64,000 bases of DNA, taken from contig JBDLRP010000046.1 in NCBI GenBank assembly GCA_039799905.1, positions 39,756 through 103,755 on the forward strand. The letters are read 5' to 3'. The position numbers and the translations under genes are program-made. This DNA comes from Pseudomonadota bacterium (GTDB lineage Bacteria > Bdellovibrionota_B > Oligoflexia > Silvanigrellales > Silvanigrellaceae). The notes beneath the pieces were generated by a model. It was not told where the DNA came from and made no database searches. It saw only the letters and a list, made by a program, of their open reading frames with translations. Shown in pieces: positions 1 to 64,000 of this stretch (positions are counted from its first letter, which is position 1; each line of letters begins with the position of its first letter).

Positions 1-1
1 T

Positions 2-1177
2 GTTGCTCGTCACCTCAGTCATAAACAAAATTGCCAAACTCAAACCAACGACTAAAATAAAAATTGGCACACCAGAGACTTTGTCTGCCCATGTTTGCAA
101 AAAATCCGTTAACGATAAACTTCCGATAGCATGCGCAATGGCAAGACCTCCTCCGAAAAGAATGAGCACTTCCCAGGGAATCTCCTTCATAACTTTCCAT
201 TCCATCAACTTCTCAACCGCTCCGGACTCTCTTGGAATCAGAAACAACGACACCAATGCGACAATCGCAATTTGAGCATCGTCAATTTTCATCTTTATTC
301 CGAATAATTCCGTGAAAATGGGATGAGAGATCCAAAGAAATACAGTTGCAACAAAAACGAGTCCAACACGCTTCTCATAGTGGCTCATCTTCCCGAGCGT
401 ACTGAGTTCATGCACAAACAAATCTCGGCTCTCCACAACTTTAGTCGATGGCAAGGGAAATAAAACCTTGGTGAGAAGAAACCAAGCAAAGGGCAACATG
501 ATGAGGGACAGGGGCAACCCAATGAGCATCCAGTCAAGAAAGGTAACATCTACATTCAGATCTCTTCTCATAAATGCGGCATACAGTGCATTGGGTGGAG
601 AACCAATCAGCGTCGCAACACCGCCAATATTTGCTGAATACGCGATAGACAACATCAAAACAGTGCGAAATCTCTTGACGACCGCATCAGGGACTTGATT
701 CTTAATGACCTCGCCAACGGAAAGCGCAACCGGAAGCATCATTATCGCCGTAGCCGAATTGCTAATCCACATACTCAAAAACGCGGTCACAGCCATGAAC
801 GCCGCAACGATATAATCTAGCCTAAGAGACGCCAAGGTGAGCGCATAAAATGCAACTCGCCTGTGTAGACCGCTACTTTCAAGTGCCAACGCAAGCGAGA
901 ATCCACCCAGAAACAAAAACATGATTGGATGTGAATATTGCTGAATTGTTTCCCTTAAACTCAAAATATCAAGAGCCGGAAACAGTAAGACGGGCAATAG
1001 AGCAGTAACGGCGATGGGAACAATCTCGAAGATCCAAAGAAACTTCATGAAAACGACAACTGCAATCAACCTGCCAACGTCGCCCAAATGAATGCCGAAA
1101 GTTACCCAGATCAAGAGAGACGTTACGAGCGAAATCACAAAGCGATACTGAGATAGTCTTTCGATTGTTGACGGCAT
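2..1177 (-). CDS. SLC13/DASS family sodium:anion (dicarboxylate/sulfate) symporter, 3' end outside the window
   Basis: Not in the ORF track because it runs off the edge. Manual translation from ATG 1177 gives MPSTIERLSQYRFVISL...WIFEIVPIAVTALLP...HPIMFLFLGGFSLALALESSGLHRRVA...LSMWISNSATAIMMLP...GGVATLIGSPPNA...EVTSN. The SN[ST]AT and GSPPN motifs are typical of DASS. Confidence 0.9.
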   Translation of the reverse strand, partial: MPSTIERLSQYRFVISLVTSLLIWVTFGIHLGDVGRLIAVVVFMKFLWIFEIVPIAVTALLPVLLFPALDILSLRETIQQYSHPIMFLFLGGFSLALALESSGLHRRVAFYALTLASLRLDYIVAAFMAVTAFLSMWISNSATAIMMLPVALSVGEVIKNQVPDAVVKRFRTVLMLSIAYSANIGGVATLIGSPPNALYAAFMRRDLNVDVTFLDWMLIGLPLSLIMLPFAWFLLTKVLFPLPSTKVVESRDLFVHELSTLGKMSHYEKRVGLVFVATVFLWISHPIFTELFGIKMKIDDAQIAIVALVSLFLIPRESGAVEKLMEWKVMKEIPWEVLILFGGGLAIAHAIGSLSLTDFLQTWADKVSGVPIFILVVGLSLAILFMTEVTSN

Positions 1178-1319
1178 GAATGAACCCCACTTCTTTCAAA
1201 AAACAAGAGAACCGTCACATATAGAAAACTTATACGAACATATCAGAAACCTTAACTCAGAATTGCCGGAAGAAAACTTCAAATAAAGTAAGACGGTAAA
1301 ACCATTTACAACAGGAGGC

Positions 1320-1886
1320 ATGAACATGAAACTCCGCTGCCGAAATCTTTCTCTGTTCATCAGCACATGCCTTTGCAGCACATTGACTTCAGAAGCCTCA
1401 ACTTCCAGGCAATCGCCCTCAAAAGGCTCGTCCGGTTCAGGAGTAAGTTCCCGCTCAGTCTTTCTCGGAAACACCACGATTGAGTTGGAGAACCTGAATG
1501 GAAAAGAATGTCCAGTTCTCATACAGCTAAAGGATGGAATCCTTGAAGATTACAACGATGGAATGCGCGCCTGCAGCGAAGCGCCCATACAATGGATTGG
1601 TAAAGGCTTCATGTTAAAAGAATCAAACAAAAAAAAAGCTACCTGGGTAGCTGAAATGGATGAAGAGTTCAAAAACTGCCGAGCACGAACATCACAAATT
1701 CAATGGAACAATATCACCATAAAGAGAAACAGTTCACACATAATATTGGATATAAACAATTCTCAAGCCATATTTTCGGTAGATATTGAAAAGCTAAATA
1801 GACAATTTCAAATTGCAAATAGCCGTGTGACGATCGAGGGCCAACCTGTTTGGTGTTGGAACGTTAAAAGCAAACATAAGAAATAA
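1320..1886 (+). CDS. hypothetical secreted protein
   Basis: 188-aa ORF with GGAGG RBS just upstream, signal-peptide-like N-terminus and Ser/Gly-rich linker. No family recognised. Confidence 0.6.
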   Translation: MNMKLRCRNLSLFISTCLCSTLTSEASTSRQSPSKGSSGSGVSSRSVFLGNTTIELENLNGKECPVLIQLKDGILEDYNDGMRACSEAPIQWIGKGFMLKESNKKKATWVAEMDEEFKNCRARTSQIQWNNITIKRNSSHIILDINNSQAIFSVDIEKLNRQFQIANSRVTIEGQPVWCWNVKSKHKK

Positions 1887-2031
1887 TGCTTCAAAGTCCT
1901 CTGAATTACAGCTTAGGTCCTTCGCAAAGCGCCGCAACTAGCCGAATGTGCCCAAAGGTAAATGAAAGTACTTTTCATCGATTCTCAGAATGCGCAACTA
2001 TAGCAAAAATTTCAATTTTAACAAAGTCAAA

Positions 2032-3426
2032 CTATTCCTCAAAAACAACTTTTGCATTCTGATCTTCCATCCGGACACGAAACCAATTTGACAGCCTGAT
2101 CCGGTCATCCTTCGACAAGCGTTGCGAAGATCCAAGCACTAATAAACGATTCTGCGACCGCAAAGATCCGGATGGTCCATTCGAAAGTGTTAGCGCCGAC
2201 CCAACAGAAACATTACGAAGCGTCGGATACTGAACTGTCAATTCCCTGATAAACCTCTCATTTTCAGTAGACTCTGCATTCAACTTACGGAGTTCAGTCT
2301 CTAACTCAGATATCCTTCGGTCACGTTCCTGAATCAACTGAAGACTATTTATTTGCAAATTTTGAACAATTTCATTTTTCAATGCAGATACATCAAATTC
2401 CAAATCACCATTCTGGTACAACTTGAGATCTGAACCGGCAACTTTCGATTGAGCAAGTCTGTCATGAATACGGTCGATATCATCCCTCTTCAGCGCACGT
2501 CCAATGAGTGTGACATCGATTCGCTTCGATTTTGGATCAACATCAAGCTTAGCTACTTGCACAAAAGAACTGCGAATTTCCTTTTGCACAAAGTCTCTCG
2601 CAGCATTTTTAAAGATTTCTCCTCTCACAAGGTGATATGCTAGATAAAGACTTGGCAAAGCTGTAATAGCAACTATTGCAAACAACGTGCGCCTGACCCG
2701 CTGCTCCACAAATTTATCAACAAATGTTTTGTGAGGAACTCGCAACAGATTAATTACAACAGCATATGCTACAGCAATAAATACGCTGTTTATGAAAAAC
2801 AAATAGAGCGCGCCGCCAAAGAATTCAAAGTTTCCGCTCGCAATCCCGAATCCTGCCGTACAAAGTGGGGGCATCAGTGCAGTCGCGATTGCAACCCCAG
2901 GCACAACGTTTGACTTCTCCTTGCGTGTTGACCCAATCGCACCAGCCAAACCACCAAGAATCGCGATGACGACATCCCAAACACTGGGGCTTGTTCTTGC
3001 AAGGAGTTCTGACTGCTCGCCAGTTAGAGGAGTTATGGAAAAATACACTGTTGATGTAATAAGACTCACACCCGTTGCAACTGCAAGATTCAGAAGAGAT
3101 TTCCTGATAAGAAAAAAATCGTAGACCGCAACACCGTATCCCACACCAGAGATCGGTCCCATCAAAGGGGAAACCAACATAGCCCCAATAATGACAGCTG
3201 ATGAATTTACATTCAGACCGACGGAGGCAATAAAGATGGCCAATATAAGTGTGACAGCATTGGCCCCCTTCAATTCAATAGACGACTTGATTTGCTGGTC
3301 TATTTCCTCATACGTACCCATGTCAGCCGCCAAGCTAAAACGCTCAATCAATCCGGTTCTGAATGCAGACATAAGATTTTCTAATTCAATTTTCATACTG
3401 TAAAAGTCGTCCAAGTTAAATTGCAC
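2032..3426 (-). CDS. DUF389 / TIGR00341 family membrane protein
   Basis: IASVGLNVNSSAVIIGAMLVSPLMGPI, ELLARTSP and PGVAIATALMPPLCTAGFG signatures. True start may be ATG 3396 or 3372. Confidence 0.9.
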   Translation of the reverse strand: MQFNLDDFYSMKIELENLMSAFRTGLIERFSLAADMGTYEEIDQQIKSSIELKGANAVTLILAIFIASVGLNVNSSAVIIGAMLVSPLMGPISGVGYGVAVYDFFLIRKSLLNLAVATGVSLITSTVYFSITPLTGEQSELLARTSPSVWDVVIAILGGLAGAIGSTRKEKSNVVPGVAIATALMPPLCTAGFGIASGNFEFFGGALYLFFINSVFIAVAYAVVINLLRVPHKTFVDKFVEQRVRRTLFAIVAITALPSLYLAYHLVRGEIFKNAARDFVQKEIRSSFVQVAKLDVDPKSKRIDVTLIGRALKRDDIDRIHDRLAQSKVAGSDLKLYQNGDLEFDVSALKNEIVQNLQINSLQLIQERDRRISELETELRKLNAESTENERFIRELTVQYPTLRNVSVGSALTLSNGPSGSLRSQNRLLVLGSSQRLSKDDRIRLSNWFRVRMEDQNAKVVFEE

Positions 3427-3484
3427 AATAATTGAAATTGAAATAAAGATACCACAAACCTTTGAAAAAATCGCAGGCGTAACA

Positions 3485-4414
3485 TTGAACTACAATCACC
3501 TACATTATTTTCACTGTATTGCTAGCGAGGGAAGCATAACAGCTGCGGCAAAAATGCTGAACATTTCTCAACCTGCACTCAGTGCTCAATTGAAGGAATT
3601 GGAGAAAAATCTCAACGCTCCTCTCTTTGTTCGAACTGGAAGAAACCTGAAGCTCACGCCTTTGGGCAGAAAGATATACTCAATCACACGACAAATGTTC
3701 ACATTTGCGTCACAAATACCGACAATTGCGGCAGCAACAGTAAACAGTCAAGAAAAGATTCTCAAGATAGGCGTGACCGATGAAGTCGAATTCCCGTACG
3801 TCGCTGGACTCGTCTGCGATCAACAAAATGCTGCAAATAATTCATTTCAAGAAACCATCAAGGTGGTCAGATGTACACACGAAGAGTCAGTTCGCTTCTT
3901 ACAAAACGGCAACCTTGATTTGACGTTTGCAGGAAGATTTCCCCGAAACCACAGTGGCCTATTTGTGCGTCATTTTGAACTGCCTGTTTACCTTATCTCC
4001 CAATATGGTGCTTTATCAGCAGCTGAACGTAATTTTAACGACGTCTCTGCAAACGAAGTTTCAAGAAAAATTGAGCTTTTTGATTGGGATCTGGTGCTTC
4101 CAACCGCTGGATCAATAATACGAGAAGAAACAGACTCATTCATGGCTCGTAAGCTCATTCGGAAGCACATACGATTTGAAAGCTCATCTATAGCTTCAAT
4201 CATTCGGGCCGTTGCCGAAGGGATGGGAATTGGATTTCTCCCGGGGGTCTATTGCGAAGATGCAATTCGCTTAAAAAGGGTACAAATGAGCGGGCCAAAA
4301 CAAGGATTCTGGAAGTCGAGCCTAGTTGTCGTTGCCCGAGAGTCTTCGAACACCAAACGCCTTGCAAAGATACTCTCTGAGCGCATCCAACAGTTCAATC
4401 TTGGCCGGCTGTAA
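3485..4414 (+). CDS. LysR family regulator, NhaR-like
   Basis: N-terminal (L)NYNHLHYFHCIASEGSITAAAKMLNISQPALSAQLKELE...LFVRTGRNLKLT helix-turn-helix. Confidence 0.9.
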   Translation: MNYNHLHYFHCIASEGSITAAAKMLNISQPALSAQLKELEKNLNAPLFVRTGRNLKLTPLGRKIYSITRQMFTFASQIPTIAAATVNSQEKILKIGVTDEVEFPYVAGLVCDQQNAANNSFQETIKVVRCTHEESVRFLQNGNLDLTFAGRFPRNHSGLFVRHFELPVYLISQYGALSAAERNFNDVSANEVSRKIELFDWDLVLPTAGSIIREETDSFMARKLIRKHIRFESSSIASIIRAVAEGMGIGFLPGVYCEDAIRLKRVQMSGPKQGFWKSSLVVVARESSNTKRLAKILSERIQQFNLGRL

Positions 4415-4426
4415 CCTTTAATTCCG

Positions 4427-5521
4427 TTATGTCGGCTTAACGTAAGCGTGAATGGTTTGAGTCGGAAACGCAAAACCAATGCCATTGCGATCAAAGAATT
4501 CCTTAATCGCTAGATTCAATTGCTCTTTCAATTTCATGTATTCGCCGTAATCGGCGGATTCTATCCAGTAAACAAACTCAAGATCCAGCGAGAATGCAGA
4601 AAAATCGCTAAAGTTTCCTCGCTCCAGTCGCATCCCAGCCGTCTGTTCTATCAATCTGCAAACCTCGGCTCTTGCCAAATTTATTTGCGCAACCGACGAG
4701 TCGTAGGTCAAACCAATTCTGAGGACAACTCGACGCTGCCGCATTTTGCTATAATTTCTGATCCGTGTTTCGAGCAATATGCTATTGGGGAAGACAAGCA
4801 ATTCTCCCGACAGCGACCTAATTCGAGTTGTCTTCAGACCAACACGCTCTATTGTTCCCATGGAGTCATCAATGACTATGAATTCTCCGATTTTGAACGG
4901 CTTATCCAAAGCGATTGACAATGAGGCAAACAAGTCACCAAGAATTTTCTGAACCGCGAGTGCGATTGCCACTCCCCCAATGCCAATTCCAGTAATCAAC
5001 CCAGATACGTTGACACCGAGATTATCAAGAGTGATGAGAACCAAAAAACTAACTAGCAAAAATCGACTTACAGCGAGTGCGACTGTCCCTGTAGGCGACT
5101 GAACCGCTCTTCCGTCAACATCCTCAGAAAACTTTTCAAAGAGAATTCGCTCAACAGCAGAGTTGAGAATTGCCGCACACTGAAATGCAATAGCAATCAG
5201 AAAGATTTGCCATACTCGCTTTTCAATTGACTGTGGAAAATCCAAAATATGAACCGTGGCATACACTGATGAGATGAAAATAAATACTTTACTTAATTTC
5301 TCAATCGAAAGCAGGAGCAGCTCAAGAGTGATGCCAGAAATAGGAAGACTCTTTCGTAGCAAAACCCGATTAATCAGCCAAACCACTGCATTAACCAGCA
5401 GAAATATAAACAGCGCTAGCCCAACCGGATACATTGCATTAAAAATTGCTTGGCTAAACATAAATTCGAAAACCTCACTCATGGGCAATAATGGAGTGCA
5501 TAATATATTTTCAAATGCCAT
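4427..5521 (-). CDS. mscS: small-conductance mechanosensitive channel (MscS family)
   Basis: GIGIGGVAIALAVQKILGDLFASLSIALDKPFKIGEFI...IGTIERVGLKTTRIRSLSGELLVFPNS-type motifs and C-terminal FAFPTQT. Start uncertain (ATG 5521, 5482 or 5461). Confidence 0.92.
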   Translation of the reverse strand: MAFENILCTPLLPMSEVFEFMFSQAIFNAMYPVGLALFIFLLVNAVVWLINRVLLRKSLPISGITLELLLLSIEKLSKVFIFISSVYATVHILDFPQSIEKRVWQIFLIAIAFQCAAILNSAVERILFEKFSEDVDGRAVQSPTGTVALAVSRFLLVSFLVLITLDNLGVNVSGLITGIGIGGVAIALAVQKILGDLFASLSIALDKPFKIGEFIVIDDSMGTIERVGLKTTRIRSLSGELLVFPNSILLETRIRNYSKMRQRRVVLRIGLTYDSSVAQINLARAEVCRLIEQTAGMRLERGNFSDFSAFSLDLEFVYWIESADYGEYMKLKEQLNLAIKEFFDRNGIGFAFPTQTIHAYVKPT

Positions 5522-5532
5522 GTCCGAGGAAT

Positions 5533-5562
5533 AAAAAAACCCCAATTCAAATGAATATGGGG
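5533..5562 (-). terminator. terminator-like hairpin plus U7 in the mscS leader (possible attenuator)
   Basis: Minus strand reads CCCCA-T-ATTC-ATTT-GAAT-TGGGG-TTTTTTT immediately upstream of the mscS start codons. Confidence 0.4.
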
Positions 5563-5922
5563 CGAATGAAAGGAGGTCTTCTAGCGTGGAGCAGAGTCCC
5601 CAATCAAACTTACATTTGAGTAGTCATCATACTCCTAACAACCGGACGACCTCGTAATGGTATAATGAGATATGTGTTCCTGCTGACCGTATATCAAAAT
5701 CTTACAAATCACATAACTAATCCCTATCTTAAAAAAAGAAGACCAGTGTATGAATAATGCCAAAATGACAATAGTGAAGAAATGAATTACCGATTTATCA
5801 TCTTTTGATATTGAAGTTCTGTGCACACATTTCATATAAATCGAATACAAGTATTTGCGAATTCTCTTGCTATTTGATCATTGGCCGCATTTCTAATTAT
5901 TCAGCACCTCGGAGTGCGCACA

Positions 5923-8562
5923 ATGTCAATGTCTATTTCCGAAATTTCGAAACTAGACATATCCGACGTTCAACGCCACTGCTACTCGTCAGCAGTTGGG
6001 CTTACAAGCGCCGAAGCCGCACACAGGCTTCAGAAATTTGGCAAAAACATACTCCCCAGACGAACGCCAAAACCGCTTTACAAAATTATACTGGATCAAT
6101 TTAAGAGCTCTATCATTTACATTCTGCTTGGTGCGGCATTATTTGCTCTGGCCATTGGCGAGTTTTTGGACGTTGTCTTTATTTTATTCGTATTATTTAT
6201 CAATGCAGCGATCGGAACATATCATTCTTTCAAATCTGAGAGAACAAACTTCTCCCTACAAAACATCTTAAAAACGAACTCAAAGGTCATCAGAGATCAG
6301 AATGTACTCACATTGTGTGCTGAAGACCTTGTCATTGGAGACGTGGTGATTCTCGATTCAGGCGCGACCGTACCTGCAGACATTCGAATTTTAAGTGCTC
6401 AAAACCTTTTTCTAGATGAATCGCTTTTGACCGGAGAGTCGGCTCCCGTGCAAAAGTATTACGATGAGTTGACGGAGCGAAGTAACATTCTTTTCGCTGG
6501 GACAATACTCACTCGCGGTCGGGCGAAGGGAATGGTGTTCCAAACGGGAATTGATACAGCAATCGGGTCAATTGCTGGAATTGCGAGAGAAATTCAAGCA
6601 GGAAAGCCGCCGATAATAGAGCGTGTTGAGAAATTCAGCAAAGTTTTAACCTTATACATTCTCGTAATCTCAATAATAATAGTTCTGTATGGAATGCTCG
6701 TCCAAAACCAATCCGCAAAGGAAATGATCTACTTCTCAATTACACTAGTTGTGTCGGCAATTCCTGAAGGCCTCCCGATAGCAATGACTCTAGCGTTTGC
6801 AGTTGCGACTAGACGAATGGCCAAGCGTGGAGTCATAGTAAAATCACTTCCATCAGTTGAGGCTCTTGGCAGTTGCAATGTGATTGCAACCGATAAGACC
6901 GGCACACTGACTTGCAACGAACAGACAATTGAGCGAGTCACCGTCCCCGATTCCGATGAATTTGAAATCGGTGGGCGAGGATACCAACCCGAGGGAACAA
7001 TCTCAGTTGGATGTCAGGTGATAGACCCGATTCACAGCTCGCTTAATAGCATTGCTCGAGCTGCGGTCCTTTGTAATGAGGGGTTTCTTGGAAAACACAA
7101 CGATGAATGGGTATGGAGCGGAGATCCAGTCGACATTGCCTTATTGACCTTCGGGGCTAAAGTCGGTTGGACGTCAACTTCAATCGAGAACCTTTACGTA
7201 AAGATGCAGGAGATCCCGTTTGAATCTGAAAACAGGTACTCGGCGGCACACTTCAAAACTCCAGAAGGAAACTTGATTGTCGCGAAAGGCTCGCCGGAAC
7301 AAATTTTCAAGATGTGCGATAATTCACCACAAATATTTGAACTTAAAACTACTGCAGAAAAGTATGCAAAAGAGGGATATCGAACAGTCGCCCTCGCAGA
7401 GAGAACAACTTTAAGCTCAAGAAAAGTTGGAAATCTAGAAGACGAACTTTCTGAACTTAAGCCCCTGGGAATTGTTGGGATGAAGGACCCATTAAGACCA
7501 GGAGCAAAATCGACTATCATGCGCTGCAAAAATGCCGGAATAAGAGTTCTGATGCTCACGGGTGATCATCCGGAAACAGCAAAGACAATCGCCTATGACC
7601 TTGGCCTTAGCAGCGGAGTGAATGGCATAGTAACCGGTGACAACCCCCAGTTGCAACTGAACTCAACCGCTGCGGAGATTATAAGAGGCAATTCGATATT
7701 TGCCCGAATCAGTCCAATGCAAAAACTGACAATCGTTCAAACTCTCGTAGCCGAAGGCAACTTTGTTGCAGTGACAGGCGACGGAGTGAATGATGTTCCC
7801 GCGTTACAGGCCGCAAACGTGGGTGTGGCTCTTGGAAAGAGCGGAACCGATGCCGCGCGAGAGGCGGCAGGTATCGTAATCACTGATGACGACTTTTCTT
7901 CTATTGTGAATGGAATAGAGGAAGGGAGACTCGCATACTCAAACATTCGTAAAATAATTCTGCTGTTGATTTCGACTGGGCTGGCAGAAGTTATTCTGGT
8001 GATTTTATCACAGTTCAGCGGCTTACCTCTGCCTTTACACCCAGTTCAGCTTCTATGGCTCAATCTTGTCACTAATGGTCTGCAAGATGTTGCGCTCGCG
8101 TTTGAGCCTCCTGAAGAAGACTTGCTGAAGCGAAAACCCCGTCCACCCAATGAGCCGATCCTGGACAGAATTATGATGCGAAAGATTGCTATTTCATCGC
8201 TCACAATCGGCTTGTTGTCATTTCTCGCATTCCAACAAATCCTCAGTCGGACTCAGGACGTTACATTTTCGCAAAGTGCCGTACTTTTGCTTATGGTATT
8301 TTTTGAGAATGTACATGCAGCAAGTTGCCGGTCCGAACGAAAGTCTATTTTAAAAAATAGCTTAAAGAACAATCCACTTCTCATTATCACTATTCTCGGA
8401 TCAACGCTGTTGCACCTTATCTTCGCAAACTCGATGCTTGGTCAAAAAGTTCTCAAAGTAACTCCAATACCCTGGGAAATGATCGTTCTGTTATTCATCT
8501 TTAGCTTGTTCTTACTCGTATCGACTGAGGGTGAGAAGTTCTTTTTTAGATCTCGAGGATAA
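5923..8562 (+). CDS. cation-transporting P-type ATPase (type IIA / PacL-like, probably Ca2+)
   Basis: LTGES, IPEGLP, DKTGTLT phosphorylation motif, KGSPE, TGDHPETA, TGDGVNDVPAL, QLLWLNLVTNG. GGAG RBS precedes ATG 5923. Confidence 0.95.
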   Translation: MSMSISEISKLDISDVQRHCYSSAVGLTSAEAAHRLQKFGKNILPRRTPKPLYKIILDQFKSSIIYILLGAALFALAIGEFLDVVFILFVLFINAAIGTYHSFKSERTNFSLQNILKTNSKVIRDQNVLTLCAEDLVIGDVVILDSGATVPADIRILSAQNLFLDESLLTGESAPVQKYYDELTERSNILFAGTILTRGRAKGMVFQTGIDTAIGSIAGIAREIQAGKPPIIERVEKFSKVLTLYILVISIIIVLYGMLVQNQSAKEMIYFSITLVVSAIPEGLPIAMTLAFAVATRRMAKRGVIVKSLPSVEALGSCNVIATDKTGTLTCNEQTIERVTVPDSDEFEIGGRGYQPEGTISVGCQVIDPIHSSLNSIARAAVLCNEGFLGKHNDEWVWSGDPVDIALLTFGAKVGWTSTSIENLYVKMQEIPFESENRYSAAHFKTPEGNLIVAKGSPEQIFKMCDNSPQIFELKTTAEKYAKEGYRTVALAERTTLSSRKVGNLEDELSELKPLGIVGMKDPLRPGAKSTIMRCKNAGIRVLMLTGDHPETAKTIAYDLGLSSGVNGIVTGDNPQLQLNSTAAEIIRGNSIFARISPMQKLTIVQTLVAEGNFVAVTGDGVNDVPALQAANVGVALGKSGTDAAREAAGIVITDDDFSSIVNGIEEGRLAYSNIRKIILLLISTGLAEVILVILSQFSGLPLPLHPVQLLWLNLVTNGLQDVALAFEPPEEDLLKRKPRPPNEPILDRIMMRKIAISSLTIGLLSFLAFQQILSRTQDVTFSQSAVLLLMVFFENVHAASCRSERKSILKNSLKNNPLLIITILGSTLLHLIFANSMLGQKVLKVTPIPWEMIVLLFIFSLFLLVSTEGEKFFFRSRG

Positions 8563-8567
8563 CAGTC

Positions 8568-10367
8568 ATGTCTAACCTAGATTTTCAGCGGCTCAGAGAT
8601 TTAGGTCTTGACCCAGAAGCTATAGTGACCCACGAACGGAGAGTCATTGAGAGTCTGACGCAGCAAAGGTCTTTTGATTGGAACGAGATTGAAGAATGCA
8701 AATTTGAGAACTTTGGAATTGTCTCAAGCGATGCCGCTGACAGATTCATTTCCGCTGCGTTCCACCAACAACGCCAGATGCAATTTAAAATATGGAAGGA
8801 TGAAAACATTCTATCCATAACTCTCGCTGCAGGCGCCGCAACTAGGTTTCTTTCCGGTATTGCTTCACTCTGTAGTTCAAAAATAAGGCTTAAAAATTCC
8901 GGATCTAACGGATTCAAGAACGAGACACAGTCGCAATTATTCTTTTCAAGAATTTGTTTCACCTGGAACAATGGCGGCATAAAGGCCAAATTGCTCAGGC
9001 TATTGAGAGCCAAGTTAGCATCGCATCCATTTCACGACTTTAAAAAGATTAATTTTGCAGAAATTAATCTTGATGATTTTTTAAGCGTACTTTCGAAATG
9101 TCGACAAACTGAGATTTTCCAGGCAGAAAAAATTGCCATGAACTTGTTCATCAGAGAGGTGAAGGAGACTCCAAAACTTCTTATTCCATTGAACAAAGAT
9201 GGCGATGCGTTCATCGATTTTACAATCTGGCAGCTCAAAGGTTTGTTGCCCAAGATCCCTATGGTGTTTGTAGTTAGCCCAGAAGTGACGCAATCCGCGG
9301 AAAAGTCAGCAGCTAGAACTATTAAAGTTGGGTTTGAGTTCCAGATTATCAACGGCGCTCTCAGCAATGTGTTTTTCACAACGCAGGATCACGATTTAGA
9401 CACAATCAGGTTTCTGGTGAATGGCGAACCTTTTAGAGAAGAGGATGGTAGCTACAGTCCCGTGCCGGCAGGGCACGGAGAGGTCATAAAACTGTTCAGC
9501 ACCATTTCCCAGAGAAACGAAACAGTAGACTGCTTTCTTATTCAGACAATCGACAACATTTATGGAAAGAGCCTCGATGTTGAAATTGAGTACAACAAGT
9601 TTTTAGAGACCTTCTATGCATTAAGGTGGTGTGTCGATCGAATTAGACTTGAGATTGCCCTGAGGGTTCTGAAAAACGACTCAGAGTTTGATGAAATCGG
9701 ATTATTCTCGGAGGAAACCTCTACTGCTATTGAATTGCTCCTCACCATCATGGGACGAACTGTCGGAGACTCTTTGTATGAGAAAAGGGAGTCATCTTAC
9801 AAGTTCATATATAATCTCCTAGACCGATTGTTTTGCTTCCCACAGCGCCAGGTTCCAGTCAGTAATTTAGAGAAATTTGTTTTGCTTCAAAAATATCTGT
9901 GTAGGCCAATCGTAGTTGTCGGTGTTGTGAGAAGGGAAAAAAACGATGCCGGCGGACACCCAGGCTTTGTTAAAAAAGCAACTGGTGAGAGAATTAGAAT
10001 TTGCCTTGAAGGCAGCAGATTCAAAAATCCACTGAATGATGAATCTAAAATTGTTCCGGAAGAAATTTACATTAATTCCGGTATCGCGATTGTCGAAACG
10101 CGAATTGCCACGCTGGATGAAAAGACACGACAATATGAATCACGACACTTTGACTTTCACTCTTTGCAAAACGATGAATTCTTTTTGGTCTCGAAAAAAC
10201 GACATAAAGGAAGGAATGTTTACTATCACGAGACAGCTTTGTATGAAATCTTAAGCAACTCGGAGAACACTAATTGCCTCTTTTTAGAAATCTCGAGAGT
10301 TCTCTTTAAACCCAACAAAGATATTCTATCGATTCTGGGCAAAGACCGTAAAGACTTCGGGTTCTAA
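8568..10367 (+). CDS. divergent DUF4301-like protein (nucleotide-sugar pyrophosphorylase-like fold)
   Basis: AAGAATRF, PAGHG, IDNI, RPIVVVGVV..AGGHP and FKPNKDILSIL recall DUF4301 motifs (ASGAATRMF, PGGHGAL, NIDNV, RPIRVCG..GGGP, FNPVKTVNDLL). Starts 5 nt after the ATPase stop. Confidence 0.65.
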   Translation: MSNLDFQRLRDLGLDPEAIVTHERRVIESLTQQRSFDWNEIEECKFENFGIVSSDAADRFISAAFHQQRQMQFKIWKDENILSITLAAGAATRFLSGIASLCSSKIRLKNSGSNGFKNETQSQLFFSRICFTWNNGGIKAKLLRLLRAKLASHPFHDFKKINFAEINLDDFLSVLSKCRQTEIFQAEKIAMNLFIREVKETPKLLIPLNKDGDAFIDFTIWQLKGLLPKIPMVFVVSPEVTQSAEKSAARTIKVGFEFQIINGALSNVFFTTQDHDLDTIRFLVNGEPFREEDGSYSPVPAGHGEVIKLFSTISQRNETVDCFLIQTIDNIYGKSLDVEIEYNKFLETFYALRWCVDRIRLEIALRVLKNDSEFDEIGLFSEETSTAIELLLTIMGRTVGDSLYEKRESSYKFIYNLLDRLFCFPQRQVPVSNLEKFVLLQKYLCRPIVVVGVVRREKNDAGGHPGFVKKATGERIRICLEGSRFKNPLNDESKIVPEEIYINSGIAIVETRIATLDEKTRQYESRHFDFHSLQNDEFFLVSKKRHKGRNVYYHETALYEILSNSENTNCLFLEISRVLFKPNKDILSILGKDRKDFGF

Positions 10368-10409
10368 TTTGCAAACTTAACGAACCGCATAGGAAAAAAT
10401 TGTATTTGC

Positions 10410-12182
10410 TTAAAGAATCTCTTCCCATCGAAGACTCGTAGCAAATGCGGCGTTAATTAAGCCCACATGTGAATAACATTGAGGGAAATTTCCTGTTTGC
10501 CGCCCTCTTTCAACATCATAGTGCTCCGAAAAAAGCCCTAGATGATTTGCCGCTCGAATCGACCGTGCCAGCATCTCACGCGCCTCGTCTGTACCACCCA
10601 ATCTTGAAAGAGCCTCTATGAGCCAGAAACTGCACACCAAAAAGGCGTGTTTAGGGTCTCCAAAGTCATCGAAACGTCGATATCGATAAACAAATACTCG
10701 AAGCTCAGAGTCGGGCTCCTGAATTCCCAATTGCTGTTTCAGATATGAAACCGTCTCAAGACAGATGCTGGATGATGGAAAACGCAGGATCGGCAACAGT
10801 AACATTGCCGCGTCAGGGGATGGATCTTCCGGGCTGTTGTACATCACATCGTTTGAAGATGAAGAAATAACAGCTGCAACCGCTTCATTGCACCACCGCT
10901 GGGCTTGCTCAAGGTTACCCTGGATTCGTCCGGATTTCAAAAGCCTGACATATCGGTCGAGACCAGCCCACGACATCAGAAGGGTAAAGGAATGAATCTT
11001 CCAACCATTCCGATGTTCCCAAAGCCCTGCATCCTTCTCCTTCAAAGCTCTATGAGCTCTTTCCGCAAGCTTCTGAAACAGTACATTATACTTTTCCGCA
11101 CGCAGATCGCTGAATCTGTCATCAAAGTAAATAGGAGCGAGAATTAGCAATATTTCGCCATAAACATCATTCTGAACGTGTTCAGCAGCCTGATTACCTG
11201 TTCTTACTGGTTGGCTTCCGGCATACCCACGCCAACTGGAATGCTCCACTTCAGGCAAAGGCAGGGAGCCATCCAAGCGATAGACAGGTCGGAGATCAAA
11301 TTGTGACTCAGCCGTCACGACATTGCCGATGAATCGTAGAAGTCCTTCGAGCTCTTCATAATGCCCGAGGCGATAGAGAGCCGACACGGTGAAACATGCG
11401 TCTCTGAGCCAACAATAGCGATAGTCCCAATTTCGAACACCACCGAACTCTTCAGGTAGGCTCGTCGTTATGGACGCAAGAATTGCACCTGTGTCTTCAT
11501 AGCAATGTAGCTTTAACGCAAGAGCAGAACGAATAGACTGTTGCTGAAACTCGCTTGGGATAGAGCAATGCTTAATCCAAGAATACCAGTAATGACGTGT
11601 CTTTAATTCAAATAATTCACAAGTGTTTGCAAGATTCTCCTCAATGGGAAGACCCCACGTCAGAGCAAAATAATAGGTTTGAGATATCTCAGTGGGTGTT
11701 GAGTCAATTAGATAGGTCAATGGAAGATTCGTGGAAAGCCGCAGCTCGTCTTCCAGACCCATGTACTGGAGATGGCTGTTCCCCCGCCGTTGAGTCAAGG
11801 GCTCCTTGCTCCAGCCCATTGTTGGTCTGCAAGCAACAATCATGCGTGGCCGCCCAGAGATGACTCTTACAATCCGAATCAAAATTGACGGGCGGTAATA
11901 GCGACCAAATTGTTCAAAGCGAGGAGAAAAATCGGTAACGGAAAAGGAATTTCCATTGCCGTCGGAAAAGACCGTCTCGAGAATATTTGTATTCTCTATG
12001 TATCTCTGTTCAGACGAACCTTCTCCGGCAGCTGAGATACGGAAGTAGCCAGCATCTGAATCAAGCATTTTTGAAAACATGGGAGGGGAGTCTGGACGCG
12101 GCATACAGCACCAGTCAATTGATCCCTCATTGCTGACGAGCGCAGAAACCTGACAGTTACCAATTAGGCCATAGTTATACAT
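10410..12182 (-). CDS. glycoside hydrolase family 15 (trehalase/glucoamylase-like)
   Basis: YGLIGNC..SALV...SIDWCC.PR.DSP, TTSLPE..GGVRNWDYRYCWLRDA, GLWEHR, GLFSEH..GNFPQCYSHVGLIN. Confidence 0.95.
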   Translation of the reverse strand: MYNYGLIGNCQVSALVSNEGSIDWCCMPRPDSPPMFSKMLDSDAGYFRISAAGEGSSEQRYIENTNILETVFSDGNGNSFSVTDFSPRFEQFGRYYRPSILIRIVRVISGRPRMIVACRPTMGWSKEPLTQRRGNSHLQYMGLEDELRLSTNLPLTYLIDSTPTEISQTYYFALTWGLPIEENLANTCELFELKTRHYWYSWIKHCSIPSEFQQQSIRSALALKLHCYEDTGAILASITTSLPEEFGGVRNWDYRYCWLRDACFTVSALYRLGHYEELEGLLRFIGNVVTAESQFDLRPVYRLDGSLPLPEVEHSSWRGYAGSQPVRTGNQAAEHVQNDVYGEILLILAPIYFDDRFSDLRAEKYNVLFQKLAERAHRALKEKDAGLWEHRNGWKIHSFTLLMSWAGLDRYVRLLKSGRIQGNLEQAQRWCNEAVAAVISSSSNDVMYNSPEDPSPDAAMLLLPILRFPSSSICLETVSYLKQQLGIQEPDSELRVFVYRYRRFDDFGDPKHAFLVCSFWLIEALSRLGGTDEAREMLARSIRAANHLGLFSEHYDVERGRQTGNFPQCYSHVGLINAAFATSLRWEEIL

Positions 12183-12246
12183 ATCCAGCTTAGCCCTCAA
12201 ATCTTCTTACGTATGCAGTTACCTAGGCCCCCTAGGTTCAAAAAAA

Positions 12247-13023
12247 TCAATTGTGGTCGACTGCTGCAAGAAAAAAATCCAATAGACACTCAATGTCTTC
12301 CTGCTTGTGAAGATAGTATGAGGCAGAAAGAGGGGAGTCGAAGCCGACCTTGACAGAAAAAATGTCTGGGGACTTATCCAAAAAGACAACCTCATCGGTC
12401 ACATCATCACCAATGAAAAACGCTCTTCCTCTAGAGAGTGTTCGCATTAAATCATGAAGTGCATCAAGTTTATTTGGCAGACCGTTCGGAACTAGGTTAA
12501 TTACTCGCTTGCCGAGAACGAATCTGGCTTCAGGCGCGAGACTTCGAATTTCAGCAATCAGCGATGTGAATTGAGGTGACGACTTGACTTCTCGGTAATG
12601 AATTGAAAGAGAGTACTTCTTATCCTCAATCCAAAGTCGGTTTCTTCGATACCTCTGCGTTACAACACTGAGAGCCTCCAACCATTTGCGGGTTGAATTG
12701 AATGCCCCTTCAAGGTTCTCTCCCGACACACGAGAGTGCCCTTCAAAACCATGGCTCCCAACAACGACACTGATAGAATTTGGCAACCTCGGCCGAACAT
12801 CTGAAATTGAGCGCCCTGTCAAAACCACCACTTTAGAGCGTCTGGCTAACTCATCCAGCTTTTTATACGCCGAGGGTGCCATAAATACCGAGTTTGGCTC
12901 GTCTATTATGGCCGCTAGTGTTCCATCGAAATCAAAAGCAAACAATGGAGCTTTATCTTTGGAAAGAAACTCTAGCAGGTCAAATCTTGCGGATTCAGAG
13001 AGAATATCTTGACTCTGTTCCAT
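12247..13023 (-). CDS. otsB: trehalose-6-phosphate phosphatase (HAD family)
   Basis: FDFDGTLA, LTGRS, GSHGFE, IEDK..SLSIHYR, FIGDDVTDE. Adjacent to otsA. Confidence 0.92.
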   Translation of the reverse strand: MEQSQDILSESARFDLLEFLSKDKAPLFAFDFDGTLAAIIDEPNSVFMAPSAYKKLDELARRSKVVVLTGRSISDVRPRLPNSISVVVGSHGFEGHSRVSGENLEGAFNSTRKWLEALSVVTQRYRRNRLWIEDKKYSLSIHYREVKSSPQFTSLIAEIRSLAPEARFVLGKRVINLVPNGLPNKLDALHDLMRTLSRGRAFFIGDDVTDEVVFLDKSPDIFSVKVGFDSPLSASYYLHKQEDIECLLDFFLAAVDHN

Positions 13024-13038
13024 TATAAATTTCGCACC

Positions 13039-15318
13039 TCATGAGAATGATGCAAATCGTTTCTCAAACACAGAACGCCTTCTCACCAGCGCAGCATCCA
13101 GCAACATCTTCCCAGCCCACCGAAAGATATTAAACTCTCGAACATGCGCCCTCATCGCATGCAACCGCTCTCTCTGCTCCTGAGCAGGCATAGTGAGAGC
13201 GGCAAGTATGGCCGCCGCGCTTTGGTCGACGTCATATGGATTCACAATTAATGACTCTGTGAGTTCTCTCGAAGCACCAGCAAACATACTCAACAGAAGA
13301 ACACCTTGCTCGTCCTCTCGAGCCGCGACAAATTCCTTGGAAACCAAATTCATGCCGTCATGGAGACTGGACACATACATCAGATTTGTCGCACGCATAT
13401 ACGTGTAAACTGACTTTGGCTCATGGTGCTCAGCGAGCAATATCAAAGGTGGCACAGCCGCAGTTGTGAACCTGCCGTTAATGGCTCTCGCAAGCTCATG
13501 CACCTCAGCCTCAAAACTCTGATACGCAGCAATCGTGCTTCTCGAGGGAGCCGCAATCTGAATGAAGGTAAATTTCCCAACCCATTGAGGATTCAATTCA
13601 AGAAAACGTTCAACACTTCTGAAGCGCTCGAGAATCCCCTTTGAATAATCAAGACGATCAACTCCGAGACCAATTTTGATATCTGCTGAGAGATTGTGTT
13701 TTGACCTAACAGATTCTAAGCAATCCTCAGCAGATTCAACGAACCTCATCAAGTTGGGTGGCCACTCGATTGAAATGGGATAAGCTTTGACCAGACAGTT
13801 TCCACCCCTCGTGTGAATTGAGGAGTTTTCGCGATCAATGCGAGACTCCAGATATCTGTCGATACTGTCGAGAAAATTATTGCGATGGAAGCGAGTGTGA
13901 AAACCAACAATGCTACTCCCTAGGACACCATCAAGGAGTTGCTCTCGCCATGGGCAGATACCGAATGCCTCTGGATTTGGCCATGGGATGTGCCAGAAAG
14001 TAATGATGGTCGCATTGGGCAATTTTCTTCGAATGAGCCGTGGCACGAGAGCCAAATGATAGTCCTGTACCAGAACAATAGGCGAATCACTCTTGGAAGA
14101 GGCGATCACAGCCTCAGCGAACTTCTCATTCGCCCTCACATATTGTTCCCAATCTATTGCTCTGAAAATCGGACGCGTATGCGCAATGTGGCAGAGAGGC
14201 CACAGACCTTCATTTGAAAATCCGTAGTAGTAGCCCTCTTCCTCCTCAGCAGTTAACCAAACCCTCTTTAGTTTGTACTCTGGGGCATCTGGCGGGACCA
14301 TCACGCAGTCCTGCGCATCGACGAAGTTTCTGTCTTCATTCCCATTTCCATGAGCAATCCAAGTACCACCACAGGCACGCAAAATTGGCTCGAGCGCAGT
14401 CACGAGGCCCGACGCCGGAAATAGAACTCTAACGGCATCTCCAAACCTTTGGTGGATGTAGGGCTGGCGATTGCTCACAACAATCACTTCACTCCCAGCC
14501 AACTCATCATTGATAATGTTCTTTAAACTCTGCGCAGACCAAGCGAGCTGCAAGTCATCTCTGATGGCTCTGTTTGCCTGTAGATCTCGCATCATCGAGC
14601 GAACATCACTCAGCAGCGGCTCGAGCTCGACATTTGACGGCTTACCCGTTTCCTCCTCGCGGTGCGAGTTTGTGAGTTGCGACAATGTATCCCGTGCACT
14701 TTTGATCCAGCCCCGGTAACTCCAACGAGAAACCAACACCGTCACTACTGCAATGAAAATTCCAAGAACTAGATAGACGAGAAACATGAGAACACGAAGT
14801 TCCTTGAATCTCTTTTGAGCAAACTCCATGTCATGGATCAGAATCATTTGTGCGGACATGGAACCGTCTGACTTGCTTTCTGAACCAGCGTCGCTGACCT
14901 TCTGAAATGTTAGGGGTGCCACTGATACGTTATAGGTACCGGTTGCACGTTCGATATTAAGCGGCTTGTATGAGCCAACATCCAGAAACGCCTGACAGGA
15001 CAGTTCGGTTGGGAACAGATGAGTCGACTCTACCCGAGTGCCTGCTTGACATATAGCAATTGCAAAAACCCTCTCGCTTTGGGAAATTCTTCTGAGAACT
15101 TCCTGACGACGATTCTTTCCTTGCTTGGTTGTGTCGAACATTGCCTCCGACATACTCTGCTCAATGGCGTCCGCAACAATTTTGCTTCTTACCTCTGCAT
15201 CACGCTCGAACCATCGCGAGGTCACAAATTGAATGAGTGGCAGACTTCCCCACGCAATAAGGGCAAGGATAAGGAGCAATGGAAATGAAAACTTAATCGC
15301 ATTTTTCAAAATGAGCAC
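13039..15318 (-). CDS. otsA: trehalose-6-phosphate synthase (GT20) with N-terminal two-TM extracytoplasmic extension
   Basis: VVSNR, SGLVTAL, GFSNEGLWPLCH, VQDYHL, FWHIPWP, GVDRLDYSKGI, DGMNLVSKEF. The first ~270 aa hold two hydrophobic helices around a ~140-aa domain. Confidence 0.93.
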   Translation of the reverse strand: MLILKNAIKFSFPLLLILALIAWGSLPLIQFVTSRWFERDAEVRSKIVADAIEQSMSEAMFDTTKQGKNRRQEVLRRISQSERVFAIAICQAGTRVESTHLFPTELSCQAFLDVGSYKPLNIERATGTYNVSVAPLTFQKVSDAGSESKSDGSMSAQMILIHDMEFAQKRFKELRVLMFLVYLVLGIFIAVVTVLVSRWSYRGWIKSARDTLSQLTNSHREEETGKPSNVELEPLLSDVRSMMRDLQANRAIRDDLQLAWSAQSLKNIINDELAGSEVIVVSNRQPYIHQRFGDAVRVLFPASGLVTALEPILRACGGTWIAHGNGNEDRNFVDAQDCVMVPPDAPEYKLKRVWLTAEEEEGYYYGFSNEGLWPLCHIAHTRPIFRAIDWEQYVRANEKFAEAVIASSKSDSPIVLVQDYHLALVPRLIRRKLPNATIITFWHIPWPNPEAFGICPWREQLLDGVLGSSIVGFHTRFHRNNFLDSIDRYLESRIDRENSSIHTRGGNCLVKAYPISIEWPPNLMRFVESAEDCLESVRSKHNLSADIKIGLGVDRLDYSKGILERFRSVERFLELNPQWVGKFTFIQIAAPSRSTIAAYQSFEAEVHELARAINGRFTTAAVPPLILLAEHHEPKSVYTYMRATNLMYVSSLHDGMNLVSKEFVAAREDEQGVLLLSMFAGASRELTESLIVNPYDVDQSAAAILAALTMPAQEQRERLHAMRAHVREFNIFRWAGKMLLDAALVRRRSVFEKRFASFS

Positions 15319-15512
15319 CCTTGCGAGAAGTCATTGGAATCAAAAAGACAACGTACCGAAAACAGGCTATTACCATAGCAGATAAAAAGCATAGACAATC
15401 GATATATAGATTTAGTGAATCTCAGAATTAGCTATTTTAAATACGAATTTGAAGGTGGAGGGATAATAGCTCGACCACCCGGTAGCTCAAGGATTCACAT
15501 TGCATTTCAAAT

Positions 15513-16433
15513 TCAAACACTGGGAGCATTAAGTCTGCTGGAAATTGTCCTAAATAGTCTTCTGGTATTTTCAGCATCTCGCGCGGCGACGACAACAGTA
15601 GACTTCCAAAGCCCCGCCTTAGGACCAAATAGCTCAACTCGTTTCAGCCTGCTCGCATCCTCTGCATAAAGTCCTGGCACGAAACCAAAACCAATGCCCT
15701 CTGCAATGGCGCGAATGACCGCCGAAAGCGAAGAACTTTCGAAACATAATCGCTTTTTAATAAACTGTCGGGTCAAAAACAAATCGGTTTCCTCTCGTAA
15801 TCGAAGACCAGAGCTCGGCAAAACCAAATCAAAAGGCAACAGATCGATAGCACGAACTAATTCAGCAATGGAGTCTATATTTTTTTTTCGCATATATGAC
15901 GAGGCGGTGCCATATTGCAAAGCCAAAAAAACAGGCAACTCGAAACGTCGGACTATGATCGAATGACCAGAAATCTTCATATCCGGCAGAAACACAGCAT
16001 CAAGACTACCTTTGGAAAGCAACATTCGCGCATCATCCGATGAACAACGAATCAACTTCATTGCGTCAGAGGCACTCTGCGTTTTTCTATTCAGGTGCTC
16101 ACACAACAGGTCCGCAACAAATGGAAATTCAATATCATCCGACACCCCCACCATTAAATTCGACTCTGCGCCTATCGGCTGCGACGAGGCAATTTCCTGT
16201 ATCTTCGCAGCGTGATTAAAGATCTCCGTGGTAATTGAAAAAATTTTTTGACCAACAGGTGTCAACTTCAACTCGCGGCCCGTTCTTACAAATAACGGCG
16301 CAGACAAGCTCTTTTCAAAATCTCGAAGTTGAGTACTTATAGACGGCTGGGACAACCCAAGTGATCTCGCCGCTGCAGTGATACTGCCAGCCGAGGCGAC
16401 ACAGTGAAAATAATATAGATGGTTAAAGTTCAT
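15513..16433 (-). CDS. LysR family regulator, NhaR-like (paralog of 3485..4414)
   Basis: MNFNHLYYFHCVASAGSITAAAR..SQPSISTQL HTH. The C-terminal half is near-colinear with the first LysR. Confidence 0.9.
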   Translation of the reverse strand: MNFNHLYYFHCVASAGSITAAARSLGLSQPSISTQLRDFEKSLSAPLFVRTGRELKLTPVGQKIFSITTEIFNHAAKIQEIASSQPIGAESNLMVGVSDDIEFPFVADLLCEHLNRKTQSASDAMKLIRCSSDDARMLLSKGSLDAVFLPDMKISGHSIIVRRFELPVFLALQYGTASSYMRKKNIDSIAELVRAIDLLPFDLVLPSSGLRLREETDLFLTRQFIKKRLCFESSSLSAVIRAIAEGIGFGFVPGLYAEDASRLKRVELFGPKAGLWKSTVVVAARDAENTRRLFRTISSRLNAPSV

Positions 16434-16669
16434 GGCCTACCGTTATTCCCTTTACCGTCAAACCGTACGAGCCGTCGTGAGCATCAAACTAGAGCGAGAT
16501 CTATGCCGCTCTTGCCATTTGCACTTTCCCTCACGTGTATCGAATCTCTGTTCGCGATAGATCGTTGCAGCAATGTCCCCGCACACTCCCATATCTAGCT
16601 GCGTGAAATGCCAGATTCACCCGACGGCAGGATGAACATCATTGAGGCTCGGGCGAACTCAGTGGAATA

Positions 16670-17086
16670 TCACTTCGACTTCCACAATAACGAATCGAGA
16701 GAATAGCGTCCCGGCCCCGAGAACATCAAACCCACATATGCAGCAAGATAGGCCAGAGCGAGTTCCTGCTTTTGAAAGGGATCTTGCCCATGAATAACAA
16801 AAGCTGCGACAAACATCGTAACCACAAGCGGAATAAGTGCTAGCCTGAAGATCAACCCCGCTGCAACAGCCATGGCACAGGCAAATTCCGCAAAAACTGC
16901 CATTGCTAAAGATGCAGGACTCCCGATTCCAAAAGGATCCGGAAAAGTGTTTTGAATTTCGGAAAATCGCTGCAATTTGGGAAGGCCATGTGCCAGCAAC
17001 ATCGTGATTCCAAAAAAGCACCGGAAAACCAGAAGACTTAGATCAACTGATGAAGACTTAAAAAACACGTCTCTCAAACTAGGCAT
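16670..17086 (-). CDS. DoxX family membrane protein
   Basis: LLVFR...HGLPKL...FPDPFGIG..AE..C...GL.FRLA.IPL..TM.VA...H....QELAL.Y......GPGRYSLD. Confidence 0.9.
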   Translation of the reverse strand: MPSLRDVFFKSSSVDLSLLVFRCFFGITMLLAHGLPKLQRFSEIQNTFPDPFGIGSPASLAMAVFAEFACAMAVAAGLIFRLALIPLVVTMFVAAFVIHGQDPFQKQELALAYLAAYVGLMFSGPGRYSLDSLLWKSK

Positions 17087-17137
17087 TAGCTCTCTCCATC
17101 TCCTGTAAACTCTTTTTTTTCAGAAATTGAAGATTTC

Positions 17138-18085
17138 TCAGCTCTCAAAGAACTCCTCAAGCTTATCGAGTGAACCGCTCCATCCTTGTGACATACTGGA
17201 TCTGCCCATGAGAAATGTCTCGAGTTCTGATTGGGACCAGTCACCCGTGACTTCCCATTGCAGTGTCACGCGCGTTCCACCTTGCTTTTCCTCAGTGAAA
17301 GTAATTGTGGTCAGCATATTTTGTGGCCACGTAGGAGCGAGCGGATGACGTGCTGGATTCCCTTGTTCATCGGCAAATTGCTGAACATACACCAGGCGAT
17401 GCGGATGCAACACTTGCAGATACTGAACAGTCCCGTACATGACGTCATCGCCAAAGGGCATGCGATAAAAAGCCTTCCCGCCGGCTCTGATGTCAACGTT
17501 TATATACTCCAACTGTGCGCCTACAGGCCCACTCCATGCCACCAGTTGTTCGGGGTTCGTCCAGGCCTTGAACATGGCATGTAAGCCAACATTGAAGGAG
17601 CGACTGATCACAAATATCTCTTTGCCAGATGCCTGCTTTTCCAAGTATTCAGCCAAACGGTCCCACGTTGTGTTTCCTTGGTACTCTTTGATTGCCCTTA
17701 TTGACTCTTCCGCAGCTTCGACGGTGGGAAAAGTCATGGTCAATTCAAGCTGAGTTTGCCGACCCACCTCGCTGAAGAGCGCCTGCGTTCGAAAGTGCGG
17801 CTCGTGATTGTCGGGAGCTCCATGGCTGTATACAAGGCGCTTCCTATCTTCAATTTCTGAGAAGACGATCTTGTTGGGAAACTCCAATCCATCAGCGGTG
17901 CGCATTGTGAAGAGCCAAAAACCGTCAACAGCAAATTCATGGCTCTTGGTCACTGTGTTTGTATTTCGAGGCCCCCACCACTGATCAAGCTGATGAGGAT
18001 TTGTCCAGGCGGCCCAAACAGACGACAACGAAGCATTATACAGACGAGTGATCTTCAACTCCAACGGATTGCCTTTTGTAAGCAC
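17138..18085 (-). CDS. tandem SRPBCC/AHSA1 (START-like) domain protein
   Basis: Two repeats of VW.AWTNP.QL..W.GP...(D/F).(R/V)GG...M, each ending W...DRL/KL.E. Confidence 0.88.
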   Translation of the reverse strand: MLTKGNPLELKITRLYNASLSSVWAAWTNPHQLDQWWGPRNTNTVTKSHEFAVDGFWLFTMRTADGLEFPNKIVFSEIEDRKRLVYSHGAPDNHEPHFRTQALFSEVGRQTQLELTMTFPTVEAAEESIRAIKEYQGNTTWDRLAEYLEKQASGKEIFVISRSFNVGLHAMFKAWTNPEQLVAWSGPVGAQLEYINVDIRAGGKAFYRMPFGDDVMYGTVQYLQVLHPHRLVYVQQFADEQGNPARHPLAPTWPQNMLTTITFTEEKQGGTRVTLQWEVTGDWSQSELETFLMGRSSMSQGWSGSLDKLEEFFES

Positions 18086-18135
18086 AGTCCCACCTCTCGT
18101 ATCACATTTTTATAAACGTTCAGTGCTGATTTGAT

Positions 18136-19047
18136 TCAAGCAGAAACAGCCGCACCCACTTTCGCTGAATCACGCGCCAAAGCCTCTCGCGTTGAGTTCT
18201 TTCGATACAACAGGGTGATTGCCGAGCTCGTCAGCACAATGAACAGGCTGTAGAGCACTGGTATTAAGAGTACCTGCTGCTGCTGTTCACCTTTGAAGGT
18301 GACGGTAACGATCAGCACTGCCAAAGGGCCATTTTGTATGCCAGTTTCGAGGCTGATAGTACGCGAACGGTTGTTGTCTTGCTTTAGCAGCCGCGCAAGC
18401 CAATAGCCACAAAGCATGCCGATTAAGCCAAGACCGATGGCTGCAAAGAACACAGGCCAAGGTGTGGTCAGCAGTAATTGGTAATTCCGCGGCACCCAAG
18501 AGCCAATCAAAAAGATGATCACAAAGACACCAAGGAGAGAACCAACCAATTCAATCGTCGCACCGATATTCGGATTTGTTTTGCGCAGGATCATACCGAT
18601 AACGGTGGGTACCAGCAGCACAACAAGGACCTGTGCCACATTCGCCGCAGGAATCGCGAACTCACCCGACAGACCTGCCAAACCTGTGTAAAAAGCAATA
18701 AGCGACGGCACAGCGACCACTGCAACCAGCGTAGAAACACTGGTCATCATAATCGACAGCGCCAGCGAACCTTTGCTGAAATACGTGAAGATGTTTGACG
18801 TGGTTCCACCTGGCATGCAGGCAATCAAGATGACGCCAACGGCGAGTGCAGGAGGCATGCCCAGCAAAACGGCCAACAGATATCCCAAGAAAGGCATAAT
18901 ACCGTATTGGCACAAGAGCCCCACGAGAACGCCTTTCGGTTTCCTGAAAGCAATGAGGAAATCACGAAACGTCAGGCTTGCGCCCATGCCGAGCATAATG
19001 ACCATCATCAGTATGCCCAAAAGTTTGGTTTCTGCTTCTGACAACAT
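18136..19047 (-). CDS. bile acid:sodium symporter (BASS/SBF family)
   Basis: MLGMG.SL, GLLCQYGIMP, CMPGGTTSNIFTY..KG..ALS, RTISLETGIQNG. Confidence 0.92.
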   Translation of the reverse strand: MLSEAETKLLGILMMVIMLGMGASLTFRDFLIAFRKPKGVLVGLLCQYGIMPFLGYLLAVLLGMPPALAVGVILIACMPGGTTSNIFTYFSKGSLALSIMMTSVSTLVAVVAVPSLIAFYTGLAGLSGEFAIPAANVAQVLVVLLVPTVIGMILRKTNPNIGATIELVGSLLGVFVIIFLIGSWVPRNYQLLLTTPWPVFFAAIGLGLIGMLCGYWLARLLKQDNNRSRTISLETGIQNGPLAVLIVTVTFKGEQQQQVLLIPVLYSLFIVLTSSAITLLYRKNSTREALARDSAKVGAAVSA

Positions 19048-19058
19048 GGCTTGTTTCC

Positions 19059-20804
19059 TTATTTCTTGTTGAACTCAGCCTTGACTTCGGCTTTGAGGTC
19101 TTTGCGGAGAATTTTACCGATAGGCGACTTAGGCAGCTCAGTGCGGAAGATGATGGATTTTGGAATTTTATAATCGGTGAGCAGGCTCTTACAGTGATTG
19201 AGCACCATCTCTTTGGTCAGCTCTCCTGCGAATTCCGGATTTTTTACGATATAGGCGCGCAGAGCTTCGCCTGAATTTGCATCAGGAACACCGACCACCG
19301 CAGCTTCCAGAACAGCATCCATCTTGGCCAATGCATCCTCGATTTCGTTCGGATAGACATTGAAACCGGAGACAAGCACCAGGTCTTTTTTGCGGTCCAC
19401 AATCTTAAAATATCCCTGCGGATCCATCACGGCCACATCGCCCGTGTAGAGCCAGCCGTCTTTCAAAATCGATGCAGTTTCGTCGGGGCGATTCCAATAG
19501 CCTGTCATGACCTGTGGCCCACGCACGATGAGTTCGCCGGGCTCACCCTGTGGCACTGGCACGCTCACGTCGCTGACCAAGCGTACCTCTGTGCCGGGCA
19601 CTGGTACGCCAATGCTGTTGGGAATAATCGCGCCAGTCAGAGTGTTGAAAGTCACTACGGGTGAACATTCCGTCAGGCCAAAACCTTCGGCAATGCGCGT
19701 GCCGGTGATCTTTTGCCAGCGCTCGGCAACGGCATGATGCAGCGCTGTGCCGCCCGCAATGGCTGCCTTGAGATGTTTTGGCGGAAAGGCAGTGAACCAT
19801 TCTTCGTTCATCAGGCTGTTGAACAAAGTGTTCACGCCGGTGATCCAAGTTATGGGATAATTCTCCATCGCACGCTGCAAGTTTTGAACGGGTCGCGGGC
19901 TTGGAATCAAGATGTTGTGCCCACCCAATTCGAGGAAGGCGAGCAAATTCGCCGTAAATGCGAAGATATGATAGAGCGGCAATGCCGTGAGCACGCACTC
20001 GTCGGAACGGTGATGAGACTTGCCCATCGCCAAGACCATGTCGACATTTGCCATAAGGTTGGCATGTGAGAGCATCGCACCTTTGCTCACGCCTGTGGTG
20101 CCGCCGGTGTATTGAAGGGCCGCAAGAGCACTTGAGGGTACATCGTTCCAGTAGCCACTCGCCTTGCTTTGGTGAGCTTTGCCATTTGCGAGCGCAGCTT
20201 TGATACGCTCGACAGGAATCGATAGCGGCGGAATCGGCGGCAACACCTTGCTCCACACTTTCTGGACACCACGCACGATGACGTTAGGAACTGCCGGAAA
20301 CATCTCCGACACTCCACTAAGCACAACACGCTGAACATTCGTTTTCGGGATCACTTCTGCGAGTTTATCGGCAAACATATCCACGATCACCAACACTTTT
20401 GCGCCCGAATCGTTGAATTGATGCACCATTTCTCTGGGTGTGTAGAGTGGATTGGTGTTGACCAAGACACATCCCGCTTTGAAGACGCCAAGTGCAACGA
20501 CAGGGTACGTCAAACTGTTGGGCAACTGAACCGCAACGCGATCACCAGCCTGGAGTTTACACACTTCACGCAAATAGCCTGCGAATGCATCGGAAAGTTC
20601 GCCCACCTGACGGTAGGTCAGAGTACCATTCATGCCATTAGGAACTACGGCTGTGAATGCTTTCTTGTCGGCAAAGCGAGCGCACGCGCTTGCAGCCAGA
20701 TCGGCAAGATTGCGATACCGAGGTAAAGGCAGTTCACGGGCGATGGAACTCCCGTATGCGGCCTCCCAGGGCTTGGCGTCATAGATAGTCATATCAGCCG
20801 TCAT
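19059..20804 (-). CDS. fadD: long-chain fatty acid--CoA ligase
   Basis: QYTGGTTGVSKGAMLSHAN, LPLYHIFA, EGFGLTECSP, GWLYTGD, DRKKDLVLVSGFNVYPNEIE, LPKSPIGKILR. Confidence 0.93.
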   Translation of the reverse strand: MTADMTIYDAKPWEAAYGSSIARELPLPRYRNLADLAASACARFADKKAFTAVVPNGMNGTLTYRQVGELSDAFAGYLREVCKLQAGDRVAVQLPNSLTYPVVALGVFKAGCVLVNTNPLYTPREMVHQFNDSGAKVLVIVDMFADKLAEVIPKTNVQRVVLSGVSEMFPAVPNVIVRGVQKVWSKVLPPIPPLSIPVERIKAALANGKAHQSKASGYWNDVPSSALAALQYTGGTTGVSKGAMLSHANLMANVDMVLAMGKSHHRSDECVLTALPLYHIFAFTANLLAFLELGGHNILIPSPRPVQNLQRAMENYPITWITGVNTLFNSLMNEEWFTAFPPKHLKAAIAGGTALHHAVAERWQKITGTRIAEGFGLTECSPVVTFNTLTGAIIPNSIGVPVPGTEVRLVSDVSVPVPQGEPGELIVRGPQVMTGYWNRPDETASILKDGWLYTGDVAVMDPQGYFKIVDRKKDLVLVSGFNVYPNEIEDALAKMDAVLEAAVVGVPDANSGEALRAYIVKNPEFAGELTKEMVLNHCKSLLTDYKIPKSIIFRTELPKSPIGKILRKDLKAEVKAEFNKK

Positions 20805-20853
20805 TCCTTGTCTCCGATGCTACAAAATACGAAATTTTCACACGCTGTGTCGA

Positions 20854-21291
20854 TTGGTCTATGTGATTCTACGTTTGGCATCCGTAAGCCGCAATTCACA
20901 CGGTGTACGATCTACTGACGCTTGCGTGCGCAGTGGTTCCAAGCAAGTCAAAATTCATGGCGTAATACCAAAAGAACAGGCTTGCACAGCAGACGAAGCA
21001 AGAATTGATGAGACTTCCTACATCCCTGAAGTCAACGCTTCAGGCGGCGTTTGGGTGGATTCATGTGATTCAACGATAAACTATGAATCAGTCGTAAATC
21101 AGATTTTCAATGAAGCAAAAAAACTTCCTGCCTTCATTTTGAAGGCAGACAAGGTCAAAAATGTAAGCGTAAAAGTGAATGGTGAAGCTTCGAGCAATTT
21201 TAGAATCATTGGCTCAAATAGCGTTGAGGTGAATGGACTTTCAAACTCAGGTACCTACATCGTCGAAATTAGTTACAGCAAACCAGAGTAA
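20854..21291 (+). pseudogene. probable 5'-truncated remnant resembling the C-terminus of vWA-associated secreted proteins
   Basis: Weak TTG start with no RBS and no signal peptide. GGVWVDSCDSTINYESVVNQI...FIL..VSVKVNG...VEISY resembles a vWA tail followed by a small beta-sandwich. Confidence 0.35.
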
Positions 21292-21314
21292 CTCATTTCG
21301 AACAAAAGCCGGCC

Positions 21315-22277
21315 TCAATCGTGAATGAGGGATACGTTTAAGCGGGACAATGGCAGAAAACCTCCGCCAAAGGGGAGAGCCGAAAGATCAGAAGAGCCAT
21401 CGGTCACAAATCCATAGGCACCTCCGGACCGATCTAATCGGTAACAGATGCCAGCCTCGGGAAAATCAGCCCCACCACGGTCGCAATACTTCTTCCGAAG
21501 TTTTGACCCTTGCTTTCGCGAAACTGACTTTTTTTGAAGTGAAGAATCAACCAAAAAAAGCCCGCCAGACGGCAATACTTTAATTGCAAACCCGGCAGCT
21601 GTGAGATGATACTCATAAAAACTGAGCGAATGGGTTTTCAACTCATTCAGAGTGGATTTCTGGAGGACGATCGATTCGGTCTGGCCGGGCGATTTACACT
21701 GGCGATGCGACGAGTCGGGGAACGGTGAAACCGAATCCATCTTCCAGCTGACATGCAGCGAGCTGCCATCCTGTTTGAGAGTCAGCTCACCCGTGCAGAC
21801 TTCATCATACAGCGGGCTCGCTTGCCGACTGTCAGATGCCTTCAAGACCCGCAGATCAGAAAAGCGTCCAACCAATTCAAGTTGGTCGGTTCCGCATCCA
21901 GAAACACCAGCAGTGCCACTGAAGTATCCCCAGACCGACATTCCCCTTAAAAAAGTGTTGTAAGGGATCTCGTACGAACTCAGAACATCTTTGTCGGGAT
22001 TACAAAAGTTTTTCAGACTGGGAAAAACTGTCTGGTCTGCCGTGTACGTTGCCAACAATTCACTTGAAGGCAGTAACATCTCGCCACGCGATGTAGCCGG
22101 ACCGGAAATTCCACCGCGATTCAACAAACCCGCGTCTCGTTTAACTTCACCGCCTGAACAAGAAACTGCAAGCATCAGAGCAGGCGCGACAATCAACTGG
22201 TTTTTCACTTCACTGATCTCCAAATCCACTCGGGTCAATTTAGAAGTCTGTCCGCGCAGAGGGAAGACCCTTTGCAC
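21315..22277 (-). CDS. hypothetical protein, possible lipoprotein
   Basis: 320-aa ORF. Hydrophobic stretch LIVAPALMLAVSC ends in a lipobox-like Cys, so the true start is probably downstream of 22277. Confidence 0.55.
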   Translation of the reverse strand: MQRVFPLRGQTSKLTRVDLEISEVKNQLIVAPALMLAVSCSGGEVKRDAGLLNRGGISGPATSRGEMLLPSSELLATYTADQTVFPSLKNFCNPDKDVLSSYEIPYNTFLRGMSVWGYFSGTAGVSGCGTDQLELVGRFSDLRVLKASDSRQASPLYDEVCTGELTLKQDGSSLHVSWKMDSVSPFPDSSHRQCKSPGQTESIVLQKSTLNELKTHSLSFYEYHLTAAGFAIKVLPSGGLFLVDSSLQKKSVSRKQGSKLRKKYCDRGGADFPEAGICYRLDRSGGAYGFVTDGSSDLSALPFGGGFLPLSRLNVSLIHD

Positions 22278-22546
22278 GAAAGCCGATAGCAGGGCTTCTT
22301 AACTTCATCCACAAGAATATCTTTGCCATTCTCATGTCTCAGAAATTGACACTGTCAATTCCATTTTCACGTCTAAAACCCGCTCCACAGGCCGTCTATG
22401 ATTCAGACAAAGACCTGTTAAACGGAAAAGAAAAAAGCAAATCCTGACCTTTTTTTATTGGAGACCCAAATAGCTCATTGGGCGATTCAATGGCTGCCGG
22501 AGAGGCAGAGAGCCCCTCCAAGGCGTGCTTACGCGTGCCGCGTTGC

Positions 22547-22924
22547 TCAGAGCGTTTTCAATTCCTTCGTTCCGTCCGCTGCAGTTTCGATAAGAAATCC
22601 GCCCTTCTCCCCGCACTCCTGTTGACTGACCTGCACCCAATTCAATTGGCCGCCGCTCGCAGCGCACTTGGCCAAACCTGAACATTCATGCAGCTCTGAA
22701 GAAGCAAATTTGTCGCCGAATTTCTCTTTCGTTGCATCAATATCCGCAGCTGTGACAGCACATTTCGCATATGCGGCGCAACTGTTGATGCCAAAGCACC
22801 TAACAACCTGCTGCTGATCGCTCGTTGAAGCTGCTGGATTCTGGTTAGTGTCTTTTTTCGGATTCGATGTCGCACAAGCAGAAACCAACGCGGCAGTCGC
22901 CAGAAATGCAAGGGAACTTTTCAT
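22547..22924 (-). CDS. bufferin-like (BufA2-type) Cys-rich RiPP precursor with lipoprotein signal
   Basis: AAGGAG RBS before ATG 22924; signal MKSSLAFLATAALVSA|C. Core RCFGINSCAAYAKC...HECSGLAKCAASGG...QECGEKGG follows the C.GVNSC..C...C.G...C...EC...GG six-Cys pattern. Lies next to an ECF/anti-sigma pair and an MNIO. Confidence 0.8.
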   Translation of the reverse strand: MKSSLAFLATAALVSACATSNPKKDTNQNPAASTSDQQQVVRCFGINSCAAYAKCAVTAADIDATKEKFGDKFASSELHECSGLAKCAASGGQLNWVQVSQQECGEKGGFLIETAADGTKELKTL

Positions 22925-22983
22925 TGTCAAAACTCCTTCGATCGGTTGGACTGACTATTCAATCCAGTACCGTCACAGTGTGA

Positions 22984-23009
22984 TTCGAAGGGCGTAGGAA
23001 TTAGTTACA
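22984..23009 (-). promoter_or_regulatory. ECF sigma promoter (ECF16/SigF-type) for the precursor gene
   Basis: Minus strand TGTAAC-taattcctacgccctt (16 nt)-CGAA, about 60 nt upstream of the precursor ATG. Confidence 0.75.
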
Positions 23010-23030
23010 ACTTCAGAGGAATGAGCTGTT

Positions 23031-23711
23031 TCAATTCTTATCGAACGTTCGGAAGCTTTTGAATTGCGCAGCTGCGGTTCCAAGTTTCGATCGAACAAGT
23101 CGGGACACAATAAATTCATTCACCAGAAAAGTGAGACCCACGAGCACTACATACTGTGAACCATGCCCTGCGAAGAGATGATCGATGTCTGAACTCGGGC
23201 ATGTGAAGAAAAGTGCCATGGTTCCGGAAATTCCGCTCACTGTGTTCAACGCGATGCGAGTCGCCCGCGACGGCACAGGACCGGTTCGATATACGAATGC
23301 AGAAATCACTCCGGCCGTCAGGGCCGATGCTGAAGCACCAAACAGAAAACACTTGAATGACGCGGACCAAAACTGAGTTGAGTCTTGCATCGTCATAAAA
23401 CTATCGCCGAATTGAGGAAGTACAAAAGAGGAAACAAGAATTGCCAGAATTGAAAACCAGAAGGTCGAATTTATGAGCGGAGAAAAAAGCGCCTTCGCAA
23501 AAGCAATCATTCCCGCCAAGAGAAGAACCGCCATCACCAAGATTTCCCAAGAATCTCGAATACTCATTGCCTCGTTGATGCCAGAAGTAAAAATAAAGAC
23601 GAGCGGAATCGCTATCAAGACTGCAGGCAACACAACCTTAAGCCACCTGCCATTTGCGGCGGCCTTGGTATCCTTTGAAACAAAATCAATGAGTTCAGAA
23701 TAGTCTTTCAT
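23031..23711 (-). CDS. NrsF/DUF1109-like multi-pass membrane anti-sigma factor
   Basis: About six TM helices, with a periplasmic-side Cys (FKCFLFG) and a CPSSDIDHLFAGH motif. Overlaps the sigma stop by 4 nt (ATGA). Confidence 0.75.
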   Translation of the reverse strand: MKDYSELIDFVSKDTKAAANGRWLKVVLPAVLIAIPLVFIFTSGINEAMSIRDSWEILVMAVLLLAGMIAFAKALFSPLINSTFWFSILAILVSSFVLPQFGDSFMTMQDSTQFWSASFKCFLFGASASALTAGVISAFVYRTGPVPSRATRIALNTVSGISGTMALFFTCPSSDIDHLFAGHGSQYVVLVGLTFLVNEFIVSRLVRSKLGTAAAQFKSFRTFDKN

Positions 23712-24325
23712 GTTACCACCTCTTGACCCTTTGAATCTGAATCCACTTCATCTTCAAGCAGCTGCTTGCGCAGGCCTTTGAGCAGCCGATGAACCCTCAC
23801 TTTGACGGCTCCTTCAGTCGATTCAAGGACATGCGCGAGTTCTGCCATGCTCAGACCCTCCGTCACACTTAGGTATACGATTGAGCGGTCTAAAGGTTTC
23901 AGAGCCTGTAATGCATCTTCAAGCGACCTTCGCATCGAAATCTGTGAGGCGAGGTCGATAATGGACTTATCGTGGACCGACTCAAGGTGACTCTGCTCGG
24001 ATTCCAGACTTTCATTGGCATCAACGCGGCTCCTCTTTCGCCAATGATCAATGAGAGTTCTCTGGGCAACGGTAAAGGTCCAAGTTTTCAAGGAAAGGTC
24101 GTTGTTAAAGGCGTGTCTCGACAAATGAATCTTCAACAATGCCGCCTGTGTTAAATCGTCGCTGTCAGAATCATTTCGGGTCCGAGCAAAAAAGAATTTA
24201 TAGAGCCTTTTACCGAGTTCAGAAAACAAGCCACTCACGACAGCCGCATCGCCATTGCGATAAGCCTCGAAGGCAACTTGAAGGTGTCTCCATTCATCGC
24301 TTTTTATGCCCGACGGCTGCTGCAT
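23708..24325 (-). CDS. ECF RNA polymerase sigma factor (SigF/ECF16-like)
   Basis: Region 2 DSDDLTQAALLKIH...LKTWTFTVAQRTLIDHWRK; region 4 EGLSMAELAHVLESTEGAVKVRVHRLLK. Alternative start TTG 24370. Confidence 0.92.
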   Translation of the reverse strand: MQQPSGIKSDEWRHLQVAFEAYRNGDAAVVSGLFSELGKRLYKFFFARTRNDSDSDDLTQAALLKIHLSRHAFNNDLSLKTWTFTVAQRTLIDHWRKRSRVDANESLESEQSHLESVHDKSIIDLASQISMRRSLEDALQALKPLDRSIVYLSVTEGLSMAELAHVLESTEGAVKVRVHRLLKGLRKQLLEDEVDSDSKGQEVVT

Positions 24326-24460
24326 AAAATCAAAGTCCGCCCAACTCGATAGACCGTGTCCAACGTTCAATAATCTTTTGAGAATACTTCCCTATTGCAA
24401 CAATGGGAAGCGGCCCAAAACGATTCAACTATGCTTCTCACTGAGCAACGATTCTTAGTC

Positions 24461-24486
24461 TGTAACCAAAGCAAAGACAATGCGTA
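24461..24486 (+). promoter_or_regulatory. ECF sigma promoter (ECF16/SigF-type) for the MNIO operon
   Basis: TGTAAC-caaagcaaagacaatg (16 nt)-CGTA, 33 nt upstream of ATG 24520. Same architecture as the motif at 22984-23009. Confidence 0.72.
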
Positions 24487-24519
24487 TTCCTGTCAGAGCT
24501 GTCTTGAGAGGGAGAACAC

Positions 24520-26961
24520 ATGCAACGCATCGTCGGTTTTGGTCTTGGCCTGCGCCCAAATCACTACAAAGATTGGATCGGCGCTGATGAGGGGCTCTGG
24601 GTGGAAGTGATGAGCGATAACTACATCCACCAAGCGGGTGGGCGTGGTGTGTTTCACCTTGCACAGGCCATCAAGGACCGACGTGTGGTGATGCACGGTG
24701 TCGGGCTCAATATCGCAGGCGTTGAGAAATTGAACAGCCACTATCTCGACGGACTCACGGCGTTGGCCGAAAGAGTTCAGCCAGAGGTGCTTTCCGACCA
24801 TTTGTGTTTTACGCGAACTGCGGGCCGCTCCACCTACGACCTGCTGCCGTTTCCCTACACTCGCGAAAACCTTGGTTGGGTGTCCCGAAAAGTCAACGAG
24901 GTTCAAAGAATCCTCAAACGCCGATTGAGCTTGGAAAACCTATCCCGCTACGTAGCATTCATTGATGACGAGATGAGTGAATTCGAATTTCTCTCCCGCC
25001 TCTGTCACATGACAGGATGCGGAATTTTGCTTGACGTAAACAATGTCATAGTTTCAGCCACAAACCTCAAACGCAACGTAGATTCAGATTTGCTGTTACT
25101 TGAACCGTGGATGGTGACTCAGTACCACGTGGCAGGACACACAAAACACGACGGCTGGCTTCATGATACACACGACCAACCCGTTAATTCCGACTGCTGG
25201 AAGCTTCTGAGCTCCTGCCAAGAACGGTTTGGTCATCAGCCTGTGATTTTGGAAAATGATGAGCCTTCAACTTCCTTCAGCGCTTTGCTTGAGGAAGTTG
25301 ATTCCGGTTTGAGATTGTCTCCGCCGGCAAATTCGACTGTCTGCGACGCACCGAATCATCTCAGAGAATTTCAAAATCACTTTGTCAATATCGTTTACAC
25401 CCCTCCATGGAAGGAAATCTGTGCACGAAGTGAGTCTGTTGAAGTCACCCGAGTCAGGGATGACTATATTGAACAGCTCGATGTTTACCGGCATTGCTTT
25501 TTTTCGCGAATCACAACCACTTTAAGTGACACTATTCTGCTCCCACTCACTCAGGAATACGGACACGATCGAGTCCATGCGTGGCTTGCCAACTACGCCA
25601 TCGAGGCCGGATTCAATGCCACACTCCTGCAAGATAATTTATCGGGTTTTATCGGGTATCTCGAGAATAAGAAGGTAGCAGACCAGTATCCTGGCATTTC
25701 AGAAGTACTGAGTCTTTGCGTCGCGCGCTGGAGCGTTCTCACGTGTGTGGACAAAGAGATTAAATTTGTTGAAGCGGATACATCACTTCACGAAATCTAC
25801 CAAAATCCGACAAGCCAATTTGTTTTTTCAGATCTTTCCAAAACTGATTCAATGTCTGCCGCTTCAGTGGACTTATCGAAAGGAGCAATTTCAAAAGTGG
25901 TCTTCAGAACATCTCCGGCTGAGCTTCACACTCACCCTATTCCGATTGAGTGCAGCGACATTGCCCATTCCCTTAAAATGGGCCGATCACTGACCTACGC
26001 ACTTGAAAATGAAGGACTGCATCACAGCGAAAGCGCTGCACCCGTTGTTCAACAATGGCTTGCTTCGATGTTTAAACTGGGTGGTCTCACAGCACGTGCT
26101 CATTCCGTTCTTCTAGCTTTCGTTGCTTTTTTCTCTCTTGAGAGTACTGCAAGTGCTGAGGTCTGGAAACTGCAAACTGAGCGCCTGATTCAGGTGAGCG
26201 GAAGCCTGCTCGACGATATTCCTGCGGGCGTTACAACCAACAGCTCCCTTTTGGGCATTGATCTCGGTGGAACTGCAACTTTGCTTCCACGAGTGGATGC
26301 AAAGGTTGGTTCAAAGCAGGAGGGCGTTCCACGTGCACCAGCTCATTTTGTTCCAACCCTTGCACTGAGCGCATCGCCGGATTCACTTTTGGCATCAAAG
26401 TACTCCTTTGCACTGCGCGGCTGGTATGGCCTTCTTCCCGCAACAGTCTCGCGTCTGGTGGTCGGAAGAAACACTCAATTCGACCAGAGGAAATTCGGAC
26501 TTGAATTTTCCGCTCTTGAAAAAGGAGAACAATTTTTCGCGGGAATCAGTCTCGGGGGCAAGGCATTTTATCAAAGCGGCGACGCACAACTGAAGGGATA
26601 CTTTTCGACCCAGGATCAGGGGCAAGCAAAGGACTCGTTTGCCGTCACAACCTCGGCTGCCGGAATTTCTTTAATTGCTTTGCATGACTCGTCAGGAGTC
26701 TTCTTCGAAACTATCGGATTCCTCCGCACAAGCAAAAGTGAGTTCTACATTTCAGAAGACGACAATCGCATCCTCGTTGAAGATGGCCTCAACGGGAACT
26801 CCCTTGAGCTGGGCTCCGGCGGACTCGGAGGGCAGATTTCCTTGGGCTGGAATCCGAACTCTTACTTTCAGATTGGCTTTTCACAGCTCATCCTTCCTGA
26901 AAGATATGCGGCTCCGCGCGTCTTCCTGCGCCTTCAACACTCATTAATTTCGGGGACATGA
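24520..26961 (+). CDS. multinuclear non-heme iron oxidative enzyme (DUF692/BufB-like) fused to a DUF2063 (BufC-like) domain and a C-terminal putative outer-membrane beta-barrel
   Basis: aa ~1-262 has GLGLR, MHGVG, SDHL, DLLP, LEN, LLDVNN, YHVAGH, DTH, LENDE (DUF692 Fe ligands). aa ~280-515 has LREFQNHF...QLDVYR...GFIGYL...YPGISEV (DUF2063-like). From aa 517 there is a signal-peptide-like segment followed by amphipathic beta-strands. Confidence 0.85.
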   Translation: MQRIVGFGLGLRPNHYKDWIGADEGLWVEVMSDNYIHQAGGRGVFHLAQAIKDRRVVMHGVGLNIAGVEKLNSHYLDGLTALAERVQPEVLSDHLCFTRTAGRSTYDLLPFPYTRENLGWVSRKVNEVQRILKRRLSLENLSRYVAFIDDEMSEFEFLSRLCHMTGCGILLDVNNVIVSATNLKRNVDSDLLLLEPWMVTQYHVAGHTKHDGWLHDTHDQPVNSDCWKLLSSCQERFGHQPVILENDEPSTSFSALLEEVDSGLRLSPPANSTVCDAPNHLREFQNHFVNIVYTPPWKEICARSESVEVTRVRDDYIEQLDVYRHCFFSRITTTLSDTILLPLTQEYGHDRVHAWLANYAIEAGFNATLLQDNLSGFIGYLENKKVADQYPGISEVLSLCVARWSVLTCVDKEIKFVEADTSLHEIYQNPTSQFVFSDLSKTDSMSAASVDLSKGAISKVVFRTSPAELHTHPIPIECSDIAHSLKMGRSLTYALENEGLHHSESAAPVVQQWLASMFKLGGLTARAHSVLLAFVAFFSLESTASAEVWKLQTERLIQVSGSLLDDIPAGVTTNSSLLGIDLGGTATLLPRVDAKVGSKQEGVPRAPAHFVPTLALSASPDSLLASKYSFALRGWYGLLPATVSRLVVGRNTQFDQRKFGLEFSALEKGEQFFAGISLGGKAFYQSGDAQLKGYFSTQDQGQAKDSFAVTTSAAGISLIALHDSSGVFFETIGFLRTSKSEFYISEDDNRILVEDGLNGNSLELGSGGLGGQISLGWNPNSYFQIGFSQLILPERYAAPRVFLRLQHSLISGT

Positions 26962-26962
26962 A

Positions 26963-27331
26963 ATGAAATTTCTAAACTTCTTTTCAGTTTTGACACTAAC
27001 CGCACTGAACACTGCCGCCTGTTCAAGGGCCGAGACTCTGGCTGAACTTGTACCTCCTCAAGTGGCTGTGGATGCCCAGAATCCAACATGGAACAACGGC
27101 ATTGCAAATTTGGTCAAAGAACGTTGTGCGTCCTGCCATGGTGCACGAAAGGAGGCCTTCGTTCCGTCCAGCACCCCCTTTCTTGACTTCACCAAGGAAG
27201 AAGAGTTTCGCTCGGTGCGCTTTCGTTCGATTGCCCGCATCAAAGACGAGGCAAATCCGATGCCTCCCCGCTACGCCGACCCGATCTCGAAAACCGAGGC
27301 TGAGGCATTGATTCGCTACTTGGAAAAATGA
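26963..27331 (+). CDS. monoheme cytochrome c lipoprotein
   Basis: Lipobox TAA|C, heme motif CASCH, distal ligand candidate MPP. Starts 1 nt after the upstream stop. Confidence 0.85.
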   Translation: MKFLNFFSVLTLTALNTAACSRAETLAELVPPQVAVDAQNPTWNNGIANLVKERCASCHGARKEAFVPSSTPFLDFTKEEEFRSVRFRSIARIKDEANPMPPRYADPISKTEAEALIRYLEK

Positions 27332-27431
27332 TGCGTAAGTCAGGTTCATTTTAACTGCATTCAGTTGACTGGTGGATTCCGCTCGTTGAATATTCACTCC
27401 AATCGATTTTCGAGTCCAAGGAGTGCACTGA

Positions 27432-28241
27432 ATGCTTCGAGTTTTGAGTTCTGTGGTGTCGCGCCTCACCGCATTTACGTTCTTCACTCCCCTCTTGTTC
27501 CCCGCTGCCGCACTGGCACACGGAATTAGTGATGAACAAAAGCAGCGCATGCTCGAAGGCGGCTACGGGCAATATCTGATACTCGGTGCTGAACACATGC
27601 TCACCGGTTACGACCACCTGCTGTTTTTATTTGGTGTCTTGTTCTTTTTGAGCACCTTTAAGGAAGTCGCAAAATTTGTCACCGTCTTCACCATCGGGCA
27701 CTGCATCACTCTCATTTTTGCAACCTTCTTCCGCATCACGTGGAACTATTATCTGGTAGACGCAGTCATTGCTCTGAGCGTCATGTACAAGGCATTTGAC
27801 AACAACGGCGGATTCGAAAAGCATTTGGGAGTCAGACCACCCAACATGCTCATGATGGTCTTTGCCTTTGGCTTGCTTCACGGCTTCGGCCTGTCCACAC
27901 GCCTGCAGCAACTTCCTTTGGGCGACGAAAACCTTGGCATGCTCTTCAGGATTCTCAGCTTCAACCTTGGAGTTGAAGTCGGTCAAATCATGGCGCTGGC
28001 ATTGATGGTCCTGGCTTTATCCGGTTGGCGAAAGCGTGAGTCCTTCAAAAAATTCAGCTACGCTGCCAATGTGGCGCTCATGTACGCAGGTGTCTTTCTG
28101 TTATTCATGCAAATGCACGGATATTGGCACGATTCGCATCCCGATGATTTTCGCTTCCCTGAGGCAGAACATCGTCATGCCCACGAGGACATGGCCATTG
28201 AAAATGAACAAAAGGAGTCAGGTCGTGAGAATTTGGAATAA
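27432..28241 (+). CDS. HupE/UreJ family metal (Ni) transporter-like membrane protein
   Basis: ALA|HG signal, GAEHMLTGYDHLLFL, FTIGHCITL, FGLLHGFG, FNLGVEVGQ, His-rich C-terminus. Confidence 0.9.
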   Translation: MLRVLSSVVSRLTAFTFFTPLLFPAAALAHGISDEQKQRMLEGGYGQYLILGAEHMLTGYDHLLFLFGVLFFLSTFKEVAKFVTVFTIGHCITLIFATFFRITWNYYLVDAVIALSVMYKAFDNNGGFEKHLGVRPPNMLMMVFAFGLLHGFGLSTRLQQLPLGDENLGMLFRILSFNLGVEVGQIMALALMVLALSGWRKRESFKKFSYAANVALMYAGVFLLFMQMHGYWHDSHPDDFRFPEAEHRHAHEDMAIENEQKESGRENLE

Positions 28242-28242
28242 A

Positions 28243-28611
28243 TTGAACCGCACAGGCGCTCTATTTTTTACAACAGTTGCAGGCTGCACTTTGACGTCGT
28301 TCCACAGCACTGCTGCGTTTGCCGATGCAGGTGGAGCCTGTCATTTCCACGGACGTAAAGAGGCGAGCGAAGAAACTGTCATTCGCTGTTCCGCCCACCA
28401 CCGCACCCGCCTCTCGAGCAAAGGTAAAATCGATGCTTTGTGGGTTAACTTAAGTCACGAATCAATTACAAAGGTGACAAATCCAAAGGGCAAACAAGAG
28501 TGGCAGGTTGTTTTTAGCAACCCCACCGCTTCAGATGAAACAAAAAAGAAACTGTTCATGTTTTTTACTTTGAACGGAAACTTTGTGGCGGCCAATCACA
28601 CTGGCAAATAA
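28243..28611 (+). CDS. DUF6488-like small periplasmic His-containing protein
   Basis: In-frame TTG just after the HupE stop; signal ending AFA|D. CHFHG...KGKIDALW...EWQVVFSNP....KKKLFMFFTLNGNFVAANHTG. Confidence 0.7.
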   Translation: MNRTGALFFTTVAGCTLTSFHSTAAFADAGGACHFHGRKEASEETVIRCSAHHRTRLSSKGKIDALWVNLSHESITKVTNPKGKQEWQVVFSNPTASDETKKKLFMFFTLNGNFVAANHTGK

Positions 28612-28633
28612 GAATCGACCTCGGACTGCTCTG

Positions 28634-29473
28634 CTACTGGAATTCAAAACAACACGTCTGAATGTTCCAAGCAGGAAGCTTTTGTGAAAACACCCTCTCA
28701 CACGCTCCGCCCGCTGCCGCACCGGCACACACCATCAGCGGAATAAGATGTTCTTCCCGAGGATGCGCAGCGCGCGCCGCAGGAGCCTCGCTCCAGCGGA
28801 GGAGTCTCTCATGACGCTTTTCTGGTGACGAAACACAGAGTGACTCAAATAGCCATTTGTCGAAAACCTCAGAGGCGCCTATTCTGTCCGGAATCGCCCG
28901 CAGGTTGTGATAGCTGAAGCCGCTCCCCACAATGAGTACATTCTCTTCTCGCAATGGTCTCAATGCTTCACCGAGGCGCAGATGTTGCGCTGGGCTCAGA
29001 TCTGACCGCAGTGAAATTTGAATCACGGGAACGTCGGCCTGTGGAAATGCAATCAACAGGGGAACGTAAACACCGTGGTCGTAGCCGCGGGATGAATCCA
29101 GCCGGCACTCAATTGCTTGAGCGTTCAACAAAGCCGATATGCGCTTTGCCAAGTCGGGGTCACCCTTTGCCGGATACTGCAATTGGTACGTGTGCGGCGG
29201 GAAGCCGCTGTAGTCATAGATCATCGCCGGGTTCGCAGTGGACTGAACCGTGAAGACAGCTTCTTCCCAATGAGCAGAGATGACGACGATGGCAGAAGGC
29301 CGCCGCGGAAGGCGACGTGGAAGCTCTTCAAAAAACGCCCTCAAGCCGTCAAACAGTTCGGGAGGATTCCAGTCCATCCAAAAGCATGGTCCGCCGCCGT
29401 GTGAAACAAAGTAGGTTGGATAATGAATGGACATCACATCGCTCCTGTCAATTGGCCTTCCTTCAATTGTCAT
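28634..29473 (-). CDS. DODA-type (YgiD/LigB family) extradiol ring-cleavage dioxygenase
   Basis: SHGGGP, ISAHWE, IYDYSGFP..TY...YPA.G, RGYDHG, GSG.SYHNL, AHPREEHL.PL. Confidence 0.92.
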   Translation of the reverse strand: MTIEGRPIDRSDVMSIHYPTYFVSHGGGPCFWMDWNPPELFDGLRAFFEELPRRLPRRPSAIVVISAHWEEAVFTVQSTANPAMIYDYSGFPPHTYQLQYPAKGDPDLAKRISALLNAQAIECRLDSSRGYDHGVYVPLLIAFPQADVPVIQISLRSDLSPAQHLRLGEALRPLREENVLIVGSGFSYHNLRAIPDRIGASEVFDKWLFESLCVSSPEKRHERLLRWSEAPAARAAHPREEHLIPLMVCAGAAAGGACERVFSQKLPAWNIQTCCFEFQ

Positions 29474-29487
29474 GCCGCGGCCAAATC

Positions 29488-30102
29488 CTATTTTTTGGCC
29501 TGTGACTGCGCAGCAACGGCCTGCAGGTTCAACTCAATCAACACTTCATCCCCGACCGTTGGTCCTGCCTCGACCATCATATTCCAAATCAGACCAAAGT
29601 CCTTCCGATTGATCTTTGTCTTGCCTTTGAATGCGACCTTCCGATTGCCATAGCCATCTGTCACCTGACCCAAATACACTGAATCAAAACTGACCCTTTT
29701 TTTAATCCCCCTTATCGTGAGGTCACCCTCGATTTTAAAGCCCTCGGGTGTTCCACTGATTGAAGTGGAATCAAATGAAATCTTCGGATACTTTTGAACA
29801 TCAAAGAAATCGGGACTCTTGAGATGATCGTCGCGCTTTGCGACGCCTGTATCAACAGAAGAGACATCAACCTGAGTTGACACCTTGGACTTGGCAAAAT
29901 TCTCTTCTATCTGCACTTTTCCCTCAAAAACCTTAAAATTTCCCTGAACGCTCGAAATCACCAAATGCGGCACCTCGAATCCCACTCTCGAGTGGGTTGG
30001 GTCGATTTGATATTGGCCAGCCGCCGGCTTCCCTTTTGCAAGTGCAACGGGTGACATAGCTGTTGAAACAGAAATCGCAGCAAGAATGATTGAATTCTTC
30101 AT
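29488..30102 (-). CDS. YceI family periplasmic lipid/quinone-binding protein
   Basis: YQIDPTHS.VGF...HL..S.V.G.F, SVDTG...RDDHLKSPDFFD..KYP, INRKDFG. Confidence 0.93.
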   Translation of the reverse strand: MKNSIILAAISVSTAMSPVALAKGKPAAGQYQIDPTHSRVGFEVPHLVISSVQGNFKVFEGKVQIEENFAKSKVSTQVDVSSVDTGVAKRDDHLKSPDFFDVQKYPKISFDSTSISGTPEGFKIEGDLTIRGIKKRVSFDSVYLGQVTDGYGNRKVAFKGKTKINRKDFGLIWNMMVEAGPTVGDEVLIELNLQAVAAQSQAKK

Positions 30103-30229
30103 GGGTGTCTCCTCTTTGGTTGTCGACCATCGACATTGAGATCATCGTTCATTTTTAAAATTTGATAAGATAGAATAAAGCAAACAGATTGTTCGCCTGT
30201 TCGAACAATCGAAAAATGCGGAGTTTTGT

Positions 30230-31114
30230 GTGATAGATCTCAATCGCAGCTGGATGTTTCTGGAAGTGGCACGGAGTGGCAGTTTCACGGCAGCGGCCAA
30301 AACGCTTGGCATACCGAAATCAACCTTAAGCGAGAAAATCACAGCACTTGAGGAGTCACTTGGAACGACACTCATCGTGCGCACCACGAGGTCGCTGAGG
30401 CTCACTGATGCAGGACACGTCTATGCGCGGATGATTTCGGTCGGACTCGAACAAATTTTACTCGCCAAAGATGAAATTGGCCGCCGTAAAAACATTCCGA
30501 GTGGAAAAATTAAGGTTTCTCTTCTGCCAAATCTCGCAAACTCACAGTTTCCCGAGAAACTCGCCGGATTCTTGAATGCCTATCCGGATGTGACTCTCGA
30601 ACTCGATTTCTCGGACAGAGTTGTCAATATTCTTGAAGAGGGCTTCGATATCTGCGTGCGCGCAGGGCACTCGGAGGATTCGTCATTGCGGTCCAAGAGA
30701 ATCCGCCGTGACCGTTCAATATTGGTCTGCAGTCAGGACTATGCCAAGAGAGCGGGAGTTCCCGCAACTATTACCGAGCTGAGAAATCATCAGCTGGTCA
30801 ATTGGAACTCAGATACTTCCATTTGGGATTTGGAACATCAGGGGCGGCAGAGGGCAAAAATCAAAGTTAAGAGCCGCCTCTTTGCCAACAATGTTGAAGC
30901 CGTGATGAAGATCGTCTCCGGCGGATTCGGAATCGCACTTCTCCCGAGTGAGATCTGCACAGAACTGCTTCAAAGGAAGCAATTGGTTCAGGTCTTGCCC
31001 CAGTGGGGAAGCAAGGAGTTCTTCGTCTACATTGTTTATCCGGCACAAAAGCAGGAAGCAGCTAAACTGAAAGCATTCATGCCTTGGCTCGAACGCGCCT
31101 TGAAAAACATCTGA
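30230..31114 (+). CDS. LysR family regulator (CrgA/DmlR-like), divergent from yceI-DODA
   Basis: GSFTAAAKTLGIPKSTLSEKITALEESLGTTLIVRTTRSLRLT; YPDVTLELDFSDRVVNILEEGFDICVR. Confidence 0.93.
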   Translation: MIDLNRSWMFLEVARSGSFTAAAKTLGIPKSTLSEKITALEESLGTTLIVRTTRSLRLTDAGHVYARMISVGLEQILLAKDEIGRRKNIPSGKIKVSLLPNLANSQFPEKLAGFLNAYPDVTLELDFSDRVVNILEEGFDICVRAGHSEDSSLRSKRIRRDRSILVCSQDYAKRAGVPATITELRNHQLVNWNSDTSIWDLEHQGRQRAKIKVKSRLFANNVEAVMKIVSGGFGIALLPSEICTELLQRKQLVQVLPQWGSKEFFVYIVYPAQKQEAAKLKAFMPWLERALKNI

Positions 31115-31206
31115 CGCACGCGGTGCCTGGTCTTGTGCACGGATCAAAGTAATTTCGATTTGTCTAACCGCGGCCTCGTGCAGCCCTGAAATTTTTTAAA
31201 AGCTCG

Positions 31207-32454
31207 CTACCTGCGCTCCCGATGCGGAGGACGCTGCGCTTGCCTTTGTCCCTGAGGGCGCCCTCTATTCTGCTGAACCGGAGGTCTGGCATTGGAGTTC
31301 TGCGCGGCGGGTGAATGAAAAGGATGTTCTAAATTGACAAAGATAGATTTCTTGATGACCTTTTCGATTTGCCGCAGATAGGCAATCTCCTCTGCATCAC
31401 AAAATGAAATAGCGACACCAGATGTCCCCGCACGCGCCGTGCGGCCGATGCGGTGAACATAAGTCTCGGGTTCATTCGGCAATTCAAAATTGATGACGTG
31501 AGAAATGTTGTCGACGTCAATTCCGCGCGCCGCGATATCGGTGGCTATCAATGCACGCAATTGTCCGACTTTGAAATCGTTCAGGGCATTTTGTCTTGCC
31601 GACTGTGATTTATTCCCGTGAATCGCGCGCGATGGAACACCCACTTTGTCGAGAAACTCTGCAACCTTGTTGGCACCGTGTTTGGTGCGTGTGAAGATGA
31701 TCACTCGCCTGAAATCTTTGCCTGCAAACAAATGCGCCAAAAGTTCCCGTTTGTCCCCTTTGTCGACGAACATCACGCTCTGATTAATGAGCTCTGCCGT
31801 GGTGGATGGCGGAGTCACCGCAACCCTGACTGGATTGACGAGAATAGAATTGACCAACCTGTCCATTTCCGGCGGCATGCTCGCTGAAAATAGTAGATTG
31901 TGTCTTTGTTTTGGCAAAAGCGCGAGAATTTTGCGGATATCGTGAATAAAACCCATGTCCAGCATGCGGTCCGCTTCGTCAAGAACAAACGCCTCAACAC
32001 CCGCGAGTGAAACGTGCCCCTGATTGAGAAGGTCAAGAAGCCGCCCTGGAGTCGCAACGAGCACGTCTGCGCCGGTGCTCAAGGTATGCACCTGAGGCAC
32101 CTGACTCACGCCGCCAAATGCCAAGGCCAGTTTGATTTTGAGGGATTCACCGTACGTTTGAAAACTCTCATGTACCTGAATGGCAAGCTCACGGGTTGGC
32201 GCAAGTACAAGCATGCGCACGTGTTTTGCAACCCTGCGCTTCGGATTTTGTGCGAGTATTTGAAGCAGCGGCAGGGAAAATGCGGCCGTCTTTCCAGTCC
32301 CCGTTTGCGCGATTCCGAGCAAATCTCTTCCCTCAAGCAGATGGGGAATCACTTTGACCTGAATCGGTGTTGGCTTGCTGTAGCCGCTGCGCTCCACAGA
32401 CTTGAGCAAAGGCTCTATGAGTTTCAGTTCTGCAAAAGTTTCAATCGTGTTCAA
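31207..32454 (-). CDS. rhlE: DEAD-box RNA helicase, RhlE-like
   Basis: PTPIQ, AQTGTGKT, PTRELA, TPGRLLD, LDEADRMLDMGF, ARGID, YVHRIGRTARAG. Confidence 0.9.
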   Translation of the reverse strand: MNTIETFAELKLIEPLLKSVERSGYSKPTPIQVKVIPHLLEGRDLLGIAQTGTGKTAAFSLPLLQILAQNPKRRVAKHVRMLVLAPTRELAIQVHESFQTYGESLKIKLALAFGGVSQVPQVHTLSTGADVLVATPGRLLDLLNQGHVSLAGVEAFVLDEADRMLDMGFIHDIRKILALLPKQRHNLLFSASMPPEMDRLVNSILVNPVRVAVTPPSTTAELINQSVMFVDKGDKRELLAHLFAGKDFRRVIIFTRTKHGANKVAEFLDKVGVPSRAIHGNKSQSARQNALNDFKVGQLRALIATDIAARGIDVDNISHVINFELPNEPETYVHRIGRTARAGTSGVAISFCDAEEIAYLRQIEKVIKKSIFVNLEHPFHSPAAQNSNARPPVQQNRGRPQGQRQAQRPPHRERR

Positions 32455-32519
32455 AAAAATCCTCTTCTTCTAAAATGAGTGCTGCCATGCGGTGAATCCG
32501 CAAACGGGGCACCAAAGCA

Positions 32520-33968
32520 TTAAAACCCGCGTCCACGAGGCGCTGCAAGTACCTGCGCTTCTGTCGCCTTCACAGGTAGATTCTTGATCTTCCGGCCCAT
32601 GAGCTTTGTCATGACACTGCGGGCGAGATTTTGCGATACCTCTATGTGCGTGAAATGGTCGAAAATAAAGATACCGCCAACATCCTCACGGGTCAGACCG
32701 ATATCTTTGGTGAGCGCTCCGAGAAAATCGCCTGGCCGCAGTTTGCTCGATTTGCCGCGGTTGACGTGAATTTTGACAAAGCTACGAGCCGCAGACTGCG
32801 CAGCGGCATCAACAGAATTCAATTCGAAAGTGGTTAATTTTATGTCTGTTCCGTTGAGGATATCCTGCAGAAAATTTGCCGACTGGGGCGTGCACAGATT
32901 CAACGTCCAGCCACTCTTTCCGGCACGCCCGGAGCGACCCGAACGGTGGAGATACTCCTGCTGGGTCGATGGAAGCTCATAATTGATGACCACCGACAAA
33001 TCACAAACATCGATTCCCCGAGATGCGAGGTTTGTGGCCACAAGATACTGCACGCCTCCCGATTTAAAACGGCGCATCATAGTCGAGCGTTCAATTTGTC
33101 CCAGCTCACCCGAAAGACCAACTGCTGAAATGCCAGCCTCCTGCAAAAATTCGGTGACCCTTTGCACTGTTTCGCGTGTCTGACAAAAAATGATTCCGGA
33201 CAGTTCGGGATGCCCTATCTGGCGCAATAAATCGCCCAGAGCGCTTAAACGGTCCTGTCCGCCTTTGAGGATAATCTTTTCGTGCTTGACGATTGCCGTT
33301 GCCGATTCAAGCGATTTCAGCGGACCTTGTGCGACGGGGCGCACATCGATTCTTTGTCCTCTATGCACCAAACGGTTTTGCAGGCGGCTCTGCCCTTCGG
33401 ACTCTGTGGCCGAAAAAAGAGCAGCCTGAATCTTGTTCGGCAAATGATCACAAATCGACTTCACCTGCGCTTCGAATCCCATTCCGACCATTACATCGGC
33501 TTCATCCAATACGATTGAACGCAAGCCCGAAGTCTTGAGAACGTCTTGTTCGATGAGCTCAAGTGCACGCCCAGGCGTTGCGACAACAACGGCAGGATTC
33601 TTCAGGATCTCAGCCTTTTGAGTTTCAGCTTTCTGGCCACCAAACACGGTGCGGATCTGAATACTGCGCTCGCCTGTCTGGGGAAGGATGGTCGCGACTT
33701 TTGTGGCAACCTGGGCGATCTGCGAGCCAAGCTCACGCGTCGGTGCAAGGATAAGGAGTTGTGTCTCGCAAACCTCGGCATCCAAGCGCTCCATCAGCGG
33801 AATCAAAAAAGCCAATGTTTTACCGGAACCTGTCGGCGACAACGCCAAAACGGAATGACCCGCAGACAGAACAGGAATGGCGGCACTCTGGATGGGTGTC
33901 GACTCGGTGAATCCCATTTCTGTCAAAACGGAGTGAATCTGTGATTCGTTGCAAGTTTCTATTGTCAT
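32520..33968 (-). CDS. dbpA: DEAD-box RNA helicase with DbpA RNA-binding domain
   Basis: SPTGSGKT, LDEAD, FSAT, HRSGRSGRAG and C-terminal GKSSKLRPGDFLGALT...GGIFIFD (DbpA RNA-binding domain). Confidence 0.85.
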   Translation of the reverse strand: MTIETCNESQIHSVLTEMGFTESTPIQSAAIPVLSAGHSVLALSPTGSGKTLAFLIPLMERLDAEVCETQLLILAPTRELGSQIAQVATKVATILPQTGERSIQIRTVFGGQKAETQKAEILKNPAVVVATPGRALELIEQDVLKTSGLRSIVLDEADVMVGMGFEAQVKSICDHLPNKIQAALFSATESEGQSRLQNRLVHRGQRIDVRPVAQGPLKSLESATAIVKHEKIILKGGQDRLSALGDLLRQIGHPELSGIIFCQTRETVQRVTEFLQEAGISAVGLSGELGQIERSTMMRRFKSGGVQYLVATNLASRGIDVCDLSVVINYELPSTQQEYLHRSGRSGRAGKSGWTLNLCTPQSANFLQDILNGTDIKLTTFELNSVDAAAQSAARSFVKIHVNRGKSSKLRPGDFLGALTKDIGLTREDVGGIFIFDHFTHIEVSQNLARSVMTKLMGRKIKNLPVKATEAQVLAAPRGRGF

Positions 33969-34216
33969 TGGATTTCCTAAAGGCTGAACGTCCACCTGAG
34001 GGGTGTAGGAAGTTTTCCAACGAAAAGATACGCTTATTTCAACGAGGACCGACTCAAAGACGGTTGCATTGCGACGTTTATGTGCAGAATAATAATTCTA
34101 AAATTCCACCAATCTTATTAAATATCCATAAACATTGATATAAATCTATATTTTAATGTTTATAATTTTTCTGCCAACATCGCATTTGGAGAGTGCTCCG
34201 CTTCTTGCGGAGCCGT

Positions 34217-34759
34217 TCATTCCGCGCAGACCGCCTCGAATGAAATCTTGTCTTCCCAGCGGCCAAACATGACGCCATTGCGCTTGCTGTAGTCAAATCG
34301 GAGAACTTTTGTGTTCTGATCGAACGTCACAGTGTGCAGGTCCACATAGCCCTTGCGTGAATTATCTGGATATTTTGTCCGGTGGCTCTCCATGTAAAAG
34401 AACCCGTCTGTGAAGTCGATCACGCTGTAATCAATCACTGAACGGAAGTTGTGCCGACCGTCGGGACTGTCGAAGGTAAAGGTTTGTTTCTCTCCAGCGA
34501 CAGGCGTGATTTCGAAGTGGCTGAAAAACCACGGAATCATGTCGCCGCCGAAAGGTCCGCCGCTCTTCTCAATTTTGCTCAAGCAGACGTCGACGCGCTG
34601 GATCATTGCGCCAGATACAAGGTCCGGCGTTTCGCGGATCGTACAGCGTTTGAGGAGCCGATGACGACTTTGATTGCCTTCTGTGCATGGGGATGCAAAA
34701 GCTGAAACAGATGCGCCAGTACACAACGAGACCAAGACCGATACAACGGACGATTTCAT
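34217..34759 (-). CDS. hypothetical secreted protein
   Basis: AAAGG RBS before ATG 34759, signal peptide ending AFA|S, four Cys in the mature part. No family recognised. Confidence 0.6.
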   Translation of the reverse strand: MKSSVVSVLVSLCTGASVSAFASPCTEGNQSRHRLLKRCTIRETPDLVSGAMIQRVDVCLSKIEKSGGPFGGDMIPWFFSHFEITPVAGEKQTFTFDSPDGRHNFRSVIDYSVIDFTDGFFYMESHRTKYPDNSRKGYVDLHTVTFDQNTKVLRFDYSKRNGVMFGRWEDKISFEAVCAE

Positions 34760-34824
34760 ATTGACACCTTTGGTTATTGTTCTGAGGGCGCATTCTGCTT
34801 GCAAGACGAAAGATCAGTCAACAA

Positions 34825-35235
34825 TCAACGCTCTACAAAATAATAATTTTCAACAATTTCAACATTACTCCCGAGCGTGAGTCGCACTGGGCACGTCCGT
34901 CCGGCATCCTCGCACAGCCTTTTTTGCTCCTCCGAAGTGGCACCCCGAATGGTGTATTCGACCTTCAAGTGGCGAATTTGCCGCGGGTTCGCCTGCATGA
35001 TTTTTTCCAGCGTAAACGATACCTCGATGGCAAAACCGGCTCTTTGAGCCGCCATGCCCATAATCGTCGTCGCGCACGCCGCAAGGCTCGCAGCGCATAA
35101 ATCGGTGGGAGAAAATTGCGAGCCATCACCGCCGTTGTCTTTGGGTGCGGTTGTGCGGATGATTGCACCCGAGTCCGGATGATGTATCTCGACGCTTGTC
35201 GGTGTAAGAGAGTGGCCTTTCATCAACACGCCCAT
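34825..35235 (-). CDS. OsmC family protein
   Basis: TTAPKDNGGDGSQFSPTDLCAASLAAC and TCPVRLTL. AGGAG RBS before ATG 35235. Confidence 0.9.
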   Translation of the reverse strand: MGVLMKGHSLTPTSVEIHHPDSGAIIRTTAPKDNGGDGSQFSPTDLCAASLAACATTIMGMAAQRAGFAIEVSFTLEKIMQANPRQIRHLKVEYTIRGATSEEQKRLCEDAGRTCPVRLTLGSNVEIVENYYFVER

Positions 35236-35382
35236 GGCAAGAACTCCTATGTTTGTGGGGATGCTATCATGAAGATTTTCATTCTTGGAAATTGACACGC
35301 CGCTCAGCTTTCCTCAGTCGCTCGAATTGAGCCTTGAATTTTGTTTGACGATTGCTCCTTAGCGGCTCGGTAAACTAGTTGT

Positions 35383-36333
35383 ATGTTTGCATCGGAATTC
35401 ACTTGGATTGGTGATCATCCTTTGAAATTTTCAACTCTCTTTTGCGCACTGTTGTTGACGGCCCCCATGCACAAGGCACTTGCCGTTGATGTGGAACATT
35501 TGATGAAATCCGGAGGAGAGGCTTTTGATTCCATCAAATCAAAAGGCCAACAAATGTATGAAAGCGGGAAATCAACCACCGGTGAGCTGCTCGACAAGGG
35601 TAAGGAAACGACCGGAGAGCTGTATGAGAAGGGCAAAGAAACCACCGGAGAGCTGTATGAGAAGGGCAAAGAAACCACCGGAGAAATAATCGACAAGGGA
35701 AAGAAAACCGCCGTAGATACATACGATAAGACCGTTGAAATGGTGAAAAAGGAACGCACCTCGCGTGACAACCGGAAAGACTCGTTTCTGACCCTGAACT
35801 TGAGCCCATTTGTTTATTTTTCACTTCCTTTGCCGAAATCCGGCTTTCAAATAGGTTGGGTGATCAATGAAGGTTGGACTGTTGATCCGGAATACCTGTC
35901 CGGCAGTTTTGGTTTCGATGTCGCAAAAATTTCGATTGGTGAAATCTCCGAAACACTCATCAGCCTTCCCCTCAGATACTTTCCGGGCAACAATTTCAAC
36001 TGGAAATTCGGCGGTACATACCGAAAACTTACAGCCGTTCTTGGCAACACCATCCTTGAAAAGATTGTCAATCGCCCCACCACACTCGACTTACTGGAAT
36101 ACAAGTTTTATTCGATCAATTTAGGCCTAGGAAACAGATGGCAATTGAACAATGGAATCACGCTCGGTGCAGACTGGCTCGATTTCAACATCCCCGTTTC
36201 AGTCGAAAGGAACGAAATCATAACATCGTACATCACAGATGAAAATGACAGGAAAAATGTCCGGAGGGGAATCGATATTTTAACTGCCCTTCAGTTCACG
36301 GCGCTCAAATTGCAGATTGGATATACCTTTTGA
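35383..36333 (+). CDS. secreted protein with 11-aa amphipathic repeats and a C-terminal outer-membrane beta-barrel-like domain
   Basis: Signal ending ALA|V, (GELYEKGKETT)n repeats, beta-strand-rich C-terminus ending LQIGYTF. Confidence 0.7.
   Translation: MFASEFTWIGDHPLKFSTLFCALLLTAPMHKALAVDVEHLMKSGGEAFDSIKSKGQQMYESGKSTTGELLDKGKETTGELYEKGKETTGELYEKGKETTGEIIDKGKKTAVDTYDKTVEMVKKERTSRDNRKDSFLTLNLSPFVYFSLPLPKSGFQIGWVINEGWTVDPEYLSGSFGFDVAKISIGEISETLISLPLRYFPGNNFNWKFGGTYRKLTAVLGNTILEKIVNRPTTLDLLEYKFYSINLGLGNRWQLNNGITLGADWLDFNIPVSVERNEIITSYITDENDRKNVRRGIDILTALQFTALKLQIGYTF
35578..35709 (+). repeat. 33-bp coding tandem repeat, four units (units 2 and 3 identical)
   Basis: accggagagctgtatgagaagggcaaagaaacc at 35611 and 35644, with degenerate copies at 35578 and 35677. 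Confidence 0.9.
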
Positions 36334-36383
36334 GAAATGCGCTACATCGCAAAAAGTAAATTTAAAAAATCTTCTCCTCTCCA

Positions 36384-37067
36384 TCAAAACTCAATCACCA
36401 TGTGAATCTGCAGCGGCTGGGTGGGAACTTGCTGAGAACGATCGGAAGGAGCGGCGACGGGGGAGTACTGCGGTGACGAAAGAACGTCGACCAGACACGA
36501 CTGTTGTTCTTCCGAGAGAGTCACGGTCGTGTTGATAAGAAGAAGTGAGTGATCTGAAACGCGCCCGTTGGCAGGATTGAACGTCGCGCTCCAACGAACA
36601 CCTCCGCCACGCTGGGCACCTTTTAAACAGTCGGAAAGGCGCGGACTCCTCGCCAACACCTGCCTACGCAGGGCCTCAAACCACTCGGGTGCAGCCTGTT
36701 CACGCACCGTAAATTGGCCACGCTGAAGCTCACCCTGTTTGCCGCGCTCCGCCTTTGGAGTTTCGGGACGCACAGTCCTGAGAACAGGTGCCTTGCTGCC
36801 GGATGGTTGTGGTTGAGTGTCAGGCTGAGGGACAGCTGTTGGAGTGCAAGAGCAGCGGCTGATAACCAGCACAGCGATCGCGGCAACAATCAACAAAGCA
36901 GCGACCAGCCTGCCCCTTTTTGTCTTTTTAGGAAACCGCTTCTCAATGCGCTCTCGATGGACATTCTGCGCTTGAACGAGTGACGCCTTTAACTTTTCGA
37001 GCCGTTCGCGCGCTGCTCTTTTTGCAGAGCTCTGATCAGATTTTGGATCCAGCGGGCGTTGCGTCAC
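36384..37067 (-). CDS. bitopic membrane protein with Pro-rich linker and TonB-C/AgmX-PglI-like C-terminal domain (operon gene 12)
   Basis: Basic N-terminus, one TM (LVAALLIVAAIAVLVI), PQPDTQPQP linker, then LSDCL...GGVRW.ATF...GRV...SCLVDVL...IHMVIEF. Confidence 0.6.
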   Translation of the reverse strand: MTQRPLDPKSDQSSAKRAARERLEKLKASLVQAQNVHRERIEKRFPKKTKRGRLVAALLIVAAIAVLVISRCSCTPTAVPQPDTQPQPSGSKAPVLRTVRPETPKAERGKQGELQRGQFTVREQAAPEWFEALRRQVLARSPRLSDCLKGAQRGGGVRWSATFNPANGRVSDHSLLLINTTVTLSEEQQSCLVDVLSSPQYSPVAAPSDRSQQVPTQPLQIHMVIEF

Positions 37068-37070
37068 GGC

Positions 37071-38963
37071 TTACTCCACAATTTTCCAGCCAAGCACAAG
37101 CGATTCTCCCGCAGACCACTGTTCGGGCACAACCAAGATCGGAGCAAAAGGCTGTGGCGAAGAAGGTTTGGGAGCAGCGTATGGCCAGGGCAGTGGGTCG
37201 GTCGGTGCAACTCTGACGTGACCCACAAAGACGCCGTCCTGCGGATTGTACCCGCGTGCCTTTGTGGCCATCGACGACGCAGAATCGGTCGAAAGAACCC
37301 GCAGAATCTCGTGAGCCCTCTTTGAAAGCTTCTGCAGATTTTCGCCGACCCGTCCTTTTATTTTTCCGCTGCCATCCTGCAAATCAGAGAGCTTCTGCAG
37401 AATCGGCGCCATGCGCGTGCGGACCTGCGTATCTTCAGATTCAATTCTGTCCAGCAGCAAACCAGTGAAGCGCAATGTACTGTAAGGTTCTTCTTCCAAC
37501 CGACGCATCAGCCGGCGTGCAAATTCCTTCACCTCGCCTTTGGCCAGCAACAACAGTTGTTCCACACGGATTGCCGCGGCACTCCTCATGCGCAGTAGAG
37601 TCATCAACCGCTCGAATGAGCGCACGTCGGATCGCAGCGCTGCGCGCCATGCGAGATCTTCGAAAATCACCGAGTAGGCATCCTTGGGTAAGACTTCTTT
37701 GAGCACTGCCACCAGATCGGGAGTAACCCTCCACGTTCCAGAAATGTAGCTAATCCAACGTCTTGCCAATTGAGAGGCGACGGAATCATCACCCTCTTCC
37801 TGTCCGCTGTAGTTGATGGCGAGTCCGAGGTTCTTCAGGGCGTTGTGTACGTCACCGTTTTCCAAAGCGGCAAGCCCCCGCCGGAGGGCAATTGCCGGCC
37901 GTCCGAGAAATCCGCTCTGCTTGTCGAGCGAAAGCAAACGGCTTCCGCGCTCGCCTGACCAGATCTCACGCAACTCTGCTGGACTCGCATCCACGCTGTA
38001 TAAACCGATCCAGTTGCTCAACTCGCTGCCGACCTGTTGATCGATCAGTGCATCGAGAATGGGAATAATTTTTCGTCTGTCGGATACCCTGTCCGAACTC
38101 CCGGCAAAGACTTTTTCGAATAAGAAAAGCCGACGCGATGAGGGCAGCGCCATCCAGTCGGCTACCGTCCATTCCTCGGCGTCTGCGAGTATTTTTTCGC
38201 TTTCCTCGGTCAATTCGGAGCGGCCCATCAAAAACAAATGCAAATCGAAAATACGCGCCTGCAGCACGGGGATCCCCTGAACGTCGCGCATCTCAGAACT
38301 CGCCTTGTTAAGAACATCAATCATCAATTTTGCTGCTTGCGGTCGGGCAAGCTGCGTTTCTTCTAACAAATAGTTGAAGTAGTCCATACCACCACGGCTC
38401 AGGATATTGATGACCGAGCAACTCCCTTCGGGGAATTTGAGTGTGTTCAACTCCTCGGGCGAGAGAACGTCCCGTGCAGAAATTTTTCGTTCCTGTCGGC
38501 CACTGGAAAAGGCGGCGAACGGACTCACCGGCGGAGCCGGTTGTCCCCTGAAGAGAGAATTTAAAATCAAATTATGGACCGCCACAGTCCACAGACCATG
38601 TGCGTCTTGAGGCATGTCTTCAGGACACACTTTGAGTCTCGCCATCGCCAGCCAAGCGGCAGATGCTACGGTAGACTCCTGCACCGGAGCCGAGCCGCGA
38701 ACACTCGTCAGTGTATTCTTCAAAAACCACACTTTAAGTGCATCTTCGTAGCGGCGTGCGGCAATGAATGCGCGAGAACTGAGAAGCAATTGCTGGTCGA
38801 CGGCTTTTTCGCGTTGGCCGGACTCCTGGAGCGATAAATTTTCGCGGAGCGAGGGCGACGACCGCGCAGAAGAAACTTCTGCACACACCCCCACAGAGCT
38901 CCCAGAAAAGCAGGCTGCAATGAGCAAAAAAACAGCCGATTTATCTGCGACCCTAACGCGCAT
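37071..38963 (-). CDS. large secreted alpha-helical (TPR-like) hypothetical protein (operon gene 11)
   Basis: Signal-like N-terminus, helical repeats (RRGLAALENGDVHNALKNLGLA), Pro-rich C-terminus. Start overlaps the upstream stop. Confidence 0.7.
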   Translation of the reverse strand: MRVRVADKSAVFLLIAACFSGSSVGVCAEVSSARSSPSLRENLSLQESGQREKAVDQQLLLSSRAFIAARRYEDALKVWFLKNTLTSVRGSAPVQESTVASAAWLAMARLKVCPEDMPQDAHGLWTVAVHNLILNSLFRGQPAPPVSPFAAFSSGRQERKISARDVLSPEELNTLKFPEGSCSVINILSRGGMDYFNYLLEETQLARPQAAKLMIDVLNKASSEMRDVQGIPVLQARIFDLHLFLMGRSELTEESEKILADAEEWTVADWMALPSSRRLFLFEKVFAGSSDRVSDRRKIIPILDALIDQQVGSELSNWIGLYSVDASPAELREIWSGERGSRLLSLDKQSGFLGRPAIALRRGLAALENGDVHNALKNLGLAINYSGQEEGDDSVASQLARRWISYISGTWRVTPDLVAVLKEVLPKDAYSVIFEDLAWRAALRSDVRSFERLMTLLRMRSAAAIRVEQLLLLAKGEVKEFARRLMRRLEEEPYSTLRFTGLLLDRIESEDTQVRTRMAPILQKLSDLQDGSGKIKGRVGENLQKLSKRAHEILRVLSTDSASSMATKARGYNPQDGVFVGHVRVAPTDPLPWPYAAPKPSSPQPFAPILVVPEQWSAGESLVLGWKIVE

Positions 38964-39696
38964 AGCCGAGTCCAATTGTCAGGTCGGCATGTTTCGGCAT
39001 GGCCGTTCCAAGTATGGAGAGTGCGAGCATTGCTTTTGAACTGATGATAAGACCGCCCGAAGTGTAGAGGTGCAGGTTAAATCCTGTCAAAACGGCAATC
39101 TTTGCTGAATCAATTTTCATTGCCGCAGGTGCCGACGGAGAGAGCCGCTCTTTGTCGGACTCCGAGAGACGGGTGGCAATCAGTGATTTAAAACCATTGG
39201 AAAAACCCTGCCCCGACAAGAGTGAAGGGTAGATCATGTAGCGCACATCAGCCGCAAGAGAGAAAACCATTTGTGCCGCAGGCATAAAATCGGGCCTGAA
39301 AGTCACCACTCCCTCGGCTACCGGATAAAAACCACTCAGTTCCAATTCCCATCGTTCCGGTCGACCGGTTTGCCGGTAAGGCATCAAGGCAATCGCATCA
39401 GCAGACTCAGTCGAGAAGACAAAAGCCTTGGCCAAGCCGAGGCCGATCGTCATATTTTCCGAGGGAAACTGAACGGCAGCAGCTGCTCTGTAGGTCTCAA
39501 AATTGTTGTACTCAACCGGCTGCCCAACATTTGCAAAAACAAGGGATTGCTTCTTCCGCCAATCAAAACGGACAGACTTTCCTGCCACGCCGACGGTTCG
39601 CTCGACCAAAGCGGGAAACGGAATGACGTTCTCGGCAGCAAGTGCAGCCGACGGCCAGAGGAGTGCCAGTGAGAGAAGATTTCTTTTAAGGATCAA
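38953..39696 (-). CDS. putative outer-membrane beta-barrel protein (operon gene 10)
   Basis: AGGAGG RBS before in-frame TTG 39696, signal ending ALA|A, alternating beta-strands ending LTIGLGYAR. The longer ORF to 39972 only overlaps the upstream gene. Confidence 0.65.
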   Translation of the reverse strand: MILKRNLLSLALLWPSAALAAENVIPFPALVERTVGVAGKSVRFDWRKKQSLVFANVGQPVEYNNFETYRAAAAVQFPSENMTIGLGLAKAFVFSTESADAIALMPYRQTGRPERWELELSGFYPVAEGVVTFRPDFMPAAQMVFSLAADVRYMIYPSLLSGQGFSNGFKSLIATRLSESDKERLSPSAPAAMKIDSAKIAVLTGFNLHLYTSGGLIISSKAMLALSILGTAMPKHADLTIGLGYAR

Positions 39697-41716
39697 CTGG
39701 AAATCCTCCTTCCGGCGGGCGAGGAAAACGCGGCCTGTAGCAATTGGTCTGCAGTGCATCGCGCCAAGTTTGTCGCGCATTATAGGTTCCGCTTTCATCA
39801 AAAAATGGATGCTCGCAAAATCGTGTGCATTGGAGAAGCGCGTTGCCGATTTGAAAGTCCTGCTGCGTCCAACCGCTGCTGCCATAGGATTGCTGTTGAT
39901 TGAATGAAAGACCAAACGGAACGCTTGCCACCACTGCATTTGCGCTTCCGGCCAAAAAATTTGTGTATTCAAGGCGCAGAAGAAAGGGAAAGTCCCAGAT
40001 CAGACCGAGCTCATATGACCCGCCTTGCGAGGCTGAGTGCACCGCAGGAAGGTTTCCCAAAGGTAGCGGCTGCTGCGCGGCAGCGGCAGTGCGGAAGTAA
40101 AGTCTCGATGCGTCGGTAGAATTGGCGGCACAAAAACTGAAAAACTCCCCATTGCCAGCCGTCACACGCTCGTTGTTGAAAAACGTCACCCAAGCAAAAT
40201 CACCCAGAGCTACGTCGGTGGAAATCGCGGTTCGTTGTGGAGCCAATGCGCTGAGAGAATTCATTTTACCCGCATTAGCCTCGGAAAACTTGCTGAGAAA
40301 GTTTTCGTACGACTGTCGAGAGGGAAGGATAGGAAGGCTCGACAACTGCACGGGTCCCAAATTCAATGGGGGACCATCTGGCAGCACTGGACACGAGCGC
40401 TGCGACTCATCTGGAGCAGCAAATGGATCGACTCTGGGATCGACGAATGTTGAGGGACACCAGAGTGCCAGATTCTTGATCAGTGGATTTGTGACGACAT
40501 GCTGGCTTGAGTCAAAAACGAATGCACCGGTGACACGGGGAGACACCCGAGCACGTTCATCGGGTAAAATTTCTGCCAAAGTCTGTTCTAATTTCAACAC
40601 AAGATTTTTCGTCAGATCGTCATGATTCAGTGCGATGTAGAGTGTCATGTCGTTGCCGGCTGCACGAACCTGACTGATTCGTTCCTGAAAAACTGCACTC
40701 ATGCGGTCTTTGAAATCGGCCTGACTGAAGTCATCGGAGCAGATTTCAACCGGACTTTCCAACAGCAAGCGCTGCTTTTGCATGTTGAGATGCTGAAGCG
40801 AAATGGTCCGCCGACAGGGTGCAATTACGAAACCGACAGACGTGGTGCTTTTGACCGGACTGCGCAACGAGGAAAATGCGGCGCGGGTCTCCGGATTTTT
40901 CCGTGCAAACGCCGTGGCCGTAAAGCTGCCGGTTGCATCCTTGACAGTTGCCGACGCACAAACGGAATCCGCCGCAGATGCGGACGCAGGCAAGGCCCGC
41001 TGGTTGAACGCAGCGCGCTCGTTGGTTCGGACGAGATCGTCGACACCGGCCTGACTGTAAGATTGTGGGCAAGCCGGCTCTGCTCCGTAAAGGTATGGAT
41101 TTTCAGGTTCCGCAGTCGACGTATTGCCAAAAGACTGGTTTGTGATCTCGAACATGCGCCGCAGTCCGAGTGCCTGCGCTTCTTCGTTGCGGAGTGCGGG
41201 GAATACGTGTCGCCCGCGCCATTGAACAAAGGAATTGGACTCATCGAAGACTCCATAAACCACAAAGCTTCGATTCTGATGGGCGGTACCGCTCCTAATT
41301 ACAAATGATTCAGGCTTGACCACTGCGGAAATCTCGCCGTCGCGGTGATAGCGGAGGCGAAATGAAAGCGCGCGCGGCTCCTTGACCACTTTGTGACTTG
41401 CACTTCCGCAGATGCGGCCTGCGCCGCAGGAGACAGACTCGTGAATGTGAACCTGTTCACGACTCTGCGGGGCCAACCAGCCAACCTGACCGTCGTCATT
41501 CACATAGCTGACCTCAAAGACACTCTCAGAACGTAAACCGAGTGGTGAGCCGACGTTCCAAAAAAAGAACAGAGTCTGCTCGGCCTCATACCAAACCGCC
41601 TGAGCGATTTGAAACTGCGCCGGCGTGTATTCGAGTGGCACCTTGCTGCATGAGTGCAACAAAAATGCGATGAACGCGGCACAGATTTTTGAGACTTTCA
41701 AACCATTCAATTTCAT
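39686..41716 (-). CDS. large Cys-rich beta-rich lipoprotein (operon gene 9)
   Basis: Lipobox LHS|C, multiple paired Cys (CGAGRIC, CTRFC). ATGA overlap with the upstream gene. Confidence 0.75.
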   Translation of the reverse strand: MKLNGLKVSKICAAFIAFLLHSCSKVPLEYTPAQFQIAQAVWYEAEQTLFFFWNVGSPLGLRSESVFEVSYVNDDGQVGWLAPQSREQVHIHESVSCGAGRICGSASHKVVKEPRALSFRLRYHRDGEISAVVKPESFVIRSGTAHQNRSFVVYGVFDESNSFVQWRGRHVFPALRNEEAQALGLRRMFEITNQSFGNTSTAEPENPYLYGAEPACPQSYSQAGVDDLVRTNERAAFNQRALPASASAADSVCASATVKDATGSFTATAFARKNPETRAAFSSLRSPVKSTTSVGFVIAPCRRTISLQHLNMQKQRLLLESPVEICSDDFSQADFKDRMSAVFQERISQVRAAGNDMTLYIALNHDDLTKNLVLKLEQTLAEILPDERARVSPRVTGAFVFDSSQHVVTNPLIKNLALWCPSTFVDPRVDPFAAPDESQRSCPVLPDGPPLNLGPVQLSSLPILPSRQSYENFLSKFSEANAGKMNSLSALAPQRTAISTDVALGDFAWVTFFNNERVTAGNGEFFSFCAANSTDASRLYFRTAAAAQQPLPLGNLPAVHSASQGGSYELGLIWDFPFLLRLEYTNFLAGSANAVVASVPFGLSFNQQQSYGSSGWTQQDFQIGNALLQCTRFCEHPFFDESGTYNARQTWRDALQTNCYRPRFPRPPEGGFPVDP

Positions 41717-43527
41717 GAAGAGATCAGTTCCACCCAGCTGAGTTTTTGCGAGGTATACTCTTCAACCAGATTCTCCGAGAGTTTATTGCGGGCCAGCGCA
41801 GGATCGCGGCGGGGTCCGGCGGCCGCGGCGGACAAGGCGTTGGCAAGAGAGTTCGGCATTGCCGACTTGATCGCATCGCGGAACGATTGCGACTGTTCGG
41901 AAATCCACGCAGCCAAACTTGCAATGTCGGTATTGAGCATTAATGAAGTGCGCTGATCGGCAGACAACTTGAGCAGCATTTCGGGAAAGAAGATGTACTG
42001 CATCCAGTCGGGAGGCTGTCCGCCGTGCGCCTGAAGTCCCAGCTTTACAACTTCCTTACGCTGCTGGGGTGAAATCATCGGAAGTAAAACCGACAATGCG
42101 GCAGCCGCGTTGATTTCCTGTCCGTGATCCGAAGCCGAGGATGCCGTTCCCAGAGAAGGAACTGGCTTTCCCTCGCTCACACAACGTGCCGCCGTCAGAA
42201 TGGCCGAGAGTTCGTCGCGGGTTGCACGGTTGGAGCGGAGTAATTCGCCTGCACAGGCCGCGCGCTCCGTTTCATTTAACAGCAGTGCCGTGGACCTCTG
42301 CTCGGATGTCGAAATGAGCGAGAATAGAATCGCACCAAGCCGCTTAGGCAGAGAATTCATCAGCTGACGGATTCCGCTCGGGCCGAACTCATCGTGTATA
42401 CGCTGATAGATTTCGGCGTCACTTTGCGAAAGTATTGTTGCTGCGAGAGCGTGTTGATTGAGAATTCTGTAGAACTCAGCTCCGCTCGGGAGGTTTTCGT
42501 TCTTTGCATCCTTGAGATATTCGCTGAACTTGATTTTTCGTCCGGCAAATTCTCCATCTTCAGGAAAATCTGGCTTCACAAGTCCGTCGAATTCAAGAAC
42601 AGCTTTGGCCAGCATCGCGTAATTCTCGTCACGCAACCAGATGACGAACAAAGACTTAAGAACCTTGGGATCCTTTTCTATGCGTGAACGCCAGAGCATT
42701 GAATGCTCGGCAGCAAAGGCCTTCTCGATGGTCTCGACGTCGAGAATTGAAGATTTCTCGGGATCCGGTTTGAGTTCCTGCAAGTCGAGAGGTTCGGGAG
42801 TTGGAGCCGTCAGCGAGGCTTCCATCATTTTCTCTTCCACGGTCTTCACACCCAGCCGGCGCCAAGCCCAAATCAGAGCCAACACACAGATCGTCAGCAA
42901 AATCCCGCCAAACATGGCAGGAAAATAGGGTAAGAGGCTGAGCCACAATTCGCGGAACAAACCCTCTTTGCCGACTTCTGGTCCGGCAGGCTTCTCGGCC
43001 TTTTTGTCGTCGACTTTGTCTGCAGCGGGCGAAGCCGCGGGAGTTGGGAGTGGAGTTGGAGTCGACTTGAGAGAGTCGGGTAGCGGCGGAAGCTGTTTCG
43101 CCTCGACAGTCACCACCGTATAGCCTTTGCTGAGCTTCTGCTCGAGGCGGCGGACGAGTGTCTGCCTGTCTTTGGCGGGAATGCTTGTTTCGGTTGCCAC
43201 CTCGCAACGCGCCGCCGTAAGATATTCCTGAACTGGCACAGAACCTGGGCCGCGCTCATCTCCGATCCCCGGCAGAGCTCCTTGCTTGGGTTTGTCGGTC
43301 GTGGCGTGCGACACATAGAAGCAGCCACGCGAAAAACATTTATCCGCGGGACAATCTTGCGTGAGCGCCAACTCAAATTGATTTTCAAGCCGCTTGAGCT
43401 CTGCTGCTACAGACGGCGGAATGTGCGTCTCAGGAACACCCGAGGCCGCATACGACATTGGTGCTACCAACAACCCAAGCAAAAGCAGCAAACTTTTCAC
43501 GCAACCAACTCCCAAGCTTCGATACAT
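41713..43527 (-). CDS. putative FliF(RBM3)-FliG fusion-like rotor protein (operon gene 8)
   Basis: Signal peptide, then a periplasmic ring-building-motif-like domain with LPGI, a Pro linker and one TM. IEKDPKVLKSLFVIWL resembles the FliF C-terminal helix. SLPKRLGAILFSLI...LLLNETERAACAGEL resembles FliG-M. IFFPEMLLKLSADQRTSLMLNTDIASLAAWISEQSQSFRDAIKSAMP...GPRR resembles FliG-C. Confidence 0.65.
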   Translation of the reverse strand: MYRSLGVGCVKSLLLLLGLLVAPMSYAASGVPETHIPPSVAAELKRLENQFELALTQDCPADKCFSRGCFYVSHATTDKPKQGALPGIGDERGPGSVPVQEYLTAARCEVATETSIPAKDRQTLVRRLEQKLSKGYTVVTVEAKQLPPLPDSLKSTPTPLPTPAASPAADKVDDKKAEKPAGPEVGKEGLFRELWLSLLPYFPAMFGGILLTICVLALIWAWRRLGVKTVEEKMMEASLTAPTPEPLDLQELKPDPEKSSILDVETIEKAFAAEHSMLWRSRIEKDPKVLKSLFVIWLRDENYAMLAKAVLEFDGLVKPDFPEDGEFAGRKIKFSEYLKDAKNENLPSGAEFYRILNQHALAATILSQSDAEIYQRIHDEFGPSGIRQLMNSLPKRLGAILFSLISTSEQRSTALLLNETERAACAGELLRSNRATRDELSAILTAARCVSEGKPVPSLGTASSASDHGQEINAAAALSVLLPMISPQQRKEVVKLGLQAHGGQPPDWMQYIFFPEMLLKLSADQRTSLMLNTDIASLAAWISEQSQSFRDAIKSAMPNSLANALSAAAAGPRRDPALARNKLSENLVEEYTSQKLSWVELISS

Positions 43528-44156
43528 CAGTAGACCCGCACAACCACTCTGCGGTGTCGTGCCAATCGCTCCTCTTCCGACAGTCCGGCCAACTCGGCAT
43601 CAGGCAACGGCTTGGTATCCGCATAAGCCTCAACCCTGATTTTTTGGCGCGGAATACCAAATCCCTCGAGTCTTGCACGCAACTCAATGGCACGTGAACT
43701 TGCAAGTTCCCAGTTCGATGCAAAGCGACCGACACCGTTGACCACGGGAGTACTATCGGTATGGCCTTCCACGGCGAAAGAATATTTTCCGCCGTACGAG
43801 GAGAGCGATTTGAGCATCTCGGTGAGTGTTTGTTCCCATTCAGTGCGAATGGATGCGCTGCCTGAATCAAACATGATTCCGGAGTTCAGTGACAGCGCAA
43901 GTCCGTCATCATTGAGCGCAGTCCGAACCACTTTCTCGAGGCCGGCGACTTTAATTTTTGCGTCAATTTCACGTTGAATGGATTCAAGGCTCTGGGCACT
44001 TTCCTCTCCGCTGAGATTACGCGCAATCTGCTGCATCTTCACACGGGAAATTTGCGCTGCAGACATCAGCATCGCAAAGAACAGCAACAGATTGGTGATC
44101 AGATCGGCATAGGAGAGAAGCCAACCCTCCTCGGATCCTTTGGTACGCCGCTGCAT
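43527..44156 (-). CDS. motB: MotB-type stator subunit (TM with conserved Asp, plug, OmpA-like peptidoglycan-binding domain) (operon gene 7)
   Basis: WLLSYADLITNLLLFF, plug-like ISRVKMQQIARNL, VEGHTD, NWELASSRA, HRRVVV. Confidence 0.9.
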   Translation of the reverse strand: MQRRTKGSEEGWLLSYADLITNLLLFFAMLMSAAQISRVKMQQIARNLSGEESAQSLESIQREIDAKIKVAGLEKVVRTALNDDGLALSLNSGIMFDSGSASIRTEWEQTLTEMLKSLSSYGGKYSFAVEGHTDSTPVVNGVGRFASNWELASSRAIELRARLEGFGIPRQKIRVEAYADTKPLPDAELAGLSEEERLARHRRVVVRVY

Positions 44157-44159
44157 ACC

Positions 44160-44861
44160 TCAGCCCTCCGCCAAAAGATCATTGACGCTCTTTTGGCAAC
44201 GCTCCACCATTCCGATGCGCTCATCGAGAAGGGTGTTGAGATAGTGACTGATTGGACCAGCGATTCCGGCTCCGAAGGCCACTCCGTACAGCGTTGCTGT
44301 CAGAGCGAGCGACATTGCGGTGCCGATATTCGTATTGTCGGAGGTCATGTTTTTGAAGAGTTGAATCATGCCCGTGATGGTGCCCACCATTCCAAATGAC
44401 GGGCCGAGTTTTGACAGCATTTCCCAATTGTGGATGGCCGGCTGCAGCCTCTCGATTTCGTCGTGACGAAGTTCAGTGAACACCTTTTCTGACGATGCGC
44501 CAGCTGCCCTGCGCAGGAGAAGTTGGACAAAAACCTTGCTTGACTCAAACTCAGACTTGTCCAAAAACTCGAGGACCTGCGATTTTTTTCCTTCGCGCCA
44601 CAGCGTACTGATTCGTTCACGTTCGTCGTCCATCAGTTGTGTCTGCCTTGAAAATCGACGCAGCCCCGGGATGAACTCCTTGAGACAGGTCAGTGTTCGG
44701 AGCGCCGTTTTGCTGCTTGATCCGAGCAGCACTGCGGCTGCGCAACCGACAAGCACCATCACGAGTGCGTGTGGGTCGAAGGCGGAGACCTGAGTCATGT
44801 TGCGCGGACTGAACCCGATGGCGATGACGACGAACAACAAAATGATTCCAAACAGCTGCAT
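44160..44861 (-). CDS. motA: MotA-type stator subunit (MotA/TolQ/ExbB channel family) (operon gene 6)
   Basis: From ATG 44861: two N-terminal TMs, WREG...LE, GPSFGMVGTITGMIQLFKNM..IGTAMSLALTATLYGV...PI. The ORF extension to 45080 only overlaps the upstream gene. Confidence 0.85.
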   Translation of the reverse strand: MQLFGIILLFVVIAIGFSPRNMTQVSAFDPHALVMVLVGCAAAVLLGSSSKTALRTLTCLKEFIPGLRRFSRQTQLMDDERERISTLWREGKKSQVLEFLDKSEFESSKVFVQLLLRRAAGASSEKVFTELRHDEIERLQPAIHNWEMLSKLGPSFGMVGTITGMIQLFKNMTSDNTNIGTAMSLALTATLYGVAFGAGIAGPISHYLNTLLDERIGMVERCQKSVNDLLAEG

Positions 44862-44880
44862 TGCCGACCCCGATGAAAAG

Positions 44881-45534
44881 TTATTTGCTATTCTTGTTGC
44901 TGCGCAAATCTTCCAGTTTTTTGCGAACCGACGGATCACTTTCGATCTCTTCAGACTTCTCCCAAATCTCGATCGCCTTCTCGCGTTCGCCCACCAACAG
45001 CAGAATTGAACCCTTGGCTCTGAGAAATTCAGGATGCGAGGGATACCGTGAGAGCACCATTTCAGCATACTCGAGAGCAAGTGAATAATTGGCGTTTCTG
45101 ATTGCCTCTTGCATCAGACTGCGCGAACGCGAGACACTCACATCAGGTGCGTTCTCGTTCACCTTCAATCCTCGCTCGCGATAAGCCTCGGTAAGCGACT
45201 TATCTGCAGCAACCGGCGGCGGAGGAACCAAACGCGTTGTGGGCAAAACCTTGACCTTCTGATTGTCCGCACTGTGCTCAACAATCACTCTTTGCGACGA
45301 AGCCAGCATCGGGATGTCAACCTCAGTGAGAATCTTGCCGTCGTTCCAGCGAACCTTGAGCGCAGTCGTAGAGCCGACACTTTGCGGCTGCAACGGCCGC
45401 CCTTCTTCCCTCAATGAGTCATGCCCGCGCACAGCGTTGTAGATGAGATAATGAGTGTAATTGCGCGGTGTGGCACAACCGGCCAGCAAGGCGGCGAAGA
45501 TGAAATTTAACAACAAAGACAATGAATTTTTCAT
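44881..45534 (-). CDS. TPR-containing lipoprotein (operon gene 5)
   Basis: Lipobox LAG|C; C-terminal TPRs (NYSLALEYAEMVLSRYPSHPEFLRAKGSILLLVGEREKAIEIWEKS). Confidence 0.8.
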   Translation of the reverse strand: MKNSLSLLLNFIFAALLAGCATPRNYTHYLIYNAVRGHDSLREEGRPLQPQSVGSTTALKVRWNDGKILTEVDIPMLASSQRVIVEHSADNQKVKVLPTTRLVPPPPVAADKSLTEAYRERGLKVNENAPDVSVSRSRSLMQEAIRNANYSLALEYAEMVLSRYPSHPEFLRAKGSILLLVGEREKAIEIWEKSEEIESDPSVRKKLEDLRSNKNSK

Positions 45535-46517
45535 GGCACCACCGGAAGAAATGAGCTGTTGAGGGTGGACACGCCGATTCCGACTTTGCCGTTGGTCGAG
45601 ACAAAGAAATTAACTGCATAGTTGCCGTTAAAAACGGGCACCGGAAGACGAGCAATGCCAACAAGTGTCAAAAGCGGATCAACAAACTGCGTCGGTGCAT
45701 CGCCTCCAAAATTTCTTGTCAGCGATCTGATCAGCGCCGTTGGCACGCTCATCAAAAGTTTTCCTCCGAGCATTGCATTCATCAGGTTCGGAAAGGCCTC
45801 GCCATAGGAAGCACCCAATCCTAACACCGGATCAAGCAACGAAGCGGAAACGCCAAAAAACCGCTGATTGAAGCTTCCCCACTGCTCAAGAAAGTCGAGT
45901 GCAATGTGTTGAGACGGATAAAAACCCAAATCAAGAACCGCATGGGTCAGGCTGTCGCCTCGGTGCCTACGTAGAAGGTCTTTGGAAGCGGTGTAGTTCT
46001 GCTGGCTGCGCTGCTGGGCGGAAAAAGCGGGCGAGATATTCTGGGCGAAGACAACTCTGCCCGACACAAGTGACACACCCCTTACGGTGATGCCGTCTGA
46101 ATTTTCAGAGATCCACCAGCCGGTTTGTGACGGTGGAGTGGCACCTCGCATGGCTGAATCGAAGTCTGAAATATCAGCAAGTGTCATTGAATCGGGAGAG
46201 ATGACCTCCAGTCCGGAATCGCGGATTTTGCTGTGACTCGCAGAGCAACCCTCGCAATAGCGAACATTCGCAGGGCCAAATGCACCACGAAGACTCTGTA
46301 TAGACCTGTCGACGAATGAACTCCGGCTCTCTTCATACGAAGGCACGGCTCGGACGATAATGGTGGGAAAAATCTCGCCGGCATTCAACGCAAGGCTGTC
46401 GAGCTGATCGCGCAAAATCTCTTCAAGCCGCAGGAACGACTCTGCTGTGTTCTGACGCTCGGCATGCGCGGAGGATTGCCAAAATAAGGCGATCAAAAAA
46501 GTTAAAATCAGAACCAA
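45531..46517 (-). CDS. secreted protein with CxxC and C-terminal beta-barrel-like region (operon gene 4)
   Basis: GGAGG RBS before in-frame TTG 46517, which overlaps the upstream stop. Signal ending AHA|E, YCEGC, C-terminal beta-strands. Confidence 0.65.
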   Translation of the reverse strand: MVLILTFLIALFWQSSAHAERQNTAESFLRLEEILRDQLDSLALNAGEIFPTIIVRAVPSYEESRSSFVDRSIQSLRGAFGPANVRYCEGCSASHSKIRDSGLEVISPDSMTLADISDFDSAMRGATPPSQTGWWISENSDGITVRGVSLVSGRVVFAQNISPAFSAQQRSQQNYTASKDLLRRHRGDSLTHAVLDLGFYPSQHIALDFLEQWGSFNQRFFGVSASLLDPVLGLGASYGEAFPNLMNAMLGGKLLMSVPTALIRSLTRNFGGDAPTQFVDPLLTLVGIARLPVPVFNGNYAVNFFVSTNGKVGIGVSTLNSSFLPVVP

Positions 46518-47755
46518 AATCCCACCTCCATTCCGGCGGACTGAAATTCGAGCCCTGCGTCCAGGTAGGTGCCGAAGTTCTGCGAACCAGCAAATGCCGG
46601 CATGGACTCCAGGAAAGCGGACAGGCTGACTCTGTTCTTGACGCGTGCCTCGAGTGCCAATCGAAACGAAGAAAAAGATGCTCGCGGTTGAGTGCCGTTG
46701 CGATCTGCAATGATTTCCGCGACGTTGATTGTACTTTTGCGAAAGGTCGCAGCGGTGCTTCCGCGCAGGTTTGTCACCGCACCGCCGACGACAAAATAAA
46801 GGTCGGGCTCCGTGAGAGAGCGCATGCGACCTGAAATCAGCCTGGAAAAACGCCCACCGGCAAGCCAACCGTCATGAGAATCCACTTGGTTTGTGATGCC
46901 GAGATTGAATTCAGCGGTCCAAACTCTGGACTGTGAGAAAGACGTTTCGGCCCCTGCAATGAACCAGACGAGTGGAGGGATAACGACCGCGGCAGTTGCA
47001 GTAGGCCGACCAAAGGGATCTGTTTCTGTGGTGTTCTGCGAAAGAGCAAAATTGTGAACGCCAACACGAATCGGAAATGAGAAGAACGGGTTGTTTCGAA
47101 GAATGTCCAAATACTCCTGCCGCGCCTCGGATGCGCTTTTGAGATTGGCGGCGCTTCGCAATAGAACCGGCGACGTTGTCGAAGTCGAGATGGTTCGGGC
47201 GTAGACTATTGGCAGATTCTCACGGATTTCGGTCACTCTTCCGCGCAGTACCAACTGCGATTTTTCAGCTTCAATATCCAAAAATATGGCGTATTTTGCC
47301 ACCGTTCCAATTCCTGCCGAAGACAAAATCTCATTCAGCCGCAGCCCGCGTCCCATAATTGTTGCGCGCGGTCCGGAATGAGCAACAACAGCACTGCATT
47401 CTGGACAATGAACCAAGTCCATTTTTGTTTCTGAATTCTTGAGAATCAATTCGGCAAAGTGATTCTCAAGATATGCAGTCATTCCTGCCCCAAAACCATA
47501 GGGCACATTGACCCCGGCAAGCACAACGTTGGAACGCGTGGAAAAAATCGGATTCGCCTTCAATCCAAAAACAAACTCATCCAGCAAGTCGGCTGACATG
47601 AGCTGCAATTCGGATGCGACGGACGCACGCGACTTTTCAAGCAAAACAACTTCATCCGGCATTAACGGTTCATTTGCAGCCGCAGAAAGGACACAGAAAA
47701 AAGACGCCACAACTGCCATCAGCTTCAGAACGTGTCGTATCATCAAAGAAGCCAT
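46508..47755 (-). CDS. secreted protein with CxxC domain and C-terminal outer-membrane beta-barrel (operon gene 3)
   Basis: Signal ending SAAA, HCPEC, beta-strand-rich C-terminus ending GMEVGFWF (terminal Phe typical of BAM substrates). Confidence 0.7.
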   Translation of the reverse strand: MASLMIRHVLKLMAVVASFFCVLSAAANEPLMPDEVVLLEKSRASVASELQLMSADLLDEFVFGLKANPIFSTRSNVVLAGVNVPYGFGAGMTAYLENHFAELILKNSETKMDLVHCPECSAVVAHSGPRATIMGRGLRLNEILSSAGIGTVAKYAIFLDIEAEKSQLVLRGRVTEIRENLPIVYARTISTSTTSPVLLRSAANLKSASEARQEYLDILRNNPFFSFPIRVGVHNFALSQNTTETDPFGRPTATAAVVIPPLVWFIAGAETSFSQSRVWTAEFNLGITNQVDSHDGWLAGGRFSRLISGRMRSLTEPDLYFVVGGAVTNLRGSTAATFRKSTINVAEIIADRNGTQPRASFSSFRLALEARVKNRVSLSAFLESMPAFAGSQNFGTYLDAGLEFQSAGMEVGFWF

Positions 47756-48390
47756 TGCCAGTCACCCGTATGTGTACAAAGTCCCGCGTGTAACTGCGTC
47801 TCTGCCGGATTGATTTGAAACAACGCCAACAGTTTTTCGTTTTGGCCAAGATGGCTCGCATACTCGCGGCACAGGATTGGCAAACCCTCAGTTATCTTCA
47901 TTCCCGAAAAAGCAGCCACGGCACTCACTCCCAAAACCGGCGACTGGTCGAAAACTGAATCGCGCAATTCGGACAGCGACGTCTTTGCTGCCGTTGCAAC
48001 TTTCTCTGCAACCAGCGGGTCGTCATGAAAGGCCTCGATACGCCAAAGAGTCTTTTCTGGTGCCCGTAATTTTGCAGTTCTGACAAGTTCGGGAATCTGG
48101 GCGGAAAGTCCGGACAAGAGTGACTCTACGGGCGCCCGACGCTCCGCCATAGGAAGAACACGACCTGTGCATTCCATCAGGTCTTCGTTCATAATTTCGC
48201 CGCGCGGAAATGCTTCATGATTTTCTTCGGACAAACGGCGCCGCATTTGCTCACCGGTGAGCAACCTGCACTCTGCGTCGCTTGAGGTTTCGCGGGCCGT
48301 GCGAAAGAGCCCCGGTGCCGGATCGAAAATTCCGCTCAAAATGAGCGGAACGACAACATACAATGATGCCAAATAGAAAATCAGCATCAT
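47743..48390 (-). CDS. membrane-anchored periplasmic hypothetical protein (operon gene 2)
   Basis: N-terminal hydrophobic anchor, four Cys, ATGA overlap with the upstream gene. Confidence 0.7.
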   Translation of the reverse strand: MMLIFYLASLYVVVPLILSGIFDPAPGLFRTARETSSDAECRLLTGEQMRRRLSEENHEAFPRGEIMNEDLMECTGRVLPMAERRAPVESLLSGLSAQIPELVRTAKLRAPEKTLWRIEAFHDDPLVAEKVATAAKTSLSELRDSVFDQSPVLGVSAVAAFSGMKITEGLPILCREYASHLGQNEKLLALFQINPAETQLHAGLCTHTGDWQWLL

Positions 48391-49166
48391 TTTCTCCCTG
48401 CGTTCTGGGCTGATTCCATCAGTATCGCCTGCTGCCGCATGCCGGCATTCAAAATCAGCTGGCTCATCTGTGCACGCAGGTCACTTGTCATTTGCCGACC
48501 GGCAGAGTCCTCGTTGATCTGCTCAGCGTTCGAACGAAAGAAAAAATTCGCTGCGGCATTGAGGGCCATGTAGCCAAGGCCCGTGTACTCAATGAAACGC
48601 ATCTGAAATGTTTCGTCCTTCAAGACAATTCCATCTTTTCCGCGGATGATGATGCGCTGTTCATCGGTAAACTCTTCGACTATCGGGATCAGTGAAAGTG
48701 AATAGTAAAACAATATTCCCAGCCATCCATGCTGCTCATGCCTGACACGTTTGGCAGACAATTCTGCTGTCAGATGAATATTCCTGTCGGACGTTTTCTT
48801 TGCAGGCGCACGCCCCCCAACGAACGTGTCTTGAGATATTTTCACCGAAGCCTCGCCTGCTTCAGTATTGGGCGAATCGAGTTCAGCATCTTCACCGGAA
48901 TCGACGGGACCCACGAAAACCCGAGCACCCTGAGCCTCAAAATGAGCCGAGAGATTCCCGCAGAGCATGTTCGCGTTCTGACTGGTCAGGAGTGGTCCAA
49001 CCTCACAGATCAGGCGAATTGAGAAATCTTTGAAGTTGTTTTCGGAAAACTCGATTGCAAGCGGCTGCCTGATGGCACCGAGTGGATGGTAAACCACAGT
49101 CGCACAGGCACTGAGAGTTGTCGTTGCCAAAAAGAGCGCGAACAGAGCGCAGTTTCTTCCAAGCAT
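48387..49166 (-). CDS. hypothetical lipoprotein (operon gene 1)
   Basis: Lipobox LSA|C; internal hydrophobic segment GWLGILFYYSLSLIPIV. Confidence 0.72.
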   Translation of the reverse strand: MLGRNCALFALFLATTTLSACATVVYHPLGAIRQPLAIEFSENNFKDFSIRLICEVGPLLTSQNANMLCGNLSAHFEAQGARVFVGPVDSGEDAELDSPNTEAGEASVKISQDTFVGGRAPAKKTSDRNIHLTAELSAKRVRHEQHGWLGILFYYSLSLIPIVEEFTDEQRIIIRGKDGIVLKDETFQMRFIEYTGLGYMALNAAANFFFRSNAEQINEDSAGRQMTSDLRAQMSQLILNAGMRQQAILMESAQNAGRK

Positions 49167-49202
49167 CCGACATGCATCTCCGAAAAATTGACAATGTTAA
49201 AA

Positions 49203-49248
49203 ATTTTAGCAGCCGCTGTTTAGCCAGACAAGCGACAAAGGCTTGTCT
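49203..49248 (-). promoter_or_regulatory. candidate sigma70 promoter of the 12-gene operon with an overlapping inverted repeat
   Basis: Minus strand TTGTCT-N17-TAAAAT with TG extension (49231-49203). Perfect inverted repeat AGACAAGC-N7-GCTTGTCT (49226-49248) covers the -35. Confidence 0.45.
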
Positions 49249-49363
49249 AAACTCAACTCTAAAGTGTCAAATTGATCTCTCACTGCAGTTTATGGTGTTC
49301 TATCTTTCAACCTCACCGTGACAGGTTGCGGCGTAACAAAGACAAATTCAAACGGATGGAACG

Positions 49364-49813
49364 ATGAGCAAACAGATACCTCTGGCAATTCTCACTGGCT
49401 TGCTCTTTTTTGGATGCGAACCGCCACACAAGATTGTGATGAAGGAGTTTGTCATCAAAAATGAAACAGACATAGAATTGGCAGTCAAATACAGGGAAAA
49501 ATGTGGAATTGATTGCAACGATGCATACACAACTGTGAATTTGGCCGCCGGAGAGGGCAAAAAAATCACATACGAGCCTCTGATTGTTGGCACTTTTGCA
49601 ACCAGAGAGGATTACAGCTACGTCTCACCACAACTTGAATTCCAAGATTTGTCCGATGTGATTATTTGCGATTATTCTTTTTCCTTGTATCGCGAAACTC
49701 CGAGTTCATTGTCGTCACCCGACTACACCGTAAAAAAAGCCGATGAATGCGAATCAGGAGCCAAGGTCTTTCCGAGCGAGCCTGTTGTCCAGCCCACGCC
49801 GTCATTGAAATGA
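49364..49813 (+). CDS. hypothetical lipoprotein
   Basis: Lipobox FFG|C, Ig-like FVIKNETDIELAVKY start, four further Cys. Confidence 0.65.
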   Translation: MSKQIPLAILTGLLFFGCEPPHKIVMKEFVIKNETDIELAVKYREKCGIDCNDAYTTVNLAAGEGKKITYEPLIVGTFATREDYSYVSPQLEFQDLSDVIICDYSFSLYRETPSSLSSPDYTVKKADECESGAKVFPSEPVVQPTPSLK

Positions 49814-49841
49814 TGCTCTATTTGTCAATTTTTGCTTTATC

Positions 49842-50549
49842 TCAGAGTGCATAGCCAATTGATAAATTCAACGGGCTCAAGTTAGTTGCTTCCGCTGCCT
49901 CTTTATTGGCTCGGCGTGAGAGTTCAAAAGTATTGGCGGAAAACTTATCGTTCTGAACATATGTTTCTGAGATCCGTGCGACTGGATTCGTGACCCGGAG
50001 CCATTCGACAATAAAGAAAAAATTCTCTCTTCCCCACCGCGAACCAATGACCCATTGATTGCTGACTTGACGTTGGCTGGCCTTAAAATCATTGTCAGCT
50101 ATAGGCGTGTTTGGATTACCCTTCAACGCAGATTCAAACATCTGGTAGTCGACGCCAAGTGAGAAATAGAATGAGTCATTCAAAAAGAACGCGCCGCGAA
50201 AACCGAGACGGTAGATGTCGGCCTTATAGCGCTTGTGCAGCATTCCAGTGCGATGTCCGCCACCCGCCTCAAAAAGAATCCGATCATTCAGCGTTCTACC
50301 GAAGGCAAGTTCCAGCTCGGCAAGATTCAAAATGCCATAGGGGATAGAAACTCTGACAAAATTGGGATGCCGCAGTCTTGCATGGGTATGCGACCCCGTG
50401 GCCACTCGCGGAGGTAGATCCGTGCTCTTGTTCTCTTCTTTCGGTGTGGACCACGCAACAGGAGCGAGCAAAAACATCATCAGAAATGAAAAAGAGTTTA
50501 TGAAAAATTTGCTGCCCAAATTCACGCGTAACCTCTGATTGATTCTCAC
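49842..50549 (-). CDS. putative outer-membrane beta-barrel protein
   Basis: Signal ending AWS, beta-strands, C-terminal LNLSIGYAL. Similar in pattern to the C-terminal domain of 35383..36333. Confidence 0.65.
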   Translation of the reverse strand: MRINQRLRVNLGSKFFINSFSFLMMFLLAPVAWSTPKEENKSTDLPPRVATGSHTHARLRHPNFVRVSIPYGILNLAELELAFGRTLNDRILFEAGGGHRTGMLHKRYKADIYRLGFRGAFFLNDSFYFSLGVDYQMFESALKGNPNTPIADNDFKASQRQVSNQWVIGSRWGRENFFFIVEWLRVTNPVARISETYVQNDKFSANTFELSRRANKEAAEATNLSPLNLSIGYAL

Positions 50550-50596
50550 AGCAGGTTATCATGAACCTTCAAAAAAAAACCGAATCACCTTGCGCC

Positions 50597-51310
50597 TTAC
50601 GCACCGTCAGAGCCACTGGTGCGTGTGACAGAGTCAAACAGCCTACCGTCGCGCATTTCAAGCACGCGATCGGCAAATTCTGCGGCTTCATCGTGGTCGT
50701 GTGTCACCAGAAGACATGATGCCTTCTCGAGTTTCAACGCCTGCAAAACCTGTTGACGGATTCGTTGCCTGAGGCTGACATCCAAGCTTGAGAAGGCCTC
50801 ATCCAACAGGAGGATTTCAGGCTTTGGCGCGAGGGCGCGCGCGCACGCCACACGCTGCAACTGGCCTCCGCTGAGTGTGGAAGGAAGCCTGTTTGCGAGA
50901 TCTTTGAGTTCAAATTCCTCAAGTAACTGCTCAACTCTTTGCTGCTCCAACTTTTCACGACCGCGGCGGGCCAAGCCAAATGCGATATTTTCAAAAACAT
51001 TCAAATGCGGAAAGACGGCCCAATCCTGAAAAACCATTCCCACCCTGCGCTTTTCAGGTGGCACAAACTGTTCTGCAGACGAGACAACATCTCCATGGAT
51101 GTGAATTTCACCCGACGATATTTTCTCAAGACCTGCCACAACCCGCAGCAGGCTGCTTTTACCGATACCGGATGCACCGACAATTGCCACACGCTCACCA
51201 GAACCCACCGACAGGCTGAGCTGTTGCAGAGTGCTTTTCGTGGAACCATAGCCGAATGAAACATTCAACATTTCGAGAGCGGACGGATTACTTTTCATGC
51301 GTGGATCCAT
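50597..51310 (-). CDS. fbpC: Fe3+ ABC transporter ATP-binding subunit
   Basis: GASGIGKS, VPPEKRRVGMVFQD.AVFPHLNV.ENIAFG, LSGGQ, LLLDE, VTHD. Confidence 0.88.
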   Translation of the reverse strand: MDPRMKSNPSALEMLNVSFGYGSTKSTLQQLSLSVGSGERVAIVGASGIGKSSLLRVVAGLEKISSGEIHIHGDVVSSAEQFVPPEKRRVGMVFQDWAVFPHLNVFENIAFGLARRGREKLEQQRVEQLLEEFELKDLANRLPSTLSGGQLQRVACARALAPKPEILLLDEAFSSLDVSLRQRIRQQVLQALKLEKASCLLVTHDHDEAAEFADRVLEMRDGRLFDSVTRTSGSDGA

Positions 51311-52838
51311 TCTGATCGGTCTGGGTCAATGAGAATGCACCAAAACGGGATGCTAGGAGAATTCCTGCAAGGCTCAGGACAACCATCAGCAGCGATGATG
51401 GTGCTGTCTCGGACAATCGCTCATCTGAGGCCAAATTATATGTCCGAATAGAGAGAGTCTCAAAATCGAAGGGGCGCAAGAGCATCGTTGCGGGGAGCTC
51501 TTTGATGACGTCAATACAAGTTAAAATGAAAACACAAGCCAGACTCTTGCGCAGCAGTGGCAGACTCACCGAGTGCAGGACGCCGCCTTGTGAACGCCCC
51601 AACAACCTCGCCTGTTCTTCATAGGCACGCGGAATCGCCGACCATCCGGCCTCAATTGTGGAAACTCCAATCGTTGCAAAACGAACGCAATATGCGAGCA
51701 ACAATCCGGTTATACTTCCCGTCATCGAAAACGGCGCCAGAAGAATCAGAAATCCAATCCCAATCACGCCACCGGGGAGGGCGTAACCGAGTGAAGCCAA
51801 GCGCACAATTGAATTCCAGACGGGCCCAAATGACAACCGCAACGTATAAACAAAAACAACGCCCAGCAGTAACACCATGATGCCTGCCGAGGATGCCATC
51901 ATGAGTGTGGTGGCAGCCGGCGCGAGCGTGCTCGTCCAAAGTTGAGGTGTTGCATCAGTGAGTGAACTCTCGAGAAGAATGAAAGACGGCAACAAGCACC
52001 CGAGCAGCACGGGACAAGAGGCGAGCAGAAAACATGGCAACCACAGAGCGGGCGGAAGTGGACGGCGACGGACGAGAGACGCGCTCCTGCCACGGCCGGC
52101 AAGATTTTTTTTCTCGCGCAGGCGCGCCTCAGCGAACAAAAGTGTTCCAGAAAACACGAACAAAAGAAGAGAAAATAACGCAGCGCGGGTCCTGTCGCCA
52201 TAGCCAAACCAGCTGCGGTAGATTCCGGTGCTCCACGTATCGACGGCCATGAAATCAACTGTCCCAAAATCGGCAAGAACTTCCATGCCAGCCAACAAAG
52301 CACCGGTAAAGACTGCGGCGCGGACCAGCGGAAGCTCAATCAAAAAAAACACCCTGACCGGCCCTTTTCCCAACAGGCGGGCACTTTCGGAGAGCGAAGC
52401 GGAGAACTGGGTCAAAGCGCCGTAGGTCGGCAGAAAAACGTAGGGAGCGAGGCACAGCGAAAAAATCAGACATGTGACCGGCAGATTTCTCAACGCTCCG
52501 CCATGCACACCCTGGGCGATCAAAAAATCTACCCACGTGTAGGCAACCAGATAGCTCGGCACGGCAAGCGGTAGTACCGACAGTAGTAACAACAACCTGC
52601 GCCCGGCGAACTCAAACCGTGAACATAGGTATGCTGAGAAACAGCCAAAAAAAACAGCTCCGATGACACTACCAAGCAGAAGCAAAATAGAATTGCCTGC
52701 ATAGCGCATCAACAGGTCCTGACTGAGACCTGCCTGAGACGCGAAAAGCGCAGGTAGGGCTTCACCGGCAAGAGCCAGTATCGGCGCAATGAAAACAATT
52801 GCGCAGATGATAATGAAAAATCTCACCAACAAATTCAA
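51288..52838 (-). CDS. fbpB: Fe3+ ABC transporter permease (two repeats)
   Basis: LPLAVPSY, ESARLLG, MEVLADFG, GYALPG.V, KELPATMLLRPFDFETL...ASDE. Confidence 0.9.
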   Translation of the reverse strand: MNLLVRFFIIICAIVFIAPILALAGEALPALFASQAGLSQDLLMRYAGNSILLLLGSVIGAVFFGCFSAYLCSRFEFAGRRLLLLLSVLPLAVPSYLVAYTWVDFLIAQGVHGGALRNLPVTCLIFSLCLAPYVFLPTYGALTQFSASLSESARLLGKGPVRVFFLIELPLVRAAVFTGALLAGMEVLADFGTVDFMAVDTWSTGIYRSWFGYGDRTRAALFSLLLFVFSGTLLFAEARLREKKNLAGRGRSASLVRRRPLPPALWLPCFLLASCPVLLGCLLPSFILLESSLTDATPQLWTSTLAPAATTLMMASSAGIMVLLLGVVFVYTLRLSFGPVWNSIVRLASLGYALPGGVIGIGFLILLAPFSMTGSITGLLLAYCVRFATIGVSTIEAGWSAIPRAYEEQARLLGRSQGGVLHSVSLPLLRKSLACVFILTCIDVIKELPATMLLRPFDFETLSIRTYNLASDERLSETAPSSLLMVVLSLAGILLASRFGAFSLTQTDQNGSTHEK

Positions 52839-53860
52839 CGCCAGCCTGCCTCGTCAAGTACCTGAACTGCATCGGGCGTGTGTTTGCCAATCAGCGTGAG
52901 CCCCTTGAGATCGAGTTTAGGCTGACCAAATTGACGCAAGACTGCAGGTGCTTTTGAGTCTGCGCGAACGGGATACTCTTTGCTTGCATCAGCGAAAATT
53001 TCTTGCCCCGCGGGACTGACGAGGAATTCGATGAATTGACGCGCCTCGGTGACATTTTTGGCATGTTTAGTGATGCCCGCGCCGCTTAAGTTTACATGCG
53101 CTCCGCGGTCCTTTTGATTGGGGAAAACAACTGAAACATTTTTCATCAACTCTTTGTCAGAAGGATTTTGTGAATCCATCAGACGGGCCACGTAGTAGCT
53201 GTTGACGATGGCCACATCGCCTTCGCCCGCAGCAATCGCTTTGATTTGATCAGTATCGCCGCCCTGTGGCTTGCGCGCCAGATTTGCCGTCACACCCTTG
53301 GACCATGCCAGCAGCCCATCGCGTCCGAGCGCAGCGAACAAGGTTGCTGCAAGTGACTGGTTGTAAACGTGGTTCGAACTTCTGACCAAAAGACGCCCTT
53401 TGAACTCCGGAGCAGTGAGATTCTCGAGCCGTGCAACCTGCTCGGCTTTGACTTTTTGCTTGTTGAAGGCGATCAGACGAACGCGCATCGCAAGTCCTGT
53501 CCAAAGATCGCCCGAGTCTCTGCACGCTGACGGAACACCCCTGCTGATCAACTGAGAGGCAAGGGGCTGAAAAAGGCCCGCATCGGAGGCACGCCACAAG
53601 TTACCGACGTCGGTCGTCATGATGATGTCGGCTTCAGTTTTCTCTTTTTCCTCGATCACCCTCGAGAGCAGCTGGGCGGGCTCTTTGATTTGCACGATGC
53701 GAACATTGATTCCAGTTTTCTTCTCAAACTCAGCGGCAAGTTTTTGGTCCGCATCGTAATGACGGGTTGTATATACGTTGACTGTCTTTTTCGACTGCTG
53801 GGCAACGGCCGTAGCCGAAACGGAAATGAACGACACTGCAGCAAAAATTATTAATCTCAC
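52835..53860 (-). CDS. fbpA: Fe3+ ABC transporter substrate-binding protein (FbpA/FutA-like)
   Basis: VNVYTTRHYDAD, RSSNHVYNQSL, GGDTDQI, VNSYY (tandem Tyr iron ligands), GAHVNLSG. GGAGG RBS before GTG 53860. Confidence 0.92.
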   Translation of the reverse strand: MRLIIFAAVSFISVSATAVAQQSKKTVNVYTTRHYDADQKLAAEFEKKTGINVRIVQIKEPAQLLSRVIEEKEKTEADIIMTTDVGNLWRASDAGLFQPLASQLISRGVPSACRDSGDLWTGLAMRVRLIAFNKQKVKAEQVARLENLTAPEFKGRLLVRSSNHVYNQSLAATLFAALGRDGLLAWSKGVTANLARKPQGGDTDQIKAIAAGEGDVAIVNSYYVARLMDSQNPSDKELMKNVSVVFPNQKDRGAHVNLSGAGITKHAKNVTEARQFIEFLVSPAGQEIFADASKEYPVRADSKAPAVLRQFGQPKLDLKGLTLIGKHTPDAVQVLDEAGWR

Positions 53861-53891
53861 GGTAAACCCCTCCAATACCTTTTGCTCTACC

Positions 53892-53910
53892 GCAAATGAG
53901 AATCAATATC
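53892..53910. promoter_or_regulatory. Fur-box-like operator upstream of fbpA
   Basis: GCAAATGAGAATCAATATC matches GATAATGATAATCATTATC at 15 of 19 positions. Confidence 0.7.
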
Positions 53911-54148
53911 AATAACGACTTAAATTACTGAAAATACTATTTTATTTGTAAATGTTCATAATTCCAACTGAATTTAACAAGCAACAGGAAACAGCAAATC
54001 AGGTCTTGCCGCGAGCATCCCGAAAGTCGGAGCAATTTGACATCAAACTCACTCCTGTCGGCAGGTTAAATTAAACTCCCCGTGTCGGCAGAAATTAATT
54101 CCCAACCTGAAACTCGCGAACAGTGCGCGACTCAAGCGGAGAGTGAAC

Positions 54149-55261
54149 ATGTCATTTGTGAAAGTATTGAACCTTGCAGACCTGCCTGAAAACTCACATC
54201 GCCCCGTTGAACTGAATGGCAAGAAGATTGCACTCTTCAACTACCGCGGCAAAATCACCGCGCTCGGGAACGCGTGTCTTCACCGCGGAGGGAGTCTGGG
54301 TGACGGCTTCATTCAGATTATTGAGGGCGAACCGTTTATCGCGTGTCCGTGGCACGGCTGGCAGTACAACATCGTGACGGGAAAAGCGCCTGCGGGATTC
54401 AAAGACTGCCAGTCAACTTACACGGTCAAAGTTGAAGGTGACTCGATTTTGGTTTCGGAAAAGCCTGCGACTGCCGCATTCAAGGCCGAGCACGATCACG
54501 ATCCTGTCGAAGATCTGCGCCATCTGCGCTATCAAACCACGCCAACATCGCTCAACGTGCTGGGCATTTCGACAACCAACCTCAATCCTGAACTCCCGCG
54601 AACCTCGACCTCGGAACATGCGCTCGAAAATGCTCTGAGCATTGCCAAGAACGATTTCGGTGCCGAAACAAAAATGCTCAAACTACGTGACCTGAAATTC
54701 AGGCACTGCGAGGGATACTACAGCCGCCATGAGCAAGCCTGCACATGGCCTTGCTCGATTACGGACATGGATGCCAACGACGGAATGACACAGGTATACC
54801 GCGACCTTGTCCTGTGGGCCGATGTCGTCTTTCTGGCAACGCCAATCCGCTGGGGAAATGCATCTTCGCTCTATTATAAAATGGTGGAACGACTCAACAC
54901 CGTTCAAAATCAAATCACGCTCTCCGATCGCGTCCTTATCAAAAATAAAGTCGCGGCATTTATCGTGACCGGCGGACAAGACAACATCCAGCAGGTCGTC
55001 GGGCAAATGAACACCTTCTTCACAGATATCGGCTTCACATTTCCACCCTTCAACTTCGTCGGATGGAGCCGTGGCTGGATTCAGGAAGACATGGAAAACA
55101 ACGTCGCCCTCTTTAAGCGCTCGCGCTACATGAAGCGTTCTGTGAAGGAGCTAGTTCACAACTCAGTGCTGTTGTCACGTCAGCTTAAACAAATGGACAC
55201 TTCGGAGTTGCGCACACCCAAGCCGAGCATCCGTGATTCGCGGGATCCTGACAAAGAGTGA
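54149..55261 (+). CDS. Rieske [2Fe-2S] ferredoxin fused to an NAD(P)H-dependent FMN reductase / iron-sulfur flavoprotein-like domain
   Basis: CLH...CPWHGW Rieske motif, then TSTS, HCEGYYS...CTWPC, ATPIRWG, IVTGGQD. Confidence 0.85.
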   Translation: MSFVKVLNLADLPENSHRPVELNGKKIALFNYRGKITALGNACLHRGGSLGDGFIQIIEGEPFIACPWHGWQYNIVTGKAPAGFKDCQSTYTVKVEGDSILVSEKPATAAFKAEHDHDPVEDLRHLRYQTTPTSLNVLGISTTNLNPELPRTSTSEHALENALSIAKNDFGAETKMLKLRDLKFRHCEGYYSRHEQACTWPCSITDMDANDGMTQVYRDLVLWADVVFLATPIRWGNASSLYYKMVERLNTVQNQITLSDRVLIKNKVAAFIVTGGQDNIQQVVGQMNTFFTDIGFTFPPFNFVGWSRGWIQEDMENNVALFKRSRYMKRSVKELVHNSVLLSRQLKQMDTSELRTPKPSIRDSRDPDKE

Positions 55262-55379
55262 AACTTTGACTTGAACGCCCGTAGGGTTGTCACATGAACG
55301 TACTCTCGACAGTCAAACTGATTACAACGACTGTTTTTCCGCCCGACAAATGACCAACCGATGGCACGCGGCTGATTCG

Positions 55380-56924
55380 TCAATCCTCGTCAAAGAGGCT
55401 TTTGGGCACTGCCTTTTTTTGTTTGGAACGACGCCCGCGCCACGACAGCGGGCCCCCTCGACTGCCAAGTTGCTCTTGTACTTTTTTCGCTTCCGCACGG
55501 ACATCATTGTTGCGAAATTTCGTGAACAACTGTTCGCGTGCATGTGCCATCGACGGCTTCAGATCCAGCATCGGCGTGGGATACTTCGCGGGCAGACCCT
55601 CGCCGGCATGGATATTCGCAAGCGGAACGTCACGCAGTTCCGGAACCCACTGCCTTATAAAACGTGCATCCGGATCATTTTCTTCGGATTGTTTCTGTGG
55701 GTTGTAAATCCGGATTTGGTTGTTGCCTGTGACGGATGCTTGCATATGAACTTGTGAAAAGTGAATTCCTGCCTCGAAATCTAAAAACGCCTGAGCCAGA
55801 TCCCACGCGGGTCTGCGCCAGTCGCGCCACATCAGATGAGTTGCGAAGCTCATCAGCATGGCACGCATCCTGAAATTGAGAAAACCAGTCTGATGGACAC
55901 TTCTGAGACAGGCATCTACCAATGGGAACCCTGTCTGACCATGATGCCAGCGCTCAAATTCTTCCCTGCTCATCTCAGGACGAAGATTAACAAGCGCTGA
56001 GTTCTGCTCACGGATTTCCATCTCAGGAAAATTCTCCAATTTTTGAATGAAATGGCATCGCCATGCAAGACGGCTGTTGAATGCCTTGATCGAGCGCATG
56101 TCGAGCGTCTGTTCGTGAGCAGACAGACGCGCGTGAATTTGTTTTGATGAAATGCAGCCAAATGCCAAAAAAGGTGACAATCGTGAGCTGTAGTAACGTG
56201 CATCGTGCGGCTTGGATATGCTGAGCAAATACTTCGGATGCACATCCGCAGACAAAAATCGTCCAAGTAATCCGTGCGCGACAGACTCTCCCCCGCGCTG
56301 CTGTCCATTTGCTGCCTGAGCGGCTGCGCGCATCAGGGCGGTTTGACTGCGCTCCGCCCAGCTGAAAAAGCGCACCTGATTGACACTACCAAACTGCAAC
56401 AGACGCTCCGCCGAGAGTCCTGCATAGCCGACAGTCGATGGTTCGGGGGACAACGGAGATGCAAGCCGCGCCTGTCGAATTCCTTGCCAGCGCGAGCGAT
56501 CCTTGAGCCCGCGGACAACACCGTTGGTCGGATACTCGGTCCATCCGACGTTCGAACTTTTAAACAAAGCCTTCAGTTGAAGATCGCGTTTGAAAGTCCA
56601 GAGAACTCCGGTTTCCTCGTGGGAAAAAACAAATTTAAGGCCTTGCGTCAGCAAGCTGCTGAAGACTTCAACTGCCCGCCCCTCGGCCATCAATAAAGTC
56701 ACGTTCAGTGCCCTGAGGCGAGGCTCGAGCTCGGCCAGACATTCGCCAACAAACTTCTCCCTGCGGACATGAAACTCATCGGCCGTCAGTGCCTCGGGTT
56801 CTGTAATCCACAGGGCAATCAGTGGACAATTTTGTTGCGCGGCAAACCTCAAAGCAGCGTCAAGGGCCGTGTTGTCGCTCAGGCGGAGATCTCTTTTCAT
56901 CCACCAAACCACGACCCCGTGCAT
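55380..56924 (-). CDS. cryptochrome/DNA photolyase family FAD-binding protein
   Basis: WWMKRDLRLSDN.AL, SRLSPFLAFGCIS, WRCHFIQKLE, GQTGFPLVDAC, NFRMRAML, RIYNPQKQ...DP...FIRQWVPEL. Confidence 0.9.
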   Translation of the reverse strand: MHGVVVWWMKRDLRLSDNTALDAALRFAAQQNCPLIALWITEPEALTADEFHVRREKFVGECLAELEPRLRALNVTLLMAEGRAVEVFSSLLTQGLKFVFSHEETGVLWTFKRDLQLKALFKSSNVGWTEYPTNGVVRGLKDRSRWQGIRQARLASPLSPEPSTVGYAGLSAERLLQFGSVNQVRFFSWAERSQTALMRAAAQAANGQQRGGESVAHGLLGRFLSADVHPKYLLSISKPHDARYYSSRLSPFLAFGCISSKQIHARLSAHEQTLDMRSIKAFNSRLAWRCHFIQKLENFPEMEIREQNSALVNLRPEMSREEFERWHHGQTGFPLVDACLRSVHQTGFLNFRMRAMLMSFATHLMWRDWRRPAWDLAQAFLDFEAGIHFSQVHMQASVTGNNQIRIYNPQKQSEENDPDARFIRQWVPELRDVPLANIHAGEGLPAKYPTPMLDLKPSMAHAREQLFTKFRNNDVRAEAKKVQEQLGSRGGPLSWRGRRSKQKKAVPKSLFDED

Positions 56925-56947
56925 TCCGCCTCCGACCTGTTTTCTTT

Positions 56948-57817
56948 TTACTTGTTCACCAAATCAGACCACGCCGCCGCCAGTCCATTCGCATCATCTA
57001 CACTGAGAAGCTTTTCCGGAATACTGCCGACGACCTTTAGCATGCATTCGCTGGTTTGCAGAGCGCGTCCGGAAGAATCCTTCAACACGCAGCGGTCGCT
57101 CGTCTGGCCAAGAAGAACGCCGTATATGCGGCTTGGAAAAGCCGTATTCAGCCTGCGGATGGATTGCTCAAGAAGACCTGCGTCACGGTCTTTGGCCGCC
57201 CCATCTGAAAAGAAGACGACGCTCTCGAGGTCGAGTTTGCCCGTGCTCAGGTTGGCTGCGTATTCCTGCAGCGCAGTACTGATGCCTCGTTCGTAGTTTG
57301 TCGTGTCATAGTCGGGATTGTCGCACACACCCGCTCGGAATTTTCTGCTGATCTGCTCGCGGCTCTGCGCAAGAACTCCGTCCATGGTTCCAAGGCTTTT
57401 GGCACTTTTACTGAACGTGACAAGAGTCATGCGGACCTGCTCGTTGGATTTGAGCTTTCCGCGCAGGGAATCGACCAGAGCAAGAAGCGCATCGAATCGC
57501 TTGCACGTCGGGTCGCTGCCCGAATTCATGCGCTGAGTCGCAGGATCAACATAAAGTGAGCCCGATTTGTCCATGACCACGTATAGATCGAGCGTACGTC
57601 CTTCTTCCGCAAAACCCGGATCGGTCAGGTTGCCGCCCCCCGGTTTCGAATTGTTGCCGTTTTCCAAAGGAGATTTGTTGCCTCCGTCCGCAGGAGCTGG
57701 TTTTGCAGTGCGATCGGAAGTGAAATTTGAATCCGAACAGGACGGAAGGAGCAGGGCTGTCTGCGCGAGACCAACACCAGACAGCAAAAGATACAAAAAT
57801 TTTTTCTTCGTGCTCAC
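56948..57817 (-). CDS. vWA domain lipoprotein
   Basis: Lipobox LPS|C, MIDAS motif DKSGS, TNYE, FFSDG. Confidence 0.8.
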   Translation of the reverse strand: MSTKKKFLYLLLSGVGLAQTALLLPSCSDSNFTSDRTAKPAPADGGNKSPLENGNNSKPGGGNLTDPGFAEEGRTLDLYVVMDKSGSLYVDPATQRMNSGSDPTCKRFDALLALVDSLRGKLKSNEQVRMTLVTFSKSAKSLGTMDGVLAQSREQISRKFRAGVCDNPDYDTTNYERGISTALQEYAANLSTGKLDLESVVFFSDGAAKDRDAGLLEQSIRRLNTAFPSRIYGVLLGQTSDRCVLKDSSGRALQTSECMLKVVGSIPEKLLSVDDANGLAAAWSDLVNK

Positions 57818-57958
57818 GGCTCAACTCCCCAACAGTTCGAGTCGCCCCATCAGGACGCGACTCCAACTTCGTGAGAAGCAGGCGGCATGCCAAAAAAATC
57901 CGCCGAAATCACTGTGGAAAAATTGAACGCAGTTGTCGAAGGACTCGACAACCCGAAA

Positions 57959-58483
57959 TCACTGATCAGTATTGACGCCCAGAACACGCACGTTACCAAT
58001 CGGTTCAGTGCTGAAACTGTCCACTGCCAGAAGTCTTTGCACCCATCCTTCAGCGAAGCCATATTTCTCGAGTAGAAAATCAGCTGAATCTGACGCCGGG
58101 GGAACAACACTTGGAGAAAATTCAATACGGCAATTGCTTGTCAGCCAAGGAATGGAGCAGCGAACTGTTCCGGCGGGCCCTTTCAGGACACGCTCTTTTC
58201 CATCGTTTTCGATTTCATTGAACGAAACTTTGGTTTTGAGTCCCGCGCTGAGATCTTCAGGCATTTCAAACGACAACACCGCTTGACCCGATTCTCCGGT
58301 GGTCACTCTGTAGGAATCAATTTTATGAGTGGAAAAAGGCTTGAGATCATCTTCCTGAACAGGAATCGTATACTCGGCGGTGAAAATCTTTGCCGGATCG
58401 GCGGCGGCGCTAAACACAGTTTGCGCGGCAACAACTGCCATTACAGAAGTTTTCCAAGCGGAATGAGCGAAAAACTTGAACAT
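57959..58483 (-). CDS. hypothetical secreted protein
   Basis: GAGG RBS before ATG 58483, signal ending SAAA|D. No family recognised. Confidence 0.6.
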   Translation of the reverse strand: MFKFFAHSAWKTSVMAVVAAQTVFSAAADPAKIFTAEYTIPVQEDDLKPFSTHKIDSYRVTTGESGQAVLSFEMPEDLSAGLKTKVSFNEIENDGKERVLKGPAGTVRCSIPWLTSNCRIEFSPSVVPPASDSADFLLEKYGFAEGWVQRLLAVDSFSTEPIGNVRVLGVNTDQ

Positions 58484-58679
58484 GCGTAGGGATCCTCCAT
58501 CAACTGCCGAGTGACCTAGGCGAATTTCCCCGTTTAAGCCAAGTAAAAAGACACACAACTTCAAATGTCCGTCCAACGAGTAACCCGACGGGACAATGGC
58601 CGTTTCACTCTAAAACTTGGCAAACTGCTGAATTTCTGGTGAGAATCATCCCTCCGGCAGGCCAAGGAGGGCACACAGA

Positions 58680-60023
58680 GTGGCTAAAAACCAAGACGAG
58701 TCTCTACAGGATAGGATCCTCGTCAGCCGTTTGCTGACGCGATGTGGCGATCAGGCTTGGGATTTTGCCGTTCCCGTCACCCTGATTGTGCTCTTGCCCT
58801 CACAATTGCCGCTGGTGGCCTTTCTTTATTTGATTGCCAAACTCGGCGCGTTCATTTTCCAGCCTTGGTTGGCAGGCGTCATCGATCAGTGGAAGCGATT
58901 GAACACAGCGGCTCTGGCCACCACCCTACAACTTACAAGCGTGCTGTGTGTGGCATTTTGTATTTTTCAGCTCGCCGAAAAAACGGATTCCTCGGCACCG
59001 CTTTGGACTCAGCCGACGTTGTGGCCGCTTCTGGCAGGGATCTCTATTGGGAGCATCGCATCGACACTGGGAGCCGGACTGATGGACATTTCAGTCGGCA
59101 GCGATTGGATTCCGACAGCCGTGCCCGCACATCAGCTCAGCCGATTCAACAGCCGCTTGCAGAGGCTCGACCTGCTCACAGAGGTTCTGGCTCCCGTCAT
59201 TGCAGGTGCCATTCTGGCTATCGGCAATGACGGTAATCGCCTGACCGGCTTTGCCGTCATCGTTGTGTGGAATGCGGTTTCATTTGTTCCCGAACTGCTG
59301 ATTCTGAGAAACGTTTTTTTATCCTCAAAGCGGTTGCAGCTTTTGAAAACTGAAAGCTCAACTGCCGCGCGGTCGGGTCTGCTTTCACAAATAACCGCGG
59401 GTTGGTCCGAATTTGCAAGGCAACCTGCAGCACCGGCAATGATGGCATACGCGTTTTTATGGTTGTCGGCCCTGAGTCCGCACGGTGTTTTGCTGACAGG
59501 ATTTTTAAAGGGCGGCTGGAACCTCTCCGAAACGACGCTCGGTGTGTTTCGTGGACTCGGAGCTATTTTTGGCTTGCTTGCAACAGTCATCTTTCCGCGC
59601 GTGCGAAGGCAGTTCGGACTCATTACCGCGACACGTTTTTTTATCGTGTTTCAGGCCCTCATCATTCTACTCTCGTTGCCATTTTTCTACACAGAAGCGC
59701 TGGGCGGCTGGCTTTTTTTGTTGATGATTCTGCTCTCGCGGATAGGACTCTATGGTTTCAGTCTGGGCGAAACGGAAATCCGTCAAACGAGTCTTCCCGA
59801 GGGTGTGCGTGGAAAAGTGAACGGTGTTGCAAACGCGCTCACAAGTCTTGCCACTCTTCTCCTCTTTGCATCGGGAAGCGCACTGGCGGGCGTCAATCAA
59901 TTCGCATTTATGGTCATAATTTCGGCCGGCGCTGTTATGACGGGTGCGCTCATCTTCGTCCGCTGGTCACTTCGGCCTGAGCGAATCGCCGTAGCTGATA
60001 CCTCAACAAAAGAAACCAATTAG
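58680..60023 (+). CDS. ferroportin (SLC40/FPN1)-like MFS metal exporter
   Basis: LLTRCGDQAWDFAVP, DWIP, RFNSRLQRLDLLTEVLAP, WLSALSPHG, FRGLGA.FG, SRIGLYGF.LGE.EIRQ...RGKVN. These resemble motifs of the Bdellovibrio ferroportin homolog BbFPN. Confidence 0.85.
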   Translation: MAKNQDESLQDRILVSRLLTRCGDQAWDFAVPVTLIVLLPSQLPLVAFLYLIAKLGAFIFQPWLAGVIDQWKRLNTAALATTLQLTSVLCVAFCIFQLAEKTDSSAPLWTQPTLWPLLAGISIGSIASTLGAGLMDISVGSDWIPTAVPAHQLSRFNSRLQRLDLLTEVLAPVIAGAILAIGNDGNRLTGFAVIVVWNAVSFVPELLILRNVFLSSKRLQLLKTESSTAARSGLLSQITAGWSEFARQPAAPAMMAYAFLWLSALSPHGVLLTGFLKGGWNLSETTLGVFRGLGAIFGLLATVIFPRVRRQFGLITATRFFIVFQALIILLSLPFFYTEALGGWLFLLMILLSRIGLYGFSLGETEIRQTSLPEGVRGKVNGVANALTSLATLLLFASGSALAGVNQFAFMVIISAGAVMTGALIFVRWSLRPERIAVADTSTKETN

Positions 60024-61930
60024 ATTTCGATTTGAACACCGACTTCCATGACCTGTTTTGCAGGAAGATTATAGTAGGTCACCGGCGAAAGGGCGTTGCG
60101 GCCCATGAAGGCAAAAAGCTTTTCGCGCCAAAGCGCCATTCCCGCCTTGCGGGTTGCGAGAACAATTTCGCGTCCGAGGAAAAAGGTGGTTGCATCTGGC
60201 TCAATGTTCAAACCCTTCTCGTTTGCAAGTTCGAGCACACCTGCGAAATCGGCATCGTCCATGAAACCCACCGAGACTCGGATGCGCAGCAGACCGTGCG
60301 TCAGTTCCTCAACCTCGAGTCTCTTGGCACGCGAAACATGCGGCACGTCTTTGGTGATGAAGGTGATGAGAAAAACGCGGCGATGAACCACCTTGTTGTG
60401 TTTGAGATTGTGACTGAGCGCCAGTGGCACAGTGTCAGGTCGGCCCGACATGTAGATGGCTGTGCCTTCGACGCGTCCGTACTGTGGGTTCACAAATTCA
60501 TCGACCAGCTGCGTAAATGGAATGGAGTGTTCGGCGAGCCCTGCGGCCAGCAACTGACGTCCGTGAATCCAGGTAATCATCAGCAGGTAAATCCCGCAGG
60601 CAATGACAAGGGGAATCCAGCCACCGTTGAGGATTTTGAGCGAATTTGAGCCGAAAAAAGCAATGTCGATGAGAATGAGAGGGCCAATCACCAACAGCGC
60701 AAAAGGCAATGACCACTTCCAGACGGAGCGGGCAACGATAAAGGCCAGAACTGTAGTCACCAGCATCGTCAACGAAACCGCAATTCCATAAGCTGCCGCG
60801 ATCGCTGAAGACCGCTGAAACTCAATCACGAGCCAAATCGACCCAATGCACAGAGCCCAATTTACGAACGGCACATAAATTTGGCCGATTTGTTTGTCGG
60901 ACGTGTGCACAACCTTCATACGCGGGAAGTAACCAAGCTGAATGGCTTGTTTGGTGAGAGAAAAAACACCGGAGATAAGAGCCTGCGATGCAATCACCGT
61001 TGCCATGGTGGCAAGCGCGACGGTCGGATACAAAGCCCACGAAGGAACAAGCTTATAAAATGGATTCTCGACAGCAGTCGGATCCTGCAGGATAAGAGCT
61101 CCCTGTCCAAAGTAATTCAACAGCAGGCAGGGCATCACCAACGTGAACCAGCCGATACGGATGGGAAACTTTCCGAAATGCCCCATGTCTGCATATAGGG
61201 CTTCACCACCAGTCACAGTCAGAAAAATTGTTCCGAGGATGACGTATCCGCGCAGGCCGTTCTCGGCAAAAAATTGCAGCGCGTACATCGGGTTCATCGC
61301 TGCAAGCACAGAAGGATTGTCGACAATCTTGTTGATGCCGAGAATTCCGAGAGTGACAAACCAAATCGTTGTGATGGGCCCAAAAATGGCACCAATTCTG
61401 TCGGTGCCAAACTTCTGCACCGAAAATATTCCAAACAAGATGAATATTGTGATGAGTGCCACGTAGGGCTCAAACATCGGAGTTGCTTCTTTAAGACCTT
61501 CGAGCGCCGAGAGGACCGAAATGGCGGGAGTGATGATTCCGTCACCATAAAGAAGAGTGGACCCGAAAATACCGAGAAGCAGAATCAAGTAAGACATCCG
61601 CTGCGCGCTGATTCCGCCATTTTTTCTGGCAAGAGTCTCGAGGGCCAAGATTCCGCCCTCACCCTTATTATCTGCACGCAAAATCAACACCACATACTTC
61701 AAGCTGATGATGAGCGTCAGTGACCAGAAAATCAGCGAAAGCGCACCAAGTATGTTCACTTGATTTGCCTGAAAAGCGTGTTCACCGTGAAAGGACTCAC
61801 GGATGGCGTACAAAGGAGATGTTCCAATGTCACCAAAAACAACACCAACTGCGCCGATGATCAAAGCATGAAGCTTGGATTTGGAGGAATGACCAGAGTC
61901 TACCGAGTCACTGTCACTAGTTGCTGACAA
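60020..61930 (-). CDS. kup: KUP/HAK/KT potassium transporter
   Basis: GVVFGDIGTSPLYA, ADNKGEGG, GDGIITPAISVLSA, TGGEALYADMGHFG, GQIYVP. Stop overlaps the ferroportin stop (convergent genes). Confidence 0.96.
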   Translation of the reverse strand: MSATSDSDSVDSGHSSKSKLHALIIGAVGVVFGDIGTSPLYAIRESFHGEHAFQANQVNILGALSLIFWSLTLIISLKYVVLILRADNKGEGGILALETLARKNGGISAQRMSYLILLLGIFGSTLLYGDGIITPAISVLSALEGLKEATPMFEPYVALITIFILFGIFSVQKFGTDRIGAIFGPITTIWFVTLGILGINKIVDNPSVLAAMNPMYALQFFAENGLRGYVILGTIFLTVTGGEALYADMGHFGKFPIRIGWFTLVMPCLLLNYFGQGALILQDPTAVENPFYKLVPSWALYPTVALATMATVIASQALISGVFSLTKQAIQLGYFPRMKVVHTSDKQIGQIYVPFVNWALCIGSIWLVIEFQRSSAIAAAYGIAVSLTMLVTTVLAFIVARSVWKWSLPFALLVIGPLILIDIAFFGSNSLKILNGGWIPLVIACGIYLLMITWIHGRQLLAAGLAEHSIPFTQLVDEFVNPQYGRVEGTAIYMSGRPDTVPLALSHNLKHNKVVHRRVFLITFITKDVPHVSRAKRLEVEELTHGLLRIRVSVGFMDDADFAGVLELANEKGLNIEPDATTFFLGREIVLATRKAGMALWREKLFAFMGRNALSPVTYYNLPAKQVMEVGVQIEI

Positions 61931-62066
61931 GCAAAACCCCTATTGAAGACTAAAATGACGCTCAAAAGAGCATCTTTCTTATTATCAGAAATCCATGTGT
62001 GTGAATAGCAGCGTTGCAAGTCAAATGTTTGGTTCAACTAAACTCAGCAGTTGAGCTCAATCAGAC

Positions 62067-63968
62067 TCATGCTCGGGCCCAGTCGACAATCAAGAACGTC
62101 GCATCATCACGCTCACCCTGATTTCTCCACAAATTCTCAAGCGCATGATGAATTGCCTGACTGGCGAGTTCGGGTTTTTGCGAACGTGAATTTTGTAACA
62201 GCGACTTCAATTTACGCTGTGTGAGGTTCTTGCCGTCGGGGCCGGTGTTTTCCATCAGACCATCTGTATAGACAAAGAGACGTCCATTCTCACCGAGTTC
62301 CATTTCGATGCTTTGGCAATCAAATGCAACACCTGAACCCAGACGCCGGCCTGACGAAGGAACAAATTCAAAGACTGAATTGCGCTCGACGACGAAAGGT
62401 GGATGGGCACAATTGACAAACCACAGGCGGCCGGTGCGCCGCTCAAGCGCAACAAACAAACCAGTCGCGAGTAAACCTGACTTGTGTGACGACTTATATA
62501 AAGTTGTATTGACCCGCTCGGCGAGGTGCCGCAACCGTTCCGACGGATTGGACTCGAAAGTTTTATCTTCAAGTTGCCCAAGAACAACACCACTGACCAC
62601 ACTCGCCAGCATTGCAGAAGTCAGACCATGACCGGTGACATCGAGAATCACGACGTACAAAACGTCGTTTTTCTCATCCAGATATGAAGTAAACCAGTCA
62701 CCACCATTGCGTTGTGCAGGGCGGTAGTATGGGTGCGTTTCGTATCCCTGACTCAGCAACGGCGCGGGAAGGAGGATTCGCTGAAAGACGTCTGCGGTCT
62801 CCAGCTCAAATTCAAGCTTGCGGCGAATGGATTCCTCCTCGCGCGATTTCTTTTCCAGCTGTTTGATGCGATCGGCGAGCGCGATTGCCATGATCAAGCC
62901 TTCCAAGGCAAGGACGCTGACCAGATAATAAACTGGACTTGTTTCATTTGTTGAGCCAAGCAAACGCGAAACAATGAAGATACCCGCGGCGACTGGAATC
63001 GGTGCGAAACTGAAACAAAGGATAATCGAGTTTCTCGAGCGGGATTTGGCTGCAACGTAGAGAACCCCGCCCAAAAGACCCAAACAGGATACTGCAAGCC
63101 CCGGGAGAAGCTTGCCATGCGGAGTAGACATCAGCATTGAAATTCCGAAGGGAACACACGCAAGTGAAGTTAAAAAATACAGCCATCTTCCCCACCGCGG
63201 AACATACTCGCTGAAGCGGGCGAAGTGATACAGAAACAAGCACAGACTGGAATAACCGATGAGGATGCCGATGCCGTTCAGAAGGAAATAATTGGCTCCC
63301 AACGGTGACACCCAATTCCACATGAACACGAGGCCGGGAAGATGAGTGAGATGAAGAAAGATCTCACAACTGACATAATAGAGGTAAAACGGGTCGCGGG
63401 TTTGTATGTAAAGATAGGAATTGTAAATTATCAGACTCAAAATAAGTCCGACAAAGATGAGCCATGGTATGAACGTCTGCGTCCTTTTTTGAATCAGTTC
63501 CTGAGGGGGGTTGAGAGAAACATCGACTGCGGTGTCGTAGCCGATGCGTGGGCTGTAAATTTTTACAAAGAAAGTCTGTTCACGCTTTTCTTCAAGAAGT
63601 AGATGAAAATCTCCCCACCACGCACCCGACTTATATATTCTTTTTTGTTCGAGATTCTCGAGTACTCCATTCACTCGTTCAAACATATTAAACTGCAGAC
63701 TGGGATTCACCGGAAAAACGGCAAAACGATCGCCCTGACTGCTGCGTGCGTTGAATTTAAGCCAATACCAGCCCTGTTGTTTGAGTTTTGCCTGACCACT
63801 GACATCATTCCACACAGAATCCTGATCAGCAGGCGGAAGATCGGATTCCTGATTGCCCGTGTAGGCAATCTGCCCGCTCAGAGGGAGTACCTTGTCCCGA
63901 CCATCAAACACATTCGCCCAACCTGGCTGGCTGAACGCAAGTACGATCAGGAGAACTAAGAGTCTCAT
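62067..63968 (-). CDS. 7TM-DISM sensor fused to a SpoIIE/PP2C phosphatase
   Basis: Signal and extracellular domain (GWYWLKF), seven TMs (IIYNSYLY..TRD.FYLYY ... AIALADRI), then GGDWF, DVTGHG, NCAHP, YTDGL.E, RDDAT. Confidence 0.88.
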   Translation of the reverse strand: MRLLVLLIVLAFSQPGWANVFDGRDKVLPLSGQIAYTGNQESDLPPADQDSVWNDVSGQAKLKQQGWYWLKFNARSSQGDRFAVFPVNPSLQFNMFERVNGVLENLEQKRIYKSGAWWGDFHLLLEEKREQTFFVKIYSPRIGYDTAVDVSLNPPQELIQKRTQTFIPWLIFVGLILSLIIYNSYLYIQTRDPFYLYYVSCEIFLHLTHLPGLVFMWNWVSPLGANYFLLNGIGILIGYSSLCLFLYHFARFSEYVPRWGRWLYFLTSLACVPFGISMLMSTPHGKLLPGLAVSCLGLLGGVLYVAAKSRSRNSIILCFSFAPIPVAAGIFIVSRLLGSTNETSPVYYLVSVLALEGLIMAIALADRIKQLEKKSREEESIRRKLEFELETADVFQRILLPAPLLSQGYETHPYYRPAQRNGGDWFTSYLDEKNDVLYVVILDVTGHGLTSAMLASVVSGVVLGQLEDKTFESNPSERLRHLAERVNTTLYKSSHKSGLLATGLFVALERRTGRLWFVNCAHPPFVVERNSVFEFVPSSGRRLGSGVAFDCQSIEMELGENGRLFVYTDGLMENTGPDGKNLTQRKLKSLLQNSRSQKPELASQAIHHALENLWRNQGERDDATFLIVDWARA

Positions 63969-64000
63969 GTTGTTTGCTCCCGGGCTGATTTTTTTGTCGT

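What the first reader, a model, noticed from the sequence alone, without database searches (positions are those of the whole stretch)
36384..49166. 12-gene envelope operon built around a flagellar-type MotAB stator without flagellar genes: candidate novel ion-driven rotary machine
Seen in sequence: twelve minus-strand genes over ~12.8 kb, all overlapping or within 19 nt of each other, and all encoding exported or membrane proteins. They comprise three lipoproteins (one with TPRs), three beta-barrel-like proteins, a large helical protein, a TonB-C-like bitopic protein, a membrane-anchored protein, MotA, MotB and a FliF/FliG-like protein. Established: the W..YAD TM plus OmpA-like peptidoglycan-binding domain marks flagellar/ZorB-type stators. 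TolR/ExbD/AglQS-type partners lack the OmpA domain, and ZorA carries a long cytoplasmic tail that is absent here. No fT3SS, rod, hook, flagellin, FliM/N or chemotaxis genes occur in the window. Inference: a stand-alone PMF-driven trans-envelope apparatus, for surface motility, prey contact, secretion or uptake. I know of no description of it.
Basis: partly seen in the sequence, partly recalled or inferred. Interest (0 to 1): 0.93.

Follow-up and report, generated by a model that had tools for sequence, protein, structure and literature searches.

The report
Flagellum-free rotor-stator envelope machine
Twelve tightly packed genes encode the torque-making core of a flagellar motor (a one-protein rotor plus its own ion-driven stator) together with nine envelope proteins of no known family, separate from this bacterium's real flagellum and conserved in gliding myxobacteria, so they probably build an undescribed rotary machine that acts on the outer membrane.

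Summary
Confirmed and extended. The 12 minus-strand genes are real and coupled. g6/g7 are a flagellar-type MotA/MotB pair with an invariant Asp and a fixed short linker. g8 is a single-chain rotor: signal peptide, an RBM3-like periplasmic domain (fold match tied with an unrelated common fold), one TM, then FliG N/M/C (profile E 2.5e-16; model pLDDT 87). The genome has a complete flagellum elsewhere with its own MotAB, FliF and FliG, plus Agl/Glt-like genes and two more orphan rotor-stator cassettes. The g8 orthologue is in 29 of 131 phylum genomes, all of which also have FliF. All 12 genes are present in 29 of 80 loci; nearly all the rest are cut by contig ends. g3 and g8 homologues occur in cultured Archangium, g8 in Hyalangium. 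No other flagellar gene lies in 914 kb of loci. Nine accessory proteins match no named family apart from TPR repeats. Best reading: an unswitched ion-driven rotor that powers an outer-membrane module; the output is inferred, not shown. Ten literature searches found no description. This scan noted a five-gene core on other DNA (31 notes); I found no note on this 12-gene form.

The parts
48387..49166 (-). g1, lipoprotein (259 aa), no known family
   Evidence: conserved Cys21, Cys54, Cys69 in 49 rows; no Pfam/NCBIfam hit
47743..48390 (-). g2, N-terminally anchored periplasmic protein (215 aa), four conserved Cys
   Evidence: type-B counterpart linked by hhalign E 6e-7
46508..47755 (-). g3, exported protein (415 aa): N-terminal alpha/beta domain with CxxC, C-terminal predicted beta-barrel
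   Evidence: N-domain paralogous to g4 (hhalign E 5e-5); weak match to the barrel gene of the C29 cassette (E 2e-6); homologues in Archangium
45531..46517 (-). g4, exported protein (328 aa): CxxC domain plus predicted beta-barrel
   Evidence: start chosen from homologues
44881..45534 (-). g5, TPR lipoprotein (217 aa)
   Evidence: counterpart in the C29 cassette E 3e-7
44160..44861 (-). g6, MotA (233 aa), flagellar-type, no long cytoplasmic tail
   Evidence: P154 invariant in 69 of 69 rows, T190 67 of 69; own clade
43527..44156 (-). g7, MotB (209 aa): TM with Asp18, plug, short linker, OmpA-like domain
   Evidence: Asp 60 of 60 rows; Asp-to-GHTD distance 110-112 aa in 40 of 40 against 160-166 in 12 flagellar MotB
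41713..43527 (-). g8, single-chain rotor (604 aa): signal peptide, RBM3-like domain (34-149), Pro-rich linker, TM (about 202-221), FliF-C-like helices, FliG N/M/C
39686..41716 (-). g9, large Cys-rich lipoprotein (676 aa, 13 conserved Cys), no known family; candidate cargo or surface part
   Evidence: no PDB hit; Atlas hits all under 0.9
38953..39696 (-). g10, exported predicted small beta-barrel (247 aa)
   Evidence: family ends in GxGYAF
37071..38963 (-). g11, large exported, mostly helical protein (about 630 aa)
   Evidence: only weak hits to designed helical repeats
36384..37067 (-). g12, bitopic inner-membrane protein (227 aa): TM 51-69, Pro-rich linker, small C-terminal domain with invariant Cys pair; TonB/TolA-like layout, homology not shown

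Best explanation
The operon builds a stand-alone, ion-driven rotary motor in the cell envelope that does not turn a flagellum. Shown: g6/g7 have the sequence hallmarks of a flagellar-type stator; g8 joins an RBM3-like periplasmic domain, one TM and the three FliG domains; both are inherited with nine envelope proteins. Inferred: MotA5B2 units anchor to peptidoglycan and push on the FliG-C domains of a ring of g8; with no FliM/FliN and no EHPQ motif the ring is not switched; a conserved LPG loop, at the place where FliF carries its collar insertion and rod-gripping loops, or the linker protein g12, passes force to an outer-membrane complex (g3, g4, g10 barrels; g1, g5 lipoproteins; g11). My most likely output: it moves or exports a large surface protein (g9 is the candidate) through or along that complex, for contact with surfaces or prey. 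About 0.75 for a working stand-alone rotor-stator; about 0.4 for this output given that.
For: Rotor: family profile hits FliG M+C at E 2.5e-16; model pLDDT 87.4, residues 301-603 align to FliG 5-328 (Z 8.9), 512-596 to FliG-C (Z 10.1, rmsd 2.4), 34-149 to FliF RBM3 (Z 9.1, rmsd 3.6, 94 aa; Z 8.8, 98 aa). Stator; 41 cassette MotA form one group (SH-aLRT 100) apart from the host flagellar MotA. Unit: 29 of 80 loci complete, one gene order plus one rearranged order; g3-to-g8 locus-tag spacing of 25 in 4 of 4 named Myxococcota pairs. Independence: the genome's flagellum has its own parts; no other flagellar gene in 914 kb of loci; g8 in cultured Archangium and Hyalangium at 38-39% identity, and PMC6060248 states that myxobacteria lack flagella (passage); a sister cassette in G018, which has no FlhA, FliF or flagellin match. 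Engineered FliF-FliG fusions assemble rings in non-motile hosts (PMC6079021, passages). Three different cassettes with different envelope partners in one genome fit a reusable motor with exchangeable output.
Against: No expression, assembly or rotation is shown. The RBM3 fold match is tied with unrelated CDF-transporter C-terminal domains (Z up to 9.5) and direct profile comparison with FliF RBM3 is not significant (E 0.35; loop 7 of 40 shuffles as high). The acidic FliG torque residues (D288/D289) are not conserved in the family and the R281-like Arg is in 66 of 146 rows; the MotA R90/E98 register is ambiguous. All 29 Oligoflexia carriers also have FliF (background 115 of 131). Absence of flagellar genes in the Archangium and Hyalangium genomes was not tested, and I recall a report of remnant flagellar genes in that family (paper not held). 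Type A and type B g8 FliG domains did not form one group in the quick tree. No link between rotor and outer-membrane proteins is shown beyond co-inheritance.
Confidence: 0.62

Rival explanations
1. Same motor, but used as a TonB-like energiser for uptake: torque or pulling through g12 opens the barrels and imports macromolecules captured by the lipoproteins.
For: g12 has the TM/Pro-linker/small-domain layout of TonB and TolA; patchy distribution (3 of 13 in the genus, different flanks) and several cassettes per genome resemble substrate-specific systems.
Against: No plug-and-barrel transporter in the cassette: the predicted barrels are 247-415 aa proteins with no family hit; no conserved catabolic or transport neighbours; TonB_C not detected; a FliG ring is not needed by ExbBD-TonB (established knowledge).
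Confidence: 0.13
2. A surface-motility motor analogous to the Bacteroidota Gld ring and track, moving an adhesin along the cell.
For: Hosts belong to gliding or predatory lineages; ring plus stator plus outer-membrane lipoproteins is the Gld logic (recalled); g9 could be an adhesin.
Against: The genome already has a flagellum and an Agl/Glt-like cluster; most relatives lack the cassette (102 of 131 without a full-length g8 match).
Confidence: 0.1
3. A mechanosensor or envelope-stress sensor: load on the outer-membrane module stalls the rotor and is read out in the cytoplasm.
For: The C19-type sister cassette in this genome sits next to a HAMP/SpoIIE phosphatase gene, and similar-sized neighbours recur in some relatives (not family-scanned).
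Against: No signalling gene is part of the 12-gene set or conserved in its flanks.
Confidence: 0.06
4. An accessory or alternative stator and scaffold set for the ordinary flagellum, or a decaying flagellar remnant.
For: 29 of 29 Oligoflexia carriers have FliF, 28 of 29 FlhA; many bacteria use several stator pairs (recalled).
Against: The cassette brings its own rotor, which lacks RBM1/RBM2 and has its own signal peptide; frames are intact and MotA is 92-98% identical within the genus; 12 flagellated genomes of genus g8 have no full-length g8 match and, in 10 of 12, one MotB; present in myxobacteria.
Confidence: 0.07
5. A Zorya-like anti-phage sensor.
For: g7 matches PADLOC ZorB profiles (E 9e-17); patchy, island-like distribution.
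Against: g6 has no ZorA match and no long tail; no ZorC/D/E-like effector among the 12 proteins; flagellar MotB models score higher (7e-28).
Confidence: 0.02

Closest known systems
Bacterial flagellar motor core (FliF MS-ring, FliG, MotA5B2/PomA5B2)
   Same: Flagellar-type MotA and plug/OmpA MotB with catalytic Asp; FliG N, M and C domains; an RBM3-like periplasmic domain followed by a TM and a FliF-C-like helix pair.
   Different: Rotor is one chain with a signal peptide, no RBM1/RBM2 and no long beta-collar; no export gate, rod, hook, filament, FliM/N at the locus; EHPQ and acidic torque residues not conserved; MotB linker about 55 aa shorter; nine unrelated envelope partners.
ExbBD-TonB, TolQRA and Myxococcota AglRQS-Glt
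   Same: Ion-driven 5:2-type motor family coupled to outer-membrane proteins; a bitopic Pro-rich linker protein (g12); TPR lipoprotein and barrels as in Glt (layout only).
   Different: B subunit is MotB, not ExbD/TolR; a FliG rotor is present; no family match of accessory genes; the host has separate Tol, Exb and Agl/Glt-like loci.
Type IX secretion / Gld rotary motor (recalled)
   Same: Concept: ion-driven motor, periplasmic ring, outer-membrane translocon and surface cargo.
   Different: No GldLM, GldKN or SprA family match in Pfam/NCBIfam scans; ring here is inner-membrane and FliG-driven.
Zorya ZorAB
   Same: MotAB-like pair with peptidoglycan-binding B subunit used outside flagella.
   Different: No ZorA tail, no effectors, rotor present.
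Engineered FliF-FliG fusions (PMC6079021)
   Same: Rotor in one chain; shown there to assemble rings in non-motile hosts.
   Different: Those are full-length laboratory fusions; g8 is natural, truncated and has its own stator and partners.

Membership tests
Flagellar-type stator (FIT of PMC12505986) | MotB with TM Asp, plug/linker and OmpA-like domain | tested here: met
Flagellar-type stator (FIT of PMC12505986) | MotA with two N-terminal TMs and enlarged cytoplasmic torque domain | tested here: met
   full-length match to flagellar models (A9 held three non-cassette MotA rows); not folded
Flagellar-type stator (FIT of PMC12505986) | R90/E98 and FliG R281/D288/D289 charge pairs | tested here: inconclusive
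   conserved basic (K/R93, 69 of 69) and acidic (101, 63 of 69) positions but register unclear; FliG acidic pair not conserved
Bacterial flagellum | FliG N/M/C rotor domains | tested here: met
Bacterial flagellum | FliF with RBM1, RBM2 and RBM3 | tested here: not met
   one periplasmic domain only; RBM3-like by fold, tied with CDF domains; no RBM1/2 profile match
Bacterial flagellum | Export gate, ATPase, FliM/N, rod, filament encoded with the rotor | tested here: not met
   14 flagellar queries against 80 loci and the window: one hit, an ATPase gene in L104 whose sequence looks like Rho; hook and rod proteins other than FliE were not among the queries
Bacterial flagellum | Sole stator or rotor of the host flagellum | tested here: not met
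   separate motAB (C45), fliF (C21), fliG (C39)
Zorya | ZorA with long tail; ZorC/D/E effectors | tested here: not met
Ton/Tol/Agl-Glt | ExbD/TolR-type B subunit | tested here: not met
Ton/Tol/Agl-Glt | TonB_C / AgmX-type transducer domain in g12 | tested here: inconclusive
   no profile hit; fold not predicted
Rotary motor (works like) | Ring assembly and ion-driven rotation | not testable with these tools

The most novel reading that the evidence does not exclude
A new class of bacterial rotary machine: the flagellar torque core in a single-chain, unswitched form, coupled to its own outer-membrane complex of nine proteins of unknown family, occurring as several parallel cassette types per genome in Oligoflexia and in cultured myxobacteria. 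It would be a natural non-flagellar use of FliG and a living model of a rotor-stator without export apparatus.
Probability: 0.6. Interest if true: 0.93.

Novelty: categorically new. Interest (0 to 1): 0.86.

Why it matters
FliG is regarded as flagellum-specific; a survey found rotor genes in 11% of non-motile species and raised the possibility of another function without naming one (10.1101/2024.12.05.626484, passage). This cassette is a concrete candidate with cultured hosts (Archangium violaceum locus tags JQX13_37035-37060), so the questions 'what can a rotor and stator do without a flagellum' and 'can they work without export gate and switch' become testable. It may also reveal a new secretion or surface-contact system in predatory lineages.

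Tried and rejected
Single-protein Pfam, NCBIfam and PADLOC scans: nothing usable for g1-g4 and g8-g12. Member-wise Pfam scans of g3, g4, g10, g12 alignments and PDB profile searches of g3, g4, g9, g11, g12: no credible hit. Atlas for g9: best 0.86 to clusters with LamG and thiol-cytolysin domains, below the 0.9 bar, low-confidence model; not used. Direct profile match of g8 N-domain to FliF RBM1/2/3 not significant; only the chain g8-C29 type (E 1e-4), C29-RBM3 (E 0.014), C19-RBM3 (E 5e-5). No plasmid match. Promoter scan at chance level (7 found, 7.7 expected). Cassette GC3 (0.52-0.65) is like the genome's (0.57 +/- 0.05), so no sign of recent transfer. Both trees are quick trees without bootstrap. 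Ten paper searches found no description; subscription papers and bioRxiv supplements were not searchable. I recall a mention of a natural FliF-FliG fusion in Chlorobium tepidum; one search found no held paper.
Full report
1. Observation. Twelve ORFs (g1-g12 in reading order) lie on the minus strand from 49166 to 36384; the 11 junctions range from a 13-nt overlap to a 19-nt gap. Divergent and convergent neighbours bound the unit. g6 is MotA and g7 is MotB with plug and OmpA domains; flagellar NCBIfam models score best but below their cut-offs. g5 has TPRs. The other nine proteins had no usable hit alone.

2. The rotor. A search of 1.84 billion representatives gave 145 g8 relatives. A 73-row profile (72 of them plus g8) matched FliG M+C in the PDB at E 2.5e-16, and the Atlas listed FliG-bearing clusters from Myxococcota, Bacteroidota, Balneolota and others. 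The AlphaFold2 model (pLDDT 87.4, pTM 0.62) shows a signal helix, an alpha-beta-beta-alpha-beta domain (38-145), a disordered Pro-rich linker, a long helix that includes the TM, and helical domains. The 11 best Foldseek rows are FliG or C-ring entries. VIA-align places 512-596 on FliG-C (Z 10.1, rmsd 2.4), 301-603 on FliG 5-328 (Z 8.9, rmsd 13.7, domains arranged differently) and 34-149 on FliF RBM3 (Z 9.1 and 8.8), but CDF-transporter C-terminal domains score the same (Z up to 9.5). So FliG is shown and RBM3 is likely: the fold fits, the context fits, and paralogous fusions bridge to RBM3 by profile, but the direct profile test failed. An LPG loop (L 91%, P 99%, G 99% of 146 rows) sits where FliF has its collar insertion; FliF loops there grip the rod (10.64898/2025.12.04.692373, passages). 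That equivalence is a suggestion only (7 of 40 shuffles scored as high). The FliM-binding EHPQ motif (label recalled) and the acidic torque residues are not kept.

3. The stator. MotB W, A and D of the TM motif are invariant in 60 of 60 rows; MotA keeps P173/T209/P222 equivalents (69, 67, 66 of 69). The distance from the Asp to the GHTD strand is 110-112 aa in 40 of 40 cassette MotB against 160-166 in 12 flagellar MotB. In a 77-row quick tree the 41 cassette MotA form one group (SH-aLRT 100, long stem) apart from the host's flagellar MotA; the 'flagellar' label there was assigned by locus type, not by function.

4. The host. G000 is 93.8% complete; close relatives are labelled Silvanigrellaceae. 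It has FlhA, FliF, FliG, rod proteins, FlgI, eight flagellin-N matches and a separate motAB, and also Tol-Pal, ExbBD and an Agl/Glt-like cluster. It carries two more orphan cassettes: C29 (barrel-like gene, TPR lipoprotein, MotA, MotB, 827-aa fusion) and C19 (757-aa fusion, MotA, MotB, with divergent barrel and TPR lipoprotein). The g3 and g5 profiles hit the C29 partners weakly.

5. Conservation. Of 131 genomes of the phylum, 29 (G000 included) have a g8 orthologue at E 2e-82 or better; only 3 of 13 in the own genus, with different flanks. I fetched 25 of these loci (two duplicates dropped) and 55 metagenome loci found with the g5 alignment. All 12 genes are present in 29 of 80 (15 genome, 14 metagenome; L129 and L133 are near-copies of another locus); in 49 of the other 51 the missing genes fall beyond a locus end (judged from the free space printed), L056 lacks detectable g11 and g12, and L137 holds one partial g5. 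Profiles were built from these loci, so their E-values are not independent. Two orders occur: type A as in the window, and type B with motAB divergent and an extra lipoprotein. Most metagenome loci have 61-74% GC; their g8 is up to 68% identical to a protein named Myxococcota. Named g3 homologues are in Archangium violaceum and A. minus and named g8 homologues in A. violaceum, A. lansingense, Hyalangium rubrum, H. versicolor and H. gracile (38-39% identity). In 4 of 4 named genomes with both, the tags differ by 25, five genes at the usual step of 5 (step recalled), as in type A. I could not read those genomes, so the other ten genes and the lack of flagella there are not checked; PMC6060248 says myxobacteria lack flagella, while I recall remnant flagellar genes reported for this family (not held).

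6. Dependence on flagella. Against independence: 29 of 29 carriers in the phylum have FliF and 28 of 29 FlhA, against 115 and 112 of 131 overall. For independence: no flagellar gene near any cassette (914 kb); flagellated genera without it; the myxobacterial carriers; and a sister cassette in G018 (93% complete, 140 contigs) with no FlhA, FliF or flagellin match.

7. Mechanism. Shown: parts list, motifs, co-inheritance, separation from the flagellum. Inferred: stator units anchored to peptidoglycan drive a g8 ring; engineered FliF-FliG fusions form rings without other flagellar parts (PMC6079021). With no export gate or rod, force must go to the cassette's own periplasmic and outer-membrane proteins, through the LPG loop, g5 or g12. 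I favour movement or export of a large surface protein, because g9 is a 676-aa lipoprotein with 13 conserved Cys, large lipoproteins also flank both sister cassettes in this genome, and the host has other motility systems. Uptake, gliding, sensing, flagellar accessory and defence are the rivals, with odds given above.

8. Known or new. Papers seen: PMC12505986, 10.1101/2024.07.22.604496, PMC13277936, 10.1101/2024.12.05.626484, PMC6079021, 10.64898/2025.12.04.692373, PMC6060248, PMC13445942 (passages only). None of the passages describes such a cassette; ten searches listed no such paper. Supplements were not opened. My reading was written before I looked at earlier notes; those notes (31 hold the words, 8 shown) describe a five-gene core in other lineages and are unchecked AI notes, not evidence. 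Look-ups by sequence, by place and with Myxococcota words found none on this form. It is not a member of the flagellum, Zorya or Ton/Tol/Glt families; it works like the flagellar torque core.

9. Verdict. Real, conserved across two phyla, not explained by a known system. Categorically new as a machine, built from known motor parts. Interest 0.86.

Noticed in passing
L003:7817-13806 (G000:C29) and L004:6503-15201 (G000:C19): Two more orphan rotor-stator cassettes in the same genome. The C29 fusion has two tandem CxxxC periplasmic domains; in many Oligoflexia its relative lies away from motAB, beside thioredoxin-like and transpeptidase-like genes (by eye). The C19 type is followed by a HAMP/SpoIIE phosphatase gene and faces a lipoprotein gene of over 2100 codons.
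   Followed up: partly
L264:6734-13380 (G048), L265, L266, L268:168-7037: Four genomes with no FlhA, FliF or flagellin match carry a conserved four-gene unit: 350-aa coiled-coil protein, MotA, short MotB and a 1389-1446-aa SF1-helicase-like protein (AAA_11/AAA_12). Looks like an undescribed Zorya-like arrangement.
   Followed up: partly
L269:6478-7467 (G048), L270, L271; L005:7562-8515 (G000:C19): Lone, divergent FliG-like genes of 318-333 aa outside any flagellar cluster, also in genomes without flagellar markers.
   Followed up: no
L267:5097-12155 (G018): Sister cassette in a genome without flagellar markers: 354-aa exported protein, TPR protein, 592-aa FliG fusion, MotA, MotB, barrel-like protein, lipoprotein.
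   Followed up: partly
L047:11195-11938 and 15 similar ORFs: Type B cassettes carry an extra lipoprotein (about 250 aa, CYEGW start) between g8 and g9, absent from the window.
   Followed up: partly
window:35383-36333 (+) and 49842-50549 (-): Two related-looking barrel-type genes flank the cassette; the first has tandem 11-residue repeats (GELYEKGKETT-like). No family hit.
   Followed up: no
window:49203-49231 (-): A sigma-70-like site with extended -10 lies 37 nt upstream of g1; the scan as a whole is at chance level.
   Followed up: no
G000:C39:56283-57338, C21:254309-256799, C36:84000-103400: The host's flagellar genes are split: fliG-fliH-fliI-fliJ lie on a different contig from fliF, and motAB stand alone on C45.
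   Followed up: no

Follow-up and report, generated by a model that had tools for sequence, protein, structure and literature searches.

A fused FliF/FliG-like protein with its own flagellar-type stator: a candidate rotary motor of the bacterial envelope

A twelve-gene operon around a candidate rotor gene

The window, a stretch of 64,000 nucleotides from a Silvanigrellaceae genome (GCA_039799905.1), carries twelve co-oriented, abutting genes on the minus strand (36384-49166; Table 1) whose intergenic distances run from -35 to +19 bases (the starts of two are approximate). The eighth of these encodes X604, which an earlier sequence-only reading had described as a single polypeptide resembling the flagellar motor's MS-ring and C-ring. 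That observation is confirmed and its interpretation supported in part. The open reading frame lies directly 3' of motB as claimed, the TGA of motB and the ATG of X604 overlapping at 43527 so that they share a base, and the X604 stop in turn overlaps the start of the next gene. The proposal of a minimal one-protein rotor holds for the rotor protein but not for the machine, which is embedded in a twelve-gene operon.

Table 1. Features of the X604 operon in window coordinates, in order of transcription
Feature	Position	Strand	Remarks
Lipoprotein	48387..49166	-	first gene; no family assignment
215-aa membrane-anchored protein	47743..48390	-	matches no known family
Secreted CxxC-domain protein	46508..47755	-	terminal Phe; likely outer-membrane barrel (by eye)
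Secreted protein	45531..46542	-	paralogue of adjoining upstream CxxC protein; start approximate
TPR lipoprotein	44881..45534	-	homologous to TPR proteins of two paralogous modules (96.9% and 95.3%)
MotA, flagellar-stator type	44160..44861	-	233 aa from conserved start
MotB	43527..44156	-	TM with conserved Asp (D18), plug, OmpA-like domain; Pfam
X604, fused rotor candidate	41713..43527	-	604 aa; ORF, profile, AlphaFold2 model; signal, RBM-fold domain, Pro linker, TM, FliF-C-like helices, FliG N/M/C-like
X604 residues 1-28	43444..43527	-	likely Sec signal peptide, presumed cleaved
X604 residues 36-149	43081..43422	-	predicted periplasmic RBM-fold domain, long hairpin
X604 residues 150-186	42970..43080	-	Pro-rich linker, low confidence
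X604 residues 201-222	42862..42927	-	single TM helix, then basic WRR motif
X604 residues 259-299	42631..42753	-	two helices at place of FliF C-terminal tail (assignment not significant)
X604 residues 300-370	42418..42630	-	FliG-N-like segment, weakly supported
X604 residues 371-453	42169..42417	-	FliG-M-like domain, EHPQ replaced
X604 residues 474-600	41728..42108	-	FliG-C-like, torque-helix fold, canonical charges mostly absent
676-aa Cys-rich likely lipoprotein	39686..41716	-	matches no known family; start overlaps X604 stop
~245-aa secreted protein	38953..39690	-	likely beta-barrel (by eye); start approximate
634-aa secreted protein	37071..38975	-	likely helical; matches no known family
227-aa bitopic protein	36384..37067	-	basic N-terminus, TM, Pro linker, small conserved C-terminal domain

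Among the accessory genes only the TPR lipoprotein has a known-family match, and the barrel and lipoprotein labels were assigned by eye; they include a likely beta-barrel in the second secreted protein, which also carries a CxxC domain, while the first CxxC protein has no PDB match. The block contains no flagellar or type III gene, no fliM or fliN, and no gene for an export apparatus, rod, hook or filament.

X604 joins a predicted periplasmic ring-type fold to a FliG-like half

The X604 family comprises 61 proteins at E <= 0.001 among 7999 scored candidates, and also 180 cluster representatives. One TM-like segment follows residue 40 in 54 of 58 aligned members and two in the other four; on average there are 1.0 K+R residues ahead of the TM and 3.4 behind it, the N-terminal part has a mean of 4.0 cysteines where the C-terminal part has 0.7, and a lipobox is absent in 56/56 scored members. 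X604 is therefore assigned an N-out/C-in topology. The single TM and the Pro linker of the sequence-only reading were located at residues ~201-222 and 150-186. The hydrophobic stretch of its cleavable signal is present as well, whereas cleavage itself is suggested by the frequency of AxA (44 of 56 members, against 26% in control windows of unmatched composition).

The AlphaFold2 model of X604 (mean pLDDT 84, pTM 0.56) orders the periplasmic domain as helix 38-58, strand 64-77, loop, strand 100-113, helix 118-132 and strand 137-146, which reproduces the alpha-beta-beta-alpha-beta rhythm that had been likened to FliF RBM3. The RBM-type fold thus stands in the model, but descent from FliF does not follow: the profile chain linking the domain to FliF is weak and takes two steps (E 6e-4, then 4e-3) with no direct match, and in structure comparison the FliF Z score is tied with that of the MamM CTD. 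The loop at 78-99 sits where FliF carries its collar, and C59, C64, C69 and C108 are invariant in 58/58 members. The N-terminal TM and RBM1/RBM2 of FliF are absent from X604, which has one periplasmic domain and one TM after the signal and against which the FliF profile gives 0.1%.

The FliG middle and C-terminal domains are both present, in order and over their full length. Profile and fold bear out this homology and speak against a match to MgtE_N-like repeats only, and the registers aligned by eye (EHPQ with SLPK; MF.F.DL with IFFPEML) were recovered by profile alignment. The register of the proposed FliF C-terminus was likewise reproduced, but the assignment is not significant (0.5%); for a FliG-N domain co-folding with the FliF tail, isolated pieces gave 0.5% and 1.1%. 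The FliG-N-like segment (~300-370) had gone unnoticed in the sequence-only reading, as had the rest of the operon. The whole-profile alignment starts at FliG residue 50, while 3hjl and 8wo5 align structurally from FliG residue 5-7 with high rmsd.

K264 and R297 count among the torque residues of FliG. R281, D288 and D289 are named as such in a survey (PMC12505986). Four of these five canonical positions are uncharged in the X604 family and charged in 28/28 FliG proteins; an Arg near R297 occurs in 65/81 family members. The His of EHPQ is replaced by Leu in 71/81 members and the Gln by Pro or Ala. The canonical torque charges and EHPQ of FliG are mostly lost in the X604 family.

The stator is of the flagellar type

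Both MotB_plug (46.2 bits) and OmpA (48.4 bits) exceed their cut-offs in the operon MotB, and the survey excerpt lists a plug and an OmpA domain in the B subunit as features of flagellar rather than Ton/Tol complexes (PMC12505986). From TM1 to TM4 and across its cytoplasmic domain the operon MotA shows homology to MotA/PomA, and its profile matches MotA/PomA structures only (10/10, end to end). A quick tree with 54 rows and long branches groups the operon MotAs in one clade (support 100), which lies with MotA across the split from TolQ/ExbB (99) and apart from the clade of flagellar MotA to which the same genome's own MotA belongs. By sequence, the stator is flagellar in type yet private to the X604 operon. 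Two alignments differ by three residues over the equivalents of R90/E98, and in both a basic residue is kept and the Glu lost; basic and aromatic residues are retained at the MotA interface and the Glu is not. X604 and MotA have both changed, and yet each is conserved within the family, which fits a remodelled contact and also a non-rotating scaffold.

The window genome encodes two more proteins with a signal, a periplasmic part, a TM and a FliG-like half, C29 (848 aa) and C19 (757 aa), each beside its own motAB. The C29-type protein matches FliG at 98% and the X604 family at 40% over 300 columns, rising to 92% over the post-TM segment, and its family keeps the acidic torque pair (23/25 and 20/25). 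Its TPR and CxxC partners match their X604-operon counterparts at 97% and 80%, the latter being the upstream CxxC protein; the operon therefore consists of a five-gene core and seven extra genes.

In a static arrangement, a ring or oligomer of X604 would dock and activate the stator with no turning, and MotA would pull the 227-aa protein, working outer-membrane proteins as TonB does. The loss of torque charges on rotor and stator sides agrees with this, as do the likely barrels of the operon and the TM, Pro linker and small C-terminal domain of the 227-aa protein, whose gene is present in 63/80 loci. We nevertheless regard it as unlikely. No significant TonB-family match was obtained (2 and 1 of 52 members at E 0.25 and 0.0056), nor is TonB among the 25 listed of 34 Pfam families for this protein; the plug and OmpA domain are flagellar rather than Ton/Tol features in the excerpted survey (PMC12505986); and the paralogous modules keep stator and fusion, whereas the 227-aa protein is weakly matched in L212 only (E 5e-5). 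By eye, the layout of the 227-aa protein is TonB-like.

The operon is conserved, patchy and retained without flagellin

Eighty X604 loci from named genomes were surveyed, 63 of them labelled Myxococcota. The close coupling to motAB that had been read from the window extends to 72/72 loci with enough sequence, where motA-motB lie directly upstream. The 676-aa gene follows X604 in 79/80 loci and the three further downstream genes are found in 68/80, 68/80 and 63/80, the shortfall being mostly due to contig ends; since the two paralogous CxxC genes cross-match, the individual counts for these two are not dependable. Five relatives of the window genome have the same block (two of these may repeat loci of another sampled set), with motAB flipped beside it in one. 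Distribution is patchy: 11/41 related genomes and 13/201 sampled Myxococcota genomes carry the operon. Its genes are under purifying selection (dN/dS well below 1), and in two phyla their reading frames are intact and their order is fixed. These features, together with the occurrence of the periplasmic domain within 589-643-aa proteins in 117/120 matches listed, make it very improbable that X604 is a remnant in decay, left over from a second flagellar system since lost, a view to which its strong divergence from FliG and missing functional motifs might otherwise lend themselves.

The window genome is itself flagellated (FliF, FliG, FliM and flagellins were found). Five operon-carrying Archangium/Hyalangium genomes are not: flagellin (0/5), rod or hook matches (0/5) and FliG_C matches of canonical strength are absent, and all seven MotB_plug matches fall in the X604 operon or a second fusion module. 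Three further flagellin-less carriers, from the Myxococcota sample, have no rod or hook matches, versus five in each of two flagellin-positive controls. Within the Myxococcota sample 4/13 carriers lack flagellin; its presence in 9/13 carriers versus 62/188 non-carriers is an enrichment that counts against full independence from the flagellum. The conserved twelve-gene block has its own MotA and MotB and is kept without filament or rod genes, and therefore likely encodes a stand-alone ion-driven envelope motor.

The same enrichment would be expected if X604 served a flagellum or a myxobacterial type III secretion system in trans, as a spare rotor and stator or an injectisome energiser. A FliM-domain gene in 5/5 non-flagellated Archangium/Hyalangium carriers, which in the single genome looked at belongs to a type III secretion cluster, could be taken the same way, and PMC4768692 proposes that the fusion of Chlamydia works together with the injectisome. 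Such a role is nonetheless quite improbable, more so than the gliding-type machine considered below: flagellin is missing from 4/13 carriers and four further named genomes, the examined cluster includes FliG-like and SctJ genes of its own, and X604 has lost the FliM-binding motif in a block devoid of flagellar and type III genes.

Comparison with known motors

With the flagellar motor core (FliF, FliG, MotA5B2/PomAB) the X604 system shares the order of FliG M and C behind a TM and tail, an RBM3-like domain that carries an insertion where the collar sits, and a stator that combines a plug, an OmpA domain and the ion-binding Asp. It differs in being one polypeptide that lacks TM1 and RBM1-2, has a collar reduced to a 20-residue loop, carries four invariant Cys and has lost the torque charges and EHPQ; genes for FliM/N, an export gate, a rod, a hook or a filament are not linked to it, nine envelope proteins are co-encoded, and flagellin-less genomes retain it. 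We infer that the machine works like the flagellar motor core, but it does not belong to the flagellum: it has no export gate, switch or rod, and most of the torque charges are lost.

The closest natural precedent in print is the FliF-FliG fusion of the non-flagellated Chlamydiaceae, as excerpted from PMC4768692. It too naturally joins FliF-like and FliG-like parts, but at ~330 aa has two TMs, an RBM2-like domain and no RBM3, and it includes FliG-M only and hence no torque domain; the flagellar genes listed there are FliF, FliL and FlhA only, with no stator. Engineered Salmonella and Vibrio fusions build rings from a fused chain, as X604 would, but are artificial and contain full-length FliF (excerpts of PMC10941966 and PMC4768692). 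In the Vibrio fusion the FliG part is flexible without FliM/FliN (PMC10941966, in part), a floppiness that speaks against a plain rotor.

Like the X604 operon, ExbBD-TonB, TolQRA and AglRQS-Glt are ion-driven 5:2-type motors with outer-membrane and periplasmic partners and no flagellum. They have neither plug and OmpA domain nor a FliG- or RBM-like partner, and the operon MotA groups with flagellar MotA/PomA instead. Membership of this generic ion transporter group, as the survey excerpt calls it (PMC12505986), was rejected since the operon B subunit has plug and OmpA and the A cytoplasmic domain is not condensed. Zorya ZorAB resembles the operon as a non-flagellar, MotAB-like motor with an OmpA-bearing B subunit (PMC12505986), but the operon has a FliG-like partner instead; it was discarded with the ZorB1 model at 23 bits against a cut-off of 400 and no ZorA among the matches listed. 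Pfam scans of the twelve genes revealed no nuclease, helicase or other Zorya effector domain.

Myxococcota are gliding organisms, and they account for 63 of the 80 loci; the stator could conceivably walk an open track or small oligomer of X604, dragging an outer-membrane adhesion complex as gliding machines do. The barrels, lipoproteins, TPR and bitopic protein presumably resemble the Agl-Glt inventory. This traction motor is distinctly unlikely: 13/201 carriers among sampled Myxococcota are too few for a core motility system, the RBM fold suggests rings, and AglR-type motors fall in the non-flagellar group in the excerpt of PMC12505986, unlike the operon MotA.

A proposed rotary machine of the envelope

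The preferred reading, to which we give a probability of roughly 0.6, is that X604 alone forms a ring, which a proton stator anchored to the wall drives in one direction and which works on outer-membrane partners. It builds on FliG homology, the modelled RBM-type fold, a flagellar-type stator with its ion-binding Asp, strict gene linkage, retention without flagellin or rod, and purifying selection. X604 would polymerise into a ring closed by side-by-side packing of RBM domains and stacking of FliG M and C, while the OmpA domain of MotB would anchor the stator to the cell wall. Proton flow would turn MotA against the FliG-C domain via a remodelled surface, in which conserved aromatic and basic residues may replace the usual charge pairs. 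Turning would be one-way because there is no FliM/FliN and hence no switch, and no export gate would be housed because RBM1-2 are missing. The output would be mechanical work on an outer-membrane complex of co-encoded lipoproteins and likely outer-membrane proteins rather than on a flagellar rod; in what is the weakest step, the motor would most likely energise the export or the movement of the large lipoprotein encoded with it.

The chances are about even that these modules form an undescribed class of rotary envelope machine, in which a rotor ring made of one protein and a flagellar-type stator of its own, with several paralogous modules per genome, turn outer-membrane cargo without a flagellum, the twelve-gene family being the most remodelled form and generating torque without the textbook charge pairs. 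The stator features of the operon are treated as flagella-specific in the excerpted survey (PMC12505986); a flagellar-type stator with its own fused FliF/FliG-like partner, in bacteria devoid of filament, hook and rod genes, breaks that rule. The X604 module is a living candidate for a rotor-stator unit apart from the flagellum, which bears on motor origin or re-use, and it offers a three-protein system for the study of torque generation, apparently without canonical charge pairs. Cultured Archangium and Hyalangium hosts with finished genomes make the system testable. Caution is due with extra motAB pairs in predatory bacteria, which need not be flagellar; the multiple pairs of Bdellovibrio-like organisms are taken as flagellar stators in the excerpt of PMC11323537, where FliG goes unmentioned. 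The literature searched contained no published description of an X604-type module. Those X604 matches that are named come from Silvanigrellaceae (74% identity) and Myxococcota and are annotated as hypothetical proteins, and one UniRef family member (P0250) is automatically named for the FliG C-terminal domain.

Further fusion modules in the same genome

The genome that supplied the window, G000, holds two further sets in which a fusion gene accompanies motA and motB, on its contigs C29 and C19 (see table). The C29 module consists of genes for a CxxC/barrel protein, a TPR lipoprotein, MotA, MotB and a fusion of 848 aa. In this fusion a periplasmic CP..C repeat is present twice, and the matches to FliG_M and FliG_C are clear; among 25 relatives, 21 have no motAB within the approximately 6 kb fetched on either side. 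In the C19 module motA and motB accompany a 757-aa fusion, from which the genes of a small barrel and a TPR protein diverge. This fusion combines a coiled coil with an RGD-x-L/V motif that appears RBM3-like by eye. The module faces a giant 6167-aa ORF (C19:71907-90410), and the same contig encodes a divergent, stand-alone second FliG of 318 aa (C19:117561-118517); among the genomes of the phylum sample a second copy of FliG is common.

Coordinates of additional modules and window genes
Feature	Position	Remark
Second module, C29	L026:4814-10806 = G000:C29:99813-105805
Third module, C19	L025:4500-10952 = G000:C19:90499-96951
Ferroportin-family transporter	window 58680-60023	PF06963, E 3.8e-60
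Secreted protein, repeats and likely beta-barrel	window 35383-36333
813-aa protein, MbnB/TglH/ChrH domain at N-terminus	window 24520-26961
Trehalose synthase, phosphatase and GH15 genes, grouped	window 10410-15318

Variation and taxonomic labels of X604 loci

In the related genome G035, motAB are divergently placed and an additional 244-aa lipoprotein-like gene (L030:8465-9199) separates the gene for X604, the candidate fused rotor, from that for the 676-aa protein. Labels outside Myxococcota/Bdellovibrionota (Enterobacterales, Rhodobacterales and Bifidobacterium MAGs) are attached to 12 of the 80 X604 loci, including L084-L089, L094, L097, L098, L102 and L107 among others, and possibly reflect mislabelled bins; four loci carry no label. 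Two Archangium genomes have a second, five-gene module (L211:3827-8915; L212:3476-8711) whose 570-aa fusion has a FliG_C domain above the Pfam cut-off. An Archangium type III secretion cluster (L266:4294-15383) encodes FliM+FliN-domain, FliG_C-domain and FliK-domain proteins.

Neighbouring genes and base composition

Atlas features of the 676-aa protein (window 39686-41716) point weakly towards thiol-cytolysin/LamG clusters, at 0.86, below the bar. The secreted protein at window 35383-36333 carries four near-tandem 11-residue repeats of the GELYEKGKETT type ahead of its likely barrel. An ECF sigma factor gene diverges from that of the 813-aa protein, with a HupE/UreJ gene nearby. The GC content of contig C46 (0.504) lies below that of most contigs; that of the 12-gene operon is 0.533.
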